A DNA stretch of 63,830 nucleotides, the filler included, from Reclinomonas americana ATCC 50394 (lineage: Eukaryota): NCBI GenBank assembly GCA_048213135.1. It is 21 parts of 21 records of this genome, joined end to end, with 100 filler letters (N's around TTAATTAATTAA, not from the genome) between each part and the next. Parts side by side here need not be neighbours in the genome. Positions count along the whole stretch, not along the records: positions 58,762 to 60,960 come from AFZH01022294.1; positions 61,061 to 62,501 come from AFZH01022295.1; 19 more parts are not named here. One strand, 5' to 3'. Below are positions 1-63,830 of this stretch, one piece after another. Below the pieces are notes generated by a model. It searched no databases, had not been told where the DNA came from, and saw only the letters and a program-made list of their open reading frames with translations. A program made the position numbers and the translations under genes. Numbering within the stretch: the first letter of the stretch is position 1; every line of letters begins with the position of its first letter.

Positions 1-1365
1 CCTGCGGGATCGAGCACGTCGACCGCAACCCCCGGGGGAGCGTGTGTTGAAGCCAGCGGGCACTATTGGCTTGGTCACGACGCTGGAGAGCAGGCAGCCC
101 GAGACTTCCGTTCCGCCCGTATAGTTGATCAGGGGGCACTCCCCCCGTCCGAAGGCCTTTTCGAACCAGACGAAATGCTCGGCAGCGATGCTTTCGCCGG
201 CTGTGATCAGAAGGCGAAGCGATGACAGGTCGGGCGCGGTGCTGACCGCCTCGTTCGAAGCCAGGCCGCGGATCAGTGTCGGCGCTGAGCCGTAGTGAGT
301 GACGCGATAGGTTTCAATCAACCGGCCCATCCGCGACCAGTCGGGGTAGTCAGGGGCGCCGTCGTAGCAAACCAGGGTCGCGCCGCGGAGAAGCGCCGAA
401 CCAAGAATGAGCGAGCCCGCGATCCAGCCCATGTCAGCCGGCCAACAAAAGACGTCGCCTGCTCCCACGTCGAAGTGAACCGCAGAGTCGTGTGCGATCT
501 TGATTGGGAAGCCGCCATGCACATGGACGGCTCCCTTGGGCTTCCCAGTCGTCCCCGAGGTGAAGATCACCATGAACGGGTCATTCGGGGACATCCGTGC
601 AGACGGCGGCGCACTGTCCGGGCTTTGCCTCACCAACTGCCAATCGAGGTAATCCGCATGGGCATCCGTCGGGGCAGTATCCTCAGGGGACCGCTTTAAC
701 ACGACGAGCTCCAGGTCCGGCAGCTCCTTCCTGACGGAAGCAATGGTGTCGCGCGTCGAGATAAACCGTCCACGCCGCTGAAAACCGGTCGTGGCCAGCA
801 GCGCCTTGGCTCCGCAGGATCCGAGACGGGCCGCAATGGCATCGGTTCCGAAGCCGCTAAAAAGCGGAACGACGATTGCGCCAATATATGCGACGGCAAG
901 CAGCGAGACCGAGGCCTCGATTCCGTTCTCCATCAGCAGACCAACGCGGTCGCCACGCTTCAGACCAAGGCGGAGCAACCCGGCAGCCAAGCTGCGGACT
1001 TCATCCTTCAATTCTCGGTACGTGACCTCGCGGAACGAGCCATCCTCGCGCTCGGCGATTATAGCCGTCCGGGACGCCCATTCGGGATTGTCCAGGATCG
1101 TGTCGACCCAGTTGAGCTCACCGCCGACGAACCAGGCAGGGAACGGAGCGCCACGAGACAGGTCGCAGTAGCGGTCGTAGTCGCTGCTCCAGCGGATATG
1201 GCAGAAGCTCGTAACCTCGCGCCAATACCGCTCCGGTTCGGCCAGCGATAACTCATAGAGCGCGTCCGTATCCGTCGCGCCAAGGCGTCTGGATAAGGCG
1301 GTCACCTGGGCACGGTCGATATAGTCGGCGGTAGGCTGCCAGATGTCGTTGCTGTCGAGCGCCAT
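1..1365 (-). CDS. AMP-binding acyl-CoA synthetase (acetyl-/acetoacetyl-CoA synthetase-like), 3' partial
   Basis: Manual translation from ATG 1365: MALDSNDIWQPT...WFVGGELN...IFTSGTTGKPKG...WPADMGWI...NYTGGTE. Runs off the window edge and is absent from the ORF track. Confidence 0.9.
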   Translation of the reverse strand, partial: MALDSNDIWQPTADYIDRAQVTALSRRLGATDTDALYELSLAEPERYWREVTSFCHIRWSSDYDRYCDLSRGAPFPAWFVGGELNWVDTILDNPEWASRTAIIAEREDGSFREVTYRELKDEVRSLAAGLLRLGLKRGDRVGLLMENGIEASVSLLAVAYIGAIVVPLFSGFGTDAIAARLGSCGAKALLATTGFQRRGRFISTRDTIASVRKELPDLELVVLKRSPEDTAPTDAHADYLDWQLVRQSPDSAPPSARMSPNDPFMVIFTSGTTGKPKGAVHVHGGFPIKIAHDSAVHFDVGAGDVFCWPADMGWIAGSLILGSALLRGATLVCYDGAPDYPDWSRMGRLIETYRVTHYGSAPTLIRGLASNEAVSTAPDLSSLRLLITAGESIAAEHFVWFEKAFGRGECPLINYTGGTEVSGCLLSSVVTKPIVPAGFNTRSPGGCGRRARSRR

Positions 1366-1367
1366 GG

Positions 1368-2090
1368 TCAGATTCCCAGATAGGCCCGTTGCACCTCAGG
1401 GCTCTGCGCGAGCACGCTCGCGGAGTCCTCGGCCGTGATTGCGCCGCCCTCGAGGATGTAGGCGCGGTCGGCGATGGCGAGCGCGGTTTCCGCGTTCTGT
1501 TCAACGAGCAGGATGTTCACGCCGGTTTCAGCGACCGTTTTGATCATCTCCGCGATGCGGTCGACGATCGCCGGGGCGAGCCCGATTGTCGGTTCGTCCA
1601 GGAGCAGGATACGCGGGGCGCTCATCAAAGCGCGCGCCACCGCAATCATTTGCTGCTGGCCACCGCTGAATGTCGAGGCTTGCGTGGCGAGCCGATCCCG
1701 CAGTTCCGGAAAGAGCGAAATCACCCGGTCGATATCGCGCTTTACCGCCGCGGTGTCGTTGCGTGCGAAGGAGCCGAGCTCCAGATTCTCAAGCATCGTC
1801 ATCTCGCCGAAGAGGCGCCGCCCCTCAGGCACCACGGACAATCCCTTTCGCACGAGACGGTCCGGGGACATCCCGGTGACGTTCTCACCGAAGAGATGCA
1901 CGCTTCCGGCGCTGGGACGCACGAGGCCGCAGATCGTCTTGATGAGCGTCGACTTGCCTGCGCCGTTCGCACCGATGAGGGTGACGATCTCGCCGCTGCC
2001 CACAGTGATGCTGACGTCGTTCAGTGCGGGAACAACGCCATAACGAGCTGAAAGGCCCGCGACCTTGAGGGGAAGCGCTTCAGTGCTCAT
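1368..2090 (-). CDS. livF: Branched-chain amino acid-type ABC transporter ATPase (LivF-like)
   Basis: GANGAGKS Walker A, VPEGRRLF, FSGGQQQM, LLLDEP; ends AYLGI. Confidence 0.9.
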   Translation of the reverse strand: MSTEALPLKVAGLSARYGVVPALNDVSITVGSGEIVTLIGANGAGKSTLIKTICGLVRPSAGSVHLFGENVTGMSPDRLVRKGLSVVPEGRRLFGEMTMLENLELGSFARNDTAAVKRDIDRVISLFPELRDRLATQASTFSGGQQQMIAVARALMSAPRILLLDEPTIGLAPAIVDRIAEMIKTVAETGVNILLVEQNAETALAIADRAYILEGGAITAEDSASVLAQSPEVQRAYLGI

Positions 2091-2820
2091 GGCGATGCCC
2101 CAGATAGGCTTCGATGACCTTTTGATCGGCGCGGATCTCCGACGGCGCACCGGTTGCCAGATGCTGCCCGTGGTGCAGCACGACGATGCGGTCACAGACA
2201 CGCATCACCGCCTTCATGTTGTGCTCGACGAGCAGAACCGAACAGCCGAATTCGTCCCGAATGCGCTCCAGTACGGCCAGCGTATTCGCGACCTCTGTCT
2301 GGTTCAGACCGGTCAGAGGTTCGTCGAGGCAGAGCAGCTTCGGCCGTGCCGCAAAGGCGATACCGATGGAGACGAGCCGCTGCAGGCCGTGAGGGAGCGT
2401 GCCGGCCTCCTCCGCGAGATAAGGAGTGAGCCCCAGCATCTCGGCGGTTTCCGCCACGCGCGCGCGCCGTTGTGCACCTCCGCGGACGCCGTGAATGGTG
2501 CCCAGCAGAATGTTGTCGCCGACCGACATGCTGCGCATGAGGCTGCCGTGCTGGAAGGTCCGAACCAGGCCAAGGCGGCTGATAGCCAGAGGCGACCGAC
2601 CGGTGCAGTTCTCACCAAAGACAAAGAGCTCGCCGGCTGACGGCTTGTAGAAGCCGCTGATCAAATTGAAGGTCGTGCTCTTGCCAGCACCGTTGGGGCC
2701 AATGAGCCCGAGAATCTCACGCGGGCGAATCTCCAGATCAAGATCCGAGACAGCGACCAGGCCGCCGAAGCGGCGGGTCAGACCCTTGGTGCGCAGCAGG
2801 GGTTGTTGCTCTGCCAGCAT
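2080..2820 (-). CDS. livG: Branched-chain amino acid-type ABC transporter ATPase (LivG-like)
   Basis: [33 protein letters not shown]. Confidence 0.9.
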
Positions 2821-2821
2821 C

Positions 2822-3742
2822 TCAGTGTCCCCCTCCGGCTTGGGGCCGCTTGCCGCTCACTAGTCCGGTGACGCCATGAGGTAGTAGCAGGACCGCCAGC
2901 ACGATCGCGGCGCCGTAGAAGATGTGCTCCCCGCCTCCGAGGCCGAGCGCATAGCTGCCGAGCACGACGAGCAGCGCGGTTCCCAAGAGCGGACCGATGA
3001 TGCTGCCCTCACCGCCGACCTTGACGTAGGCCAGAGCGAATGCCGCAACGAGGAAGCTGAAATCGCCGGGGCTGATCACATTGTTGGCGAAGGCGTGCAG
3101 GCTTCCGGCCATGCCGGCTGCAGCAGAGGCCGTTGCGAAGCAGGCGATCTTCACCAGCAGGATGTTGAGGCCGACCGTCCTGGCAACATTTTCATTGTCG
3201 CGGATCGCGGTCAGAATCTTCCCGAAATCAGAACGCTCCAGAGCATAGAGCCCGAGGATAAGGAGGGCTGCCACCGCGACAATAAAGGTCGGCATCCAGC
3301 CATCCAGGATCATCGGCGGAAAGATCCCGACCATCCCGGAGGTGCCGCCGAGCGCGATGCTCTTCGAGTAGAGAATGCGGACGGCTTCAGTGAACGCGAA
3401 GCCGATCAGGAGAAAATAAGGCCCCTTGGTCCGGAGCGTGATGAAGCCGAAGAGGATCGAGACCAGGCCAGCCATGGCGCCGCCCGCGAGCAGGGCTAGC
3501 AGAAACGGCCAGTTCAGGATGGTGAGCGTTGCCCCGGTGGTATAGGCGCCGATGCCGACGAAGGCTGCGGTCGCAAAGTTCAGCTCGCCCATCAGCATCA
3601 CGAAACGCAGGCTGACCGCAGTTAGAGCCCCGATCGCGATTAGATTGACCACGCTCGCAATATAAGGATCGCGAACAAAGGCGGTGCCCGCGAGCACGAT
3701 AGCGATCCCGCCGAGCCAGTAAGGAAGCTTCACATCAACCAT
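2822..3742 (-). CDS. livM: ABC transporter permease (LivM-like)
   Basis: Hydrophobic; [20 protein letters not shown] motifs. Start MVDVKLPYW at 3742. Confidence 0.85.
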
Positions 3743-4610
3743 GGCCGAGAAGCCCCTTCGGCCGCACCAGCAGAACGGCGATGACGAGGAAGAAGATCGC
3801 GACGGTGGCGGAGCTCGGGTCGAAGTAGAAGCTGCCGAAGGTCTCGATCGCGGCAACGAACAACCCGCCAAGGATCGCACCTGGGACGCTGCCGAGCCCG
3901 CCCACGATGACGGCGATGAAGCCTTTGATCAGATAGTCGGCGCCGATCACCGGCGAGACGATGGTCACCGGGGCGATGAGTGCCCCGGCAAGAGCCGCGA
4001 GGCCGGATGCGATCATGAAGCCCGCGAGCGCCATGCGGTTGTAGGGGATGCCCTGCAGCATGGCAGCCTCGTGGTCGATCGAGACGGCCCTCAGGGCCTT
4101 CCCAAGCTTGGTTCGCGTGAGCGCCCAGTAGAGCGAGGCGGTGATCAGGATCGCGGCAATGCACAAGGCAAAGCGCTGATTGGTGATCGCCGCCCCAAAG
4201 ATGGAGATGGTGCCTGGGAAAATCTCCGGCACGGGCCTCACGGCCCCGCCGAAGACTTTGAGCAGCACGCCGTCGAGAAGCAGAACGAGGCCGATCGACA
4301 GGATGAAAGACCCAACCATATCGCGTTGAAAGAACCGGAAGCCGCTTACGTACATCAAGAGGCCGAGCGCCATAGCGACGGCGATGCCCCCCACCGCTGC
4401 AAGCAGATAAGCAGGCAGGATGGGGAGACCGTTGGCTGCCAGCCAAGGCACCGCCCAGGCCACTGCCAGGGCAGAGACGGCGAACAGATGCCCATGGGCG
4501 AAGTTCACGATCCGCATGACCCCGAAGATCAGGGTCAAGCCGAGCGAGAACAGGATATAGACGGCGCCGATCTGCAGGCTCGTCAGGGTGAGCTGTATCG
4601 CGGTTTGCAT
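3735..4610 (-). CDS. livH: ABC transporter permease (LivH-like)
   Basis: GLTLIFGVMRIVNFAHG, TKLGKALRA, GGLGSVPG. Confidence 0.9.
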   Translation of the reverse strand: MQTAIQLTLTSLQIGAVYILFSLGLTLIFGVMRIVNFAHGHLFAVSALAVAWAVPWLAANGLPILPAYLLAAVGGIAVAMALGLLMYVSGFRFFQRDMVGSFILSIGLVLLLDGVLLKVFGGAVRPVPEIFPGTISIFGAAITNQRFALCIAAILITASLYWALTRTKLGKALRAVSIDHEAAMLQGIPYNRMALAGFMIASGLAALAGALIAPVTIVSPVIGADYLIKGFIAVIVGGLGSVPGAILGGLFVAAIETFGSFYFDPSSATVAIFFLVIAVLLVRPKGLLGHG

Positions 4611-4638
4611 GGTGGGCGTGCCTGGCTTGGTCCGGAGG

Positions 4639-5826
4639 TCACTTGCCCGAAGGCACGAGACGGGTTTTCTCGACCAGATTGCCGTCCTTCACCTGGGTGA
4701 TGGTCACGGGCAGGCGCATCTGCTGGCGGGACCCGTAGGTGTCCGTGCCATAGAAATCGACCTTGCTGCCGTAGAACGAGGTGAACGAGACATCGGCCAT
4801 CACGGCCGCGACCTTCTTGGGATCGATCGACTGCGCCTTCTCCATGCCCGCTTTCAGGGCGTAGACGGAGTCGTAGAAGCCGATCTGGATCGAGTTAAGC
4901 GACTCACCAAGGACGCCCCGAGCCTCTTCGTTCGTGGCCTTCTGCTGACCGGTCATGGCCGGGCTGTCAAAGGTGATGGCGGCACCCATGTAAACGTCTT
5001 CGATCGCCTTGCCGCCTGTCGCCTTGAGACCGTCGATTCCAGTGCCGACTGCGACGATCTTGACGCCCTTCCAGCCGAGAACATCCAGTTCGCGCAGGAC
5101 AGCCCCGGCATCGGCCGGCGGCATCGAGGCCAAATCGACCATGTCAGGCTTGAGAGAGGCGATGCGAGCCGCGATCGGCTGGAACTCGGTCGTCCCGCGC
5201 TCGTAGAAGTCGCTCGACAGAATCTTGATGTTGTTGCCGACCCAGGCCTTGTTGGCCACGCCTTCGGTCTCGCGACCGGTCGCATCATTTGGGTTGAGCA
5301 TCACGACCGACTTGGACTGCGGATGCTGCTCAAGCACGTATTTGAACATCGGCGGAATGATCTCGAACGCCGTGTTCATCTGGGTATAGGTCAGCGGGAA
5401 CTTCGGCCCCTTGATGCTGAAGCCCCAGGCCGTCGTGAACATCAGCACGCCCTGCCGCTCGGCGAGCGATTGCAGCGCCTGCACGGGAGCTGTTCCAAGG
5501 CTGCCGCCAATGAATTTCACGCCGTCACGGTTGAGGAGCGTCTGCGCGACGCGAGTGCCCTCGGCAGCGTTATACTTGTTGTCATAGGCGAGGCATTCGA
5601 AGTTGTAGGTCTTGCCGTCGACTTTGACGCCACCGGCTTGCGCGATCTCTTGCGCCGCCTTCTTGCACATGAACTCCGACCCCTTGCCCCAGATCGCTCC
5701 AGAGCCCGACAGGGGTACGGAAAGCCCAAGCTTGATCGTCTCCTGAGCCTGCACGCCGCCGAGGCTGGCGAGCAGCCCAAGCGAGGTGCTCAGTCCGAGA
5801 AGCTTCATCCGCGCCTTAAACGTCAT
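4639..5826 (-). CDS. Periplasmic substrate-binding protein, Leu/Ile/Val-binding family
   Basis: Signal peptide, IKLGLSVPLSG, YDNKY; first gene of the Liv-type operon. Confidence 0.85.
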   Translation of the reverse strand: MTFKARMKLLGLSTSLGLLASLGGVQAQETIKLGLSVPLSGSGAIWGKGSEFMCKKAAQEIAQAGGVKVDGKTYNFECLAYDNKYNAAEGTRVAQTLLNRDGVKFIGGSLGTAPVQALQSLAERQGVLMFTTAWGFSIKGPKFPLTYTQMNTAFEIIPPMFKYVLEQHPQSKSVVMLNPNDATGRETEGVANKAWVGNNIKILSSDFYERGTTEFQPIAARIASLKPDMVDLASMPPADAGAVLRELDVLGWKGVKIVAVGTGIDGLKATGGKAIEDVYMGAAITFDSPAMTGQQKATNEEARGVLGESLNSIQIGFYDSVYALKAGMEKAQSIDPKKVAAVMADVSFTSFYGSKVDFYGTDTYGSRQQMRLPVTITQVKDGNLVEKTRLVPSGK

Positions 5827-5868
5827 TTCCTCTCCTCCACTTCCGAGCTTCGGTTGATTCCGTGCCCG

Positions 5869-7122
5869 CTATCGATGTGTCGTGCTGCCAGTCGCTAAGC
5901 CCGTGAGGCCGGTAATTTCGTCCGGTTCGTAGCCGAGCGAGGCCAAGAGCTCTGCTGAATCGGCGCCAAGCTTCGGCGCAGGCCGGTGCTCGGGCCGCAG
6001 CGCAGCTGTTCGGACAGCGTTTGCGACGATTGGTATCTGGCTCGCGCCGTCCGGCGCCGGCTCCAATGAAAAGAAGCCGCCATTGGCATTCTCGGGAGCC
6101 ACGAGAGCCTCGGCCGGGGTCAGGGCCCGGCAGGCCGGAATCTTGGCGGCTTCAAGCTCTGCCAGACATTCATCGGACGAGCGCGACGAGCACCAGTCAG
6201 CCATGACCGCACTCAGAGCCTCGCCGTTCTCGCCCCGGCCGATATCGGAGGTGAAACGCGGGTCCGCCAGCAAGTCAGGGCGGCCGACGAACTGCACCCA
6301 GCGGCGAAACATGCCGTCACCGATGACCTGGATCATCAGCCAGCCGTCGCGAGTCTGGAAAAGATCAGATGGGCCAGCGATCGGGCTGCGGTTGCCGATC
6401 GGCTTGCGGCTGCGCGCGCCGGCCGCCTCCTCGATCAGCATCGGATTGGTCATCGTCAGCGCCGTTCCCAGCAGCGATGCCTGGACATGCTGGCCTCGCC
6501 CGGTGCCACGCCGCTCATACAGCGCCGACAAGGTCGCAAAGGCAGCTGACATTCCGGTGGCGTAATCGACATACGAGACAGCGGCCCGGATGGGACGCTC
6601 ACCAGTCCCGCTCAAAGCCATAGCGCCGCTGAGCGCTTGTCCCGTGCCGTCGAAGCCGATGCGGTCGCGACTGTCTCCCTCCGGCCCGTAGGCACTGATC
6701 GTGCAGAGCACGATGTCGGGGCGGATAGCCTTTAGAGTATCGTAGTCCAGGCGCGCGCGGCGCAAGGCGGCCGGCGGCAGATTGACAATGACGGCGTCCG
6801 CGGTTGCGACCAGCTTCTCGAATGCCGCCCTCCCGCTCTCGGTATCGAGGTCGAGCGCGAGCGACTTCTTGTTGCGATTCATCTGAAGATACAGCGCACC
6901 CCGACCCGGCTGGCCGATCGGCATCACTTCGCGATCGGGAGCGCCGGTGGGCGGCTCGATGCGGATAACCTCCGCCCCGTGATCGGCCAGCAATGCTGCG
7001 CAGAACGGCCCCGCGATATAGCGACCGAGATCGAGCACGCGCAGGCCCGAAAGGCCCGCTTCCACGCCAGATGCGCCGTTAACGCCTATCGGGAGTTCGG
7101 TCCCGTCCACCACTTTCCTCAC
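5869..7122 (-). CDS. CaiB/BaiF family III CoA-transferase (start uncertain)
   Basis: LSGLRVLDL..IAGP..LADHGAEVIRIE, NRNKKSL, DPRF. Confidence 0.9.
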   Translation of the reverse strand: MRKVVDGTELPIGVNGASGVEAGLSGLRVLDLGRYIAGPFCAALLADHGAEVIRIEPPTGAPDREVMPIGQPGRGALYLQMNRNKKSLALDLDTESGRAAFEKLVATADAVIVNLPPAALRRARLDYDTLKAIRPDIVLCTISAYGPEGDSRDRIGFDGTGQALSGAMALSGTGERPIRAAVSYVDYATGMSAAFATLSALYERRGTGRGQHVQASLLGTALTMTNPMLIEEAAGARSRKPIGNRSPIAGPSDLFQTRDGWLMIQVIGDGMFRRWVQFVGRPDLLADPRFTSDIGRGENGEALSAVMADWCSSRSSDECLAELEAAKIPACRALTPAEALVAPENANGGFFSLEPAPDGASQIPIVANAVRTAALRPEHRPAPKLGADSAELLASLGYEPDEITGLTGLATGSTTHR

Positions 7123-7221
7123 CCTTATTTTCTGCGAAGGGGGCTTTCCATCGCTTGCTTTGACGTGTTAGTCATTCTCTATGCTGAATGACATTCACAG
7201 TTTCTTGAAAGCCATTCATAC

Positions 7222-7781
7222 ATGAGTGCAAGCCCTGATCAAGACCTCTCGCCAAAAATCGTCGGAGCCGTCGCCAACGCGGTTTCCATCCTCCGATCGC
7301 TTGCTCAGATGAGTGAGCCGGCGGGTGTAGCGGTCATCGCGCGCGATACCGGCGTGAGCGTCAGCACCTGCTTCAACATCCTGCGGACGCTCTCCACGGA
7401 GCGGCTGGTGGACTTCGATGCGGAGGCGAAGACCTACCGGATCGGCCTCGGTGTTCTGGAGCTCTCGTTGCCGCTTCTTGGCGCCAACCAGGCCGATCTG
7501 ATCCGGCCGGAGCTCGCGCGGCTCTCCGGCGAGCACAAGAGCCTGCTCTGCCTCTGGCAGGTGACTGATGGCGAGCGCATCGTTCTCGTCGACCGTGTTT
7601 CAACAGCGAAGACGGTCAGAGTCGACATGTCCGACGGCTCGCGCCTCCCGACCTTCGTGGGTGCGGTTGGTCGTTGCTACGCCGCCTTGCGCAACCTGCC
7701 GCGCGACGAACTGAAACTCCGCTTCGACGCGCTGCAATGGCAGGCCCCGCCGAGCTTTGAGGATTACGCGGCCGACGTCGA
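7222..7781 (+). CDS. IclR family regulator, 3' partial
   Basis: N-terminal HTH (STCFNILRTL, YRIG), GSRLP..GAVG; divergent from the CoA-transferase. Confidence 0.85.
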
Positions 7782-7881
7782 NNNNNNNNNNNNNNNNNNN
7801 NNNNNNNNNNNNNNNNNNNNNNNNNTTAATTAATTAANNNNNNNNNNNNNNNNNNNNNNNNNNNNNNNNNNNNNNNNNNNN
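7782..7881. other. Artificial contig linker N44-TTAATTAATTAA-N44; 20 copies starting at 7782, 15060, 17615, 19387, 21962, 23622, 25090, 31211, 41859, 43764, 45400, 46922, 48926, 50382, 52868, 55814, 57542, 58662, 60961, 62502
   Basis: Identical 100-nt spacer with stops in all six frames. Confidence 0.99.
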
Positions 7882-7883
7882 GT

Positions 7884-8126
7884 CGCAGCGATGATGGAAC
7901 GCCTACCTCGAACGCGGCCCAGCCTCGACCGCCCGGCAACATCCACGCCAGCCAGAAGCTCGTCTTCGGTCGCTCGGCGAAGGCCGGCGATAAACTCGAA
8001 GCGCAGGTCAGCTGCCTGTCAAAAGAGCGCCGCAAGGAACGCGGCTGGGTGACGTTTGGCGTCGTCCTGAGTGTCGAAGGACAGGATGTCCTCAACGGCG
8101 AGATCCGAACGATCTGGGCGCGATGA
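7884..8126 (+). CDS. Hot-dog fold (MaoC-like) protein, C-terminal fragment
   Basis: Manual translation ...PGNIHASQKLVFGRSAKAGDKLEAQVSCLSKERRKERGWVTF...IWAR*. Confidence 0.6.
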   Translation, partial: RSDDGTPTSNAAQPRPPGNIHASQKLVFGRSAKAGDKLEAQVSCLSKERRKERGWVTFGVVLSVEGQDVLNGEIRTIWAR

Positions 8127-8167
8127 CACAGGGCCCGGCAATACGCGCTCCACGGAGATAATGCGGA

Positions 8168-8593
8168 ATGGGAACGCTAGAGACTGCGGCGCTGCCGCGT
8201 GAACTCGCCATCGTCGAGATGATCACGGACCTGGACGCGGTCGCGCGCTACGCGGCGCTGACAGCCGACTACAACCCGATTCATCTCGATCCAGTCTTTG
8301 CCGCCAAGACCGCATTCGGTCGCCCGATTGTACACGGCACGCTCGGCCTCAACCTGGTGATCGAGGCGATCGAGCGCACCTTCGGCGGAGTTCCAGAAAA
8401 GCTGGCCCTGGATACACGCTTCATCCGACCGCTGCCGGTCGGTTCATCCATCCGAGCGGGCGGCGTCCTCAGGGACGACGCGGCGGGTACCTACGACATT
8501 TTCGTCGAGACAATGGCAGGGGAACGAGCAGTCGAAGGAACCTGCACCGTCCTCCCTGCCGCAGAACATTCCAACAAGGGACGTGACGCATGA
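8168..8593 (+). CDS. MaoC family dehydratase
   Basis: YAALTADYNPIHLD..FGRPIVHG hydratase motif. Confidence 0.85.
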   Translation: MGTLETAALPRELAIVEMITDLDAVARYAALTADYNPIHLDPVFAAKTAFGRPIVHGTLGLNLVIEAIERTFGGVPEKLALDTRFIRPLPVGSSIRAGGVLRDDAAGTYDIFVETMAGERAVEGTCTVLPAAEHSNKGRDA

Positions 8594-9747
8594 GTGAGCC
8601 GGCAGTCGACGACGAAACCTTCCAGCATCTCAAGGCGACCGTCGAGCGCTTCGTAGCGGAACGCCTCGTCCCCAACGAGATGCGGCTGGAGATTGAGGAC
8701 GAGGTCCCCGAGGAGATCGTCGCCGAGATGCGGGAGCTCGGTCTCTTCGGTCTGACAATCCCGCCGGAGTACGGCGGCATCGGACTGACCGCCAGCCAGG
8801 AAAGCCAGCTCGCCATGATCTTTGGCGGGACAGCGCTCGCCTTCCGTTCGCTGCTGGCGACCAATATCGGCATTGGCGCGCGCGGGCTCATCTTCGAGGG
8901 CACAGAGGAGCAGAAGCAGGCCTATTTGCCACGAATGGCGAGCGGCGAACTGATCTCGGCCTTCGCCCTGACCGAGCCGGACACGGGTTCGGATCCTGCC
9001 AATTTGACGACGCGTGCCGTACGGGACGGCGACGACTACCTGATCAGCGGGACCAAGCGCTACATCACCAATGCCCAGCGCGCCGGCGTCTTCACTGTCA
9101 TGGTGCGAACCGAATTCGACAAGCCGGGCGCAGATGCGATCTCGGCCTTCCTGGTTCCGAGCGACTCCCCTGGCCTGACGATCGGCAAGAAGGATCGCAA
9201 GATGGGTCAGCGCGGCACGACGACGTCCGACGTGATGTTCGACAATGTCCGTGTGCCCGCCAGCGCGATCATCGGCCTCAAGCCCGGCCGAGGATTCCGC
9301 CTGGCAATGCGTGTGCTTGACCGCGGCCGCATTCATATCGCGGCTCTCGCAACTGGCGCCTGCAAGCGGCTCATCGCGGAAATGACCGGCTTTGCCAAGG
9401 AGCGCCGGCAGTTCGGGAAGCCGATCGCCGAGTACCAGCTCATTCAGGCGATGATTGCCGACAGCTACACCGAATACCTCGCCTCCCGGGCGCTGGTGGA
9501 GCAGACCGCGGCGATCTACGACCGCGAAGGCGCTGCCCGAACCGAAGCTTCGGCTGCGAAGTATTTCGCGACCGAGGCGGTTGGTCGGGTCGCCGACCGA
9601 GCCGTGCAGGTCCATGGGGGCGCTGGCTATATGAGCGAGTACGCGGTCGAGCGCTTCTATCGCGACGTGCGCTTGATGCGGATCTACGAGGGCACGAGCC
9701 AGATCCAGCAGCTCCTCATCGCCCGCCAAATCCTGAAGGAAGCCTGA
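8590..9747 (+). CDS. Acyl-CoA dehydrogenase
   Basis: FALTEPDTGSD, GTKRYITN, RQFGKPI, RIYEGTSQIQ. Confidence 0.95.
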   Translation: MSEPAVDDETFQHLKATVERFVAERLVPNEMRLEIEDEVPEEIVAEMRELGLFGLTIPPEYGGIGLTASQESQLAMIFGGTALAFRSLLATNIGIGARGLIFEGTEEQKQAYLPRMASGELISAFALTEPDTGSDPANLTTRAVRDGDDYLISGTKRYITNAQRAGVFTVMVRTEFDKPGADAISAFLVPSDSPGLTIGKKDRKMGQRGTTTSDVMFDNVRVPASAIIGLKPGRGFRLAMRVLDRGRIHIAALATGACKRLIAEMTGFAKERRQFGKPIAEYQLIQAMIADSYTEYLASRALVEQTAAIYDREGAARTEASAAKYFATEAVGRVADRAVQVHGGAGYMSEYAVERFYRDVRLMRIYEGTSQIQQLLIARQILKEA

Positions 9748-9749
9748 TC

Positions 9750-10670
9750 ATGAGCGTGTCTCACATGCTCGACGGCAAGGTCGTCGTCGTCACGGGCGCT
9801 GGCGGGGGAATTGGGCGAGATATCGCCCTGATGGCGGGTGCGAATGGCGCACGGGTCGTCGTCAACGATATTGGGGCAGGTCTCGACGGGAGCGGCCAGG
9901 ATGACGGGCCGGCAGCGCGCGTGGTCGCCGAGATCAAGGCGGCCGGCGGCGAGGCTGTCGCCAGCCTCGACAGCGTCGCGGATGCCAAAGGCGCGCAACG
10001 CATCGTGCAGACCGCCCTCGACGCCTTTGGGCGACTGGATGGCGTCGTCAACAATGCCGGCATCCTGCGCGACACCTTCTTCCACAAGATGACGGAAGAG
10101 GAGTGGGACCGGGTTGTGAAAGTGCACCTGTACGGCAGCTTTCACGTCAGCCGCGCTGCGGCCCCGGTCTTCAAGCAGCAGCAGTCGGGCAGCCTGGTGC
10201 ACATGACCTCGACCTCGGGGCTCATCGGCAATCTCGCCCAGGCGAACTATTCGGCAGCCAAGCTCGGCATCGTTGGGCTGTCGAAATCAATCGCCCTCGA
10301 TATGCAGCGCTTCGGTGTCCGCTCGAACTGCATCGCGCCCTTCGCCTGGAGCCGGATGATCAGCTCGATCAAAGTCGACTCGCCGGAGCAGGAAGCACGC
10401 GTCGCTCGCCTGCAACAGATGACACCTGCCAAGATCGCGCCACTCGCCGTCTACCTGCTCTCGGAGCGCGCGACCTCGGTCAGCGGCCAGATATTCTGTG
10501 TCCGCAACAACGAAATCCTCCTCTTTAACCAGCCACGCCCAGTTCGCTCGGTGCAGCGCGAGGGCGGTTGGACGCCGGAACAGATCGCCGAGCACGCGAT
10601 GCCGGTGCTGTCGGCGAGCTTCCACGGCCTCGACGTGTCGTCGGACGTTTTTACCTGGGATCCGGCCTGA
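9750..10670 (+). CDS. SDR oxidoreductase (3-hydroxyacyl-CoA dehydrogenase-like)
   Basis: TGAGGGIG, NNAGILRD, YSAAK. Confidence 0.9.
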   Translation: MSVSHMLDGKVVVVTGAGGGIGRDIALMAGANGARVVVNDIGAGLDGSGQDDGPAARVVAEIKAAGGEAVASLDSVADAKGAQRIVQTALDAFGRLDGVVNNAGILRDTFFHKMTEEEWDRVVKVHLYGSFHVSRAAAPVFKQQQSGSLVHMTSTSGLIGNLAQANYSAAKLGIVGLSKSIALDMQRFGVRSNCIAPFAWSRMISSIKVDSPEQEARVARLQQMTPAKIAPLAVYLLSERATSVSGQIFCVRNNEILLFNQPRPVRSVQREGGWTPEQIAEHAMPVLSASFHGLDVSSDVFTWDPA

Positions 10671-10688
10671 GGCCGAAGGAGCTGCCGC

Positions 10689-11885
10689 ATGCGTCGCGCC
10701 GCGATCGTAACCCCTCTCCGCACGCCGGTGGGCCGCTTTGGCGGCGCGCTCAAGGACGTTCCCGTGGAACGGCTGGGAGCCACGGTGGTCAATGCCGTAT
10801 TGGACCGGACCGGTCTCGACCCCGCCCTGGTCGATGACGTTGTCTTCGCTCAGTCCTATGCCAACTCCGAGACGCCGTGCGTTGGCCGTTGGATCGCCTT
10901 GGAGGCCGGGTTGCCGGTCCATGTTCCCGGCATGCAGCTCGACCGGCGCTGCGGTGGCGGCCTCCAATCGATCGCAACCGCAGCCATGATGGTGCAGTCG
11001 GGTGCCTGCGACGTCGTCATCGCAGGCGGTGTCGAAAGCATGAGCAACATCGAGCACTACACCACGGGTGTGCGTTGGGGCACGCGTTCGGGTTCGCCCG
11101 TGCTCTATGACCGCCTCGACCGCGGCCGCGAGCGGTCTCAGCCCGAACATCGCTTCGGCCACATCTCCGGCATGATCGAGACGGCCGAGAACCTCGCCCG
11201 CAAGTACTCGATCTCACGCGAAGCTGCCGACGCATATGCCGTGCGCAGCCAGCACCGGGCAGCCGCGGCCTGGTCCGAGGGCCGCATGGCGGCCGAGGTC
11301 GTTCCGGTCAGCGTGCCGCAAAAGCGCGGAGACCCGATTGTCGTCGCGCAGGACGAGGGCATTCGCGCGGATACCACGCTGGAGAGCCTTGCGAAGCTAC
11401 GTGCAATCCAACGCGATGGCACCGTGACAGCCGGGAATGCTGCGCAGCAAAACGATGCGGCGGCCGCCTGCTTGGTGGTGGCAGAGGACAGATTGGCCGA
11501 CCTGGGTCTGACCCCGGATGCGTTCCTGGTGGGCTGGGCTGCTGCTGGTTGCGAGCCCGCTGAGATGGGGATCGGCCCGGTTCCAGCGGCGGCGCGGCTG
11601 ATGAAGCGGCTCGGGCTCGCGGTCGACGACATGGATCTCGTCGAGATCAACGAGGCGTTCGCCTGCCAGGTGCTGTCGGTTCTGCAGGCGTGGCCGAGCG
11701 TAGATCTCGAACGGGTGAACGTCAACGGGTCGGGCATTTCGCTGGGACACCCGATTGGGGCCACCGGCGTAAGGATCATGACGACGCTGCTCCACGAAAT
11801 GAAGCGTCGCAACGTGCGCTACGGTCTTGAGACCATGTGCATTGGCGGCGGGCAGGGAATGGCCGCGGTGTTCGAACTGGCCTAA
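10689..11885 (+). CDS. Acetyl-CoA C-acyltransferase (thiolase)
   Basis: RTPVGRFGG, RRCGGG, NEAFA, GHPIGATG, MCIGGGQG. Confidence 0.95.
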   Translation: MRRAAIVTPLRTPVGRFGGALKDVPVERLGATVVNAVLDRTGLDPALVDDVVFAQSYANSETPCVGRWIALEAGLPVHVPGMQLDRRCGGGLQSIATAAMMVQSGACDVVIAGGVESMSNIEHYTTGVRWGTRSGSPVLYDRLDRGRERSQPEHRFGHISGMIETAENLARKYSISREAADAYAVRSQHRAAAAWSEGRMAAEVVPVSVPQKRGDPIVVAQDEGIRADTTLESLAKLRAIQRDGTVTAGNAAQQNDAAAACLVVAEDRLADLGLTPDAFLVGWAAAGCEPAEMGIGPVPAAARLMKRLGLAVDDMDLVEINEAFACQVLSVLQAWPSVDLERVNVNGSGISLGHPIGATGVRIMTTLLHEMKRRNVRYGLETMCIGGGQGMAAVFELA

Positions 11886-11892
11886 GCTGACG

Positions 11893-13140
11893 ATGGCTCC
11901 ACTCACGACCTCCCTCGAGGCTCTCGACTTTGCCGCGATCGTTCGCCCCGGTGAGATGATTTGCTGGGGTCAGGCGTGCGGCGAACCAGTCGCGCTGACT
12001 GGTCGGCTGATGGAGCAGCGCGCCCAGGTCGGGGGGATCTCCGCCTTCGTCGGCATCGGCCTCGGAGACGCGGTCGATCCAGCTCACGCTGACCATGTCC
12101 GCTTTACGTCCTTCTGCGGAACGGGTACCAACCGAAAGCTCGCCGCAGCCGGTGCGCTCGACATCCTGCCGATGCATTACTCGGACCTGCCGAAGACGTT
12201 GGCGGGCGAGGTCGACGTGCTCCTTCTGCAGCTGGCTGAGCACCCCCATGACGGCAGACTGAGCCTCTCTTGCACCAGCGACTACGTCGAGGGTCTGATC
12301 AAGACGGCTCGCGTCGTGGTGGCCGAAATCAACCGTCAGGCCCCGTTTACTAGCGCATTGATCGATGCGGACGATGTCGATGTCGCCATACGAACAGACC
12401 GGCCAGTCCTCGCGCTCGCCCGCGGCATGCCCAGCGCCGTTGACCAGGCTGTTGCGGCCAACGTCGCTTCCTTGGTCGAGGACGGCGCAACGCTGCAGCT
12501 CGGCTTGGGTGCCCTACCGGATTGCATCGCAGACCTTCTCGTTGACCGACGAGATCTCGGCCTGCACTCGGGTCTGATTGGTGACGGGGCGATGCGGCTG
12601 ATCCAATCCGGCGCGGTGACAAACGCAGCCAAGCCCGTTGACCGCGGCCTGTCGGTGACCGGAACGCTCCTTGGAAGCCGCGAACTGCTCGATTTTGCGC
12701 ATCTCAATCCATCGATCGAGGTTCGCCCGATCGCCGAAACCCATGCGCTTTCGAAACTCGCCGCTCTGCCTCGCTTCACGGCGATTAACTCTGCCCTCGA
12801 GGTGGATCTGTCAGGCCAGGCCAACACGGAGATAGCCGGCGGTCGCTATGTCGGCGCCATCGGAGGCGCTCTTGATTTCCTCCGTGGGGCACGCGCATCG
12901 CAGGGAGGAGTGCCGATCCTTGCCCTCCCCTCTACCGCCGAGGTGAAGGGACAGCTGAGCAGCCGAATCGTCGCCCATCTGTCGGGGCCGGCCACCATCG
13001 GCAGGGCGGACGCCAGCATTGTCGTTACGGAGTACGGAGTTGCCGACCTTCGTCGCCTGTCCCTCGCTGAGCGCCTCCCGAAGATGATCGCAATCGCCCA
13101 TCCGGACTTTCGCGATACGCTTGGCCGCACGGCGCCCTAA
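11893..13140 (+). CDS. Acetyl-CoA hydrolase/transferase (4-hydroxybutyrate CoA-transferase-like)
   Basis: LQLGLG, INSALEVDLSGQ, GGALDF, VTEYGVA, IAHPDFR. Confidence 0.9.
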   Translation: MAPLTTSLEALDFAAIVRPGEMICWGQACGEPVALTGRLMEQRAQVGGISAFVGIGLGDAVDPAHADHVRFTSFCGTGTNRKLAAAGALDILPMHYSDLPKTLAGEVDVLLLQLAEHPHDGRLSLSCTSDYVEGLIKTARVVVAEINRQAPFTSALIDADDVDVAIRTDRPVLALARGMPSAVDQAVAANVASLVEDGATLQLGLGALPDCIADLLVDRRDLGLHSGLIGDGAMRLIQSGAVTNAAKPVDRGLSVTGTLLGSRELLDFAHLNPSIEVRPIAETHALSKLAALPRFTAINSALEVDLSGQANTEIAGGRYVGAIGGALDFLRGARASQGGVPILALPSTAEVKGQLSSRIVAHLSGPATIGRADASIVVTEYGVADLRRLSLAERLPKMIAIAHPDFRDTLGRTAP

Positions 13141-14089
13141 GCCTCGCAATTAACTTGAGCGATTCAGATAGGTACTCCCCGGAGGAAAGCCGCATTATCG
13201 CTTACGCCCATCCAGTATCCAGTATCCGCAAAATTGGCGTATCCGAGGATCCTGGTCGCATAACGCTTAGGCTGGGATAACCGTCCACGCTCGAAAATCT
13301 GCACTCAAACCAATTTTCCTGTTCGATGGCTAGCAGAAGGTCTGGGCCCTGGCGTCCCGAGCCCCACAAAGATGAAAAGCCAAATTCTTACGCGGCGCTT
13401 CTGAGCCGCTCTCAACAGGGCTGCGGCAATCCCTGGCACCAAGCGGCCGGTTGCATCCCGCATCAAATTGCCGTCGATCGTGCAAATTGCGATGTGATCG
13501 CCTTCGTCTGCCCGATCGATACGATCGACCATCGCTCCATCGCACTTCCACTCCGGCTGCCGAACATTCCCTTTGGCATCAACTATGCGCTCTTCAAGCA
13601 CTAGCTCGATCGGCCAAGTCACCTTTTGCAGGTCGAAAGCCGTTGGCGGATCGCGCGCGCATTGGCGAGTGCCCGCTCGCTTGGGCCAATGCGAGACGTT
13701 GTTGCCCGGCTTCTGGGGCCAGTCCGCCAACGTCCGCTTTCTGGCAATCAGCCAATGTCTGGAAGTGTGAAGGGTTTCGGATGCCGGCCCGTGCGAGCGG
13801 GTTCGGACCGGGCTGAGGGCCGGCGTCCGAAAGCCTCCAGGGGAGGAAGCCGCGGCCCGAGGCCGTGGGCTATGGGGATTTCGCGGCGCCGCCTGGTCTG
13901 CGGGTTAGTGCGAGGCGCGGGTCGGCGGCGCAATGCTCCAACCGGGATGCCCGGAAGCCTGAAGTTTGGTGCGTCTGGGCGGGATCCGCGATCGCAGCAA
14001 GGTCCATTTCCGCGATCGGGCCGAACGGGATCGGCCGCTCTCTGGCCGAATCGGCGCGGGTCTGTCCGGGTATCGCAAGGGCTTCATCG

Positions 14090-15059
14090 TCATGAGGTAT
14101 CGATCCTGACGGCGAGGATGGTGCGCGGGGCCGAGCCCGGCGCGAAGCGCTCGACGAGGATCATGCGACCGCCGCAGCAGGGGCAAGGTGGCCTCCGCTC
14201 ATCGACCGGATCGGATCGTTCGGCCGAGATCTCTGCTTCACGATCTGCCGTCGTCGTGGCCGGCGTTGCCGCTGCGATGATCTGCCTGATGCGGGCGATG
14301 GTCTCGGCGCGGCGGCTGGAGGCGAGCAGGCCGTAGTGGCGGATGCGGTGGAAGCCGTCGGGCAGGACGTGGAGCAGGAAGCGGCGGATGAACTCGGGGG
14401 CCGTCAGCGTCATGGTCTTGCGCCAGATCTTCCCGGCCGAGTGGGCGCGATAGTCCTTCCAGCGGAACGTGACCCCCTGCCGATCCATGGCAATGATGCG
14501 GCTGTTGGCGATGGCGACGCGGTGGGTGTAGCGGGCGAGATAGGCAAGCACCGCCTCAGGGCCTCCGAAGGGGCGCTTGGCGTAAACGACCCAGTCGGCC
14601 CGGCGCAGTGGTGCCAGCATGGCGGCGAAGGCGTCGGGTCTGGCCAGATCGGTGAGATCACCATGGAAGGCGAGCCTCCCGGCCGCATGCAGGGCGGATA
14701 GGCCTTCGAGGAAGAGTCTGCGGAACAGGCGCGAGAGCACGCGCACGGGCAGGAAGAAGCCGGGCCGGCATGAGATCCAGCGAGCGCCGTCCGGCGAGAG
14801 GCCGCCGCCGGGCGCGATGATGTGGAGATGGGGATGATGGGTCATCGCCGATCCCCATGTGTGCAGGACGCTGGTGAAGCCGATGCGGACGCCGAGATGC
14901 CGGGGATCGATGGCGATGGTGGCGAGCGTCTCGGCCGCGGCCCTGAACAACAGGCCGTAGACCTCGGCCTTGTTCTGGTAGGCGACCGCTGCGATCGGCG
15001 CCGGCAGGGTGAAGACGAGATGATAGTAGGGCACGGGCAGGAGATCGGCCTGGTGCTGC
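14090..15059 (-). CDS. IS91-family (HUH/Y2) transposase, 5' partial
   Basis: YYHLVFTLP, LHTWG..HHPHLH (HUH), YLARYTHR, FIRRFLLHVLP.GFHRIRHYG, C-terminal CPCCG. Confidence 0.95.
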
Positions 15060-15159
15060 NNNNNNNNNNNNNNNNNNNNNNNNNNNNNNNNNNNNNNNNN
15101 NNNTTAATTAATTAANNNNNNNNNNNNNNNNNNNNNNNNNNNNNNNNNNNNNNNNNNNN

Positions 15160-15355
15160 CGCCGAGCGAGGCCAGGTGAAGCTGGTAGCGCCGCAGATCC
15201 TCCGGCTCGGCCCGATCCGGCGGCAAGCCGAGGAAAGCCGTGAACTCACGGACCTGCCGGACATAGTCGCGCTGCGTGTGCTCGCCAAACCGGCGAATGG
15301 TCATGTCCTCGATCATCCGCTGGCGCAGCGGGCTGACGGTGACGGCATCGATCAT
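15160..15355 (-). CDS. Tyrosine recombinase N-terminal SAM-like domain, 3' partial
   Basis: SPLRQRMIEDMTIRRFGEHTQRDYVR...EDLRRYQLHL; GGAGG RBS. Confidence 0.85.
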
Positions 15356-15551
15356 GGAGACCTCCAAGGATCAGGGGAAACGACCCCAAATCCTCGGATG
15401 CAGCGCCTCACAGGCGAAATCTCAGCCAACCCCGCGCCGCAGCGCCCTGCCGCGAGAGCGGCTTAGTCCATTGGCGCGAGGCAGCAACAGGGACCGCCAG
15501 GCCGGCGCCGCCACGGCACCGGCCCAACATATCGACTGTCGCCGATGCTAC

Positions 15552-16526
15552 TCAGCTGCGGCTTGCTTCGAGGCTGTTCGCGCCCTCATAGGCTGTTCGC
15601 GCCCTCATAGCCAAGTTCTTCTGGAAGAACGGCGCCAGCACCGAGACGGCTTCAGTGACGAAGGGCTTGCCGTCATAGAGGTCCATGTGGTTGGCGCCCT
15701 CGACGACATGCATGGCCTTGTCCTTGCTGGCGGCGCGGGCGAGCAGATCGTCGCTCATCCATTTGCTGCCGGCGATGGAGCCCGCGACGGCCAGGATCGG
15801 CTGCGTCAGGAAGGCCTCGGCCTTGTGATAGGCGTCGTAGGTGATGATCTGGTTCAGGCTGCGCGCGGTGGCGAAGCCCGGTGCGGTCGGGCATTCCGCG
15901 CGCGGCGTATGGTAATACTCCCAGGCCTGACGCAGCTCCTCGTTGGGCGCGTCGCTCTCCTTTTCCGGCGCCAGTGGCATGCGCGCTTTCGCAGCACCGG
16001 CGGCATCGGCCGTGCGGGCGTTCGAGCCGGCCTCGGTATAGGGCAGCGCGTCGGCGTCCTTCGCATTGTTCTCCCAGCCATTGCGGAACATGGAGCCGAT
16101 ATTGACGGCGCTGACCGTGCCGAGCGCCTTGATGCGACGGTCCTGCAGCGCGGCATTGGCCGAGTAGCCGGCACCGGCACAGATGCCCATCGCGCCGATG
16201 CGCTCGTTGTCGACGTAAGCCAGCGTCGTCAGATAATCGACGACAGCGCTGACATCTTCGGTTCGGATATGCGGGTTTTCGAGCTGGCGCGGCTCGCCGC
16301 CGCTCTCGCCCTGATAGGAGGCGTCATAGGCGATGGCGACGAAGCCGGCCTTTGCCAACTCGGCAGCATAGGTGCCGGCGGTCTGTTCCTTCACGCCGCC
16401 GCCGGGATGCGAGACGATAATCGCCGGATAGCTTGCCGTCTCTTCAAAGCCCTCGGGAACATGAATAACGGCCGACATCGTGATCGTCGGGTTGTTGCTG
16501 TTCTGGAAGCTGATCTTGCGAGCCAT
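15552..16526 (-). CDS. Alpha/beta hydrolase with Cys nucleophile (dienelactone hydrolase-like)
   Basis: HPGGGVKEQ, GESGGEPR, GICAG, GANHMDLYD. Confidence 0.85.
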   Translation of the reverse strand: MARKISFQNSNNPTITMSAVIHVPEGFEETASYPAIIVSHPGGGVKEQTAGTYAAELAKAGFVAIAYDASYQGESGGEPRQLENPHIRTEDVSAVVDYLTTLAYVDNERIGAMGICAGAGYSANAALQDRRIKALGTVSAVNIGSMFRNGWENNAKDADALPYTEAGSNARTADAAGAAKARMPLAPEKESDAPNEELRQAWEYYHTPRAECPTAPGFATARSLNQIITYDAYHKAEAFLTQPILAVAGSIAGSKWMSDDLLARAASKDKAMHVVEGANHMDLYDGKPFVTEAVSVLAPFFQKNLAMRARTAYEGANSLEASRS

Positions 16527-16646
16527 CGTCGTCTCCTCCGTTGCGGTGTCGTAGGGCGCCAGAGCGGCGCGACACCGAGAACTTAGGCTCGCCCCAATCA
16601 TCAGACTATGGCAGTAGTCTGATTGAACTTATCACTGAGGTGATGA

Positions 16647-17540
16647 ATGCGTCGCGAGGACATGGCCGATCTGGCGGCCTTCGCCGTTGTGGTGGAAGAA
16701 CGCAACTACACCCGCGCCGCCACCAGGCTCGGCCTGTCGCAGTCGGCGCTGAGCCAGATCATCAAGCGGCTGGAAGAGCGGCTCAGTGTGCCACTGGTCG
16801 CCCGCACCACACGCAGCGTCGCCCCGACGCCGGCGGGCGAACGGCTCTGGCAGACGCTGGCGCCGATGCTGCGCGATCTCGATCAGAGCCTGATCGCGCT
16901 GGGTGAGTTCCGCGACAAGCCGTCGGGGACGATCAGGATCACCAGCGTCGAGCACGCGGCTAAGACGATCCTGCTGCCAGCCTTAGCGAAGCTCGTTGCC
17001 GACTATCCCGACATCAATGTCGAGATAGTCGCGACCTATGAGCTCTCCGATGTTGTCGCCGAGGGCTTCGATGCAGGTGTGCGCCTCGGCGAGCATGTGT
17101 CGAAGGACATGGTCGCGGTTCGCATGGGCCCGGATATCCCGATGGCGATCGTGGCAGCGCCCAGCTACCTGCGCGAGCGACCGGCTCCGGCAACACCACA
17201 CGACCTCGCCAGCCATCGCGGGGTTAATCTGCGGCTGCCGACGCCGGGCACGGTCAACGCCTGGCGTCTGGTTCATGACGATCGCGAAATCCGCGTTCGC
17301 GTCGAGGGCCCGCTCGTCTTCAACACGATCGAGCTCATTCTCGACGCTGCGCTCGCAGGCCTCGGGATCGCCTATCTGCCGCTCGATCAGGTCGATGCCC
17401 ATCTGCGCGAAGGTAAGCTCGTCCGAATGCTGGGCGAATGGACGCCGCCGCTGCCGGGATATCACCTCTACTATGCCAGCCGCCTTCAGACCTCGCAGGC
17501 GTTCCGCCTGCTGCTCAATGCCGTGCGATATCGGCCATGA
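16647..17540 (+). CDS. LysR family regulator
   Basis: NYTRAA..LGLSQSALSQ..LEERL..RTTRSV; FDAGVR. Confidence 0.95.
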   Translation: MRREDMADLAAFAVVVEERNYTRAATRLGLSQSALSQIIKRLEERLSVPLVARTTRSVAPTPAGERLWQTLAPMLRDLDQSLIALGEFRDKPSGTIRITSVEHAAKTILLPALAKLVADYPDINVEIVATYELSDVVAEGFDAGVRLGEHVSKDMVAVRMGPDIPMAIVAAPSYLRERPAPATPHDLASHRGVNLRLPTPGTVNAWRLVHDDREIRVRVEGPLVFNTIELILDAALAGLGIAYLPLDQVDAHLREGKLVRMLGEWTPPLPGYHLYYASRLQTSQAFRLLLNAVRYRP

Positions 17541-17714
17541 TCCTTACGTCCGCTAATGGGGCGGCAGCCAATGTCAGGAAGTGGCGCAGCGCAGCTCAAC
17601 ATCATTCGTGATAANNNNNNNNNNNNNNNNNNNNNNNNNNNNNNNNNNNNNNNNNNNNTTAATTAATTAANNNNNNNNNNNNNNNNNNNNNNNNNNNNNN
17701 NNNNNNNNNNNNNN

Positions 17715-19386
17715 ATTCGATGCGTCGTACGCCTCCTCGCGCATCAGTCCGCTCCTCGAAGCTGCCCCGAGCTGCCGACCGGTGGTGCTCGACCGCTCCG
17801 TCCGCGGAGCGCAACTGCACGAGGTGGCCCGCGGGATCGCTGATCAAGCTGGTTGTCTGGCCGAGCGGGTCGACCACGCTGGTGGTGTTTCCGAGCGCGT
17901 CGTATTCGTACCGCCACTCGGCACCGCCCGGCTCGGCGACGAGTAGGGGAAGCCCCGCGGCGTTCGACCAGATGCGGGTGATTCCTCCGACGGCATCGGT
18001 CATGGAGTTCACCGTGCCGGTGAGCGCATCGTAGGTATAGGAGGTCGCCGCTCCGATTGGGTCGATCGTCCGGGTAAGGGAGCCTCCAGCGTCGTACTCG
18101 TAGCGCCACACGGCGCCGTCGGGGCCGGTCACCCTGACGGGTTGGTGGGCCTCGTCGTAGTCGATGGCGACACGTCCGCCGTCGGGGCGAATCACGGCCT
18201 TCAGGTTGCCGATCTCGTCGTACTCCCACCGGGTCACGTGACCGAACTCGTCCGTCTCGGCGGTCACCCGTCCGAAGCGGTCTCGCTCGGCAGCCGACGT
18301 GTGGCCAAGCGGATCGGTCTGGCCGATCACCCGCAGCTGCTCGTCGAGCTGGTAGCGCGTGACGGCACCGAGCGAGTCGGTAACCACGGTGACCCGGTTC
18401 TGGGTGTCGAAGGCCAACTGGGTACCGAGGTAGCCTTCGGTGCCATCGGCAAGCACGCAGCGGCCGGCGCCGTCATAGGTGTAGCGGTAGCTGCGTCCAT
18501 TGACGTCTACCCAGCCCGACAACCTGCCTTCGTCGTCGTAGTGAAATTTTTGGGGGGTGCCAACCGCGTCAACGAATTCCACGAGCGTGCCCGCCAGATC
18601 GTAGCGGTACTGGGCCAGCGGAACGGGCGAGTCGGCTACTCGCAGCGCCGTGACGAGGCCGTCGACGCTGTCGATCTCGACGCGATATCCGCCCGAGTGC
18701 TCGACCGACACGGGCATTCCGTCTCGGTAGTGGACGAGCGTCCAGTTCCCGGCACCATCGACGACAGCGCGGAGCCGCATGGTGGCCTCACCGCGTGCAC
18801 CGGTGAAGTAGCGCAATCGGTCCGACTGCGGGTCACCGACGATGAAGCCGTTCCGTACCCGGCGCAACGCGAGGTACGGCCCGACCTCGGGCAGGACTGA
18901 CTCGACGCCGCGCGGAAGCGGGTAGCGCAGGAGCGTACCGTCCTCCAAGGCCAAATGCAGCGCGTCTTCCTCCACCTCGATGCGCTCGTCGAGCGTTGAC
19001 GCCCAGCTGGGCCCGAAGAGGCGCCCCGCCCGATACGTCGACAGGTGGGTGCGGGAGATCACGAGCGGCAGAGCACCTGGTAGCGACACATCCTCCTGAT
19101 CGAGCATCACGGCGCCCGTTGCCACGTCGATCGGGTCGCCGCAATCGACCCGATCAATCCTCGGCGTGATGTGATCGAGTGGCTTGGGATTGCTGTCGGC
19201 GATGCGGGGTCCGTTGCCCGTCCCTCTAGACGAGACGTCCGGACGGTCGCTTCGATTCGCTCCGCGAAATGAGCCCATCGCTCCCCGGAATGAGGACTTG
19301 ACGGCCGGTCCGATCAGTTTGGCCGCGCCGAAGGTCAGCACGCCGGCGATGGCGATTCCCACATCTAGCCAGGAGCCCTCACCCAT
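17715..19386 (-). CDS. RHS/YD-repeat protein with DUF6531-like domain, partial at both ends
   Basis: GDPIDVATG, FGPSW, many YxYD..G repeats. Confidence 0.9.
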
Positions 19387-19486
19387 NNNNNNNNNNNNNN
19401 NNNNNNNNNNNNNNNNNNNNNNNNNNNNNNTTAATTAATTAANNNNNNNNNNNNNNNNNNNNNNNNNNNNNNNNNNNNNNNNNNNN

Positions 19487-20736
19487 ACATCACGGGGGCT
19501 CTGCAGGACGGCGAGCTGGGCGACGAACCACTTCGCCATGGCGCGTGCTCGAGCGGGCGCTCCCGCCACTCCCAAAACGCCCGACTCGGCGAGAGGGATC
19601 GTCGTGGGGACGTCGTGGATAATGGCGGGTAGCCTGCGGCGGTACTCGAGCGACTCGCGAAGGTCTTCGATGACGACTGCGCTCGGCAGGCTCGCGGTGC
19701 CGATGCGGAGCAATAGGTGGTCGTCGTCGGCGGGTCGTCTCTCCCACAACCGTGAGCCGGGCGCCGTGGCAATCGTCCACAGGTCGGCCGCGCTCGGGGC
19801 GGAGGCGAGGAGCTCGGCCCGCTCGAGAATGTGCCGCTCCTCGATGTCCGACTCGATGCGCTCAACGGTCGCGCGATGCTCGGCCATGTTCGCGGCGTGA
19901 CTGCGGCTCCCACGCCGTTTGGCGGAGAGCGCGTTCACCATCACCATGATCGGGGAGAGCAACGCGAGGGCGAGGAAGGCGAAGGTTCCGAAAATCAGGG
20001 CGGACACGACCCCTGCGACGAGCGGAAGCAGGGCGGCGAGCCAGGGTAGGGAGCTCCTGGCCTGGAAGGCCGGAGCTGCCGGGATTCGGAACATCGCGTC
20101 CGGTCCCGTGAATCGCAGCCGAGGAGGGCGGTTGAAATCGAGTGCTGTGCCGTCCTCGTCGGGTTCGAGAACGGCGTCGACCTCGGTCACACCCCGATGT
20201 TGAACCAGCGAGCCGCCGATGCGCAGGTCAGTGCCGCCCGGCCAGCGAGTGAATTCCTGGCCCAGGGCGTTCCGTTCAGTTCCGCTTGCACGAGCACGCT
20301 CGCCGGTCGCACGTGCACCCCCATCTGCAGGTCGACCAGCACAAGGAGAGCTTGCGGAGGAAGGGGGGAGAGCAGGGCGTCATTCGAGGCGGCACTTCCG
20401 ACGGAGTGTTGGCCGGGGCCGAGCCGAACGACGCTCCCGGCGCCCGGGCCGCTTGAGATTCCTAAGTCGACGAGCCCGGCGACGACATCGCTGCCAGGAG
20501 CCCCTCCTCTGCCCACTGTGAGCACCGCTCCTTGACGCACCCCGGCGGAGCGTAACGTCGCGTCGAGTTGGGCGACCGAGCCGTCTAGCGACACGGTCGC
20601 CTGCCCCGCAGCGACCGATGACGTGTCCACTCCCATACGGTGCAGCACATCCGCCAGGGGGTGTCTCGGGCTCCGCGTCGACGAGGAAGTCGCGGGAGCG
20701 GGCGCTCGCGTCGCGGAGCGTGAGGGCAATTCGCAT
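19487..20736 (-). CDS. N-terminal part of an FHA-containing FtsK/EccC-like type VII secretion ATPase; two frameshifts, 3' partial
   Basis: Three frames join: MRIALTL..LVDAEPETP / LADVL..SGPGAG..LGPG..VGS / FNRPPR..TM..LWERRPADDDHL.LRIG..WFVAQLAVLQSPRD. The ATPase domains are lost in the gap. Confidence 0.75.
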
Positions 20737-20813
20737 GGTCCTGATTTCGTGGGGGTCTGGTGTGACGGCCGCAGGGAACTCCGCCGTCGACAGGGCGGAG
20801 TTCCCTCCCGCTG

Positions 20814-21110
20814 CTACTTCTTGAGCGCGCTCGCGAGGTCCGAGTCGGTCTGCTGCAGCGCATCCGCCGCTTTCTTCAGGTAGTCGCTCATTCCTTCGAG
20901 TCCGGCGATCGTTTTCGTCGCGCCGTCGTTGAACTCCTGGTACGAGCTGCCGAAGGCGATGGAGGACTGGTCGGTGACGTACCCTCCCGACACAAGGCTG
21001 TCGACGAGGCTCTTCAGCCGGCCGAGCTGTGTGTTGATCTCCTGCTGCCCGCTCCGGAGCCTGGTCGCGGCATCCCGCATGTCCTCGAAGGTGACGTTCA
21101 AATTGGCCAT
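20814..21110 (-). CDS. WXG100/ESAT-6-like type VII secretion substrate
   Basis: 98 aa helical hairpin MANLNVTFEDMRDAA..LVSGGYVTDQSS..LQQTD; lies directly upstream of the FtsK-like gene. Confidence 0.85.
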   Translation of the reverse strand: MANLNVTFEDMRDAATRLRSGQQEINTQLGRLKSLVDSLVSGGYVTDQSSIAFGSSYQEFNDGATKTIAGLEGMSDYLKKAADALQQTDSDLASALKK

Positions 21111-21179
21111 GTCTTTGCTACTTTCTGGTTGTCTGCACTGGATTCATCCGGGCGGCGCCCGGACACCTGGGGGAACCGA

Positions 21180-21961
21180 TCAGCGCGAGGCGGGCAACCG
21201 GACGGCGGAGGTGGTGCCGTAGTGGATGTCGGGAAGCAGGTCGCTCGACAGGACTCCGTCGCGTGCGGTGAACTTCCAAGTTGCGCCCGCGAACGGCCCC
21301 TTGACGATGAGGATCCATCCGAATCCCCCGGCCGCAAAGAGCGTCCGCAACGCCTCGCCCTGCGAGCGCGTCGGCGCGTCCTCGAGGATCGCGATCCCTT
21401 TGTCGGTTGGGTCGACGCCGGAGACAAACTCCTCGAGAGTTCCCTGTTCAGTAGTGCCTCGAGCGCCCAGCCGCACGACCTGCGGCGATCCGGACCACGG
21501 GCTGCTGGTCAATTCCAGCAGCCACCCCTCGACGACATCATTGATCGCGTTGGCCGGTCCGTCCACGCTCATGGGTCCGCGGGCTTGGTGGAAGTCGAGC
21601 AGCACTCGGCCGAACTCACTTGTGCCGAGGGTGGCCACACCCGCGAACTGCTCGTTACCCGTGCTCGGCACGGTTTGCACTTGGAGGTAGGCGAGAGAGG
21701 CACTCCATACACGGCCGTCGGGGGAGGAGGTCCATCCCGTGGGCACTCGCGTAGAGGGTGCAGTGAGGTGAAGGTGGATGGACGCGTCGTCCACGGTCGC
21801 CATGTAGAGGCCCGGGAAAGCAATCTGCTCGGCGGCGCTCGCCGCCGTGACGATCTTGAGGGCACTGTCGATGGTCCACGATGCGGACCGGTCGGGGGCA
21901 CGGCGAGTCGAGTCGGAGTTCGCTTTTCCATTCGATCGACGCCAGCGGTACCAGGCGGCCG
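21180..21961 (-). CDS. Hypothetical protein, 5' partial; resembles the middle domain of actinobacterial LysM/BTAD proteins
   Basis: VATLGT..GRVLLD..LELTSSPWS; co-oriented with the WXG100 gene. Confidence 0.5.
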
Positions 21962-22151
21962 NNNNNNNNNNNNNNNNNNNNNNNNNNNNNNNNNNNNNNN
22001 NNNNNTTAATTAATTAANNNNNNNNNNNNNNNNNNNNNNNNNNNNNNNNNNNNNNNNNNNNTACGTGTAACTACGTATAGCCGATCTCCTAGCCGCCGCC
22101 TCGCGCGTGCGGATCGCACGGTCCGTTGCGCGGGGCAAGGTCCGCCGCATC

Positions 22152-22757
22152 TCACCGACGATAGACGCCGTGCCACCAGATCCTTGCGAGTTGTTCGGCG
22201 AATGCGGCGTCGGAGCCGGGATCACCGATGGCAACATGATCGCTGATCGCACGCTCCCCGCCTACAACAATTACCCGCGCGGCGGTTGCGACGTCGAGAT
22301 CGGTAGAGGTCCGGCCAGCTACCTGCTCCGCCCGGAGTGACTCGACCGTCCATTCAGTGAACCGCGAGAGTTCCCAGTTCCAGAGATCGCGCACTCTGGC
22401 GTCGTAGGTAGCGACCTCGGCCAGGGCCTGCCGCACGCCCGAATGTTGCCGGTAGAACCTCAAGACATTCAGGAAAGCGGCTGCCAAACCGTCAACGCCG
22501 GACTGTGGTTTCCATGCCGTGGTGAAGCCGAGGGTTGACGACATCACGTCGGAGGCAAGCCGCACGAGCAGGTCGGTCTTGTCCTTGAAGTTGCTATAGA
22601 ACGTCGAACGGGCCACCCCGGCCTCGTTGCAGATTTCTTGCACGCCTACCTGGGTGAACGTCGTGTGGGTAAGAAGTCGGAGGGTCGCAGCCAAAATGTC
22701 TGCCTCGGCCGACGCGGGACGTCCAGGTTTCGAGATGCGTCGGGTGATGGATGCCAA
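22152..22757 (-). CDS. TetR family regulator
   Basis: ICNEAGVARSTFYSNFKDK; likely TTG start after GAGGAG. Confidence 0.9.
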   Translation of the reverse strand: MASITRRISKPGRPASAEADILAATLRLLTHTTFTQVGVQEICNEAGVARSTFYSNFKDKTDLLVRLASDVMSSTLGFTTAWKPQSGVDGLAAAFLNVLRFYRQHSGVRQALAEVATYDARVRDLWNWELSRFTEWTVESLRAEQVAGRTSTDLDVATAARVIVVGGERAISDHVAIGDPGSDAAFAEQLARIWWHGVYRR

Positions 22758-22828
22758 GTCCTGCTCCTCGAGGTTCCGCAAGGCGGAACACACACGATAC
22801 ACGGTATGCATCTTCGCGGTATATTGTT

Positions 22829-22847
22829 TCCGGACAGTGTGTCCGGA
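22829..22847. promoter_or_regulatory. Candidate TetR operator TCCGGACA-gtg-TGTCCGGA
   Basis: Perfect 8-bp inverted repeat between the divergent tetR and epoxide hydrolase genes. Confidence 0.7.
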
Positions 22848-22873
22848 CTACATGACCGAAATATAGGATTCGA

Positions 22874-24088
22874 GTGACTTCATCAATGAGACCAGGGCCG
22901 ATCCGGCCGTTCCGTAGCGAGACCCTTCCCGAGCAGCTCGAGGACCTAAGGGATCGACTCGCGAAGACCAGGTTCGCACCGGCCCTATCCGGGACGACGT
23001 GGACCCACGGCACTCCACCTGAGTACCTCATCGAGCTCGTGAATTACTGGCGAACCGAATTCGACTGGAAGGTTGCCGAGCAGCGACTTAACGCTCTCCC
23101 GCAGTTCACGGCCGAGGTCGACGACAGCATCCTGCACTTCGTACACGCGAAGGGAGTCGGCCCACGACCGCTTCCATTGTTGTTCTCACACGGCTGGCCT
23201 GGAGCATTCTGGGAGGTCCATAAGATCATCGGGCCTCTGACCGACCCAGCAGCGCACGGCGGCGACCCGGCCGACGCGTTCGATCTGATCGCGCCGAGCC
23301 TCCCCGGTTATGGCTTCTCCCCACATCCCGGCACTCCCGGGCTGAGCCCGAAGGCGATCGCCAGTAAGTTCGACAAGCTTATGACCGAGGTGCTCGGCTA
23401 CTCCCGTTACGGCGCTCAAGGAGGTGACTGGGGTGCAATGATCACCAGTAGCCTCGGCCGCGACCACAGCTCCAACCTGGTCGGCATTCACCTGAACATG
23501 ATCGGCGCCTCGCCGGTTATGAACGAGAGTTCCGCTCCGCTCACCCATGCCGAGCGTGCTTTCGCTTCTACAGCCGAGCAATGGCTTGCGGACGAGAGCG
23601 CCTACAGCCTCATCCAAGGCANNNNNNNNNNNNNNNNNNNNNNNNNNNNNNNNNNNNNNNNNNNNTTAATTAATTAANNNNNNNNNNNNNNNNNNNNNNN
23701 NNNNNNNNNNNNNNNNNNNNNGTGGATCGTCGAAAAGTTCCGGGCCTGGAGCGACTGCGGCGGCGATGTGGAGTCGGTCTTCAGCAAGGACGAGCTCCTT
23801 ACCTTCATCACGCTCTATTGGCTAACCAATACCGCAGCCACGTCCGCGCGGCTGTACTTCGAAGCGCAGCACGGCGAAGGCATGCTAGCGCCCGGCTACG
23901 TGGATGTTCCGACCGGGTACGCGGAGTTCGCGAAGGACATAGTCGTTCCGCCGCGGGAATGGGTGGAGCGCTGCTACAACCTGACCCGGTTCACCGAGTT
24001 CCCTCAGGGAGGGCACTTCGCGGCGCTAGAACGGCCGGATGACCTGGTGAGCGAGATCCGCGAGTTCTTCCGTCCGCTGCGCGGTTAA
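22874..24088 (+). CDS. Epoxide hydrolase (EHN domain plus alpha/beta fold), split by the gap at 23622-23721
   Basis: HGWPG, SLPGYGFS, GGDWG nucleophile; after the gap WIVEKF..ITLYW..GGHFAALE. Confidence 0.9.
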
Positions 24089-24128
24089 AGCGCAATGCCC
24101 GTCTGGGTTTGATCGCGCAGATCGGTGC

Positions 24129-24982
24129 CTACCCGCCGCCGCGAGATGCGCTGGGTTGCGATACCCAATTGCTCAGCAGTTGCAGCTTCTCCGCCGTTGG
24201 TGACCCCGGATCGGCGGAGTACAGAACAAGCGCCTGGCCGCGATCCGCAACGAGAGGAAGAGTCTCGTAGTGAAGTCGTAACTCGCCGACGACCGCGTTT
24301 CCGAACCGCTTGAGACCGTGAGTGTGCTCGTACAACCGGTACTGAGCCAAAATGTAGCGAAATCCGAAGACTCGATAAGTAGGCCTCCGACAAGTCGCAG
24401 AAGGGCCTCACGGTGAGGTCCATTCGCGGCGGCCCGAAGGATTGCCGTCATGTCGGCAGCGTCCTTCTCCCACTCGAGGTACACGTCGCGAGCGCGAGGA
24501 TTGAGAAACATCCATCGCACAAGGTTGCGGTCAGCGGCTGGCATCGCAGGGAAGTCATCGAACAAGGCCACGCCCATGTCGTTCACGGCGAGGACTTCCA
24601 GTATCGGGCCGTGCAGGATTGCCGGTACAGCAAGCGAACGGATCATGTTCACGACCGCGACGCGCGCCGTCGACCGGGGTGCCGGTGGGGCCAGGGCTAC
24701 TTGAGGCCGTGGTTGCACGAGGGATCTGAGGTGTCGGATCTCGAGATCGTTCAAGCGCAATGCGCGCCCAATCGATAGCAGGGCCTGCTCGGAGATGTTC
24801 GTTGCTTTGCCCTGTTCGAATTTGGCGTAATAATCGGCGCTGACCCCGGCAAGGATCGCCACTTCCTCGCGCCGAAGCCCCGGCACCCGCCGTGAACTCA
24901 TTGTGACCGGGAGGCCAACCGTCTCGGGAGTGAGCGCTGCCCGCCGAGAAGTGAGGAACTCCTTCAGGTCGTCTTGCAACAT
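24129..24982 (-). CDS. XRE-HTH / MmyB-like regulator with a frameshift near 24350
   Basis: EFLTSRRA, RRVPGLRREEVA, YYAKFEQG; C-terminus VGELRLHYETL..YSADPGS is in a second frame. Confidence 0.85.
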
Positions 24983-25189
24983 GACAACTAGTATGCCGCC
25001 GCTTTTTCTCAGAACCAGGACATGAGTAGTTCTCACAGGCCTAGGTGGAGCAGTACATGGCACCGCCATCCGGCAACCGACTCTTCTCGNNNNNNNNNNN
25101 NNNNNNNNNNNNNNNNNNNNNNNNNNNNNNNNNTTAATTAATTAANNNNNNNNNNNNNNNNNNNNNNNNNNNNNNNNNNNNNNNNNNNN

Positions 25190-25556
25190 AATTTCCGCGG
25201 CAGAAGCAAAAGCCAGTGACATGGGTGTTCCGGTGATCATCACGGTCCTCGATGCAGGGTGTCATATCACGGCCATTCATCGGATGGATGGGGCCCCGCT
25301 GGGTTCGATCGATGTCTCGATGGGCAAGGCCAAGACCTCCGCCCTGTTCTCGTGTAATAGCGAGGACGTCTGGGAGTTCTGCAAGCCCGGGGCGCCAGCG
25401 CATGGGCTGGAGAACAGCAACGGCGGCCTGATGCCGTTCGCCGGTGGCGTACCACTGCAGGCCCCCGACGGCTCCGTAATCGGCGCCATCGGCGTATCAG
25501 GGGGAGCCCCCTCCCAGGACGGCGAGATCGCACTAGCGGCCGCTTCTGCCCTTTAG
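25190..25556 (+). CDS. GlcG/HbpS family heme-binding protein, 5' partial
   Basis: RMDGA, KAKTS, GGVPL, IGAIGVSGG. Confidence 0.9.
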
Positions 25557-25624
25557 CTCAACCTCAGCGCACAACCACAACACGAGTTCGCTCGATCCGC
25601 AACATCAATGAAAGGAAATTTTCA

Positions 25625-26437
25625 ATGCCTAAGACAATTCTTGTAACCGGCGCAGCGGGCGGTTTCGCCCGAGCAGCCGTACTCGGAATGGCGCGAAACG
25701 GTCACAGCGTGATCGCAACGGTTCACGTGTCATCGCAGGTCACGCCGTTTCGTGAGGAAGTCGAACGCCTCGGTCTGAACGACCTAATCAGGGTCGAGCG
25801 ACTCGACCTCGATGACGCGTACGACGTCGCGCAAGCGGCGACGTGGGATTACGACGTCCTTTGGAGCCATGCCGGCATGGGTGAGGCTGGCCCCGTCTGG
25901 GAGATTCCCCTCGATCTCGTCCGCAGGAATTTCGAGGTGAATGTGTTCCTCCCGATGGGGCTCGTCCAGAGCGTCGTCCGCAAGTGGATCGACGAGGGCA
26001 ACCCGCGCGGCAAGAAGGTCGTCTTCACCTCCTCGATGGGAGGCCTCTTCACTCCCGCGAACTGGGGTACTTACGTGGCGACTAAGCATGCTCTCGAGTC
26101 GTTCGCCGAGGCGCTTGAGCAGGAGCTTGCCTCCTACGGCATCAAGATTCAGACGATCAACCCGGGCGCCTACTACACCGGCTTCAACGAGACGATGGCG
26201 GACAACCCGTTCCGTTGGCTCGACCCCGAGAAGCACCTCACCGACCGCGCGGCGCTGCGCAAGGAGTTCGACGATTTCTTGGCCGCCCCGGAGGGCAGTC
26301 TTGACGCGCAGGAGATGATCGACACGATGATCGACACCGTACCCTCGGACACCGGCAAGTTCCGCAACGTCAAGCCTAAGGCTGTCGAGGACATGCTCAA
26401 GCAGAGCCAGCTCGACGCCTGGGAGAAAATGATCTGA
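25625..26437 (+). CDS. SDR oxidoreductase
   Basis: TGAAGGFA, SSMGG, YVATK, NPG. Confidence 0.9.
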   Translation: MPKTILVTGAAGGFARAAVLGMARNGHSVIATVHVSSQVTPFREEVERLGLNDLIRVERLDLDDAYDVAQAATWDYDVLWSHAGMGEAGPVWEIPLDLVRRNFEVNVFLPMGLVQSVVRKWIDEGNPRGKKVVFTSSMGGLFTPANWGTYVATKHALESFAEALEQELASYGIKIQTINPGAYYTGFNETMADNPFRWLDPEKHLTDRAALRKEFDDFLAAPEGSLDAQEMIDTMIDTVPSDTGKFRNVKPKAVEDMLKQSQLDAWEKMI

Positions 26438-26444
26438 GCCGTTA

Positions 26445-26479
26445 GGGGCGGGTGCGAGCTGTCACGCCGCACCCGCTCC
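26445..26479. terminator. Hairpin between the convergent SDR and LuxR genes
   Basis: GGGGCGGGTGCG...CGCACCCGCTCC. Confidence 0.5.
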
Positions 26480-26560
26480 TGATTAGCTCCGCTTCGGTCC
26501 GGACCCCGAATCCCCGAGCACGGCGCACAGAGTCCGAGAACAAGCATGGTTCGCGCAGTA

Positions 26561-28222
26561 TCACCGTGGATCTTCATGATGGCTGTGGGTACGGGCCGCT
26601 AGGGAAACGGCCAACTGCGCTCGCGACCTGATGCCGAGTTTGCGGTAGATCGAAGATAGTTGAGTTTCCACTGTTCGCACACTCGTGAATCTCTCTGCTG
26701 CGATCTGACGATTGGTGACACCACGCGCAACCGCACGGGCTATATGCCGCTCATGGGACGTGAGGACGGAGAGGACGGAATCGGAAGATGCCGATTCCAG
26801 TGCACGGTCTACCAGGATGCCAAGCGCACTGTCCCCAGTCTGCTGCGTAATCGCGCGAGCCCTCCTAAGTGCCTGCTGTGCATCGTCGAAACGGTCTGCG
26901 AGGCTAAGAGAGCGGCCAAGCTCAAGCAGCGAGAGCACCAGCTGTTCAGGAAATCCAGCGCCTGACAGCAACGCGATGGACTCCTCCAGTAACTCCATCG
27001 CCCCTGCTGGGTTGCTTGTCGAGGCAAGCAGACCGCGGATGCGAGCGACCACTCCGTCGATCAGCGGGCGCGAGCCCTCGGACACGCGCTCGAGCCGGTG
27101 CGCCGCGCGAGCAGCTTCCTTCAAGTTTCCGATCTCCATCGCTGCTCGGGCTAGGGCGAAGTCGACCCACATACGTCGCCCCGGCTCATCGAGCCCGAGC
27201 GACGAGGCGAGTTTCACAGCGCTGGAAAGCTGGTAATAAGCTTCTCGCCACTGCTCACGGCGGGCCGCTGCGAGCCCGATCAACGCGTGGCGAGCCAGCG
27301 CACCGTGCACCGCTGAGCCCTGGAGCGTCGGTTGTAACAGCACCGCTTGCAAGGCGGCCTCGTCCGAGCTCCGCAGTGCTATCAGTCCGGCGGCCCGAGC
27401 GGCGGCCGGCGACATAGGGGCGTCATCCTCGAATGCTCTCAGAAGGCCGTATGCAGACTCAGTACGCCCGGCGTAGATGTCAACAGTAGCTACATGCGTA
27501 GCGAAGATTCTTTCCATGTACGGTTCGTTATCCAGGCGCGCCTGTCGGCGGAGGATGTTGAGAGATGTCCGGGACTCGTCGAGCAAACCCACCTGGTAGG
27601 CAAGGAGGCCGCGCTGAGCAAGCGCGCTGTCGACCGGCGCCACGAGATTCATCCCCTTTTCTAATTCCTCCATCTGCTCCAGCAGTCCCTGATCAAATCC
27701 CTGGCCGAGATCGACCTTGGCTGCTAAAAGAACAGCGATCGCACGGTGACAGGCGACAGGCGCCGCAGAGCTGTGGAGATGACCTAAGACCTCCGTCGCG
27801 AGTACGACTCGAAGATGTGGCTCCGCTGTGGCCTCAGCACGATAGGTCTTCACGATGTTCTGGGTGTCGGGCCCCGCGCTGGCGGTATGGCGCTCGACCG
27901 TATCAAGTAGCCTCAGAGAGAATTCTTCGCCCTCCGCTACCACACCGGCCATAAGCATCACGGGCAGGGCACGATCGAGAATCGGCGCTGGTACAGACAG
28001 CAGGTCCAAGTTCAGCAGGATATCGAGGGCCGCAGCATGACTTGAAGCTCGGAACAGCGCTTCCGCCCGGCTCACGTCCTCCGCCGGGTCGTTGGTAAGA
28101 AACTGAGTCACGAGCGTCCTCCTCCTGCTCCGGTCACGAACGAAATGATCAATCATTAGAGTTGACGGGCGCAGCCACCGGTGTAGGACACCAAAGTCAT
28201 CTGGACGGACGGCGCACCACAC
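26561..28222 (-). CDS. Helical-repeat LuxR family regulator (start uncertain)
   Basis: C-terminal LTSHE..GVTNRQIA..SVRTVETQLSSIYRKLGIRSR. Confidence 0.8.
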   Translation of the reverse strand: MWCAVRPDDFGVLHRWLRPSTLMIDHFVRDRSRRRTLVTQFLTNDPAEDVSRAEALFRASSHAAALDILLNLDLLSVPAPILDRALPVMLMAGVVAEGEEFSLRLLDTVERHTASAGPDTQNIVKTYRAEATAEPHLRVVLATEVLGHLHSSAAPVACHRAIAVLLAAKVDLGQGFDQGLLEQMEELEKGMNLVAPVDSALAQRGLLAYQVGLLDESRTSLNILRRQARLDNEPYMERIFATHVATVDIYAGRTESAYGLLRAFEDDAPMSPAAARAAGLIALRSSDEAALQAVLLQPTLQGSAVHGALARHALIGLAAARREQWREAYYQLSSAVKLASSLGLDEPGRRMWVDFALARAAMEIGNLKEAARAAHRLERVSEGSRPLIDGVVARIRGLLASTSNPAGAMELLEESIALLSGAGFPEQLVLSLLELGRSLSLADRFDDAQQALRRARAITQQTGDSALGILVDRALESASSDSVLSVLTSHERHIARAVARGVTNRQIAAERFTSVRTVETQLSSIYRKLGIRSRAQLAVSLAARTHSHHEDPR

Positions 28223-28578
28223 GAGCTCTGGGCGCTCGCATCGTCATCGGATCAATCGCGAAACGTCTTAACCGCGACGCCGTCGCGAAGTGATTGCGCT
28301 CGGGGTAAACGTTGCGCCTCGCGAGCGAAACGGCCGAATGCAGACCGCGCCGGATTGCTTCAAGTTTACCCTGCTTGCACGAACGCGGTCGCGAGGATCA
28401 CCCTACGGCTTTCGCCCGCTGAGCCCGCAAGGGGTCGGGGTTAGCGTCTTCGACTGGCGCACGGACTTGCGAACATCTCAACCCTCGTCAACGAGGTGCA
28501 GAAGAACTCCGGCCGGGAAGCGCTCGGACTGGGATGAGGAGGTCTCCGAGCGAGCGTGGTCTGGCCACGACGCCGCAG

Positions 28579-29211
28579 TTAGCGGTCGCCTGATCCCTGA
28601 TTCTCCTTGGCACCTCGAATCAAGTCCGCGATCCGACCTGGATCGAGGCCAATGATGAGCCATGTACGCGGCGTGATGGGTTGTCCGTGAGTGACGAGCC
28701 CGGCTTCGAGAGTAGTCATGAACGACTGCGCCTTCTCAGGACACCAAGCCTCTGGGATTGCCGAGATGGCGGCAAGCATTTCGGGCACGACTCCGTACCG
28801 CTCATCGAACTGCCAAGAGGGGTAGCGGCGTCTCTTCCCGACTATGAAGAAGTACAGTGTGCCTTGCTGTGCGCGCCGTCTCACTTGTCGCGTGCCGATC
28901 CCGAGGTAGTCCGCGGTCTCATCGTCGCTGAGCGAATCAATGACGGCGTTGATGCGTGCGCGGTATTCGGGGCGGAGCCTTCGTTCAGTATGCGCCGAGT
29001 CGACGGGCGCGAGTACATCGTTGCCGCGTTCCGCGATACAAGCCGTGAGGGTGACAAGGAGTGCGTCGATGAGCTTCCAGTCGCGTCCTTGCTCAGCCGC
29101 CGTGTCGATGAGAAGTCGCAGCGACGCGGAGACGGTCTCCGTGTCAACGGGGGTCCATTCGGGCTGCTCTCGAACGGTTTCCTCCTCCTGAGGATCACTG
29201 TTCAATGTCAT
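28579..29211 (-). CDS. HTH protein with YPxWQF motif (Rv2175c-like / RES-partner antitoxin-like); start uncertain
   Basis: ETADYLGIGTRQVRRR..RYPSWQF..FMTT..TPRTWL. Confidence 0.6.
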   Translation of the reverse strand: MTLNSDPQEEETVREQPEWTPVDTETVSASLRLLIDTAAEQGRDWKLIDALLVTLTACIAERGNDVLAPVDSAHTERRLRPEYRARINAVIDSLSDDETADYLGIGTRQVRRRAQQGTLYFFIVGKRRRYPSWQFDERYGVVPEMLAAISAIPEAWCPEKAQSFMTTLEAGLVTHGQPITPRTWLIIGLDPGRIADLIRGAKENQGSGDR

Positions 29212-30018
29212 AGGAGAATCTCTCGAGGATTCCCGCGACAGTGTGCGGATTCCTTCCATGATCAAGCCAACCGGCGGGGGATTGGTGGCGACCGTCGATG
29301 GCCAGCTCTGCACGTGGAGCCCTCATGAAGAAATGCTCGGCCGGTAGCGACCATCCGACTGGAATCGACGGCGCGACGATGTCGATGCCGGCGACGACTG
29401 GCTTGTTCGGTTGATCGGAGAACTGCCATGCCGGGTAGAGCACTTCATCATCGAAATCGACAGTGCGGAGATATCCTGCGACCGTTAGGCGGTGCAGGTA
29501 GCTCGTGGTGATGTCCAGCCGCGCCGCGGCCGCGGCCGGACTGAGTGACGCGGTCACCGCATCCTCACGGGGTCCTCTGCTCGCACGCGGGGGCTTCTTG
29601 CTGACGAGGGCTCGAACTCGATGCTCCGCGATGGCGAGCTGCTGCAATCGTCGTCCCGGCCGGAGGCTATTTGCGACTCCTTCGTCGAACTCGAGGTAAC
29701 CACCTCGCTCCCACACTTTGATGACGAAGTAGCGAAACATGTAGCGCGTGTGAACACGCTGGGAAGGACTGTAGCCCTCTCGAAGTGGTGACGGAAGTCC
29801 GCCAGTTTCGGGGAGAAGGTGCTGGAACAGTTCACGAAACGTTGGGCCTTCCGCATGCTGGCGCCGATAATGCAGGATGAACAGCGCTGCTGCCAGGCCC
29901 CACTCCCTCGCGGATTCTCCCCGAGTGAGCTCTTCGACCGTGACGGTCCACGCCGCGGGAGGACGCACTCGTCCGATCCACCAGCGTCGTAGCGTGTACC
30001 CCGACCGGGACTTCACCA
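29195..30018 (-). CDS. LexA-like winged HTH fused to a YPxWQF HTH domain; start uncertain
   Basis: FILHYRRQHAEGPTFRELF..WERGGYL; then AAARLDIT..LYPAWQF..FMRAP..SPAGWL. Confidence 0.55.
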
Positions 30019-30201
30019 TGGCAATCGCCATCCTCACTCTCTTGCTTGAGCGGCCCGAACGGTTGCGCGGGTCCAGCGGCGCAAGGCGTGCACCATCCCT
30101 GCATGCGCGAATGCACACGAGAACTCGAACAGCCGCGGAACAACACTATGGCTTACGAGTAAGCCCATACAGGGGCTGCCATTTGCGAAACGCTGGAACG
30201 C

Positions 30202-30486
30202 GTGACGGCTAGCGCGAGTGGGGCAGACCCCGAGTGGCAGGACTTCGTCCTGAGGCTCTCGGTTCAGCTCCGTCGCATGCGGCTCGAGGTCGGCCTCAGT
30301 CAGGAAGAGGTCGCGCATCGTGCGGGGCTGAGTCGCTTCATCTACCGCCAGTACGAGAGTGGTGAGTCTCGTCGAGGGACCGCCGCGAATCCCGCACTGC
30401 GTTCAGTGCTGGCCATCGCTCAGGTGCTTCAGGTACCGATCGAAGATCTGCTGCCGAAGCCCGTGCCCGACCTTCGAAGCCGGTAG
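30202..30486 (+). CDS. XRE family HTH regulator
   Basis: LRRMR..GLSQEEVAHRAGLSR..YESG..NP. Confidence 0.85.
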   Translation: MTASASGADPEWQDFVLRLSVQLRRMRLEVGLSQEEVAHRAGLSRFIYRQYESGESRRGTAANPALRSVLAIAQVLQVPIEDLLPKPVPDLRSR

Positions 30487-30501
30487 TCGACTGCCCGGCC
30501 C

Positions 30502-31140
30502 CTACAGCTCGGGCTCGCGGTCTGCGTCATGCGCGTCGCGGTGCTCGTTTCGATAAAGCTCCGGAAACCGCTTCTTTCGGTAGTGGACGGATTTGCTCAG
30601 CGCCTTGCTAGCTTCAGTGGCTTCAGTGGCTTCAGAGGCTTCAGAGGCTTCAGAGGCGAGGCTATTTGCCTGTTTCGCGGGTGTCTTCTCCGCCACGCGG
30701 CGGTCCTCTCCTTCCGGCTCAGTGTCGTGATCGAGGTCGGGTAGCGGAGCGTGTGCGGGGGCCTCGGCGCCGGCAGAGACCGGCGCGGGAGATGCGCTGG
30801 GAGGCGGATCAGTGTCGCCAATTGCAGTTGCAGTTGCAGTTGCAGTTGCAGTTGCAGTTGCAGTTGCAGTTGCAGTTGCAGTTGCAGTTGCAGTTGCGGT
30901 TGGAGGTGTCCGCTCCTGAATACTCGATTCACTGCCATGCGCGGAGCCGGGTCGACTCGCGTGGGAGGCATCTGGCGCGAGTGGCTCGGCTCGGGTCTCA
31001 GCCGACTGCCGGGAAGCGGCGACGCGCGCTTCGTGCCAGCCGCGCTTCTCCTCGATCGTCATCTGGTCCCAGACCTGGCGAGCCGCAACGATAGCAGTGG
31101 CGCTCGTGCCCATCGCGACCATCCTCCCGAGGTCAGGCAC
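30502..31140 (-). CDS. Low-complexity ORF, possibly the C-terminal tail of the relaxase
   Basis: The frame continues upstream through the 61-bp contig overlap; contains (TA)n and (SEA/TEA)n tracts. Confidence 0.45.
   Translation of the reverse strand: MPDLGRMVAMGTSATAIVAARQVWDQMTIEEKRGWHEARVAASRQSAETRAEPLAPDASHASRPGSAHGSESSIQERTPPTATATATATATATATATATATATATAIGDTDPPPSASPAPVSAGAEAPAHAPLPDLDHDTEPEGEDRRVAEKTPAKQANSLASEASEASEATEATEASKALSKSVHYRKKRFPELYRNEHRDAHDADREPEL
30611..30655. repeat. 9-bp tandem repeat GCTTCAG(T/A)G x5
   Basis: Read directly. Confidence 0.9.
30822..30893. repeat. Hexamer tandem repeat (TTGCAG) x12
   Basis: Read directly; encodes Thr-Ala repeats on the minus strand. Confidence 0.95.
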
Positions 31141-31310
31141 GAATGCGTCATACCGGGTCGACCGCTCGTCGAGAATGAGAACGGACAGGGGGTCGACAGC
31201 GTCCGTTGAGNNNNNNNNNNNNNNNNNNNNNNNNNNNNNNNNNNNNNNNNNNNNTTAATTAATTAANNNNNNNNNNNNNNNNNNNNNNNNNNNNNNNNNN
31301 NNNNNNNNNN

Positions 31311-32751
31311 ATACCGGGTCGACCGCTCGTCGAGAATGAGAACGGACAGGGGGTCGACAGCGTCCGTTGAGGCGCTTTCGTTGCGGTCGACGTCGTCGGT
31401 GCGCTGGCGCGTCGAAGACCGGCGCCGAGATAGCGGACTGCGCTTCGCGCTCGGCGCGAGCTGCGTTATCGAGTTCACGCCACAAGTTCATTACACGCAC
31501 CTGTGCGATGTGCGTTGCTGGCAGCCTGTCGATGACGTCGCCGATTGCTGCACGTTCCGCACGGGCTCGCTCGGCGATCCACTGATCGAGCTTTTCTTCC
31601 TCTTGCCGCAGTTCACGCTCCGCCGTCGCAAGCTCACCCATGCGACGCATGGCTGCCTCGAGATCGTCGGATGTTGGGACGTCGACGGGCTTTGGTGCGA
31701 GAGTGGCTCGTCTTGCAGGGCGATCGGGCCGCTTTTGCCCGCGGCGGTTCAGATTGATCGAGTGCGTCACGTTGGAGAAGTCATAGTGACTGCCGAGACT
31801 CGCGCCACGGACAGCCGTCGGCATGCTTTGCAGCTGATAGCTGAGGCGACTATCCGGCTCGCCTGCATCTGTTCTACTGCGCGTTGTGACCTCCACGCCA
31901 AGCTCCGCCATGACACCGATCCACGAATTCAGATCGACCGCGCGCGCGTCGTCCATCCCGGTTTCGACCGCATCGCGGACGATGTCGTGATTGGAACGCT
32001 TTCCACGTGCAGTCATGCGTCGATCTCGCTGATTTCGGGTTTCGCGCTTCGAGTCGGAGACAGACGGGAGCTGCTGCGGCCGCAGGCCGTACGAAGCCCC
32101 GTGCTCCAGGAGGAATCGATCGGCTCGTTCGCGCATCTTGTCGATGTTCGTGAGGTCACCAGCAAGCTTCTTGCCTGCTCGGTGCGCGCGGCCGCCGACA
32201 GTCATGTCGGCATAAAGAGTCGCATTCCGCGTTGTGTGCACGTGGAACATCCCACCGAGCCCTTCGGCTTGGCCCACGAAGGTTGCCTGCTCGCCCGGAT
32301 ACAACGCTCGATGGCGGGCGACGACGAATTGAAAAGCGTGAGTCACTTGCGTTGGGTCCTTCGGGTTGACCTCGTCGAGAGCGAAGGACGTTATCCAATG
32401 ATGAGCTTCCGCTTGCCGCACGCGCGCGCCGGGATGGCGAATGTGCGTTGCTGCCTCGCCCGGTTCCGGTTCCGCCCAATAGCCTCGTCCGTTCGGTCGC
32501 CGCCGTCTCACGTGCGTTGCAAACTCCCCGGGCTCGGGAAGCTTGTAGATCGATCGCGACGTTCGGACCGCGCCTTGCTTGTTGTGTCGACGGCGTGTGG
32601 CGGCGAACTCCTGTTCTGCTGTCTCCGGTCGGCAGTGCTGGCCGGAGATATGCAGCACTCTTTCCTTCACCGTTTGACCGGCTTTCGGAGTCACCGTGTA
32701 TCGAAGTAGGCGTGCAGCGACAGCCGTTGTGCCGACGTACTCGATGGGCAT
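31311..32751 (-). CDS. Relaxase/mobilization nuclease (MOBP-like)
   Basis: N-terminal LLRY, AHHWITSF (motif II), GGMFHVH (motif III), RGASLGSHY; coupled to the upstream mobC-like gene. Confidence 0.75.
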
Positions 32752-33527
32752 CAGAAGACTGCAGCGACTCTGTTGGCGAGCTTTGCATCGTTTTGCGCCT
32801 GGCGTGACATCGCGGCCGACATCTCGGTCAGCCGACGCTCGATAGCGCGCAGCGCGTCAGTGTCCACGGCGACACCGGCGGAAGCGAGTTTCACCAGCAG
32901 GCTCCAGTCGTTTCCGATCTTCTGTAGCTCCAGTGTCTGATCGGCGTATCGACGCGCGACGCTATCCAACGCTTCCCGGACTTCGTTCGCCAAGCCGGGA
33001 TCGACCTCAATCGTGACCGGTCGGCGAGACGCAAGACGCTTTCCTAGAGTTCGCTCGACCGCTTCCAGTGATGGGGAGTCGGACAGAGCTGCAGCCACGA
33101 TCTCCACGGCCTGACGCACTGCGTCTGAACGACTGCCACCGAGATGACGGCGCACTTCAGACAAAGCGGCAAGCTCCTCCTGGCGCATGCGCACCGCGAC
33201 AACCTCTTGCCCTACCGCCTTCGAAGCGTGAGCGCTGATGCCGGTCGCGTCGCGAGTGTTTGAGTCACTCGCTGGCAAGGCCGCAGACTTCTTCCCGCGT
33301 GTCCCGCGAGGTTCGGTGCCTGGACGCGCTCTTACTTCCCGTTCATTGCTCAACGTCAGCTCCAGTCTGCGAGGAGGGCGCAACTCGAACGCTGATTCAG
33401 CAAGCTTCGCCCGAGGTACCAGCCTACATGCAAGCAATCCGACCGTATACAGACCTCGCGGCCGGACTCGATAGGGCCGATTTTTGATGTGCGCTATCGA
33501 GATCGTGTGTCGCCTGACGTGGAGCAC
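32751..33527 (-). CDS. MobC-like relaxosome accessory protein (true start probably well downstream of 33527)
   Basis: RHH-like VAVRMRQEEL..SRSDAVRQA and ELQKIGND; stop overlaps the relaxase ATG. Confidence 0.6.
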   Translation of the reverse strand: MLHVRRHTISIAHIKNRPYRVRPRGLYTVGLLACRLVPRAKLAESAFELRPPRRLELTLSNEREVRARPGTEPRGTRGKKSAALPASDSNTRDATGISAHASKAVGQEVVAVRMRQEELAALSEVRRHLGGSRSDAVRQAVEIVAAALSDSPSLEAVERTLGKRLASRRPVTIEVDPGLANEVREALDSVARRYADQTLELQKIGNDWSLLVKLASAGVAVDTDALRAIERRLTEMSAAMSRQAQNDAKLANRVAAVF

Positions 33528-34091
33528 CGGTGGTGGCCTTTGAGTGAACTCATTCGGGATGTTGGAACGAGATGCTCTCGCGTAAAGCGCCGCCCGTGGC
33601 GATGCACGTCGCGACCGTGCATGTCGAGACGATGTGGGCCTGTCTCAACCATCCGCCCACGCGCAGCGCCCCGACCATTCTTGTCGGAATCGCGGTGAGC
33701 GGACACTGGGTGACACGCTGCAGGGCTACTACGGATGCCTCCCGCCACCTCTGTCGTGACACTTCCTTGGTCGGCGAGCCTGCTCTGGCCGATACGGATC
33801 TCGACGGGGAAGAGAGGAGGCGGTACTGCCGTCCCGCGCGATGCGGATACCGCTTCAGCAAAGTCGAATGCGGCGATACAGTCGGCTCGTCTGGAGACGC
33901 GTTCGGCTGCGCGGCCACCTCTGAACCTCTATCTCTGAAGAGAACGTGGGAGCAGTGCGCGTGGGCTGAACGCCACGCGCACTCGAAGAGATTGCTGGTG
34001 AGCGACCCGCGACCACAGGCGTCGTCGGCGTTGTTGCGCGGTACACGTGCATGGCGTCCGCACGACAGCCCTAGGCCATGCACGTGACGGC

Positions 34092-36566
34092 CTAGGCCGT
34101 ACCGCCGGTGGTCTTCTTCAGACGGTCCGCGAGGTGTCCGGGACGGAGCTTGTGACCTTCGAGGAGTCGGTCGATCTCGTTCGCGTCATGCCATCCGGTG
34201 GAGGCAAGGCCTTCACTAAACCCACGCACGTCGTGGATAAGCTGACCGAGCACCTGAGCGTCGATAATGCGCATCCCGGCGGGGGCGGTGGCGTCCTTAT
34301 AAAGCCTCCGGGAATGGTGGACCATCACCGGAGTGGCGACGTCCGTGGGGGAGTAGTGCTGTCCAAACCAAAGCATTGACTGCGCCAACTGTCCGGCGTC
34401 CCGTTTCGCGATGAACTCGCTGACAGCACCGCTCTTATCCTCAACTACCCAAAAGACGCCCGTGTCCAACATCCATAGATTGTCGGGGCCAGCGCCCAGT
34501 TCGCGTTCTGGTCGTTGTGAGTTCCAACCGAGGAAGTGCCCGAGCTCGAACATCGCCTCCTCGAACTCTTCCGTCGTGTCGGGGTCGAACGTGAGCGCGT
34601 CCAGAATGCTCTCTACACCCACCCGCATCGTCGCCGGCGTCCCATACTTCGGGGTCAACCGGTTGGCGATGGTGTCGGCCTGAGACCCGGCATAGGTCAA
34701 CGGCGTGTAGGTGACACCCGCCAACGGCTTGAGTACGTAGAAGTTTTTCCTGCGGGCTTCGGCGAGCATCGTCTGAGCGCGGGCGGGATCCACCTGGTCG
34801 ATGTACGCCGCGGCCTGCTCGAGCAATGCCCCCGCACGTCGGTCATCGGAGGTGGCGGAGGCGGCGTCATGGAGCAGCTGGCATGCTGCGGTGAGGTCAC
34901 CTCGGGTCGCTGCGTCAAACGCTTCCCTCTCTGCGACGGTGGACAGGTCCACGCGGGCGGGCTCGGGGACGAGCTTCCGCAGCGCGGACTTCGCGTATTT
35001 CACCCATCCTGGCTCTCGGGTAAGAGCGTCGTTCACCGTCTCGAGGATCTTCTCTAGCGGGGTGTTGTCGAGCCGTTTCGCCACCCGACGGGACGCCTGC
35101 AACTGAGCCCGGGTAGCGGGGCCAAAGCGGGACAACGTCTGCGGGTCAATCGTCAACCGCGCCAAGCGCCTGCCGAGAAGAAACACCACGCAGTGATCCT
35201 CGTTACTGCGTACACCTCGCCCCATCCCCTGTTCCAGCCGTTGCACCTGCCGGTCATCGATGGCAGCGACAGACGAGCTCATCAGCGCGTCCAATCGTTC
35301 GTCGCCGCTGAACGCTTGCGGGAGTCCATCCAATACCAGGATCCGACACGCGTCCTGAGGAAGGTCGATACCGTCGTACTTATTCGCGACCACAACCAGC
35401 CCGACGATGCTTCCCTTCATCTTCGGGATGAACTTCTCTAGGTCCGCGGCGGTCAGTTTGTGAGCTGTGTTCGGCCACGCGTCCATCGCCCGATTGCTGG
35501 GCACGATGACCAACGTGTTGTGAGTGCGGCTGAGTTCAACAACCGCGTCGCGCACGCTCTGCGCCTGAATGGACTCGTTGATTTCTTGCGGTGCGAGAAT
35601 CAGACGCTCCCCGATATCGCCGGCGGAGATCGGGTGGATGGGGGCGCCGACGAAACCGGGGTCGGCACCGAACTCGGATACGAGGACGCTGTCATCCGCG
35701 AGCGTCGCCGTGAGGAACACGCGATGCTCCGCTTCCGCGAAGCTGACCACTCGGCGTACCGGCGGGCACGGGGGCGTGATTGTCACAGCGGACCGCGTGA
35801 ACACTACCCTGCACAGCGGCAGGACATCACGGATGGCATCGTAGGAGAAGTCCAGTGGGTTCGCCGGTGTGTATGCGCGCAACGCTGCACGAAGGTCGTC
35901 GATCTTGCTGCGCACGGACCAGAACGGCACACGTGCGAATGCACTGCCACGATCATCCTTGATATCCAGAAGGATGTCCGCGGACTGCGTCGCCAACTCG
36001 ACGTCGAACAAGGCGAGCAGCACACCGTATGCATCGTTACTGCGTGGGATGGTCACAGAGAACTGCGAACGGACGGTGGCCAAGGCGGCGTGCGCGTCAT
36101 CGATGACGACGGCACCGATGGGGATGCGGTGCCCCGGGTCTCGCGACTCTGAGAAGATCGAGTGACCGTTGAACAGCTTCGCGGCATTGACGACGCCGAT
36201 AGCCTCGCCGGCTAGGTACGCCGCAGACTGTGGATCGGTTGTCACCTCGATCCCGAGGCGGGCTGCTTCGGCGGCGACCTGTGAGGCAAGGTACTTGTCC
36301 GGGGCGACGTACAGCGCGGGGAGCACACCATCGTTTAGGTAGCTCCGCAATATGACGAGACCGTCGATGGTCTTCCCACCGCCCGTATTGACCTTGATGA
36401 CGATGTCCTGATCACCGCGCTGCGCGTCCCAAGCGGTGAGGACTTGCGCCTGCACATCCCGCAAGTACCCGTACCCGGGAACTTTCGACGGCAACTGCTC
36501 GTACAATTCCCGTGGCTCCGTCTCCCTGCCGTCCTCAGCCTCACGAATCAGCTCGTCGTAGTCCAT
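34092..36566 (-). CDS. SF2 (DinG/Rad3-like) helicase with C-terminal PD-(D/E)xK nuclease; Hna-like defence protein
   Basis: YLRDVQ, NTGGGKT, DDAH, TAT, YDGIDL, QGMGRGVR, GPDNLW..VEDK. Confidence 0.8.
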   Translation of the reverse strand: MDYDELIREAEDGRETEPRELYEQLPSKVPGYGYLRDVQAQVLTAWDAQRGDQDIVIKVNTGGGKTIDGLVILRSYLNDGVLPALYVAPDKYLASQVAAEAARLGIEVTTDPQSAAYLAGEAIGVVNAAKLFNGHSIFSESRDPGHRIPIGAVVIDDAHAALATVRSQFSVTIPRSNDAYGVLLALFDVELATQSADILLDIKDDRGSAFARVPFWSVRSKIDDLRAALRAYTPANPLDFSYDAIRDVLPLCRVVFTRSAVTITPPCPPVRRVVSFAEAEHRVFLTATLADDSVLVSEFGADPGFVGAPIHPISAGDIGERLILAPQEINESIQAQSVRDAVVELSRTHNTLVIVPSNRAMDAWPNTAHKLTAADLEKFIPKMKGSIVGLVVVANKYDGIDLPQDACRILVLDGLPQAFSGDERLDALMSSSVAAIDDRQVQRLEQGMGRGVRSNEDHCVVFLLGRRLARLTIDPQTLSRFGPATRAQLQASRRVAKRLDNTPLEKILETVNDALTREPGWVKYAKSALRKLVPEPARVDLSTVAEREAFDAATRGDLTAACQLLHDAASATSDDRRAGALLEQAAAYIDQVDPARAQTMLAEARRKNFYVLKPLAGVTYTPLTYAGSQADTIANRLTPKYGTPATMRVGVESILDALTFDPDTTEEFEEAMFELGHFLGWNSQRPERELGAGPDNLWMLDTGVFWVVEDKSGAVSEFIAKRDAGQLAQSMLWFGQHYSPTDVATPVMVHHSRRLYKDATAPAGMRIIDAQVLGQLIHDVRGFSEGLASTGWHDANEIDRLLEGHKLRPGHLADRLKKTTGGTA

Positions 36567-36778
36567 GGCCCCTCCGCCCGTCCCGCAGCTTGTGCTGCGT
36601 CGCTATCTCATGCCGTGGGCCCGCGCAGGTGCGAAGGCCCAGCGGTTCACCACGGTCGCGCGCGGCGAGTGGTGGCGGCCGCCGCATCACCGTTCTCCCT
36701 GAATAGAGTGCAGACCGTGCCCAGCTCGGTCGTCACGGAGCGCGTATGAGAGCGAGTACAACCAAGCTCGCTCCTTCG

Positions 36779-37030
36779 TCAGCGTGTGTCCTTGCGGGGC
36801 GACTCGTTATTGCGGCCGGAGTCAGAGTCACGGAATTTTCCATCACTGCCCTGAATGCGGATATCTCCGCGGCCCCCGCCACTCTTATTGACGATCTCTC
36901 GCGCCCGATCAATGGCTTCCTTCTGCGTGTCGAAATGACCTGAGGAGCGTTGCGCGTCTTCCTTCTTCACGTCCCAGCCTCCCCGATCGTCGTTGGGTAC
37001 CACGTACCGATCTTCATCGTTCTTCGACAT
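36779..37030 (-). CDS. DUF2188 family protein (in-frame upstream ATG at 37105 would add a 25-aa peptide)
   Basis: YVVPN..GWDVK..FDTQKEAIDRAR..IRIQGSDGKFRD. Confidence 0.85.
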   Translation of the reverse strand: MSKNDEDRYVVPNDDRGGWDVKKEDAQRSSGHFDTQKEAIDRAREIVNKSGGGRGDIRIQGSDGKFRDSDSGRNNESPRKDTR

Positions 37031-37094
37031 GCGCTTTCCCTTCTTGTAGACCTTCTTCTTCCACTCGTTCGGTTCATCGGCCGGTGCAGGCTTC

Positions 37095-37613
37095 TCACTC
37101 GGCATGATCAGCACTGCTCTCGGTGCTTGAAGGGGTGGGGGGCAGGTGCTCCACCACCTGTTCACCCATAGAGCCGAGGAGGGCGATGACGATACTTAGC
37201 GCAAGGAAAATGAAGCCCACTCGGGTGACCCATCCGCGAATGCCGAGCCATTTCTCGTCCGCCTCGAGTATCTCGAGCTTTGTATCAAGCAGCTTGTACT
37301 TCGCGACTGCCGGCTCCATGTCGAGCACATGAGTTCGGATGGGTCGCAGATCCAGCGCGTCCCCTCTACGGGGGAAGACGACAATCACCCCTGCGACCGC
37401 AGCGAGGAAGCTCAGAACCAGGTTCAAGTTGATCGACCATGATGGGCCGTCGGCCTGAAGCGCGCCTATGATTCCGGCTGCGCCGATCAGGATGGTCGCG
37501 CGTTGTTCCATGGCGTTTGCACGCTGGCCCTGGGCCGCCACTTCGCGGTCGAGTTCGTCCGCAACAAGCTGAAGTTGCTCATCGCGACCGTCGAGGTCCG
37601 GTTGCTCGTCCAT
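37095..37613 (-). CDS. Small membrane protein with about 3 hydrophobic segments
   Basis: ATILIGAAGIIG, LVLSFLAAVAGVIVVFP, VGFIFLALSIVIALL; TAATG coupling to the upstream ORF. Confidence 0.7.
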   Translation of the reverse strand: MDEQPDLDGRDEQLQLVADELDREVAAQGQRANAMEQRATILIGAAGIIGALQADGPSWSINLNLVLSFLAAVAGVIVVFPRRGDALDLRPIRTHVLDMEPAVAKYKLLDTKLEILEADEKWLGIRGWVTRVGFIFLALSIVIALLGSMGEQVVEHLPPTPSSTESSADHAE

Positions 37614-37759
37614 TACTGCTCTGCGGGAGGACGGGGTCGCTCTGGCTTGGTCGGGGGCTTTTTGTTCCCAAATTTGCCGTTGTCTTGGGGAGGTTGCTTG
37701 CCCTTGTATACCGGCTTCTTCCACGCCTCATTTGGGCTGTCTGGGGTGGGCTTCGCCAT
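37613..37759 (-). CDS. 48-aa Pro/Lys-rich peptide
   Basis: GGGAG RBS, ATG, stop overlapping the next start; motif shared with the peptide at 37031-37105. Confidence 0.6.
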   Translation of the reverse strand: MAKPTPDSPNEAWKKPVYKGKQPPQDNGKFGNKKPPTKPERPRPPAEQ

Positions 37760-38145
37760 CGGAACTCCCTTGTTTGAAGTGAGTGTATCGCTCGCCGCTC
37801 CGTTGTCGAAGAATCGGGAGCGGGACACTGCTGTTTGGGCGTCCGTTGGCGAACCCGATCAATTCGCCGCTGCTGCGAACGTGACGATTGAGCTAGAGCC
37901 CTCCGACTCGGCTGCCAGACCTTTTCAGGGAAGGCTTGAGGACCGCCGTCCTCGCCGACACCGACCCGTAAGTTCGCGGTAGGGAACCGCATCGAGCGGC
38001 CTTGGCGCTCTTGACAGCGCCTGACGGCGAGGGGACACGTGACTCAACCGAGCTCATGTCGGATGTCGCCTGCAATCGCGCGCCCGGATTTCCGATGGCG
38101 GCATCCTCCCACCGACCTTCACTCAAGCGTAGCAAGCCAGTCGGA

Positions 38146-38481
38146 TCAGAATGCCGCCGCATCAGTGGGTGTCTCCAGCACTGAGGCCTCCGGTTCGTGC
38201 ACGAGATAAAGTCCGCTGCGGGCGTACGCCGTGTAGACGAGCGCGGCGATCCAGGACCGATGGATCGTAAACTCGTCACTACCGCGGTACTTGAGGACCA
38301 AGCTGGAATCGGCGTGTATCCACATCGTCGTGCGGCCCCCTCCGATGCTCGGGTCCTCCCTATAACTGAAGTCGAATTGCTCGCCTCGTCGTCACTTCGC
38401 CGTGATGGCAAGCTGCAGATGTTGCAGCGCTCTGTCCTCAACTTCAGTAGAAAAGTTGCTCTCGTAAACCAGCTTGCCCAC
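38146..38481 (-). pseudogene. Small conserved Microbacteriaceae-type protein interrupted by an in-frame TGA at 38392-38394
   Basis: Manual translation MGKLVYE..EVEDRALQHLQLAITAK*RRGEQF..GGGRTTMWIH..WIAAL..SGLYLVHEP; family recognised from memory. Confidence 0.65.
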
Positions 38482-38890
38482 CTCGGGGCTTCGCTTCACC
38501 GCATCGGCTTCGCTGGGTCTCCACCGGCTTCCGTTTAAGGGCCTAGGGCAACGTACCACCGAGGCTTGCGCAGGCCCGCCTGCACCGTAAGGGCCAAGCG
38601 TGGGCGGCTCGAAGTCAACGCCACTGATGAGGGCGGTCCCGACAGTTCTGGGGAACCCTCCGGGGACCACCCCCCCCGGTTTTGCCGGGGACATCACCTG
38701 CCCGAAGACCGCGCTTCCTGCGAGCTAGGCTCAACCTAGCCCCGAGGACGCCTAGCCTGCCAATCCCCCTTGGGATGTTCGAGCCAGTGGCTGACTGAGT
38801 GTTCGGAGCGGGGCACCCGGCCTTTTGCCTGCTGAACGAGTAGGCGAGGGTCCTGGGCATCGATAAGAGCTCAGAACCCCTTCGTCTCGC

Positions 38891-39199
38891 CTACGATGAG
38901 GGCCGTGTGAATACCCCATTCAGGCGTTCTCGCAGAAGAGCAATCCTCTCGGATTCATCAAAGTCTCCGTCTATCGCCGAGACACTGAGCCTCCGGTACA
39001 GATGCTCGATTACGTCGTCGCGATTCTGACTGCGCCGAGCCTCGAGTCGCTCCTTCAGGCTCTGCGCTCGTCGAGCCGCCTCAAGGTAGCGCTCCTTTTC
39101 CGACTTGACCTGTCTGCGCTTCGCCGGTTCTGGTCCCGCCACCGCGGGTGTTGGGGTCAGGCCGTCTGATGGGGTCTGCGCCTGCTCCCACGGATTCAT
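38891..39199 (-). CDS. Hypothetical coiled-coil protein
   Basis: GAGGAG RBS; co-oriented with the xis-like gene. Confidence 0.55.
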   Translation of the reverse strand: MNPWEQAQTPSDGLTPTPAVAGPEPAKRRQVKSEKERYLEAARRAQSLKERLEARRSQNRDDVIEHLYRRLSVSAIDGDFDESERIALLRERLNGVFTRPSS

Positions 39200-39337
39200 G
39201 CGCTCATCTCCTCAGTGGTGCTGACGTGCTGTTGAGCAAGGAGCCAGGCATCGACGTTTCGCGGAATACAGCGTGGCGCTCGGGCTTCGAGAGGCGAGCT
39301 GTCGCGGGCGAGACGACTCTTTGTTATCACCACGATC

Positions 39338-39637
39338 TCACTCACCACCCAGGGCGGTCGCGAAGACAGCGAGAATCAGAGAGCGCTGCTCGGGACGGAA
39401 CGGCGGCGCCTTGGCGACCATTCGCTCTACCCAGTCCTCCAAACTGGAGTTTGACACGCTGACAGGCTGCGGAGCAGCAAAAGTGTCTAGGTCATCAGGC
39501 GTAACGAAGAGGCGGCCTTTGATCTTGACTGCGGCTAGGCCGCCTGCCTTGATATGCCGGCGAAGTGTGGACAGGCCGTAGCCGCTGCGCTCCGCGGCTT
39601 CAGCGATTTCGATGAGGTTTGATGTCGCGATTGACAT
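39338..39637 (-). CDS. Excisionase-like HTH protein / candidate recombination directionality factor
   Basis: IAEAAERSGYGLSTLRRHIKAGGLAAVKI.GRLFV; near the recombinase. Confidence 0.75.
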   Translation of the reverse strand: MSIATSNLIEIAEAAERSGYGLSTLRRHIKAGGLAAVKIKGRLFVTPDDLDTFAAPQPVSVSNSSLEDWVERMVAKAPPFRPEQRSLILAVFATALGGE

Positions 39638-39707
39638 TCAATGCTCCTATGGGAAGAGGAGCACAACGTTCGATTCTTTGTCTGGAGCTCGTATGTTCTG
39701 GATCAGT

Positions 39708-39814
39708 CGTCAGCCAAACGGTCTGGTCCGCACCCTCGGGAGGGTCTTATGAGTGTTGTGAAGTTGTGGGCTCATTTTTCTGTACCAGGCGTCAGCCAAA
39801 CGTTCTGGTCCGCA
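39708..39814. repeat. 25-bp direct repeat CGTCAGCCAAACG(G/T)TCTGGTCCGCA x2 (39708-39732, 39790-39814)
   Basis: 24/25 identical; upstream of the xis-like gene. Confidence 0.85.
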
Positions 39815-40198
39815 TCTTGTTGTGCACTCGGGGATGACCAAGCTTGATCACTATATAGATCACCACTGACATCGCTGGGGCACGTGCGATCACGAGTGAT
39901 GACCGCAGGTCAGTTCTCCCGTGGGAGACTCCGTCGTGGCTGGAGATGTCGCCTCGAAGGACTGCCGGCTAGGGTAGTGGCTGGCGAAGAACATAACGGC
40001 GCCACAGGTGTCTAGGCCACTCCGACGCGGGAGCTAGGTCCGACGATCGGATCCCGTTCCCGCACCACTCAGCGGCCGTGGTGCTACATTCCGGAGCTTT
40101 TGTCAAGATCGCGACACCCTTCCGCGAGCCGCCGTTCCGGCGCCGAGATAATGCAGAGCCCCTCATCGCGCTACCGGGAATGAGCCCACCGAGCGGTG

Positions 40199-41731
40199 TC
40201 ACCGCCAGAGCGGTTCGACCCTCTCGTGATTGACGCCCTTGCGACCCTTCCACCCCTTGCCGACGCGGTTCACCACGGGCCACACGACAGCTCTAATCAC
40301 CCGTCTCCTATCTGCTAGGTCGAGACCGTCCCAAGCCATGCTGATTGCTCCACCAGATAGCAGCGTTGCAACGAACGGGTCCACGTCTGACAGGCGTCCG
40401 AGCCGCTGCCTGGCAGCAGTGATAAGGGGCAGCACTCGGGCTTCCTGGTCCACGATTAGTTCGAACCGCCGGTTCTCAGCGGCTTGCTGTCGGACTGCAT
40501 CCAGATACGACTCGTACTCGCCGATCTCGGCAGTGAGCGCTTCGCGCGTAGCTCGAGCTTCGTCGGTCTGGTCGCCGAGAGAAGAGATGAACTCCTGACT
40601 GTCCAGGCGTTTGAATAAAAGTGCAATCACGATCTCATCCAGCATCGTCTCCTGCATGCTGACGTGGAACCCACTCTTCCCGTCTGGTCCGCGGCGACCG
40701 GGCACACCGCTACACACGTAGGTCTTGTATGTGTCACGCGGTAGAGCCTTGCCGTTCTCATCGAGCTTGCGCGATCCCCGGTTCTGCTTTCCTACGCGAA
40801 GGGGAGCGCCGCAGACACCACACAGGGCGATGCCGGACAGGAGGTGCCTGGCCGGCCAGTCGTTCGTTCGTCTGCGAGCCGCCGGCGACATGATTCCCTG
40901 TAGCCGTTGCCAGATGTCGAGGTCAATCAGCGGTGGCCAGATTGCATCGCCAACAATTTTCCCACGGTACTCGCGCTTGCCCGCGTACGCGGGCGTCGTC
41001 AGCATCTGCTTCACGGCTGGGGGAGTCCAGCCCATGTTCTCGCGGTGCGCAACCCGTACGGGACGCCGTGGAGCAATGCCTCGCAGATTGAAGTCGCGCG
41101 CAATCGCATAGAACGTGTCGCCCTCTAGGACTCGACGCGCAGCTTCTTTGACGACGGGAGCCTGCTCCGGGTGAGGCTCAACTCGGATCAACGCTCGAGT
41201 CTGATCGTCGTAGACCCGCCGGTACCCGTAGATGTTCTTACCGTGCGGCTTACCCCTCTCGGCGGCTGCGCGGACGTCTCGGCGGATACGCTCAGACGTC
41301 TTATCTGACTCATACTCAGCGTCGACGGCGTCTTCAAGCAGGCTCCGCCGATCTCGTGCATTGCTCGGGTCGTACAAGCGGCCGTGGGTCGTGACCCAGA
41401 TGCGCACTTCGCGTGCTTTGCATAGGTCAACCAGGTCTACCCACTCACCCACTCGCCGCGAACCACGGCTTGACTCCCAGATCGCGAGGACGTCGGCGGC
41501 GAACTCATCAGCCTCGAGGTCGGCGATCAGTCGCTTGAAGTCCTCGCGCGCTTTGGTGGCATACCTACTGGCGCTACGATCTGTGTCACGGTACGGGCGA
41601 GCGGGGTGCAGTCGCCACCCCTGCCGCTGGATTGCTTGCACGTTCTCATCGTGCTGCTGGTCGGGGCTTTTTCCCGTCCCCTGCCTGTCGCGCGACACAC
41701 GCAGATACTCGCGCACGGTCAACGATGTCAT
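40199..41731 (-). CDS. Large serine recombinase (integrase)
   Basis: YLRVS catalytic Ser, WESSRGSR, YGY recombinase domain, LLSGIALCGVCG zinc ribbon; GGAGG RBS. Confidence 0.95.
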   Translation of the reverse strand: MTSLTVREYLRVSRDRQGTGKSPDQQHDENVQAIQRQGWRLHPARPYRDTDRSASRYATKAREDFKRLIADLEADEFAADVLAIWESSRGSRRVGEWVDLVDLCKAREVRIWVTTHGRLYDPSNARDRRSLLEDAVDAEYESDKTSERIRRDVRAAAERGKPHGKNIYGYRRVYDDQTRALIRVEPHPEQAPVVKEAARRVLEGDTFYAIARDFNLRGIAPRRPVRVAHRENMGWTPPAVKQMLTTPAYAGKREYRGKIVGDAIWPPLIDLDIWQRLQGIMSPAARRRTNDWPARHLLSGIALCGVCGAPLRVGKQNRGSRKLDENGKALPRDTYKTYVCSGVPGRRGPDGKSGFHVSMQETMLDEIVIALLFKRLDSQEFISSLGDQTDEARATREALTAEIGEYESYLDAVRQQAAENRRFELIVDQEARVLPLITAARQRLGRLSDVDPFVATLLSGGAISMAWDGLDLADRRRVIRAVVWPVVNRVGKGWKGRKGVNHERVEPLWR

Positions 41732-41754
41732 TGCCACCTCCAAACTAAACTATA

Positions 41755-42409
41755 TCTGGCGCGAACTGCGCGATCGTCGTCGGTGCCGTGTTCTGGCTGA
41801 CCGCCCTGTGCGGCGGCGGACGGATGCTGCGCGTCGTGCTGGCCGCGACGGCTTTGGCNNNNNNNNNNNNNNNNNNNNNNNNNNNNNNNNNNNNNNNNNN
41901 NNTTAATTAATTAANNNNNNNNNNNNNNNNNNNNNNNNNNNNNNNNNNNNNNNNNNNNGCGTCGGCGGGCCTGCGGGGCGTCCGTGGGGTCAGCGGTCTG
42001 GCGAGTGCTGTGGCCGCTGCGAGACTCTGCGGCCTTCCCGCCCGGCAACGACGCGAGCGTGGTGATCGACTTCGCCGGCGGAGAGGTGCCCCGCTCCCTG
42101 TTCCTCGGAGACCTCTCGGCCGAGCCGCAACGCATGCTGATGCGCTCGGTGCGGCTCGGCGCATACACCGTGGTGAAGGTCGCGCATCACGGCAGCGCGG
42201 ATCAGGATGCCGGACTGTACGACGCGGCGCAGGCGACGGCGGCGATCTTCAGCGCCGGAGCCGACAACGACTACGGCCACCCGCGGGAGGAGACGCTCGA
42301 CCTTCTCGGCGCAACCGGCGCACATCTCCTTCGTACCGATACCCAGGGGCGCATCCTGCTCGGCATCCGCGATGGCCGGCTGCAGGTCTGGACGGAACGG
42401 GACCGGTGA
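41755..42409 (+). CDS. comEC: ComEC/Rec2 competence protein, 3' portion (interrupted by the element; gap at 41859-41958)
   Basis: SGANCAIVVGAVFW.. begins at 41755; after the gap NDASVV, LGDL, KVAHHGS, NDYGHP, RTDTQG; holA-rpsT lie further downstream. Confidence 0.85.
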
Positions 42410-42477
42410 CCGTCCTCACGCGTTCGTGAATATACATCGGGGCGTTCCCCTGTACGCCAGGGAGGTATTCTGCTGCC

Positions 42478-43763
42478 ATGCCTCTCACCCTCGGCGAGCT
42501 CATCGCGGACCCGGAGCTGGACATCCGTGTCGAGTACTGGAACCGCGACGCGGATCCGGTAGTCACGGGTGCGCACGTGTCAGAACTGCTTCGTCCCGGC
42601 GAATGGCTGGCAGGCGGCGAGATCCTGATGACCGTCGGTGTGCAGCTTCCGATCACACCGGACGACTGCGCCGCCTACGTCCGCGACGTCAAAGCGGGCG
42701 GTGCGGTCGTTCTCGCGCTCGGTCTCGGGCACCGGCTCCCGCACCGGTCGGTGCCGCCGCTCCTCATCGAGGCGGCGGTGGCAGAGGACCTTCCCCTACT
42801 CGGCATCCCCGAGGAAGTGCCCTTCATCTCGATCACGAACGCGGTGTACGCGGCGATCGTCCTCGACGAGCGGCACGCTCTGGAGCGCCTCGTCGAACTG
42901 CACAAGTCGCTGACGTTCAGTGCGGCATCCGGAGGCGGACTGGAGGGGATCGTCGCGACCTGGACCGCGGCGACCGGCGTCGGCGTCGTGGTCACCGACC
43001 CCCTCGGCGTGCAGATCGTGGCCAGTGATCCCTCGGAGGGAACCCATCCCGAGGAGGAGACGCTGCGCGAGCTCGCGGCCGTGCTCGCTCCGAAAGGCGT
43101 GCGCGGGGCGCTGAAGACGACGATCGACGGCCAACCCGTCGAGGTGCAGCCGGTCGGAACGACCAGGCTGCGTGCGTTCGCGATGCTCATCGGCAACACG
43201 GGTCCGCTCATCCCGGTGGCGACCACCGCGCTGATCTCGATCCTCGCGCTCGAGCTGGAGCGACGATGGCTGACGAGCGAGCCGGACAGACAGCAGCGAG
43301 CGCGGGACTTCCAGCGAATCCTCATCGCCGAGTCGGAGAGCGAGGCCGAGGCGCTGCTCCGCGCCGCGGGGCTGACCGGTGCTGAGTTCCGATGCATCGC
43401 CGTCGATCCCGGCGACGGATCTCCCACGGACCTGGTCGCAGATCTCTCACTGACCATCCGGGGCGGGCTCATCCGGCACACCGAGGGCGGGCCCGTGGAG
43501 GCCATCGTCGCGAGCGACGCCGACATCGAGGAGGACATCCGCCGCTTCGCCCCCGCATCGGCCGCGGGGATCGGATCGTTGATGACCCCCGGGACGCTCG
43601 CGTCCTCGCGGGCGCAGGCGATGGCGGCGCTGGTCACCAGTCGCACGCTCGGGCGTCCGGTCGCCTACCGACGCGGATTCACGCAGGACTGGCTCACGAA
43701 CGCGACCGACCTCGAGATGGCGCAGACGTTCAGCGATGCGGTGCTCGCGCCGCTCACCCAGGC
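42478..43763 (+). CDS. PucR family regulator, 3' partial
   Basis: AHVSEL..WLAGGEILMT, VPFISI. Confidence 0.9.
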
Positions 43764-43863
43764 NNNNNNNNNNNNNNNNNNNNNNNNNNNNNNNNNNNNN
43801 NNNNNNNTTAATTAATTAANNNNNNNNNNNNNNNNNNNNNNNNNNNNNNNNNNNNNNNNNNNN

Positions 43864-44247
43864 GCGGAAGCTCCGGGATCGGTGGCCGACGGCCAGAATG
43901 ATCGCGGAGTAGCTCAGCCATTCCTCACCCACGCGGACGCGCCTGCCGACGACGTCGAGCTCCTCGGCGGGTCGACCGAGCCGCAGGTCGATGTCGAGTT
44001 CGCGCGTGAGCTCGTCCACATCGCGCAGCAGCACCTCCGGCGGTGCCGACTCCGTGATGAAGTCCTTCGACAGAGGAGGACGGTCGTAGGGCGGATGTTC
44101 CTCGTCGCCGATCATCATCAGCGCTCCGGAGTAGCCTGCCTGCCTCGCGCCTTCCGCCGCGCGGAGACCGGCCAGGCCGGCGCCGATGATGATCAGCGGC
44201 GGAGCAGGTTCTTCGACAGACTCGGGAGCAACGATCGGCGTCTCCAT
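43864..44247 (-). CDS. Ferredoxin reductase (FAD/NADH), 3' partial
   Basis: IIGAGLAG, GDEEHPPYDRPPLSK. Confidence 0.9.
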
Positions 44248-45399
44248 CAGCCGACTCGATCTCGCACGGTCATGGGGAACGCGGAATATCCCCAGACGCC
44301 GATGCGGTCACGGCGGACGACGCGATCGGTCGCGACCTCGAAGGAGTCCCAGCGGCTGACGGCGTGCTTCAGCAGGGTGCGCATCTCGAGACGGGCGAGA
44401 TGCTGTCCGAGGCACGCGTGGATCCCGCCGCCGAATGTGATGTGCGGATTCGGCGACCGATGGATGTCGAGCACGTCAGGATCGGTGAAGACGCGAGGAT
44501 CGCGGTTCGCAGCGAGGATGGCGAGCTGGATGGACTCGCCGGCCTTGATGACCTGATCGCCCAGCACGATATCGCTGATCGCGACTCGTGCGGTGAACGG
44601 CGAGGGCGATGCGAAACGGAGGAACTCCTCGGCAGCGCCCGGAATCAGTTCGGGGTCAGCCTTCAGCTCGTCCCAGACGTGCGGGAACTGCGTCATCGCC
44701 TCGAACGCCGCCGGAATGATGGTGGTGGTCGTCTCCGTGCCGGCGGAGACGAGCTCTTCGAGGCGGATCACGGCCTCCTGCTCGGACAGCAGCGTTCCTT
44801 CCTCCAGGCCCCGATGCAGCTTGTAGAGGACCGTGCCGGGCTCGGCGGTCGGCCCGAACGTTCGCAGAGCGTCGCGGAGGTGGTCCTCCAGGTTCTGGGC
44901 GGCGGCGTCGCTGAGCTCCAGGTCGATGCTCTCGAGATGCGGCTCGAGTGAACGGGTCAGGTCGATGGCCCAGTGGTTGAGCTGCAGCGCGTCCTCGGGC
45001 TCGTACCCGATCAGCTTCGTGACCACCGCGAGCGGCAGCGGCACGGAGATCGAGTCGAGGACGTCGAACTCGGTGTCGGCTTCGAGGTCGTCCAGGAGGC
45101 GGATGACCGTCTTCTCCACGATGTCGGCATAGTCGCGCTCGACCGCGCGGGGCGTCAGGAGCGGTGCCGTGTGGCGTCGCAGGCGGGGATGGTCAGGCAG
45201 GTCCGTCGTCACGAGCGCGCCCTCGATGCCTCGAGCGATCGCAGTGCCTTTGCCGAACGGGCACTGCTGCGCGTAGTCGGTGATCTTGTAGAGGCTCGCG
45301 TGGGCCTCTTCGAGGTTGTTGAGCACGCTCACGACGTCGGCGTGGCGACTGATGATCCAGCTGCCGGCGGCATCCGACCAGTGGACCGGGTTCTCTTCC
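44247..45399 (-). CDS. Cytochrome P450, 5' partial
   Basis: DLPDHPRLR, AGTETT, EEFLR, ANRDP, FGGGIHACLG. Confidence 0.95.
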
Positions 45400-45509
45400 N
45401 NNNNNNNNNNNNNNNNNNNNNNNNNNNNNNNNNNNNNNNNNNNTTAATTAATTAANNNNNNNNNNNNNNNNNNNNNNNNNNNNNNNNNNNNNNNNNNNNA
45501 GCGTCGTGC

Positions 45510-46921
45510 TCATGGCATGGTCCTTTCAGTGGAGAGGATCGGGAGGTCGGCGGACGTGAGAGCAGGACGATCGAGGACACGGGACAGGATCACGAACAGG
45601 ACGGCGGTCACGAGCCCGCCGAAGAGGATGGACATGTCGACGCCGCCGAGCCACCGGGAGATGGGGCCCTGGTACGACGCACCGTTCAGGGAGAGGAGGG
45701 CGATGACCGATCCGACGAGCAGAGCGACGATGCCGGAGATCCGGAAGCCCCCGCGGTACCAGAACGGGCTGTCCGGGGAGGTGACAGACAGGGCTCGGCC
45801 GTCGTAGCGACCGCGACGGCGGATGCTGTCGATGAGGAGGATCGCCGTCAGCGGTGCGGCGATCGAGCCGAGGCAGGTCAGTCCGAGCTGGAGGATGCCC
45901 AGGAAGTCGTCGGCGAGGAAGAGCACGTAGACCGTGGCGGCGGCGGCCGTGAGGCCGAGTGCGATCACCGCGGTCACCCTGTTCACCGGAACACCGGCGG
46001 CCTGGATGCCGAAGCTCCCGCCGTAGATCGTCATGACCGTGTTCATGATCGAGCCGATCACGATGACCACCACGAGGACGGTTCCGAACCAGTCGGGAAC
46101 GAGTCCCACGAGGCCGGCGATCGGGTCGGTCATATCGGTGGCGGTCGCGGCGAGCACGCCGATCAGCTCGAGGCCGACCAAGGGGATCATGCCGCCGAGA
46201 CCGACCGCGAGGATGATCGGGGTGCGTCGTGCCGTGCTCGGGATCTGCCGCGCGAAGTCGGCGGCGCTGCCCCAGGAGAGCGGCATCGCGATGCACAGCG
46301 TCAGGGCGATGATGAAGCCGATCACCGGCTGATCCGTCGGGACCGGTACAAAGGCCGCGAGATCGACCTTCTGCACGACGAAGAAGGCCAGCAGGACGAA
46401 GGCTGCGGCGATGATGATGGTCAGGACACCACTGGTGCGGACCATCATGTTGTAGCCGTAGATGGCCAGTCCCACGGATGTGAGCACGATCAGCCCGCAC
46501 ACGACGGCCGTCGTCGCGGGACCCTGCGCGATGCCGAGTCGCTCGGCGATCACCAGGCCGCCCTGGGTGCCGATGACCAGATTCACGGTCGTCACCATGG
46601 CGGACAGGACGACGACGACGCCGGCGCCGAAGATCCGATTCCCGCGTAGACCGAAGATGGCCCGGGTGATGATCGAGGTCGGCACTCCACCGGCAGCGCC
46701 GAGTGTGGCGAACCACCCCATCAGGAACATCAGGGTGTTCGACAGGAGGATGACGACGACGGCCTGCCACACTTCGAGCCCGAAGAGCATGATCGTCGCG
46801 CCGATGACCACGTAGAGCTGGGTGACGTTGGCCGAGAGGAACATGAAGAAGAGGTCCCGCGGCCGACCGGATCGCTGCTCGTCGGGATGAAGCTCGCGCC
46901 CTGGCTTCGACGGCACTCGCG
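45510..46921 (-). CDS. NCS1 / cytosine-purine permease, 5' partial
   Basis: Many TM helices; RAIFGLRG, ADFAR, FWYRGG. Confidence 0.85.
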
Positions 46922-47038
46922 NNNNNNNNNNNNNNNNNNNNNNNNNNNNNNNNNNNNNNNNNNNNTTAATTAATTAANNNNNNNNNNNNNNNNNNNNNNN
47001 NNNNNNNNNNNNNNNNNNNNNCGTGTGCCTTGGCAGTC

Positions 47039-47167
47039 TCAGGCGCCGTGCACCTCGGCGATCATGACCTGGGCGATGCCGTCGTCATCGATCTCGAAGA
47101 CATCGGGGGCGAGCTCCTCGCAGATCCCGTGGCCTGTGCATTTGACCTGATCAACCATTACACGCAT
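47039..47167 (-). CDS. Ferredoxin (P450-type), truncated near the contig end
   Basis: MRVMVDQVKCTGHGICEELAPDVF; the terminal CP motif is missing, probably through a frameshift or the gap. Confidence 0.75.
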   Translation of the reverse strand: MRVMVDQVKCTGHGICEELAPDVFEIDDDGIAQVMIAEVHGA

Positions 47168-47400
47168 GAGAAGTCCTTCATCGGATTGTCCTTCGGGGGA
47201 CGGGGCGGTCGCGTCTCTGCGCCATCCCATTCCCGGAACGATATGGCGGTAGGTGCTCGTCCGCACATATCCGCCGTGTACAAGAATTCGGCGCAGGTTG
47301 GCTGCTGTGTACGTCGCGGCGAGGTGGGCACGGGTGGTGGAGTGGCGGAACGCCGGTGAGTCTCACGGCCCACTCATCCCTTGTGCGAGGAGAAACGTCA

Positions 47401-48870
47401 ATGTCGACGACACCCATCGAAGAGGCTCGCAGCCTCCTGAACCCATCCAATGCACCCACTCGATACGCCGAGCGCTCCGTCGGACCGTTCTCCCTCGCGG
47501 CCATCTGGTTCGCCATGGCGATCCAGGTGGCGATCTTCATCGCCGCGGGACAGATGACGAGCAGCTTCCAGGTCTGGCAGGTGATCGTCGCCATCGCCGC
47601 AGGATGCACGATCGCAGTGATCCTGCTCTTCTTCACCCAGAGCGCGGCGATCCGCTGGGGCATCAACTTCACGGTCGCCGCGCGGATGCCTTTCGGCATC
47701 CGTGGATCGCTGATCCCGATCACGCTCAAGGCCCTGCTCTCGCTGTTCTGGTTCGGTTTCCAGACGTGGCTGGGCGCGCTGGCACTCGATGAGATCACTC
47801 GTCTCCTCACCGGATTCACGAACCTGCCGCTGTGGATCGTCATCTTCGGCGCGATCCAGGTCGTGACGACCTTCTACGGGATCACGTTCATCCGCTGGAT
47901 GAACGTCTTCGCCTCGCCGGTGCTCCTCGCGATGGGCGTGTACATGGTGTACCTGATGCTCGACGGCGCCGACGTGAGCCTCGGCGAGGTCATGTCGATG
48001 GGTGGCGAGAACCCTGGCATGCCGTTCTCGACCGCGATCATGATCTTCGTCGGCGGCTGGATCGCGGTCGTCGTGAGCATCCACGACATCGTGAAGGAGT
48101 GCAAGGTCGACCCGAACGCGTCGCGAGAAGGTCAGACGAAGGCCGACGCGCGATACGCCACGGCGCAGTGGCTCGGCATGGTGCCGGCATCCATCATCTT
48201 CGGATTCATCGGCGCCGCCTCGATGGTGCTGGTGGGGGAGTGGAACCCGGTCATCGCCATCACCGAGGTGGTCGGCGGCGTGTCGATCCCGATGGCGATC
48301 CTCTTCCAGGTCTTCGTGCTGCTCGCCACCTGGTCGACCAACCCCGCAGCGAACCTCCTCTCGCCGGCGTACACGCTGTGCAGCACGTTCCCGCGGGTGT
48401 TCACGTTCAAGACCGGTGTGATCGTCTCGGCGGTCGTTGGCCTGCTGATGATGCCGTGGCAGTTCGCCGGCGTGCTCAACACCTTCCTGAACCTGCTCTC
48501 GAGTGCTCTCGGCCCGCTCGCGGGGATCATGATCAGCGACTACTTCCTCGTGCGCCGTCGCCGCATCAGCCTGCATGACCTGTATCAGACCAAGGGCATC
48601 TACACGTACTGGCGAGGGGTCAACTGGGTCGCACTCGCGGTCTACGCGGTCGCGCTGGCGGTGTCGTTCCTCACTCCTGACCTGATGTTCGTGACCGGCC
48701 TGATCGCTGCCCTTCTGCTGCACATCCCGGCGATGCGATGGGTGGCGAAGACCTTCCCGCTGTTCTCCGAATCCGAGAACCAGAACGAGGACTACCTGCG
48801 ACCGATCGGCCCTGTGGCGCCGGCGGACGAATCAGCGACTGCGAACACGAAGGAGCAGAACCAGCGATGA
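47401..48870 (+). CDS. hyuP: Hydantoin permease, Mhp1/HyuP (NCS1), 489 aa
   Basis: Matches the Microbacterium Mhp1 sequence as recalled almost throughout (LLNPSNAPTRYAERS, FWFGFQTW, GGWIAVVVS, TNPAAN). Confidence 0.92.
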   Translation: MSTTPIEEARSLLNPSNAPTRYAERSVGPFSLAAIWFAMAIQVAIFIAAGQMTSSFQVWQVIVAIAAGCTIAVILLFFTQSAAIRWGINFTVAARMPFGIRGSLIPITLKALLSLFWFGFQTWLGALALDEITRLLTGFTNLPLWIVIFGAIQVVTTFYGITFIRWMNVFASPVLLAMGVYMVYLMLDGADVSLGEVMSMGGENPGMPFSTAIMIFVGGWIAVVVSIHDIVKECKVDPNASREGQTKADARYATAQWLGMVPASIIFGFIGAASMVLVGEWNPVIAITEVVGGVSIPMAILFQVFVLLATWSTNPAANLLSPAYTLCSTFPRVFTFKTGVIVSAVVGLLMMPWQFAGVLNTFLNLLSSALGPLAGIMISDYFLVRRRRISLHDLYQTKGIYTYWRGVNWVALAVYAVALAVSFLTPDLMFVTGLIAALLLHIPAMRWVAKTFPLFSESENQNEDYLRPIGPVAPADESATANTKEQNQR

Positions 48871-48925
48871 GAATCCATGTCATCAATCCCAACAGCTCGG
48901 TGGATCTCACCGATGCGGTGGCCGA
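48867..48925 (+). CDS. hyuA: Hydantoin racemase, N-terminal fragment
   Basis: MRIHVINPNSS; ATGA-coupled to hyuP. Confidence 0.8.
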
Positions 48926-49025
48926 NNNNNNNNNNNNNNNNNNNNNNNNNNNNNNNNNNNNNNNNNNNNTTAATTAATTAANNNNNNNNNNNNNNNNNNN
49001 NNNNNNNNNNNNNNNNNNNNNNNNN

Positions 49026-49525
49026 CCGGCCGCCTCGCGGTGATCGGACCGACCGGATGCCGGTACCTGCAGGACGAGCGGCAGACCAACTACGTCCAGA
49101 ACGGCTGGAACATCACCGGCGACACCTTCGTGATGGACGAGGAGGGCTACTTCACCTTCCATGCGCGGAACGACTCGATGATCATCACCGCTGGCTACAA
49201 CGTCGGTGCACCCGAGGTCGAGGAGGCCGTCGCGGCGCACCCCGACGTGCTCGAGTGCGCGGTCGTCGGACGACCGGACCCCGAACGGGGGAGCGTCGTC
49301 AACGCCTTCGTCGTCCCTCGTGCCGGCGTCGACCCGAGCGATGATCTCACCACGGCGATCCTCGGTGTGGTCAAGGAGCGGCTGGCGATCTACAAATGCC
49401 CGCGCCGCATCGACTACGTCGACGAGCTGCCGCGGAATCCCAGCGGGAAGATCCAGCACTTCATCCTTCGCGAGCGCGCAGCGGCCGAAGCCGCTGCCGC
49501 CGCCCTGATCAGCCAAGGAGCCTGA
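49026..49525 (+). CDS. Aromatic acid-CoA ligase (2-aminobenzoate-CoA ligase-like), C-terminal part
   Basis: GPTGCRYL.DERQ..YVQNGWNITGD, GYNV..PEVE, SGKIQ. Confidence 0.8.
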
Positions 49526-49526
49526 C

Positions 49527-50381
49527 ATGCGTGTCGCCGTCATCGGAGGAGGGCCAGGAGGCCTCTACTTCTCCGCACTCATGAAGCAGCTGAACCCCGA
49601 TCATGACATCACCGTCTGGGAGCGCAACGCTCCGGATGACACGTTCGGCTTCGGCGTCGTGTTCAGCGACGAGACCCTCGGCGGCATCGAGAACGCCGAT
49701 CCCGTGATCGCGCAGCGGATGGGCGAGCAGTTCGCGCGATGGACCGACATCGACATCCTTTTCGGAGGTCGCACCCACACCATCGGCGGCCAGGGCTTCG
49801 CCGCCATGGGCCGCAAGGAGCTGCTGCAGCTCCTGCAGCAGCGGTGCCTCGAACTCGGCGTCGACATCCGGTTCCGCACGGAGGCGCCGGATGCGGCGGA
49901 GTTGATGGGCACCCACGACCTCGTGCTGGCAGCCGACGGCGTGAACTCGCGGGTGCGAGGGCAGTTCGCCCGCGAGCTCGGTCCAGATCTGGATCGGCGG
50001 GTGTCGAAGTACATGTGGCTGGGCACCGATCGTGTGTTCGAGGCCTTCACCTTCGCCGTGCTGCGGACCCCGCATGGCGTCATGCAGCTCCATGGGTACC
50101 CGTACTCCGATCAGGGCAGCACGTTCCTGATCGAGATGCACGAGGACGTCTGGCGCGCGGCGGGCTTCGACGCGACCGAGGGTGAGATCTTCCCCCCTGG
50201 GGTCAGCGACATGTATTCGGTCGAGAAGATCCGCGAGTTCTTCGCCGACGTGCTCGACGGGCACGAGGTCCTCACCAACAACTCGAAGTGGCTGAACTTC
50301 ACCACCGTCCGCAACGAGCACTGGCATCACGAGAACCTCGTGATCCTCGGGGATGCTGCGCACACCGCGCACTTCTCGATC
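49527..50381 (+). CDS. Anthraniloyl-CoA monooxygenase / salicylyl-CoA 5-hydroxylase, FAD domain, 3' partial
   Basis: GGGPGGLY, ERN.PDDTFGFGVVFS, ADGVNS, GDAAHTAHFSI. Confidence 0.88.
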
Positions 50382-50481
50382 NNNNNNNNNNNNNNNNNNN
50401 NNNNNNNNNNNNNNNNNNNNNNNNNTTAATTAATTAANNNNNNNNNNNNNNNNNNNNNNNNNNNNNNNNNNNNNNNNNNNN

Positions 50482-51193
50482 CGACCACCCTCAGGAGGGC
50501 GCGACGGTCGTGCTGCGGCACACGGGGGCGAGCGTCCGCGGCAAGAAGCTCCTCGACGCGCTCCGCTCCGGCACCGGGGGCGGTATCGAGATCGCGGTCC
50601 CGGCGATCAAGCGCGACAGCGACAGGGTCGACTTCGCCGCGGGCGAGTTCCGCTCGGCGAAGAAGCGCATCGCGCCGCCCGCACTGCGAGCGCTCGTCTC
50701 GGCCTTCGCCGACGATCTCACCGAACTCGCCGCGGCATGCCAGCAGCTGATCGGCGACGTCGAGGGCGACATCACGGAAGACACCGTCACCCGGTACTAC
50801 GGCGGCCGGGTCGAGGTCTCGGCCTTCGTCGTCGCAGACACGGCGATCGCCGGTCGTTACGGCGAGGCGCTGATCGCGCTGCGTCATGCACTGTCCTCCG
50901 GTGCCGACCCCGTGCCGATGGTGGCGGCATTCGCCATGAAGCTCCGCGGCATGGCGCGGGTGGCGGGCAATCGAGAACCCAGCAGGCAGCTGGCTCAGCG
51001 CCTCGGCATGAAGGACTGGCAGGTCGATCGCGCACGGCGCGACCTGGCCGGCTGGAACGAACGCTCGCTCGGCATGGCGATCCAGGCGACCGCGCGCGCC
51101 GACGCCGAGGTCAAGGGCGCCGCGCGCGATCCGATCTTCGCCCTCGAGCGCATGGTGACTGTCATCGCCACCCGTGAGCCCTTCGGGGCATAG
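50482..51193 (+). CDS. holA: DNA polymerase III delta subunit, 5' partial
   Basis: LRH.G..RGKKLLD, ELAAACQQL, WQVDRARR, ADAEVKG; convergent with rpsT. Confidence 0.9.
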
Positions 51194-51203
51194 GGCGGGC
51201 ACG

Positions 51204-51230
51204 AAAAAGCCCGCCTCGGTGAGGCGGGCT
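51204..51230 (-). terminator. Intrinsic terminator of rpsT
   Basis: AGCCCGCCTC-ggt-GAGGCGGGCT with a U tract on the minus strand. Confidence 0.8.
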
Positions 51231-51268
51231 GATTCAGAAGCTGATGCTCAGTGAGCAGAAGCGTTCGC

Positions 51269-51529
51269 TCAGAGAGCGGAGACCTGCTTGGCGAGAGCCG
51301 ACTTGCGGTTCGCGGCCTGGTTCTTGTGCAGAACGCCCTTGCTGACGGCCTTGTCGAGCTTGACGGCGGCCTTCTTGAGGGTGGCCTCGGCAGCGGTCTT
51401 GTCGCCGGCGGCGACGGCGGTCTTGGTCGAGCGGATGAGCGTCTTGAGTTCGCTCTTCACGGCCTTGTTGCGCTCGTTCGCCTTGATGTTGGTCTTGTTG
51501 CGCTTGATCTGCGACTTGATGTTTGCCAC
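51269..51529 (-). CDS. rpsT: 30S ribosomal protein S20
   Basis: [42 protein letters not shown] start. Confidence 0.97.
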
Positions 51530-51750
51530 GTGTGGAACCTTCTGTACAGGAGTGATGGGAAATGCTGGCAGCAGAAGAGGGCTGCTGCACAGCGGTCGTA
51601 TGGGAAGAACCCACACGCAAGCCAAGAGTCGAGTCTATCAGCAGAGGACTCGATCACGCGAAACGGCTGCAAGAAGCGGTACTGAGTCGCGGAAACGCTG
51701 GTACCGGGTGCAGAATCAACCTTATCCGGACACCGATGTCGAGGAGCCAC

Positions 51751-52867
51751 ATGACCGCCGTCCCCACCCGCTTGTCTCTGCCCGCGGGATTCCGCTGGTC
51801 CGCCGCGACATCCGCCTTCCAGATCGAGGGGGCCCGTGGCGCCGAGGGCAGCGGTCGATCGATCTGGGACGACTACCTCGAGGCTCCCGGCGCGATCAAG
51901 GACTGCTCCACGGCCGATCCCGCGTGCGACAGCTATCGGCATCCGGAGGCGGACGTGTCTCTCGCGGCCGGTCTCGGCCTCGATCGCTACCGCTTCTCGA
52001 TCCCGTGGGCGCGGGTGCAGCCCGATGGCAGGGGAGCGGCGAACACCGCGGCCCTCGACCACTACTCGCGCTTCGTGGATCTCCTGCTGGAAGCCGGCGT
52101 CGCTCCCTTTCCGACCCTGTATCACTGGGAGATGCCCAGCGCCGTCGAGGCCGACGGCGGATGGCTCCGTCGTGACACGGTCGAGCGCTTCGCCGACTAC
52201 GCCGCGATCGTGGTCGACCGACTGGGCGATCGCGTCGCCCAGTGGTACACCCTGAACGAGCCGGCGATGACCACGCTGCAGGGCTATGCGGTCGGTGCGC
52301 TCGCCCCCGGGAAGCAGCTGCTGTTCGACGCCCTGCCGACCGTTCATCACCAGCTCCTCGCGCACGCCCGCGCCGCCGAGGCCATCCGATCCCGCGGCTC
52401 CGCCCAGGTCGGCCTGGTGAACAACCACACCTGGGTGCTTCCTCTCAACGACACGGCAGAGGACCGTCGTGCAGCAGCTCTCTACGACATGATCCACAAT
52501 CGGGTGTTCAGCGAGCCGCTCCTGGCCGGCGGGTATCCCGACCTTGCGGCCTGGGGGCTTCCTGCCATGCCGGTGCAGGACGGCGATCTCGAAGCGATCC
52601 GGGCATCGATCGACTTCTACGGCATCAACTTCTACAACCCGACCACCGTCACCGCCGCAGATGCGTCGAGCCCCATCCCGTTCGACATCGTGCCGACACC
52701 GGGCGTCGCCGTCACCGGATTCGGACCCGAATGGCCGATCATGCCGGAGGCTCTGCGCGATCTCCTGATCGACCTGCGCACACGGCATCCGCACCTCCCT
52801 CCCGTCATCATCGGCGAGAACGGCGCCTCGTTCCCCGAGCCCGATCGCGCCGCACGCGTCGAGGATG
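51751..52867 (+). CDS. GH1 beta-glucosidase, 3' partial
   Basis: ATSAFQIEG, YRFSIPW, TLYHW, TLNEP, GENG. Confidence 0.95.
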
Positions 52868-53025
52868 NNNNNNNNNNNNNNNNNNNNNNNNNNNNNNNNN
52901 NNNNNNNNNNNTTAATTAATTAANNNNNNNNNNNNNNNNNNNNNNNNNNNNNNNNNNNNNNNNNNNNAGAGGTGCGGATGCCGTGCACGAAGACGATCTG
53001 GACGTTCACGCGTTCAGCATAAGGA

Positions 53026-53060
53026 AAGCGGGGCCGGTGGATGAACCACCGACCCCGCTC
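53026..53060 (-). terminator. Hairpin downstream of the substrate-binding protein gene
   Basis: AGCGGGGCCGGTGG...CCACCGACCCCGCT. Confidence 0.6.
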
Positions 53061-53095
53061 CGGGGCACTTCGACGAGCTCAGTGTCCCCGGGGAA

Positions 53096-54814
53096 TTACT
53101 TCTCCCAGCCGAGGTTCTCGACGGGAGTGACTCCGAAGAGGTCCAGTCCGACGTACGGCTCCGGCGTGAGGTTCGCCAGACCCTTCTGGGCCACGTAGAC
53201 CGACGGACCGTTGTAGAGCGGGATGACGCCCCAGGTCTTCTCGATCAGCTTCGGCTCGAGCTTCATGGCAGCTTCGGTCCAGCTCTTGGCGTCCTTCTGC
53301 GACTCGACCTCGTCAGCGATCTCCTTGTCCATCTCGGCGTTGCCGGTGGCGGAGAGGTTCAGACCGCTGTCGGAGCAGTAGATCTGGCACATCCACGCCG
53401 GTCCGAACGGGTCGGAGTCGGTGAAGCGGAGACCGAAGATGTCCCAGTTCTTCGACGTGAAGTCATCGGAGAAGTCAGCCGACGCGCGGACCTCGATCTG
53501 CACATCGATGCCGATCTCCTTCTGCTGAGCCTGCAGCGACTTCGCGAGCGCCTCCTGCACGGGGCTGTTGCTGAAGATCGGGTAGACGACCGTGAACTTG
53601 ACGCCGTCCTTCTCGCGGATGCCGTCATCGCCCTCGACCCAGCCTGCGTCGTCGAGGAGCTTCTTGGCGCCGTCGACGTCGTACTTCAGACCGGCTTCGC
53701 CGAACGCGTCGGACCACCCGTCTTGGAAGGAGTACATGTTCAGCGAGCCGGCCGCCTCTTCCTCGTAGCCGAGGCCGTTCCAGGCGATCTGCTTCTGCTG
53801 GTCGATGTTGATTCCCATGAAGAACGCCTTGCGCACCTCGAGGTCTGCGAACTGCGGCTTGTCGCCGTCGACCATGAGGACCGTCTTGGCGGTCTGCTGA
53901 GCGCGACGGACGACAGCGCCGTCGACGTCCTCGACCTGGGCCAGGCGCTCCTGGCTGCCGGCCTCCACCTGGTCGATCTCGCCGTTCTTGAAGGCGTTGA
54001 TCGCGGCGTCGTCTTCCAGCGCCGTGAAGGTCACCTTGTCGAGCAGCGGCGCGTTGCCCCACCACTCGGGGTTCGGCTTGAACGAGACGAAGCCCGCGTT
54101 CGCGTCGAACTCGTCGACGGTGTACGGACCCGCACCCCACTCGGCGTTGAGGTTGCCGATGTAGGCGTTGTTGAAGGTCTCGACATCAGCGTGCTTCGGG
54201 TTGAGGACACCACCCGTGAGGAACGCCATGGACGGCCATGCGTAGATGCCGTCGAAGGTGACGACCGCGGTCTTCACGGAGTCGCCCTCCTCGACCGACG
54301 TGATCTGCTTGTAGCCGTCGGTCGCGTTCGGGTTGTAGCCCTCCTCGGTCGAGCGGTTCGCCTTCCACGTCGCGTCGATGGCGGTCCAGTCCATGTCGGT
54401 GCCGTCGTTGAAGTGGGCCTCGTCCGTGAACGTGAAGGTCAGCGTCGTGTTGCCGCCGTCCTCGCCGATCTCGTAGGCGTCGAGGTACGCGTCGTTCTTC
54501 GTGACCTCACCCTCCGGGCTGACGAGGAGGAGCTGCGGCATGTAGTAGTACCACAGGCGCGCCGTGTCGGCGCTGGCGTCGCTGTTGAAGGCGTTGAGCT
54601 GCTCCGGGACCTCGTTGATCTCGAAGTTGACCTCGCCGCCCTCCTTCAGGTTCTCGCGGGGCTGCGGGTTGTAGTCCGCTGCCTTGGTCTCGACGGTCTC
54701 GCCGCCGCCGTTGTCCCCGCCGCCGGTGTTCCCGGAGCCGCTCGCGCAACCCGCGAGGGCGAGTGCGAGGGCGCCGCTGATCGCGATGGCCCCCAACAAC
54801 TTCTTGTTCTTCAT
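53096..54814 (-). CDS. ABC transporter family 5 substrate-binding lipoprotein
   Basis: Lipobox LAGC, F.DGT, GAGPY, GDDGIREKDG. Confidence 0.9.
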   Translation of the reverse strand: MKNKKLLGAIAISGALALALAGCASGSGNTGGGDNGGGETVETKAADYNPQPRENLKEGGEVNFEINEVPEQLNAFNSDASADTARLWYYYMPQLLLVSPEGEVTKNDAYLDAYEIGEDGGNTTLTFTFTDEAHFNDGTDMDWTAIDATWKANRSTEEGYNPNATDGYKQITSVEEGDSVKTAVVTFDGIYAWPSMAFLTGGVLNPKHADVETFNNAYIGNLNAEWGAGPYTVDEFDANAGFVSFKPNPEWWGNAPLLDKVTFTALEDDAAINAFKNGEIDQVEAGSQERLAQVEDVDGAVVRRAQQTAKTVLMVDGDKPQFADLEVRKAFFMGINIDQQKQIAWNGLGYEEEAAGSLNMYSFQDGWSDAFGEAGLKYDVDGAKKLLDDAGWVEGDDGIREKDGVKFTVVYPIFSNSPVQEALAKSLQAQQKEIGIDVQIEVRASADFSDDFTSKNWDIFGLRFTDSDPFGPAWMCQIYCSDSGLNLSATGNAEMDKEIADEVESQKDAKSWTEAAMKLEPKLIEKTWGVIPLYNGPSVYVAQKGLANLTPEPYVGLDLFGVTPVENLGWEK

Positions 54815-54956
54815 GGTGCTCCTTCCGCCTTTCGGCGATTCATAAAGGGAAGAATAGTTCGCCTTGTTCCGAACCACAGCGGGCGACAGTGAATACCGCC
54901 TAACCGTTATCGGACGGTGACCACAGCATCGTTCCGCGGATTTTCGTGGTCGTGTC

Positions 54957-55813
54957 TCAGGCCGTCACGGCGCGGGTGCTCATGGTCTCGGCATCGAAAA
55001 CCACGCGCTGGCGCGTGCGTTCGATGTCGGGATCGGGAACGGGGATGGCCGAGAGCAGCGCCTTCGTGTACGGATGCTGCGGGTTCTCGAAGACGTCGTC
55101 GACGTCGCCGTGCTCCACGAAGTCACCGAGATACATGACCGCCACGCGGTCCGCGATGTGCCGCACGACGGACAGGTCGTGCGCGACGAACAGGTACGAC
55201 AGACCCAGCTTCGCCTTCAGCTCATCGAGGAGGTTGATCACGCCCGCCTGGATCGAGACGTCGAGTGCCGACACCGGCTCATCCAGGACGACGATCTTCG
55301 GGTTGGTCGACAGGGCACGGGCGATGCCGATGCGCTGTCGCTGTCCTCCGGAGAACGCCTGCGGGAAGCGGTCGCTGTGCGCGGGATTCAGCCCGACGAG
55401 GTCCATCAGCTCGTCGACCCGACGGTGCGCCTCCTCCTTGGGGGTCCCGATCGCGAAGAGCGGCTCCGAGATGATGTCGGCGACCGTCATGCGCGGGTCG
55501 AGTGCTCCCATCGGGTCCTGGAAGACGATCTGGATGTCGCGGCGCAGCTGACGCTCTACCTTGTGGCTGTGGATGTCGTTCACGCTCGTGCCGGCGATGA
55601 CGATGTCGCCGTCGGTCTGCTTGACCATGTCCATGATCTGCAGGAGCGTCGTCGTCTTGCCGCTCCCGGACTCGCCGACGATCGCCATCGTCTCGCCCTC
55701 GCGCACATCGAAGCTCACGCCCTTGATCGCGTGCACCTCACCGACCTTGCGCTTCAGGAACGCGCCCTTGAGAAGAGGGAACGTCTTGGTGAGGTTCTTG
55801 ACCTCGAGCGTGA
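54957..55813 (-). CDS. Dipeptide/oligopeptide ABC ATPase, 5' partial
   Basis: GESGSGKT, FQDP, FSGGQRQR, DEPVSALD, HPYT. Confidence 0.93.
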
Positions 55814-55913
55814 NNNNNNNNNNNNNNNNNNNNNNNNNNNNNNNNNNNNNNNNNNNNTTAATTAATTAANNNNNNNNNNNNNNNNNNNNNNNNNNNNNNN
55901 NNNNNNNNNNNNN

Positions 55914-58661
55914 ACACTTCCGCCGCTTACAATTCCACTAACAGAAAGCGATGAGCCCACAATCGTGCCACCTGACAAGATCCCGCTTGTGGTAATACTG
56001 CCACCGCTGACAATGCCTACGGCGCTAATGTTGCTTGTGATACCAAGAGTATTCGTGACGATGACGGAGGCGCTGATCGAGCCAGAGGTAGTAAGGTCAG
56101 CCGCAGTCAATAGGCCGGCAGTGCTGATGGAACTACTCTGCAATGACCCCACAGTGGTCACGCTGCCACCTGCTATCAGACCGCCTGCATTAATCACACC
56201 GAATGTGCTGATGCTGCCGCCTTGCACCGAGCCCGCTGTCGTCACACTGCCGGCACTGATCAAACCAGACGAGCTGACGGTGCCAGACTGCATGCTGCCA
56301 ACCGTCGTCACACTGCCACCACTGATCAAGCCAGAGGAGCTCACAGTGCCACTCTGCATGCTGCCGACCGTCGTCACACTGCCACCGCTCATCAAACCAG
56401 ACGCGCTGACAGTGCCACTCTGCATGCTGCCAACCGACGTCACACTGCCACCGCTGATCAACCCAGATGAGCTGACGGTGCCAGACTGCATGCTGCCAGT
56501 CGACGTGAAGCTACCACCGCTCACGAGACCAAACGAGCTCACAGTGCCAGATTGCACACTGCTAACTGTCGTCACACTGCCGCCGCTGATCAATCCTGCA
56601 GAGCTCACAGTTCCAGACTGCATGCTGCCAGTCGACGTGAAGCTTCCGCTGCTAACAACGCCAAAGGAGCTTATAGTGCCAGACTGCACGCTGCCGACCG
56701 TCGTCACACTACCGCCGCTGATCAAGCCGAATGAGCTCACAGTGCCGGACTGCACGCTGCCAGTTGTCGTCACGCTGCCGCCGGTAATCAGACCACCAGC
56801 GCTAATCACACCGAGCGTGCTGATACTCACGCCCTGCAGCGAGCCCGCTGTCGTCACACTACCGCCGCTGATCAAGCCGAATGAGCTCACAGTGCCAGAC
56901 TGCATGCTGCCGACCGTCGTCACACTGCCACCACTGATCAAGCCGAACGAGCTGACAGTGCCAGACTGCACACTGCCAGTCGACGTGAAGCTACCACCGC
57001 TGATCAACCCGAATGAGCTGACGGTGCCACTCTGCATGCTGCCAACCGACGTCACACTGCCACCGCTGATCAACCCAGATGAGCTGACGGTGCCAGACTG
57101 CATGCTGCCAGTCGACGTGAAGCTACCACCGCTCACGAGACCAAACGAGCTCACAGTGCCAGATTGCACACTGCCAACTGTCGTCACACTGCCGCCGCTG
57201 ATCAATCCTGCAGAGCTCACAGTTCCAGACTGCATGCTGCCAGTAGACGTGAAGCTTCCGCTGCTAACAACGCCAAAGGAGCTTATAGTGCCAGACTGCA
57301 CGCTGCCGACCGTCGTCACACTACCGCCGCTGATCAAGCCAAATGAACTCACAGTGCCAGATTGCATGCTGCCGACCGTCGTCACGCTGCCCCCAGTAAT
57401 AAGACCACCAGCGTTAATCACACCGAGCGTGCTTATACTGCCACCCTGCAGCGTACCCGCTGTCGTCACACTACCGCCGCTGATCAAGCCGAATGAGCTG
57501 ACGGTGCCGGACTGCATGCTGCCGACCGTCGTCACACTGCCNNNNNNNNNNNNNNNNNNNNNNNNNNNNNNNNNNNNNNNNNNNNTTAATTAATTAANNN
57601 NNNNNNNNNNNNNNNNNNNNNNNNNNNNNNNNNNNNNNNNNGCCAGACTGCATGCTACCAACCGTCGTCACGCTGCCGCCGCTGATCAACCCGAATGAGC
57701 TCACAGTGCCAGACTGCACACTGCCGACCGTCGTCACGCTGCCACCACTGATCAAGCCAAACGAGCTGACAGTGCCTGACTGCACGCTGCCGACCGTCGT
57801 CACGCTGCCGCCGCTGATCAACCCGAATGAGCTGACGGTGCCAGACTGCATGCTGCCGACAGTCGTCACACTTCCGCCACTGACCAAACCAGACGAGCTG
57901 ACAGTGCCAGACTGCATGCTACCAACCGTCGTCACACTACCGCCGCTGATCAAGCCGGACGAGCTGACAGTGCCAGATTGCACACTGCCGACCGTCGTCA
58001 CGCTGCCACCACTGATCAAGCCAAACGAGCTGACAGTGCCAGACTGCACACTGCCGACCGTTGTCACGCTGCCGCCACTGATCAACCCGAATGAGCTGAC
58101 GGTGCCAGACTGCACACTGCCGACCGTTGTCACGCTGCCGCCGCTGATTACACCGAATGTGCTGACGGACCCGCTCAACAGCGATCCCACAGTCGTCACG
58201 CTGCCGCCACTAACGACTCCAAAGGTACTGACCGAGCCACTTTGCAGTGTTCCAGCCGTAGTGACGCTGCCACCGCTGATCAATCCAGCAGCACTGAGGT
58301 TACTGCTCAGCGCGAGGGTGTTTGTAAAAATGGTGGATGCACTGATCGACCCACTGGTGGAAATCGTGCCGCCGAACACCGTACCAGCCGTACTCATTGT
58401 ACCGCCCTGTATGCTACCGACAGCAGTAAGGCTGCCGCCACTAATCATACCCGCAGAACTGATCGATCCGCCACGGATGCTGCCGAGAGTGGTCACGCTA
58501 CCACCGGTAATAATGCCTAGTGCACTCACAGAGCCGGCCTGGACTACGCCCGCGGTCGACAAGGACCCACCGCTGACTGTCCCGATTGCACTCACCGTCG
58601 CTGCACGCACGGCACCGCCCGTTGTCACACTGCCGGCGCTGATGACCCCTGACACGCTGAC
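55914..58661 (-). CDS. Gly/Ser/Thr-rich 22-aa tandem-repeat protein fragments (two contigs)
   Basis: Unit SGTVSSFGLISGGSVTTVGS(M/V)Q; open frame throughout both contigs. Confidence 0.7.
55914..58661. repeat. 66-bp coding tandem repeat with a 612-bp higher-order duplication
   Basis: The sequence at 56461 recurs nearly identically at 57073. Confidence 0.9.
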
Positions 58662-58761
58662 NNNNNNNNNNNNNNNNNNNNNNNNNNNNNNNNNNNNNNN
58701 NNNNNTTAATTAATTAANNNNNNNNNNNNNNNNNNNNNNNNNNNNNNNNNNNNNNNNNNNN

Positions 58762-61700
58762 CCACGGCATCCAGGTCGACGACGAATGGCACACCAGGAG
58801 TGAGACGCAGAACTTGCCCGGCGGCGCTTCCGACTCGGACGACAGCAGTATTGACAGAGACACTTGTGATCGCGTCTGCACGATACTGTACGTGAGTACA
58901 CGACGAGAAAGAGATGACGAGCAAAATACAGCACATACGCAGCTGACAATAACCGTCTGGGTCGACGTCATACCCAGTTGACCGACGGACACGCTGCTGG
59001 CGGCGACGACCGCCGCAGCAAACTCACGACCAATGGTCAGCTGCGTACCAAATTCGAGTTCCAGTGCACTCTTCGAGTTGACGGACAGCTTCGATCCCGG
59101 AGAGGCCACATCGACATCACCGGCCATGCTGAGCACTGTGCTGGCAAAGGCGTCGATTCGCAGTTTCGACACATTGTCGATGAGGAACATCAAGCTGGTA
59201 CCAACGCCGGCGCTGGTGCTGGCAAACATGCCAGTGTCACCGTCACCAGTAAACGAGTATCCCACATTTCCGCTATTGCCGGCAACGGGCGGCGAACCCT
59301 TGCCGGCTCGCACGCCGCCGACTGTGTGCAGCGACGCTTCAGGGGCCAGCGTACCTACACCGAGCCAGCCTGCGCCAGTGAACACGGCACGACTCGCCAC
59401 GAGTATGTTGCCCGTGAAGCCACCTCCCACGCGAAGACCACCAGCATTCGGCGCTGTACTAAGCGCCTCAAGTACCGCGCTCGAGGCCAGAGACACAGTG
59501 GTCTCAGAGATGGCGAGATTGCCCGTCATGCTAATGGTTGAGGGTGATGTTGCGGGCACGGTGATCCGCGGCGTTCCACCAACTTGCACCACGAGGTTGC
59601 ACGATGTCCCACTCACAGAGTCGCAGAACAGTCCAGTAGAACCGAAGCTCTCAAACGAAAAACCAAAGTCGTCGGCAGTGGAGGCTGGAATGCCACGGCT
59701 TGCACGCACACCGCCAGCTACTTCGAGACGGCCACGTGGTGCGCCGGTGCCCACTCCAAGAGCTCCACCGCTGAGAAGGGTCATGCGAGTCGGCGTGGCG
59801 CCCCAGCGCATCTCCTGGGTACCACCGCCGATAACGAGCACTGATGCAGCGAACGATGCCAGTGGCGCAGTACCGAGAGTGATTGTGGAGCCAGTGATTG
59901 CCATATCACCAGTGACGGTGACAGCTGTAGCGGCAAGGCTGGGCACATAGAGCCGATTTACACCGTTCACACGCAGCGCCAAGTCGGCGGCGGTAGTCAC
60001 AGGGGAGAACAGACCAGTGGCGCCACTTGGACCCTGGAACGATACACCAACATCGAGGCTGCCGCCAGCCGGGTCACCCTGTGCCACTTGAACGCCACCG
60101 GCAACATGCAAGCGAGTGACAGGCGCCCCAATACCAATACCCAGCCGACCAGAGCTGGAAAGGACCATAGCCAACGTCGGAGAATTTGCGCGCCACATAA
60201 TGTCACCGGTGGCAGATGGGACAAAGGACACTGATGATGCCAGCCCAATAGTAGCGAGGGGAGCGCCAGCAAGGCTGATGGCCGACCCCGACACCGACAG
60301 CGAACCAGTCAGGGCGATAGCATCAATGACACTGGTTGGAATGAACAAGCGGGTGGTCGAATCCACCGTGAGCGACAAGTTGTTCGTCGCTGATGTTGAG
60401 AACATGCCAGTGCCCGCGGCTCCGTCAAACGAAAAGCCGGCGTTGGATGCTGTCGCCCCACGTCCCGCACGCACACCACCCAGCACGTGCAGCTGAGTGC
60501 CTGGCGCACTTGTGCCAATACCGACCAAACCCGTAGAGGCAACCATCTGTAAAAAAAAAATGGCAACCGTGTCAACCAACGAACAAGGACTCAACAGCGA
60601 ATATCTCGACAACAGCACACACACCAACGCATCCGGCCCGAGGAAGACTTGCGAAGCATCGCTACCAAGGCGAATTACAGAGCCGACTGTGCCGGCCAGA
60701 GATACTCCACCCACGCGCACACTGTTTTGCTGTACGTCTAGCGTGCCAAACACGGTGACTGGCAGCAACGAATCCGCCGGTATACGCAGCCGGCTAACTC
60801 CACCAATGCTCATCACCAAATCGCCCACTGACGCCGCGGCTAAAACAACACGATTCAGAGGTGAGTGAAAAACTGAAAGAGGGCGTCCAGAGATCGCACT
60901 GGAACAGCAGACGCACCAGTCATGTACAGGCCGCTATCACCGTACGCGCCGAACGAAAAANNNNNNNNNNNNNNNNNNNNNNNNNNNNNNNNNNNNNNNN
61001 NNNNTTAATTAATTAANNNNNNNNNNNNNNNNNNNNNNNNNNNNNNNNNNNNNNNNNNNNCCCTCCGGCCACATTAACGCCACCAGTGTAGGCCGCGCTG
61101 AAATTGATGTGCAGTACATCGGTTGCCGAATCGACAAACAGCGGCGACCGGCCTCCCGCGCCCAACTGCAGCGAAGAGCCGAGAATCGACAAGCCACCAC
61201 CAGTGATAATTACGTTGCTGGCAAGTGAGTTGGGCATTTGGATTCGTGCAACTCCGTCCACCGCCAGCACCATGTCACTGCCATTGGCGGTCGTCCCACC
61301 CACGGCAAACAGACCAGTATCACCATCGCTGTCAAAGGCGTACCCTGCGTCTCCACTGTTTGACGCAGGAATCACACCCTTCGCCGCGCGCACACCGCCA
61401 GCCGCATGAATTGTGGCCAGTGGGTTGTTTCCGAGACTGATGGCGGGAGACTGATGAGAGTGGGAAATGAGACGTCGGAGTCGGGCAACACAAACGCAAC
61501 GATGACCCCACTGCCAAGCGACCATCAGAGGTGCGCAGGAACATTTGGCTGCCGCCGAACGCCACGCCGCCAGTGAACGCCAGCGAGGAGTTAATGCCCA
61601 GAACATCAGTGGCCGAATTGTACGACAGAGCGACGCGGTTGCTGGTGCCCACGGCAACTGAGCCGCCGCCAACGAGGAGCGACTGGGAGAGCGCCACAGA

Positions 61701-62501
61701 GGCACTCGTGTCGCTGGGAATCAGCAGGCGCTGCGATCCGTCAATGACCAGCGAGAGGGAGCTGGTGTCAGAACTTGTGCCTATCAAAGTGTGAGACACC
61801 ACGCGCACACGCAAAGGAATGGTGAGAAAGGAAAAAAACACAACCTCCAGATGCAAACAAGCCAGTGTCGCCGTCCTTGGCAAACGCAAAGCCCACATCG
61901 CCGCTGTTGCCACCAGAGAGACCCTTGGCCGCTCGTACACCTACGCCGCGCAAGTAAACAACTGATTCACAATACGGCTCTCTCTTCCTCGCACGCACAA
62001 ACCTCCAGCCGAATGCAGCGTGGCCTCCGGCGCCAGCGCCAGAGCACTGCCGACTCCAAGACGACCAGTGCCTGTCGAACTCAAAATCATCTGGTTGGCG
62101 CCAAACACGATGCCATTCTCGAACGCATTGCCTGCGTGAATTATATCGCAGGGTGTTAACAACAGAGGCATCAGTATGGTTGCTGCAAGGGGGCATTCGA
62201 AGCAATTAGGCGTCGACGAACCGGGATTGAGAGACAAAAGACCAAGAGCGTCTTGTGTCTGCAACACCAGTCGAGCTGGTGTGCCCAACGACAGTCGAGT
62301 TGATGCAATCGAGACATCGCCACTGATGGACACGGCGCCGCCAACAGGAGGCACTTGAATGCGAGAGACGCCATCGACTTGCAGAACCAGGGAGCTCCCA
62401 GAGACGCCAGTGCCTGCCAAGCGCACAGATGAGTGGAGAGCGGAGGAGTGGGGGAGGGAGGGAGGGAGGGAGGGAGGGAGGGAGGGAGGGAGCACCTGTG
62501 G
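58762..62501 (-). CDS. Intron-containing eukaryotic gene fragments encoding virus/phage fibre-like repeats (two contigs)
   Basis: Recurrent G(L/V)G(I/V)GT.AP...LHV.GGVRA..G and (F/Y)SF..DGDTG(L/M)F motifs; frames restored by removing GT-AG introns. Confidence 0.75.
60840..60916 (-). other. Spliceosomal intron (clearest example); others at 60547-60624, 61781-61844, 61941-62002, 62132-62221, 62414-62495, and less certain ones near 58887-58938 and 61437-61512
   Basis: GTGCGT...CTCAC...TTTTAG; splicing gives GDSGLYMTA-AASVGDLVM. Confidence 0.85.
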
Positions 62502-62782
62502 NNNNNNNNNNNNNNNNNNNNNNNNNNNNNNNNNNNNNNNNNNNNTTAATTAATTAANNNNNNNNNNNNNNNNNNNNNNNNNNNNNNNNNNNNNNNNNNN
62601 NAGAGAGAGAGATGGGGTCGTGTGGAACAGGAGAGTATGGCTACATTGTCAGGAAGAGGAAGGAAAGACATCGTCGATGGAGAGCGAGAGAGAACAACGA
62701 CAAGCAGAGAGAAGCTCGATCTTCTGCAATCTTTTCAGCGCTTGTTGTCTGCGAGAGAGAGAGAGAGAAGGAAACGCTCTTT

Positions 62783-63340
62783 CTACGGTATTCTACCTGC
62801 CATGTCACCCTCATCTCGCTTCCCAGCCTCTTTGGAGAAGGATGACGAAACAAGGGCTATGTGGGAGAGGGAGAGGGAGAGGGAGAGGGAGAGAGAGAAG
62901 AAGAAGAAGAAGAGGAAGAGGAAGAAGAGAATGTCTGCCTCATTGTGGAGAACGAGAGTGCGAGGAGACGCAACAAACGCCGACGGTGTGTTCACGCTGG
63001 TGGGCGACTGCGCAGCAGAAGCAGCAGCCGCTGTCGGGGCTCTGCGCTCATAATACTCGACCGTGGTGACCACGCGTGGAGGCTCCGGATGTACTCCTCG
63101 TGGAGGAGGCGGCGGCATCGCCGTGCCCAACGAATGCAACGGCGACGATGGCGACGACGACGAGGCCGACGAATTCAACGAGGATAGGCGCAAATGATGG
63201 GGAGCATGCACCGATCGTGGTGTTGGTCGTCGCACATTCGCGCCCAAGTTCAGCTCCACGTCGTAGAGGTTGAGGGATTGTTGGCGAGGATTGGGAGGAG
63301 GAGGTGGTGGTGGAGAGGGTGTGCTGTCGCGGCGACGCAT
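62783..63340 (-). CDS. Possible eukaryotic exon, Pro/Ser-rich
   Basis: Open frame between microsatellites; no recognisable domain. Confidence 0.25.
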   Translation of the reverse strand: MRRRDSTPSPPPPPPPNPRQQSLNLYDVELNLGANVRRPTPRSVHAPHHLRLSSLNSSASSSSPSSPLHSLGTAMPPPPPRGVHPEPPRVVTTVEYYERRAPTAAAASAAQSPTSVNTPSAFVASPRTLVLHNEADILFFLFLFFFFFSLSLSLSLSLSHIALVSSSFSKEAGKRDEGDMAGRIP

Positions 63341-63344
63341 CTGG

Positions 63345-63830
<486 letters not shown>

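Follow-up and report, generated by a model that had tools for sequence, protein, structure and literature searches.

Membrane effectors of the PycTM type belong to the pJV1-spdB3 three-helix (3TM) family (10.64898/2026.08.12.744502), and in Pycsar and PucsarTM systems a PycC or PucC cyclase is paired with PycTM or PucTM (PF18967). According to the same work, EcPucTM is a ligand-free hexamer with a 15.2-Å channel that acts in abortive infection; canonical PycTM is activated by its ligand (PMC13712596), and the SpdB3 protein of pSVH1 is required for plasmid spreading, interacts with itself and is toxic in E. coli (PMC4447253). For Panoptes (OptS/OptE; mCpol/CARF-TM) the proposed logic is that a membrane effector is silenced by a constantly made ligand and that defence is set off when this ligand disappears (PMC13712596). 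A second domain of relevance here, DUF2188, has been linked to defence in a report citing Burroughs and Aravind 2020 (10.1101/2022.04.27.489752), likened to the protein-binding N-terminal domain of HicB (PMC13621843), and found as a putative effector in a Thoeris island (10.64898/2025.12.03.692087). Finally, a DUF6338 operon of Pseudomonas stutzeri co-encodes three Pro-rich small proteins detected by proteomics and not assigned a function (PMC10433244).

Layout and surroundings of the cassette

The window, that is, the whole 63,830-nucleotide stretch of joined contig parts analysed here, contains a three-gene cassette in which a short Pro/Lys-rich peptide gene is coupled to the gene of a 172-aa membrane protein, itself overlapped by an ORF that joins a second copy of the peptide motif to DUF2188 (Table 1). 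The initial annotation had described a 48-aa ORF with a ribosome-binding site and TAATG coupling, the membrane protein ORF, and an overlapping ATG read without a stop into DUF2188; all three were recovered, the last matching Pfam PF09954 at E 1e-19, as were the synonymous codon differences reported between the two copies (CCA AAT/CCG AAC, GTA/GTC and GGC/GGA). Its description of the cassette as unannotated needs qualifying, since some homologous peptides are already in databases as hypothetical proteins. An NCBIfam search of the cassette matched nothing, and DNA contig pieces identical to parts of the stretch, one of them spanning the TAATG junction, may share the window's own source.

Table 1. 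Features of the cassette and the piece that holds it, in window positions
Feature	Position	Strand	Remarks
Sigma-70-like promoter candidate, 5′ of ORF1	37782..37809	-	weak; 1 site where chance predicts 0.6
ORF1, 48-aa Pro/Lys-rich free peptide	37613..37759	-	RBS AAGGGAG at 37765-37771; TAATG coupling to membrane gene
Motif copy 1, WKKPVYK, in ORF1	37703..37723	-	
172-aa membrane protein (P0002), distant PycTM/pJV1-SpdB3 homologue by sequence, without YFG segment	37095..37613	-	
Motif-DUF2188 fusion ORF, 108 aa	36779..37105	-	11-nt overlap with the 3′ end of the membrane gene
Motif copy 2, WKKKVYK, in frame with DUF2188	37043..37063	-	
Possible short DUF2188 without motif, internal ATG 37030	36779..37030	-	SD-like AAGGGA at 37037-37042
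Hna-family helicase/nuclease, neighbour outside cassette	34092..36566	-	PADLOC PDC-S28
N-free piece holding cassette	31311..41858	.	relaxase-like, ribbon-helix-helix, Hna, cassette, excisionase-type HTH, large serine recombinase

The SD-like sequence ahead of the internal ATG is formed by the KKG codons that follow motif copy 2, and this internal start may yield a DUF2188 protein lacking the motif. Exactly two sites in the whole window match the motif pattern defined below. Judged from the window sequence by itself, the repeat is of modest strength: it scores 58 in alignment, and the best unrelated one of 6372 segments scores 44. It is the homologous loci that are decisive for the reality of the motif.

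The N-free piece is likely an integrative mobile element because ORFs of relaxase-like, ribbon-helix-helix, excisionase-type HTH and large serine recombinase type occur together in it, the first two matching below their Pfam cut-offs. Paired 44-base N runs recur every few kilobases in the window and suggest joined pieces, so that gene order across them is unreliable. Named homologues of the 3TM protein come from Plantibacter, Agromyces, Cryobacterium and Clavibacter, and from these a Microbacteriaceae host for the cassette is likely. The Hna-family helicase lies 212 nt downstream of the cassette and is homologous over its full length to the Hna monomer structure 10UJ (PMC13381803; E 1.5e-103, residues 6-815). 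The initial annotation was thus right about the Hna-like neighbour, but the connection that it implied is not supported: Hna is found in 0 of 79 other loci (flanks of 70 to about 5000 bases), for which reason we rejected a functional link and regard the gene as an incidental neighbour in a defence hotspot.

Elsewhere in the window, an Rhs/DUF6531 ORF near a WXG100 gene (17716-21110) likely marks a type VII secretion polymorphic-toxin cluster broken by N runs; a repetitive ORF at 57652-58659 has no Pfam match and falls in a region (56001-62000) of lower GC and strong AT skew; and a hexanucleotide tandem repeat at 30750-30900 is read as (TA)n, (QL)n and (CS)n by ORFs that overlap there.

Conservation of the motif and its fusion to DUF2188

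For 33 close protein homologues of the membrane protein, 17 distinct loci were fetched (L015 duplicates L001 and was dropped), which with the window gives a set of 18. Among these loci, which are kin and whose counts are not independent, the pattern W[KTGR][KR][PQEK][VI][YQEFHK]K, written from the same close-locus data and hence after inspection, precedes the membrane gene in 17 of 18 and follows it in 13 of the 16 whose 3′ side can be read. The motif, which the initial annotation expected in homologue flanks, stands beside the gene at every close locus (18/18), and it occurs nowhere else in the 213,690 translated codons of these loci. The tryptophan and the final lysine are invariant in all 30 copies. 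Of the longer consensus first proposed, KPxP..PNE(A)WKKxVYK(K)GK, the core W-x-[KR]-x-[VI]-x-K is kept while the KPxP, PNE and KGK parts differ among homologues. Synonymous changes dominate in the free and fused copies (pS 0.79 and 0.87 vs pN 0.19 and 0.21, respectively), a comparison that is partly circular because the pattern picked the copies. A further locus of the same 3TM clade, L054, which was held out of pattern building, carries a variant motif upstream. A peptide profile run on 251 genomes returned four matches at E≤0.007, all at membrane-gene loci and all among the sequences behind the profile, along with four weaker ones at E 0.02-0.045; an Atlas search with the peptide gave nothing usable.

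Of the 16 close loci readable downstream of the membrane gene, 12 have the motif there in one frame with DUF2188, and this frame is retained over nine spacings of 26-56 aa and across two DUF2188 subtypes; the database protein P0186 is another such fusion. In eight of the 12 fusions an internal start is present, mostly with an SD-like sequence, and in the other four (L006, L009, L014 and L018) the usual internal position has no start codon, so that there the fusion appears, from its reading frame, to be obligate. The window's own DUF2188 scores well above the PF09954 threshold (70.8-72.3 bits vs a cut-off of 22) and matches the PADLOC candidate PDC-S16 at E 2.5e-20.

DUF2188 is the sole recurring partner: it follows the membrane gene in 12 of 16 close loci, also precedes it in L009 and L013, and lies near one of 39 distant loci; its adjacency takes three arrangements, those of the window, of L009/L013 and of L021. 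The motif is kept where DUF2188 is not adjacent (L002, L011, L016, L017 and L054), and it is absent from all 11 DUF2188 loci that lie apart from the 3TM gene, among them L084, which is closely related to the fused type; the motif is thus not a property of DUF2188 as such. Fused forms do not make up a single clade in a DUF2188 tree (21 rows, four dropped in parsing; p-AU 0.0005), which, being unrooted, is compatible with gain as well as with loss of the fusion. Described defence-associated DUF2188 operons (PDC-S16; CapH/CapP-linked) resemble the cassette in placing a DUF2188 gene in a defence-rich mobile setting; the motif extension and the 3TM coupling are mentioned for neither in the available text, and the CapH/CapP pair is absent from the window locus.

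Among the flanking genes of the close loci are integrases, resolvases, a phage tail gene, ParB, CHAT, IetS, Fic, a methyltransferase, an M78 peptidase and Rhs, and no fixed partner besides DUF2188 recurs (73 and 42 of 115 called ORFs scanned). Within the part of the flanks covered by the Pfam scan (73 of 115 called ORFs), no modifying enzyme, peptidase or exporter of RiPP or quorum-sensing type recurs. L016 and L017 lie among housekeeping genes and not in defence islands.

A distant PycTM relative with clade-matched peptides

The membrane protein P0002 has no match in Pfam, PADLOC or NCBIfam, and none of the 129 members of its wide family reaches the Pfam gathering threshold of PF18967. PycTM is nevertheless the commonest weak match in that family (6/129 members, best E 7.5e-4), and the top Atlas match of P0002 is a PycTM-named cluster (0.93) of whose members 29% carry PF18967, the clusters matched at that score having 20-29% PF18967. 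An hhalign comparison of the wide alignment with 14 canonical PF18967 proteins, four of which adjoin PycC, gives 96.3% (E 1.8e-9 over 135 columns; the close clade by itself reaches 85.9%) and aligns the D-x-K-A, P-R and pre-TM3 basic positions. The YFG-type segment that follows the conserved PR in 10 of 14 canonical rows falls in a gap of the alignment and is present in only 1 of 121 family rows. The monomer model of P0002 is a confidently predicted helical bundle (pLDDT 84.5; helices 11-52, 58-79, 90-97 and 101-154), with hydropathy peaks of 1.1, 2.4 and 2.3; fold searches with it and a PDB sequence search returned generic helical bundles only, an outcome that is no argument for a new fold.

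A cyclase profile built from four PycC matches finds nothing in the window and nothing beside any full-length family gene, its sole match outside the controls being at L050, where the 3TM match is partial. Genome-wide, PDLC02367 is found in none of five genomes with close members and PDLC02369/PF00211 in one, weakly and 56 kb away, leaving four of the five with no cyclase by three profiles. By sequence comparison the 172-aa protein is thus a distant PycTM homologue, but, because no cyclase lies in the window or adjoins any full-length member, it is not part of a Pycsar system. The homologous, predicted three-helix protein and the mobile, defence-rich DNA are what the cassette shares with Pycsar/PucsarTM; it differs in the absence of a nearby cyclase, the missing YFG segment and its position below the Pfam cut-off. 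The peptide-regulated membrane effector of the initial annotation accordingly gains a PycTM-type homologue of the effector, albeit a distant one, and sheds its implied tie to the Hna gene.

The 3TM family comprises 472 clusters at 50% identity (E≤0.001). Of 401 genomes in the family to which the nearest genome belongs, 10 have members by a narrow profile; a wide one finds them in 36 of 301 genomes of that genome's genus and in 31 of 401 of its class, the class tally counting two unpublished genomes that have no bearing on any other result. The nearest genome itself (G001) has no 3TM homologue, and none was found in viral contigs, plasmids or phage records at the sensitivities used.

We asked how often a coupled peptide accompanies distant members (E≤1e-9), using polarity and rule thresholds that were chosen after inspection and applied identically to controls. 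Under a strict rule, which requires a polar ORF of 25-70 aa starting within -20..+25 of the 3TM stop, 19 of 38 distant loci qualify vs 1 of 203 control genes, and that single control gene precedes a motif peptide; neither the weak 3TM matches (0/10) nor the canonical PF18967 loci (0/15) show such pairing, a further difference from Pycsar/PucsarTM. A wider rule gives 25/37 vs 21/197, and at least two peptides in 8/37 vs 2/197. Depending on the rule, about a third to a half of the distant loci have no coupled peptide, and together with the 10 weak matches this means that some family members may function without one.

In a quick 54-row tree, peptide type follows 3TM clade, with examples such as F-x-x-L-T-H-G/S, G-R-P-D/N-Y/F and F-x-R-x-T-E-G from three separate clades, and the clade-specific peptides, which in distant clades sit 3′ of the 3TM gene, are often present in two or three copies per locus. 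Four database proteins are natural in-frame 3TM-peptide read-throughs, P0063 being a natural 3TM-peptide fusion. Clade-matched peptides are consistent with cognate pairing, though short of proof, as kin share traits. A test for complementary charge of the peptide core and the cytoplasmic parts of the 3TM protein (rho -0.40, p 0.015, n 36) was set aside because anchors were placed by eye, several segments were mis-parsed and the loci are kin. We found no description of a peptide-paired PycTM-like protein in the literature, although bioRxiv supplements, subscription papers or Burroughs and Aravind 2020 might mention one; we therefore regard the module as real and apparently undescribed, the kind of effector being known and the mode of control possibly new.

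Possible modes of action

The account that we favour, and in which we place about equal belief and doubt, is that a toxic pore is kept in check by its cognate peptide and that, once this peptide is lost in a phage infection, the pore opens and the cell is stopped. The 172-aa protein would oligomerise as a pore, like EcPucTM, and the two conserved motif copies would likely bind this cyclase-less 3TM protein, likely holding the predicted oligomer shut. Through translational coupling, peptide would be supplied with every pore subunit; it would be cytoplasmic, no signal sequence being evident, and the motif may dock at the cytoplasmic face, possibly giving in trans the strand that canonical PycTM has as its YFG segment. 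The disordered free peptide would be lost upon host shut-off, cleavage or sequestration, the DUF2188-fused copy would serve as an added folded sensing module, and the internal start might set the ratio of tagged to untagged DUF2188. We favour an inhibitor over an activator because coupled translation would make the peptide constantly, and a constant activator would be harmful.

This logic resembles that proposed for Panoptes, from which the cassette would differ in using a ribosomal peptide where Panoptes has a nucleotide ligand and an effector of another family. Type II toxin-antitoxin systems, with HicAB the relevant case for the DUF2188 fold, offer a comparable coupled small-gene operon (here with conserved TAATG and 11-nt overlaps) and a disordered candidate antitoxin, but in the cassette the place of the toxin would fall to a membrane protein and that of the antitoxin to a short motif that occurs twice, and neither a DNA-binding autoregulator nor HicA is encoded. 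The co-encoded Pro-rich small proteins of the P. stutzeri operon are a looser parallel, DUF6338 being a different protein family; a DUF6338 gene of L013, likewise followed by a coupled polar ORF, echoes that operon.

Constant production also bears on the idea that the peptide is a latent activating ligand which replaces the Pycsar cyclic nucleotide and opens the pore once cleaved, modified or freed from DUF2188 in infection. Canonical PycTM is, after all, ligand-activated (PMC13712596), the peptide might complete the active form in a family that lacks the YFG segment, and many motifs end in K/H/E-G/S amid disordered flanks, much as cleavage sites do; we nonetheless think this rather unlikely, as the flanks hold no conserved protease or modifying enzyme and a free activator made by constitutive coupled translation would be risky. 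A restrained toxin could alternatively serve the mobile element itself, through addiction, exclusion or spreading, and not phage defence, given the integrases, resolvases, phage tail gene and ParB often found as neighbours, the likely integrative element around the window copy, and the part that SpdB3 namesakes play in intramycelial plasmid spreading (PMC4447253). This too is unlikely in our view: no conserved transfer gene stands beside the cassette, DUF2188, with its reported defence link (10.1101/2022.04.27.489752), adjoins it in 12 of 16 close loci, and CHAT, IetS, Fic, methyltransferase, M78 peptidase and Hna are among the recurring nearby genes of defence type.

The remaining possibilities concern what the motif is for. 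Its target might be DUF2188, which resembles a protein-binding domain (PMC13621843) and adjoins the membrane gene in three arrangements, or else a protein of the host or of a phage, and not the 3TM protein. Alternatively, the small ORFs might have no role beyond a cis effect on translation, since ribosomes can be affected by Pro/Lys-rich ORFs. The persistence of the motif without adjacent DUF2188 and its absence from the 11 solitary DUF2188 loci argue against the former, peptides that lie downstream in distant clades cannot be leaders, and we judge the whole alternative improbable. Export of the motif as a signalling tag through the 3TM oligomer acting as a peptide channel, with DUF2188 as tagged cargo, would suit its N-terminal place in both products, its portability (onto DUF2188, and onto a Cys-rich domain in L058) and the 15-Å width of a related pore (10.64898/2026.08.12.744502); with no energising component, receptor or peptidase conserved, and a folded DUF2188 unlikely to pass such a pore, it seems to us highly improbable. 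That the second copy is a functionless relic, left by duplication of the 5′ region or by insertion of DUF2188 into a downstream peptide gene, with only the short DUF2188 made, we consider scarcely credible: the internal start with SD-like sequence in 8 of 12 fusions and the solitary, motif-free L084 are what it has in its favour, while frame and motif are held over nine spacings and in both DUF2188 subtypes, synonymous change prevails, and an internal start is missing from 4 of 12 fusions.

Should the peptide hold the pore shut, the cassette would be a peptide-controlled defence switch on a mobile element, and peptide control would extend the types of ligand governing immune membrane effectors. 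More tentatively, and with doubt outweighing belief, we suggest that an actinobacterial Pycsar-type pore branch (the 472 clusters) swapped nucleotide signalling for lock-and-key peptides that are subfamily-specific and portable onto sensors such as DUF2188; if true, one pore would be wired to many phage triggers, amounting to a peptide-gated immune channel. The 2026 PucTM structure is ligand-free, and the small, exchangeable parts of a branch that has no cyclase but has peptides matched to its clades would allow gating to be probed directly. Genes of this class, at less than 70 aa, are often missed in annotation, and with the motif fusion and the 3TM pairing DUF2188 gains a first testable role.

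Several arrangements in the fetched loci are recorded here as observations in their own right. Two to three tandem small ORFs with the same clade-specific motif lie 3′ of the 3TM gene in L080, L065, L066, L069, L067, L070, L072 and L073, and in L065, L066 and L069 each successive start overlaps the preceding stop and the motif is repeated at the N-terminus. The coupled peptides 3′ of the 3TM gene in L059 and L064 have two conserved cysteines (C-P-P-G...G-N-C), unlike those of other clades, and in L058 (1955-2218) an N-terminus resembling the family peptides is continued by a Cys-rich (CxC...CxxC) domain that Pfam does not recognise, possibly a second peptide-sensor fusion. In L105 and L109 a 237-aa ORF, which on inspection looks more like an E2-like protein than a cyclase, lies upstream of a canonical PF18967 gene and is coupled to it. 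In L006 (2273-2806) a 177-aa membrane protein is coupled directly before a motif peptide, 3′ of an Rhs toxin-immunity pair, and in L013 a 65-aa coupled polar ORF starts 14 nt past the stop of a DUF6338 gene (8-577), a case by which peptide pairing may reach other membrane-protein families.

Follow-up and report, generated by a model that had tools for sequence, protein, structure and literature searches.

Gene content at the comEC junction

The stretch of DNA analyzed here (the window; 63,830 nt of the Reclinomonas americana ATCC 50394 assembly GCA_048213135.1) is made up of 21 small contigs with N/TTAATTAATTAA spacers between them, and the assembly is very fragmented. Within it, a minus-strand integrase ORF adjoins comEC sequence, the host being a Microbacterium-like bacterium. 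The features of the locus are listed below, with ComEC residues numbered as in G001, the nearest genome, whose comEC is intact.

31311–41757, visible right-hand part of the island, 10.4 kb, from contig start to crossover
31311–33527, minus strand, two ORFs, relaxase-like (MobA/VirD2) and VirD1-like, both sub-threshold (E = 0.0064 and 0.0038)
34092–36566, minus strand, DEAD/Helicase_C_2 helicase, 824 aa (Pfam; phrog_16128, 1.4e-175)
36779–37165, minus strand, DUF2188 protein (Pfam, 1.6e-19)
39338–39637, minus strand, HTH_17 (excisionase-type) protein, 99 aa (Pfam HTH_17, 7.8e-09; phrog_66)
40199–41731, minus strand, large serine recombinase (integrase), 510 aa, ATG at 41731 (the ORF listing gives a TTG start at 41743)
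41734–41741, outer attP-arm motif CCACCTCC, read as GGAGGTGG on the minus strand
41742–41757, inner attP arm, ending in ...ACTATATCT
41758–41759, GG, inferred crossover dinucleotide, positions 1 and 2 of the Gly codon in SGxN
41758–41858, plus strand, comEC fragment, ComEC residues about 277–310, cut off where the contig stops; the initial ~20 nt are the B' arm of attR
41959–42409, plus strand, comEC 3' end, about residues 659–806, metallo-beta-lactamase part

Upstream of the integrase start, AT-rich sequence (...CCAAACTAAACTATATCT, up to 41757) gives way to GGCGCGAACTGCGCGATC... at the next base. The last 101 nt of the contig (41758–41858) are 97.0% identical to comEC of G001 (blastn), and nothing on this contig (31311–41858) upstream of 41758 matches that genome. 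In a base-resolution alignment to the intact G001 comEC, which serves as the empty site, identity begins at GG 41758–41759. The junction codon is the Gly of HLTAVS|GANC, with ComEC continuing from G277 within H271-LTAVSGANC. The following contig (41959–43763) begins within comEC and is collinear with G001 at 98.6% identity over 1805 nt (blastn); its ComEC C-terminal 140 aa are likewise 98.6% identical (tblastn), ending at a stop codon at 42407–42409. Relative to G001, ~1045 nt of comEC are unassembled between the two contigs. These two 3' pieces were the only parts of the gene recovered from the window by tblastn and blastn with G001 comEC as the query; neither the 5' half nor attL was found. 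The organism may still have a second, intact comEC. Other matches to that query were two at chance level (E 0.4–0.5) and one of 40 nt at 85% (23257–23294).

An earlier note on this DNA had placed a serine integrase next to the second half of a ComEC motif and read the next contig as the metallo-beta-lactamase end of ComEC, and both assignments hold. It had also located the switch at a TCT serine codon 23 bp from the integrase ATG. The switch is real, but TCT is part of ACTATATCY, an element-arm motif that recurs in other elements. Because the host part thus starts at GG, the distance to the ATG is 26 nt, not 23.

The integrase contains Resolvase (PF00239, residues 13–165, 9.5e-20), Recombinase (PF07508, 192–286, 1.4e-14), and Zn_ribbon_recom (PF13408, 301–376, 5.2e-06) domains, all three above the Pfam cut-off and in the order seen in large serine recombinases. 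It matches the phrog_95 integrase family of PHROGs (3.1e-77). The segment R7-E-Y-L-R-V-S13 is invariant in 23/23 aligned members of its clade, and by analogy we take S13 to be the nucleophile serine. In an AlphaFold2 model (mean pLDDT 78.1), helices at 390–420 and 424–446 follow strands at 310–360; this predicted hairpin (390–446), placed after the zinc ribbon, corresponds to the coiled-coil hairpin of large serine recombinases. The sole match among solved chains was the SPbeta integrase (E = 1.9e-05). A promoter and terminator scan of 39300–41858 returned 0 sites, with no promoter-like site for the integrase.

Taken as a whole, the segment at 41734–41780 is very probably an attR junction, formed when a dedicated large serine recombinase placed a genomic island in chromosomal comEC.

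Anatomy of the attachment sites

We compared 18 attR junctions, together with the six genomes in which both attL and attR are readable. The outer arm is defined by CACCTC at −23 to −18 from the crossover, with each of the six positions conserved in at least 75% of the attR junctions; in the window, its minus-strand reading (GGAGGTGG) likely doubles as the Shine-Dalgarno sequence of the integrase. On the inner arm, ACTATATCY immediately precedes GG in 8 of the 18 junctions, and most of the others differ from it by 1–3 changes. All six attL sites carry a CACCTC-like hexamer on the other attP arm (0–2 mismatches), making attP a quasi-palindrome with the hexamer at −23 to −18 on both arms in 6/6 elements. 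GG is the sole core common to all six pairs and the entire shared core in two of them (G151 and G411).

In attB, a CACCTC-like hexamer falls at −18 to −13, 5 bp nearer the center, where it encodes His-Leu. Passages of a study of the LI integrase describe the same 5-bp inward shift of the zinc-ribbon-domain (ZD) motif in attB (PMC3783163). At the sequence level, the sites here thus fit the serine-integrase pattern of a 2-bp crossover, quasi-palindromic arms, and a 5-bp ZD shift. Two elements are inserted in the opposite orientation, and in both the central dinucleotide is flipped relative to the integrase gene, which is the outcome predicted if polarity depends on the dinucleotide alone. The earlier suggestion of a candidate integrase/att pair can accordingly be filled in, with attB taken from G001, full attP from relatives, and six attL/attR pairs. 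An 18-mer attP-core pattern used to look for free attP in metagenome contigs gave 74 matches, 0 with integrase or comEC nearby; by rough estimate this number is at chance level, the total size of the collection not being stated.

Recurrence of the target across genomes

The Competence domain (PF03772) was found in 395 of 401 genomes of a Microbacteriaceae sample, and among the best 150 of about 400 matches all begin at profile position 1–3. The frequency of this domain, together with the position of comEA before comEC in G001, is the sole support for the earlier hint that DNA uptake may matter in Microbacterium. Integrase matches at E ≤ 1e-30 occurred in 16 of these genomes. Only three of the 16 contain close relatives (50–70% identity), and in all three comEC lies in two pieces that meet at PF03772 positions ~27–30.

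A wider search across 185,579 species yielded 23 loci of the integrase clade, 44–72% identical to the window integrase and spanning Microbacteriaceae, Micrococcaceae, Brachybacterium, and Nocardioides. Cultured carriers include Cryobacterium luteum and Arthrobacter glacialis, as well as Leifsonia, Brachybacterium, and Microbacterium meiriae, with the locus on chromosomes of the last three. In 22 of the 23 genomes, comEC is split at the same codon or Pfam position. A comEC C-terminal piece (from residue ~271–275) abuts the integrase start or lies within ~200 nt of it in 10; the N-terminal piece (ending at residue 277 or 279) abuts the integrase in two; the C-terminal piece is 2.4–3.4 kb away in three; and in seven the split gene is elsewhere in the genome from the integrase. 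comEC is intact in the remaining genome. One relative, G402, is sister to the window integrase in the tree and does not reside in comEC. Both comEC ends are on one contig in seven genomes, 10–50 kb apart, giving inserts of ~39.3 kb (G151), ~46.7 kb (G376), ~49.9 kb (G405), ~42.2 kb (G406), ~36.1 kb (G409), ~10.2 kb (G410), and ~40.8 kb (G411). This survey of integrase homologues supports the proposal that the recombinase uses a conserved attB in comEC.

The same data address whether the junction is an assembly chimera in which a mobile-element contig was joined to a comEC read, the bacterial DNA being a low-coverage component of a eukaryote assembly. The window is built of 21 short contigs, and no reads were placed on the junction: four public sequencing runs compared with G001 comEC at 90% likeness gave only stray pieces of 20–170 nt. 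The best public run shared 0.20 of sampled words, no run was clearly the source, and the pieces are uninformative on attL, attB, and the junction. Against this, nine other independent assemblies, several of them complete chromosomes, repeat the element-arm/GG/comEC junction with an integrase start at a distance of 20–60 nt. Since no chimera would recreate a conserved att arm at precisely that codon, we regard this explanation, which the earlier note had named as a threat to its reading, as extremely improbable; recurrence in independent assemblies likewise excludes chance.

Kind of element

The attR reading leaves the nature of the inserted element to be judged from its gene content. The two ORFs at the contig start possibly form a mobilization module, as suggested by sub-threshold similarity: the relaxase-like match scores 17.2 bits against a Pfam cut-off of 24.6, and the first ORF is 23% identical to a 790-aa neighbor of TrwC relaxase in the island of G151. 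The helicase is either island cargo or a replication gene. GC3 frame analysis did not discriminate the genes of the window's island.

A temperate phage, rather than an island or mobilizable element, would account for the phrog_95 match of the integrase, for the resemblance of the helicase to phrog_16128 (a phage family of unknown function), and for a 10.2-kb Nocardioides element with HK97-type capsid, portal, and large terminase genes. The 10.4 kb of the window's island (31311–41757), however, has no structural, packaging, or lysis family in Pfam or PHROGs, its left part lying outside the window, and there is none in the 46.7-kb G376 island (48 ORFs against PHROGs, 71 ORFs against Pfam). The G151 island instead encodes a TrwC relaxase (3e-36), a type IV coupling protein (T4SS-DNA_transf, 7e-13), and a ParM-like protein; neither a relaxase nor a coupling protein was found in the G376 island with the same two resources. 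The integrase itself is distant from phage enzymes. Its closest counterpart among 50,697 phage records is 35.5% identical, and an integrase-profile scan of viral contigs found 24 loci at ≤48% identity covering only the N-terminal ~310 residues, with comEC nearby or the arm motif at 0/24. A prophage is therefore very unlikely. The comEC islands are mostly not phages, with relaxase/coupling protein genes and defence cargo among their contents. The label of serine-integrase element given earlier remains apt, the relatives usually being islands or mobilizable elements.

A candidate directionality factor

The 99-aa HTH_17 protein has a conserved C-terminal helix region, and homologues 36–65% identical to it occur 0.5–1.5 kb from the integrase in eight related elements. 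Its predicted complex with the integrase scored 0.66 (three runs: 0.66, 0.65, and 0.66), compared with 0.00 for the best of three controls; the score is the model's confidence rather than measured binding, and the mark applied to it was reached by 51/78 solved complexes and 2/108 mismatched pairs. At least 62% of contacts agree among runs, and partner pLDDT is at least 69. The predicted contacts on the integrase (367–385, 450–482, and 502–510) flank the coiled coil. Passages of one report (PMC11722253) place the predicted binding site of known recombination directionality factors (RDFs) at the coiled-coil base of the integrase. The HTH_17 protein is predicted to bind the same place, as a directionality factor would, and is a candidate RDF.

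Proposed mechanism and reversibility

From these observations, we infer a recombination scheme in which the integrase would pair a quasi-palindromic attP of ~50 bp, carried by the circular form of the element, with a ~40-bp attB in comEC. The attP is of the form CACCTC-like hexamer / ~9 nt / ACTATATCY / GG / RGACAY / ~9 nt / GAGGTG-like hexamer, and attB consists of the codons for H-L-x-A-V-S-G-x-N-C-A-I-V of ComEC. The integrase would cut both sites at GG (the Gly codon in comEC) before exchanging strands. Insertion splits ComEC inside its membrane "Competence" domain, so that the DNA-uptake channel would no longer be made as one protein and transformation would presumably be lost. With a conservative exchange and in-frame halves, comEC would be exactly rebuilt by excision, a step that would require the integrase and a directionality factor, probably the neighboring HTH_17 protein.

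The island might go further and act as a reversible switch in the style of active lysogeny. The integrase and HTH_17 protein would excise it precisely in some cells or conditions, restoring comEC and competence before re-integration or loss, and in flipped variants the integrase would be read from the comEA-comEC promoter, with competence induction triggering excision. Several features are compatible with such a role, beyond the in-frame halves, the conservative exchange, and the conserved small protein predicted to bind the integrase. In genomes with an intact integrase, the comEC pieces are for the most part undecayed: 8/10 abutting C-terminal pieces align to ComEC as a single segment to residue ~805, and 12/13 C-terminal pieces have no stops inside their Pfam matches. 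In the sole genome where the integrase is truncated (a 245-aa ORF), comEC contains a TAG and its halves are separated by ~298 kb. In two loci, L031 and L049, the integrase reads in the same direction as the comEC 5' half and begins ~25–30 nt after it, and comEA directly precedes comEC in G001. Recent insertion explains the intact halves equally well, however, and the HTH_17 protein could be a mere regulator of an adjacent primase module. Neither the metagenome contigs nor the four public runs, with their stray pieces, provided an excised form, an empty-site read, or attP, and natural transformation in these genera is without documentation here. We consider a switch rather unlikely. The full proposal, in which an actinobacterial island clade parks reversibly in comEC, a new HTH_17-type directionality factor rebuilds the gene with the integrase, and flipped variants are wired to the comEA-comEC promoter such that an attempt at competence triggers excision, is unlikely. 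If this were true, natural transformation in Micrococcales, where it has hardly been studied, would be a regulated trait gated by mobile elements.

Relation to known systems and implications

Whether or not it is reversible, insertion of the island in comEC has precedent. In passages of PMC4260502, the Streptococcus pyogenes elements phi1207.3, Tn1207.3, and phi10394.4 are described as using serine-family recombinases for site-specific insertion at a dinucleotide within comEC, and insertion of the phi1207.3 type is cited in part of PMC12955456 as abolishing natural transformation. Both that family and the island are thus mobile elements with serine-family recombinases inside comEC, as far as these sources describe it, with Tn1207.1 sitting instead in pneumococcal celB. 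By the same accounts, phi1207.3 differs in having a Firmicutes host, in being a prophage carrying mef(A)/msr(D), and in its crossover of GA versus GG here. Its Orf57 recombinase is 25% identical to the window integrase over the first ~250 residues only. Relatives of Orf57 on viral contigs (71% and 50% identical) adjoin pieces of comEC whose start lies in the C-terminal metallo-beta-lactamase domain, from G001 residues ~567–612 onward and not 277. The island is not a phi1207.3-type element: its integrase is of another lineage (25%) and uses another part of comEC, the streptococcal site being judged from the Orf57 relatives.

In the Listeria phages A118 and phi10403S, a serine-integrase element splits comK and excision restores the gene (active lysogeny), according to PMC7397523. 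Their target is a regulator rather than the channel, they are true phages, and their regulated excision is shown experimentally, whereas the island here is known from sequence alone.

Large serine recombinase elements also interrupt chromosomal genes in Bacillus, namely skin in sigK and SPbeta in spsM, and can rebuild them by excision. Those cases are linked with sporulation, in a cell undergoing terminal differentiation, and no such developmental context is known for comEC islands. Among named RDFs are gp47, gp3, and SprB. The candidate here is unlike them, being HTH_17-type with a C-terminal region predicted to bind the integrase. The canonical integrases (LI/A118, Bxb1, phiC31, and SPbeta SprA with its RDF SprB) share the domain order of the window enzyme. 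Their att dimensions (attP ~50 bp, attB ~40 bp, and a polarity-setting 2-bp crossover) and the 5-bp inward ZD motif of attB (PMC3783163) are mirrored here, as is, in the predicted complex, the docking of the RDF at the coiled-coil base outlined in PMC11722253, in the passages concerned. The window integrase differs from them in its low sequence identity, its new attB, and carriers that are mostly islands.

Part of a 2026 paper describes comEC disruption by mobile elements as rare and so far confined to streptococci (PMC12955456). Our literature search found no report of comEC as an actinobacterial serine-integrase target, although subscription papers and supplements such as large integrase/att catalogues could list one. 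Serine-recombinase elements that target comEC are already known from the streptococcal phi1207.3 family; what is new here is a separate integrase clade and a different spot in the gene. This clade disrupts comEC at a highly conserved position in at least four actinobacterial families, and its carriers are islands holding defence and transfer genes. The islands fit the view that mobile elements escape curing by disabling transformation. They also suggest that comEC is a worthwhile target in bacteria with little-known competence. In practical terms, the data set offers defined natural integrase/attP/attB combinations along with a candidate directionality factor. The reversed elements demonstrate in nature that insertion polarity flips along with the central dinucleotide, a property useful for genome-engineering toolkits in high-GC hosts.

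Serine-integrase element in comEC

The window comprises 21 contigs, each of 1.0–10.5 kb, separated by N runs around the spacer TTAATTAATTAA, and its Microbacterium-like contigs probably derive, at low coverage, from a bacterium that accompanied or contaminated the eukaryote being assembled. Contigs 10–16 are collinear with positions 210.4–237.2 kb of the nearest genome compared, G001, at 97.6–99.5% identity. Contigs 1–8, encoding metabolic genes, an IS91-type transposase, and an RHS/WXG100 pair, had no match to G001 170–250 kb. Regions 14090–15058 and 17716–21110 hold an IS91-family Y2 transposase fragment at a contig end, as well as an RHS-repeat protein with DUF6531 and a WXG100 protein on separate small contigs. 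Contig 9 (31311–41858) bears the integrase–comEC junction.

40199–41731, minus strand: integrase (Int), 510 aa, with Resolvase, Recombinase, and Zn_ribbon_recom domains and a strong match to the phrog_95 integrases

Sequence character switches 26 nt past the integrase ATG. From the GG at 41758 through the contig end at 41858, the sequence is 97.0% identical to comEC of G001, an uninterrupted 807-aa open reading frame (ORF) in which the site falls within H271-LTAVSGANC. The next contig resumes comEC ~1045 nt further along and continues to the stop at 42409. These alignments confirm two observations of an earlier note, namely that a serine-integrase element lies within the conserved comEC motif and that the following contig carries the end of the gene. 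The Ser codon (TCT) that the note had assigned to comEC instead belongs to the element arm, a sequence found again as ACTATATCY in other elements. In G001, a comEA-type gene (SLBB and HHH_3 domains; L133:17963–18559) lies downstream of leuS and immediately before comEC, overlapping its start in the layout of a comEA-comEC operon.

Recurrence of the comEC target

Integrase matches (E ≤ 1e-30) were retrieved from 16 of 401 genomes of the same family, only three of them close relatives (70, 54, and 50% identity). In all three genomes, the Pfam Competence domain is present as two separate pieces meeting at profile positions ~27–30. No comEC lies near the more distant serine recombinases of this sample (30–35% identity). 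A profile scan across 185,579 species, each represented by a single genome, yielded 23 loci with integrases 44–72% identical, distributed across Microbacterium, Cryobacterium, Leifsonia, Curtobacterium, Leucobacter, Lumbricidophila, Arthrobacter, Pseudarthrobacter, Brachybacterium, and Nocardioides.

Table. State of comEC at the 23 integrase loci
10 loci: C-terminal piece (from residue ~271–275) adjoins the integrase start or lies within ~200 nt of it
2 loci: N-terminal piece (ending at residue 277 or 279) adjoins the integrase start
3 loci: C-terminal piece 2.4–3.4 kb away
7 loci: 4-kb flank without comEC; split comEC elsewhere in the genome, broken at the same profile position
1 locus (G402): comEC intact

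This survey of integrase homologues for a shared target, proposed as a check in the earlier note, found comEC split at the same position in 22 of 23 loci, supporting the claim that the recombinase uses a conserved comEC attB. The site is real and recurrent, and the integrase clade uses the comEC Gly codon across families. For loci with both ends on a single contig, insert sizes are ~10.2, 36.1, 39.3, 40.8, 42.2, 46.7, and 49.9 kb.

The integrase of the G402 exception (L035:4001–5530) is 57% identical overall, with divergence greatest in the zinc-ribbon segment. It is sister to the window integrase in the tree, on a long branch, and is not at comEC. Its zinc-ribbon divergence fits a change of target and resembles natural retargeting. 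Window ORFs 29195–30118 and 30202–30486 have homologues next to this integrase. Another locus (G404, Arthrobacter sp. Hiyo8; L043) gives the impression of an old, decayed or rearranged insertion: its integrase ORF is cut short at 245 aa, a TAG interrupts the comEC C-terminal piece, and ~298 kb, spanning the record start, separate the two pieces of comEC.

Anatomy of the att sites

We aligned 18 attR (two pairs of which are near-duplicates) and 6 attL junctions; their GG center is set by construction, the Gly codon being the alignment anchor. The sequence common to attL and attR within one genome is GG alone in both G151 and G411. The integrase-side element arm ends in ACTATATCY in 8 of 18 junctions, with one to three changes in most others. 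A CACCTC-like hexamer (0–2 mismatches) occupies positions −23 to −18 on both arms of all six elements with both ends available, which makes attP a quasi-palindrome of ~50 bp. In attB, this hexamer falls at −18 to −13, where it corresponds to the His-Leu codon pair of the ComEC motif. For LI and other serine integrases, Rutherford et al. describe a zinc-ribbon-domain motif that lies 5 bp further inward in attB (PMC3783163), and the outer motif of the comEC sites shows the same shift. On the integrase coding strand, the hexamer region reads GGAGGTGG and stands 5 nt before the ATG, so these bases probably double as the integrase ribosome-binding site.

Two reversed elements, in Arthrobacter glacialis and Nocardioides (L031:3880–4010 and L049:3880–4010; also L136 and L138), face the opposite way at this comEC codon. 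Their arms are similar, but relative to the integrase gene their central dinucleotide is flipped. The integrase points in the same direction as the comEC 5′ half and follows it by ~25–30 nt. The reversed Arthrobacter integrase nests among forward-oriented relatives in the tree.

Element content

Besides the integrase, the visible 10.4 kb of the window island encodes an HTH_17 protein of 99 aa, a helicase of 824 aa, and a DUF2188 protein, along with small unknown ORFs. Two further ORFs have relaxase-like matches below threshold, and no phage structural genes were found in this stretch. The G151 island (L018–L019) carries a TrwC relaxase, a type IV coupling protein, a ParM-like protein, a D5-type primase, an MmeI-type enzyme with a DEAD helicase and a T5orf172 protein, AbiV, a small resolvase, and a MerR/sulfate-permease pair. 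That of G376 (L021–L023) encodes HTH_17 and RHS proteins, a D5-type primase, a CoiA-like nuclease, NERD, a two-component system, and a SMODS nucleotidyltransferase with a SLATT_4 effector; phage structural families were absent from the 48 ORFs scanned. At the comEC site of Nocardioides, a 10.2-kb element (L136:447–10656) encodes an HK97-type capsid, an SPP1-type portal, a large terminase, and an RHH/NikA-like protein, and is satellite-sized rather than phage-sized. Given these differing contents, cargo varies from element to element, and the integrase module has passed from one element type to another. No close integrase relative was found among 50,697 phage records (best, 35.5% identity) or in viral contigs (at most 48% identity over partial length).

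Candidate directionality factor and proposed mechanism

Besides the integrase, the only gene common to the related islands encodes the HTH_17 protein (36–65% identity, eight elements), which comprises an excisionase-type helix-turn-helix and a conserved C-terminal segment. Complex prediction with Int scored 0.66 (runs of 0.66, 0.65, and 0.66; best of three controls, 0.00). Among solved complexes, 51 of 78 reached the mark used; among mismatched pairs, 2 of 108 did. The runs shared at least 62% of their contacts, and partner pLDDT was at least 69. The predicted contacts join HTH_17 residues 65–96 to integrase residues 367–385, 450–482, and 502–510, segments that flank a coiled-coil hairpin (390–446) in the AlphaFold2 integrase model (mean pLDDT 78.1). 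Known directionality factors are likewise predicted to dock near the coiled-coil base (PMC11722253). The modeling supports HTH_17–Int binding and makes this protein a candidate directionality factor. The score could partly reflect likeness to the solved SPbeta integrase–RDF complex, although the HTH_17 partner belongs to a different family.

By analogy with the established serine-integrase mechanism, Int would make 2-bp staggered cuts at GG, followed by 180-degree rotation and religation. Because insertion splits ComEC inside its membrane domain, uptake should be lost. As the comEC halves are in frame, excision by Int and the HTH_17 protein might, more tentatively, rebuild comEC exactly. Eight of the ten adjoining C-terminal pieces align as one segment to the ComEC end; these undivided pieces, together with the truncated integrase and comEC stop in G404, are compatible with either reversibility or recency. 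Gating of comEC by excision is a hypothesis. Since no promoter-like site precedes the integrase, which lies 26 nt from host DNA, we speculate that its promoter may be completed only in the circular form.

Relation to known comEC elements

Serine-integrase elements that split a competence gene are a known kind, and no new mechanism is involved here. In Streptococcus pyogenes, a GA within comEC is the insertion point of phi1207.3/Tn1207.3 and phi10394.4; Tn1207.1 interrupts celB of pneumococci (PMC4260502). A 2026 paper describes comEC disruption by mobile elements as rare and limited to streptococcal cases (PMC12955456). Our literature search, which stopped short of the supplements of large integrase catalogues, found no report of an actinobacterial comEC site; in Cellulosimicrobium, a comEC coding region lies, uncommented, inside a predicted island (PMC4858710). 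The main interpretation of the earlier note is supported, and the finding generalizes to a target preference across the clade, whose att architecture can be read cleanly.

The phi1207.3 recombinase, Orf57, is 25% identical to the window integrase in the N-terminal part only. Orf57 relatives in viral contigs (L054:8064–8657 and L115:7271–8080) adjoin comEC fragments that start at conserved motifs of the metallo-beta-lactamase domain, around H-x-D-x-D-H in one contig and around D-V-G-Q-G-D in the second. By this comparison with Orf57 and its relatives, both lineage and site differ. Conserved motifs elsewhere in comEC are therefore targets of other serine-integrase lineages.

Follow-up and report, generated by a model that had tools for sequence, protein, structure and literature searches.

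Two contigs of the window (the whole stretch of DNA analysed, 63,830 nucleotides) carry what are most probably pieces of a single nuclear gene, or of a pair of paralogues, belonging to a eukaryote that was co-assembled with Microbacterium and encoding a long trimeric fibre, a reading to which we give a probability of roughly 0.7. The gene would be divided by short spliceosomal introns, and its product would be a series of tandem modules of about 130 residues, with three chains wound together over the whole length to form a rigid fibre. At 135 residues per 60 Å, the value for the solved Bd3182 tip, the span of both fragments together would be about 45 nm. Such a product would most likely be secreted and serve as an extracellular adhesive or structural filament.

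In the window, 100-nt N/TTAATTAATTAA linkers connect 21 contigs. One of these artificial, non-biological linkers (60961..61060, no strand; 44 N + TTAATTAATTAA + 44 N) lies inside the fibre interval 58762-62501, which therefore corresponds to two separate contigs and not to one locus: contig A (58762-60960, 2199 nt) and contig B (61061-62501, 1441 nt), both with the reading on the minus strand. Both terminate within coding sequence or an intron, and they may be non-adjacent, or paralogues. Their neighbours in the window are other linker-joined contigs, mostly of Microbacterium, and the seven contigs at 41959-55813 are Microbacterium DNA. Contigs with GGSVTT repeats were considered as a continuation of the fibre gene; strand and composition fitted, but no link was found and the candidate was dropped.

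Repeated modules with a fibre-like motif had been proposed in a preliminary description of this DNA, and they are indeed there: the minus strand of contigs A and B holds six full and two partial modules, of 127-139 aa, sharing the motif G.LG(I/V)G..AP...LH(V).GGVRA..G...G(F/Y)(S/A)F...G.TG(L/M)F. Two elements make up this motif. The first, G.(L/V)G(I/V)G..xP...L.V, is found in every module and is the 'capping-loop' motif that characterises trimeric beta-helix fibres; the second, GGVRA.KG-x(5-10)-G(F/Y)(S/A)F-x(2-4)-G(D)TG(L/M)F, is an extended loop. A module profile drawn up solely from large exon A3, with its four intron-free modules, matched contig B with an E-value of 6e-23, and the smaller exons of contig B with E-values from 2e-5 to 1e-9. 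In addition, the profile positions continue across the interruptions in shifted frames (..29/27.., ..57/59.. and ..62/62.., with the slash at the interruption).

Seven complete interruptions of 53-90 nt were found, all of them of the form GT..AG, plus one partial intron. Five of the seven have G5-T6 at the 5' site; the introns have a GC content of 0.44-0.56 and a T content of 0.28-0.45, compared with 0.60 and 0.24 in the exons, and several contain pyrimidine tracts and CTNAC-like branch sites. Once they are removed, both readings are free of stops, over 355 and 663 codons, and the modules fall into register; at least 1018 residues of tandem modules would be encoded. The short GT-AG introns put forward in the preliminary description therefore fit every complete interruption, with both frame and module register restored, and the three junctions it had named, HSAG/GVRAAKG, LFASG/GTSSD and LNP/GNAFENG (the slash marking the intron), were reproduced exactly.

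On contig B, where all features lie on the minus strand, the reading enters from partial intron B0 (62414..62501), whose 3' part shows a (TCCC)n run on the minus strand and ends in CAG, in phase 1. Exon B1 (62222..62413, 192 nt, profile positions 60-109) is a module tail with phase-1 introns on both sides, and is followed by intron B1 (62132..62221, 90 nt, GTTCGT...GCAG, phase 1) and by exon B2 (62003..62131, 129 nt, profile positions 3-29), which contains G.LGVG...AP...LHSAG. Intron B2 (61941..62002, 62 nt, GTTTGT...GTAG, phase 1) separates the latter from exon B3 (61845..61940, 96 nt, profile positions 27-57), with GVRAAKG...GFAF..DGDTGLFASG; after intron B3 (61781..61844, 64 nt, GTTGTG...ATAG, phase 1), exon B4 (61507..61780, 274 nt, profile positions 59-121) supplies the second half of a module and the start of the next. 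Intron B4 (61437..61506, 70 nt, GTCATC...TCAG, phase 2) is the least certain of the models: its 5' site (GTCATC) is weak, and an in-frame alternative exists with a GT 8 nt upstream and a CAG 14 nt upstream. Exon B5 (61061..61436; P0002), open to the contig end, holds one module, with the profile E-value of 6e-23.

Contig A, also on the minus strand, begins with partial exon A1 (60917..60960), which starts at the contig end and contains FSFGAYGDSGLYMT. Intron A1 (60840..60916, 77 nt, GTGCGT...TTAG, phase 1) leads to exon A2 (60625..60839, 215 nt, profile positions 62-126), the second half of a module, and intron A2 (60547..60624, 78 nt, GTGTGT...T10-ACAG, phase 0) to exon A3 (58939..60546; P0001), whose 1608 nt, or 536 codons, comprise four consecutive intron-free modules. 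The reading passes through intron A3 (58886..58938, 53 nt, GTATGT...TACTCAC...ACAG, phase 0) into partial exon A4 (58762..58885), a non-module sequence without a stop codon that is open to the contig end. Introns B0, B3 and A1 occupy an equal module position, within one codon, and are all in phase 1, while exons B1-B3 (192, 129 and 96 nt) are symmetric 1-1 exons. A start, a stop, a signal peptide and a tip domain are all absent from contigs A and B, both ends of the gene lying beyond them, nor is any eukaryotic marker gene linked to these contigs. As judged from the sequence, this anatomy supports a gene with spliceosomal introns, presumably removed by splicing, and is unlike that of a bacterial or phage gene.

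One alternative would be a decayed bacterial or phage fibre gene, in which the 'introns' are chance GT..AG stretches around frameshifts, insertions or sequencing errors; the contigs do sit within a bacterial assembly, and the named relatives of the gene are all bacterial. Nevertheless, this is highly improbable, since each of the seven interruptions has GT and AG at its borders precisely where frame and module register are restored to the residue, and since the introns differ in composition and several bear the tracts and branch sites described above. By a rough reckoning, the chance of finding a GT and an AG within a few bases and in the right frame is about 0.07 per gap, and about 1e-8 for seven gaps. 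Moreover, a single marginal match (E 3.8e-4) was all that 201 Microbacterium genomes gave.

The nearest genome gave no DNA matches to the fibre contigs. Their codon use is unlike that of the bacterial ORFs of the window, with a GC3 of 0.60-0.62 in the fibre gene as against 0.65-0.92 in four of those ORFs, and their GC content is 0.59 as against 0.61-0.70. Both by the genomes of relatives and by codon use, the fibre gene is foreign to Microbacterium. The partial intron of contig B contains (GGGA)10, and the next contig carries (GGGA)33 and (GA)87 microsatellites. The last five contigs of the window, being non-bacterial contigs amid a bacterial draft, should not be annotated as Microbacterium genes.

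As to what the gene encodes, sequence searches support homology of the modules to phage and bacterial fibre proteins. Matches in PHROGs were to the tail-fibre families phrog_18345 and phrog_9942, with E-values of 5e-12 and 3e-8 (3.4e-8), and 595 library relatives were obtained at E<=1e-3, the best at 1e-26. Peptidase_S74 stands at the end of 8 of the 25 best library matches and of 15 of 51 long relatives; the named relatives among the 595 are all bacterial, and so are these 15. A 'longer' word-indexed protein search gave 51 matches, every named one bacterial, while the word-indexed search itself returned 3 matches for P0001 and 9 for profile A1, and is weak, as profile A1 missed most of its own members. 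Scans with P0001 found few relatives, all distant and bacterial or unassigned (3 of 107 pattern matches in GTDB genomes and 5 of 219 in JGI metagenomes), and identity in these scans and in that of IMG/VR was at most 48%. The preliminary description had considered the motif typical of phage, giant-virus and bacterial fibres; the phage and bacterial parts stand, through PHROGs, the S74 relatives and the MAT fibres discussed below, whereas the giant-virus part drew support from none of the searches.

No Pfam family was matched at E<=1 by P0001, P0002 and four further exon pieces, which hence contain no Peptidase_S74 (PF13884); this absence covers the exons on the contigs and not the whole protein, the 3' end of the gene being missing. 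One exon gave two sub-threshold Pfam matches, to unrelated families, and NCBIfam has no family for the fibre pieces. Of the further checks suggested in the preliminary description, that for a signal peptide or S74 domain covered the exons present, both gene ends being missing. A profile search of PDB gave five matches, all to Bdellovibrio MAT fibres (the best to 8OND, 1.2e-14), and the same fibres filled the first 13 listed ranks in Foldseek, with an identity of 18-29%; since the Foldseek query was a poor AF2 monomer and TM values were low (0.15-0.19), that result is used for ranking only.

The nearest solved relatives are therefore the MAT ('mosaic adhesive trimeric') fibres Bd2133, Bd1334, Bd3182 and Bd2439 of Bdellovibrio bacteriovorus (PDB 8OND, 8OML, 8OJN, 8OL4, 8ON4). 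Their capping-loop motif, V-G-G/N-pi-x-x-P-x-x-x-L, occurs in trimeric beta-helices and also matches MyRF, and the fibres are intertwined homotrimeric beta-helices (PMC10769870), an architecture that the three-copy model of the window gene would match. The capping loop VG(I)G..xP...L recurs along the chain in both. By motif and by likeness to solved members, the encoded protein belongs to the trimeric beta-helix fibres with this loop (MAT-type/S74-type shafts). The MAT genes, however, are bacterial and intron-free, with a signal peptide, a conserved N-terminal domain of about 130 aa and a tip made up of S74 or an adhesive domain, none of these three parts being seen in the window gene; the latter, for its part, repeats a longer module, in which a GGVRA.KG...DGDTGLF loop comes back every ~130 residues. 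The extended core occurs in bacteria once or twice, adjoining the tip, as opposed to the tandem multiples seen here.

Structure prediction agrees with a trimer. When residues 1-254 of the large exon were modelled in three copies, the ipSAE was 0.89, compared with 0.00 for the best of three controls; the runs agreed in at least 91% of contacts, and the partner pLDDT was at least 83. In the calibration, made on two copies and not on three, 21 of 30 proteins solved as one-chain pairs attained the ipSAE mark, against 0 of 23 single-chain ones, and the pass may stem from the solved MAT fibres having been learned by the model. For two modules, the AF2 monomer was poor (pLDDT 60.4, pTM 0.34). The model, having passed its controls, supports a homotrimeric fibre in which the chains would be intertwined along the shaft.

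Phage tail fibres and tailspikes with a C-terminal intramolecular chaperone (Peptidase_S74, PF13884) resemble the product through the PHROG matches and the S74-ending relatives, and differ from it in that the window gene has spliceosomal introns and no S74 in the exons present, its 3' end being missing. Within eukaryotes, the precedent is MYRF/Dictyostelium MrfA, described as a transcription factor with a phage-derived beta-helix stalk and an ICA (S74) domain, in which a phage tailspike element acts as the trimerising unit in a eukaryotic nuclear gene (PMC3742443, PMC8326128). While MYRF has one short stalk and the ICA in a membrane-bound transcription factor, the window gene has at least eight tandem modules and no other domain. 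No MYRF chain was among the PDB matches.

A second alternative is that the gene belongs to a eukaryotic virus or an endogenous viral element (polinton-like virus, virophage or giant virus), the fibre being the host-attachment organ of the virion. Fibre genes that are large, modular and phage-like, with Peptidase_S74 at the end and up to 3.9k aa, are common in polinton-like viruses integrated into the genomes of protists (PMC12220804), and in the Protein Atlas the nearest feature clusters are viral (Uroviricota, scores of 0.90-0.93), although this is a weak lead, recognition (1933) falling below the mark of 2300. The fibres of polinton-like viruses and virophages are likewise large modular phage-like genes within eukaryotic genomes; nevertheless, they are described as combining laminin G, collagen, adenovirus-fibre, PTR or BppL modules with S74, introns not being mentioned in the parts of that source consulted (PMC12220804), whereas the window gene has a different module and a high intron density. 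The window gene has eight introns over 3.6 kb, and three sit at equivalent places in the module, which points to long residence under the splicing regime of the host; the (GGGA)n run in one intron matches the microsatellites of the neighbouring contig. Furthermore, IMG/VR gave one distant relative among five pattern matches of P0001, a viral contig with 46% identity over 56 residues, and no relatives of P0104 and P0014, in scans that detect close relatives only. A viral gene is accordingly unlikely, and the evidence favours a nuclear gene of the eukaryotic host.

No named eukaryotic protein and no near-identical sequence was found in any collection searched. Seven fragmentary relatives in public read assemblies share the module and look intron-interrupted (P0010, P0014, P0019, P0020, P0049, P0057 and P0104), single sequences each, on contigs of 1.5-4.1 kb, whose eukaryotic nature was judged from the translated tails only. 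A pattern scan showed that P0014, P0020, P0049 and P0104 also have the second half L.INP..(F/Y).GG(I/V), and all but P0104 run into or out of non-module sequence. Identity between these eukaryote-like fragments and the window gene is about 30%, so that the family is not recent in the fragments. The preliminary description had suggested a phylogeny of the spliced protein; a tree of the conserved core was built from 37 rows and 82 columns, omitting P0001 and P0002, which duplicate window rows, as well as the cluster mates P0156, P0158, P0164 and P0165. The core is too short to be resolved, with 15 of 34 inner branches open and 6 starred; the tree does not unite the window modules with the eukaryote-like fragments and gives neither the direction nor the donor of a transfer.

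The same tree bears on a third alternative, namely that the module family is old in the eukaryotic lineage, or was passed from eukaryotes to bacteria and phages, with no acquisition and domestication. Its 19 bacterial-type rows form a group of their own, unstarred, and the window modules fall inside no bacterial group, which together with the low identity of the eukaryote-like fragments would suit such a history. Against this, the named relatives among the 595 and the 15 S74-ending ones among the 51 long relatives are bacterial, named eukaryotic proteins are absent from every search, fold and motif alike belong to phage and bacterial fibres, and the core that is single or double beside the bacterial tip has here been multiplied in tandem. 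We therefore hold an old eukaryotic family to be quite unlikely. A horizontal origin of the nuclear gene is plausible: the ancestor of the module probably came from a bacterium, phage or virus, and afterwards, inside the eukaryote, the module would have been multiplied and introns gained or carried along. As to its role, it may be the surface adhesin or prey-capture filament that the preliminary description tentatively proposed.

A word search of the open-access literature retrieved no account of a nuclear genome carrying a multi-module fibre gene with introns such as this one. A broader proposal, to which we would give slightly less than an even chance, is that a eukaryotic lineage yet to be sequenced, which has at least seven distant fragmentary relatives, owns an intron-rich nuclear gene family in which symmetric phase-1 exons were duplicated and the trimeric module of phages and bacteria was thereby expanded into long shafts, making this a second independent domestication of such a fibre besides MYRF, in this case as an extracellular filament. 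If true, an adhesion fibre of phages and bacteria would have been adopted by a eukaryotic nuclear genome, given introns and expanded module by module, a concrete case of eukaryotes reusing viral and bacterial surface machinery, and the finding would point to a eukaryote lineage not revealed by the collections searched.

The window contains 40 runs of exactly 44 N paired around TTAATTAATTAA, and the 20 linkers thus formed, each of 100 nt (44 N, TTAATTAATTAA, 44 N), join 21 contigs of 1.0–10.5 kb. It is a pseudomolecule rather than a single genome stretch and, since its contigs are joined by artificial linkers, the neighbouring position of two of them is no evidence of linkage. The interval 58762–62501, which the preliminary description had treated as one locus with a spliced modular gene, corresponds exactly to two of the last five contigs, A (58762–60960) and B (61061–62501), with a linker (60961–61060) between them. 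The modular gene with predicted introns was upheld, but the single locus was not, the contigs being unlinked and both breaking within the gene.

On the minus strand of both contigs, three-frame reading showed that the motif-bearing protein shifts from frame to frame. Seven complete introns and a partial one (B0, contig B) were placed by eye on the minus-strand sequence and then checked by script, the complete ones measuring 90, 62, 64 and 70 nt in contig B (B1 to B4) and 77, 78 and 53 nt in contig A (A1 to A3). All seven start with GT and end with AG, as had been proposed, with G and T as the fifth and sixth bases of the 5' site in five of them, and several show a run of pyrimidines or an element resembling CTNAC ahead of the 3' site, such as T10-ACAG in A2 and TACTCAC in A3. 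Intron GC was 0.44–0.56 and T 0.28–0.45, with 0.60 and 0.24, respectively, in the exons. The weakest model is B4, with the 5' site GTCATC and an alternative in-frame site pair. Removal of the introns left stop-free readings of 355 codons in contig B and 663 codons in contig A, and reproduced exactly the three junctions quoted beforehand. A decayed bacterial gene, in which the frame shifts would be mere damage, is very unlikely in view of these seven exact GT-AG restorations.

As an independent test, a profile was built solely from the large exon of contig A (58939–60546; 1608 nt), whose four modules contain no intron, and run against three-frame translations of the remaining sequence with its introns left in. 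Every exon was recovered in its own frame, with E-values from 2e-5 to 6e-23, and the profile positions run on across introns B2 (..29|27..), B3 (..57|59..) and A1 (..62|62..). The expected repeats were borne out, the product consisting of six full and two partial modules of 127–139 aa each. Furthermore, introns B0, B3 and A1, all of them in phase 1, occupy an equivalent site in three different modules, just past ..TG(L/M)(F/Y)xx(x) and at most one codon apart; an intron is absent from that site in all four large-exon modules. Exons B1, B2 and B3 (192, 129 and 96 nt) are each a multiple of three and flanked by phase-1 introns. This pattern is consistent with modules having been duplicated together with their introns, some of which were then lost or others gained, which would imply a long evolution under a splicing regime.

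The likeness to phage and bacterial fibres was confirmed from several sides. Pfam and NCBIfam scans of the fibre pieces gave no family, and the PHROGs matches were tail-fibre families, phrog_18345 (5e-12) and phrog_9942 (3.4e-8). An exhaustive search of 1.84 billion representatives yielded 595 relatives at E<=1e-3, of which 23 reached 1e-10 and none 1e-30, the top one standing at 9.6e-27 with 33% identity. Peptidase_S74, which serves phage tailspikes as an intramolecular chaperone, ends 8 of the best 25 of these relatives; it was also found in 15 of 51 long relatives from a profile search, where all organism names given were bacterial. In the PDB, a single sequence gave a weak match to Bd2133, while a 30-sequence profile matched five chains (8OND at 1.2e-14), every one of them a mosaic adhesive trimeric (MAT) fibre of Bdellovibrio, the system which the present gene thus resembles. 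MAT fibres also filled the first 13 places among the Foldseek matches listed, at low TM, for a poor monomer model (pLDDT 60.4). According to PMC10769870, MAT proteins are surface-displayed fibres built as an intertwined trimeric beta-helix, in which the motif V-G-G/N-pi-x-x-P-x-x-x-L forms capping loops; a tip of 135 residues measures 60 A in height.

Every module of the gene joins such a capping loop to GGVRA.KG, which a brief variable segment separates from G(F/Y)(S/A)F and (D)G(D)TG(L/M)F. A pattern for this extended core was matched by 35 of the 167 sequences collected, and the core recurs in each of the six full modules, whereas bacterial-type relatives carry it once, or twice in the library protein P0006. 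The bacterial form, GG(I/V)RA.KG...G(Y/F)(A/S)F..DGDTG(M/L)F, is present in P0006, P0012, P0017, P0085 and P0166, lying directly before the S74 domain in P0012 and near the C-terminal end in P0166. Pfam placed no family over the loop in the proteins scanned, and a metal site there would be a guess only.

Modelled as three copies, residues 1–254 of the large exon reached an ipSAE of 0.89 (median of three runs), while the best of 3 controls scored 0.00. In the calibration of this test, which used two copies rather than three, 21 of 30 proteins whose solved structures are pairs of one chain came up to the mark, as did 0 of 23 with single-chain structures. Contacts agreed between runs to at least 91%, with a partner pLDDT of at least 83 and about 850–900 contacts along the entire chain, and residues 35–50 of the extended loop fall in the predicted interface. 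The pass may reflect memory of the model, as a like complex, the MAT fibres, has already been solved.

With regard to the source of the contigs, seven consecutive ones (41959–55813) match the nearest genome compared, G001 (4.1 Mb in 3 contigs), at 98–100% identity, with order and strand conserved (C1:210427-237222, ~210–237 kb), with spaces corresponding to 57 bp–6.9 kb of that genome, and encode a 593-aa protein up to 95% identical to Microbacterium proteins. The nine contigs of the first 41.8 kb (1–41858) show bacterial-type ORF tiling, a GC of 0.61–0.67 and short, weak matches to G001, except for the final 100 nt (41759–41858; 97%); they could represent islands specific to the strain, a plasmid or another bacterium. 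The last five contigs (55914–63830) have a GC of 0.56–0.61, against 0.61–0.70 in the remainder, and contigs A and B gave zero matches to G001. GC3 of the spliced reading was 0.60–0.62, compared with 0.65–0.92 in four bacterial ORFs of the window, and the 536-aa product of the large exon matched just one of 201 genomes of the genus, marginally (E 3.8e-4, 35% over 79 residues). The partial intron of contig B contains (GGGA)10, and the following contig (62602–63830) is dominated by microsatellites, namely (GGGA)33, (GA)87, GT runs, GAGT runs and (GGGAGA)6, which, to our knowledge, are not expected in Microbacterium. The fibre gene is not a gene of the Microbacterium, and 62602–63830 looks eukaryotic and either non-coding or of low complexity; a proline-rich frame is open on its minus strand at about 63342–62940.

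Beside the fibre contigs, two others (55914–57541 and 57642–58661; GC 0.59–0.61) are made of 66-nt (22-aa) tandem repeats, reading GGSVTTVGS.QSGTVSSFGLIS on the minus strand in a frame open from end to end, with a plus-strand frame likewise open. They gave sub-threshold Bflower_2 matches, none against the PDB or NCBIfam, and weak ones in 3 of the 201 genomes. They might encode a further fibrous protein from the same foreign source, or else continue the fibre gene.

The main rival is a viral or endogenous-viral gene, since polinton-like viruses of protist genomes bear large phage-like fibre genes with S74, as stated in PMC12220804. The high intron density of the gene and its intronic microsatellite make this reading less likely. 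The module of ~130 aa is shared by seven library sequences (P0010, P0014, P0019, P0020, P0049, P0057 and P0104), each a single sequence on a read-assembly contig of 1.5–4.1 kb, with about 25–38% identity to the fibre gene; a near-identical sequence was found in none of the collections searched, which therefore do not seem to include the source organism. A pattern scan located the second half, L.INP..(F/Y).GG(I/V), in P0014, P0020, P0049 and P0104. In six of the seven (not P0104), the reading enters or leaves hydrophobic non-module sequence rich in cysteine and phenylalanine, as would be expected of intron read-through, and the module of P0057 stops after ..SGLFAG, the site of the phase-1 introns. 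Judged from translations, that these relatives are intron-interrupted and eukaryote-like is a lead, not a result.

In a core tree of 37 rows and 82 columns, mostly without resolution (6 of 34 inner branches starred), 19 bacterial-type rows cluster without strong support, and outside them lies a comb of window modules and eukaryote-like rows, one of the latter uniting with two window modules (96/87). The suggested horizontal acquisition is plausible: the distribution of the family makes a bacterial, phage or viral source of the module likely, but the tree gives neither donor nor direction, and native eukaryotic ancestry is a less probable alternative. What contigs A and B carry is real and beyond chance: pieces of a gene with introns for a trimeric fibre of phage/bacterial type, on contigs foreign to the Microbacterium draft assembly in which they occur. 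The gene probably encodes a domesticated fibre.
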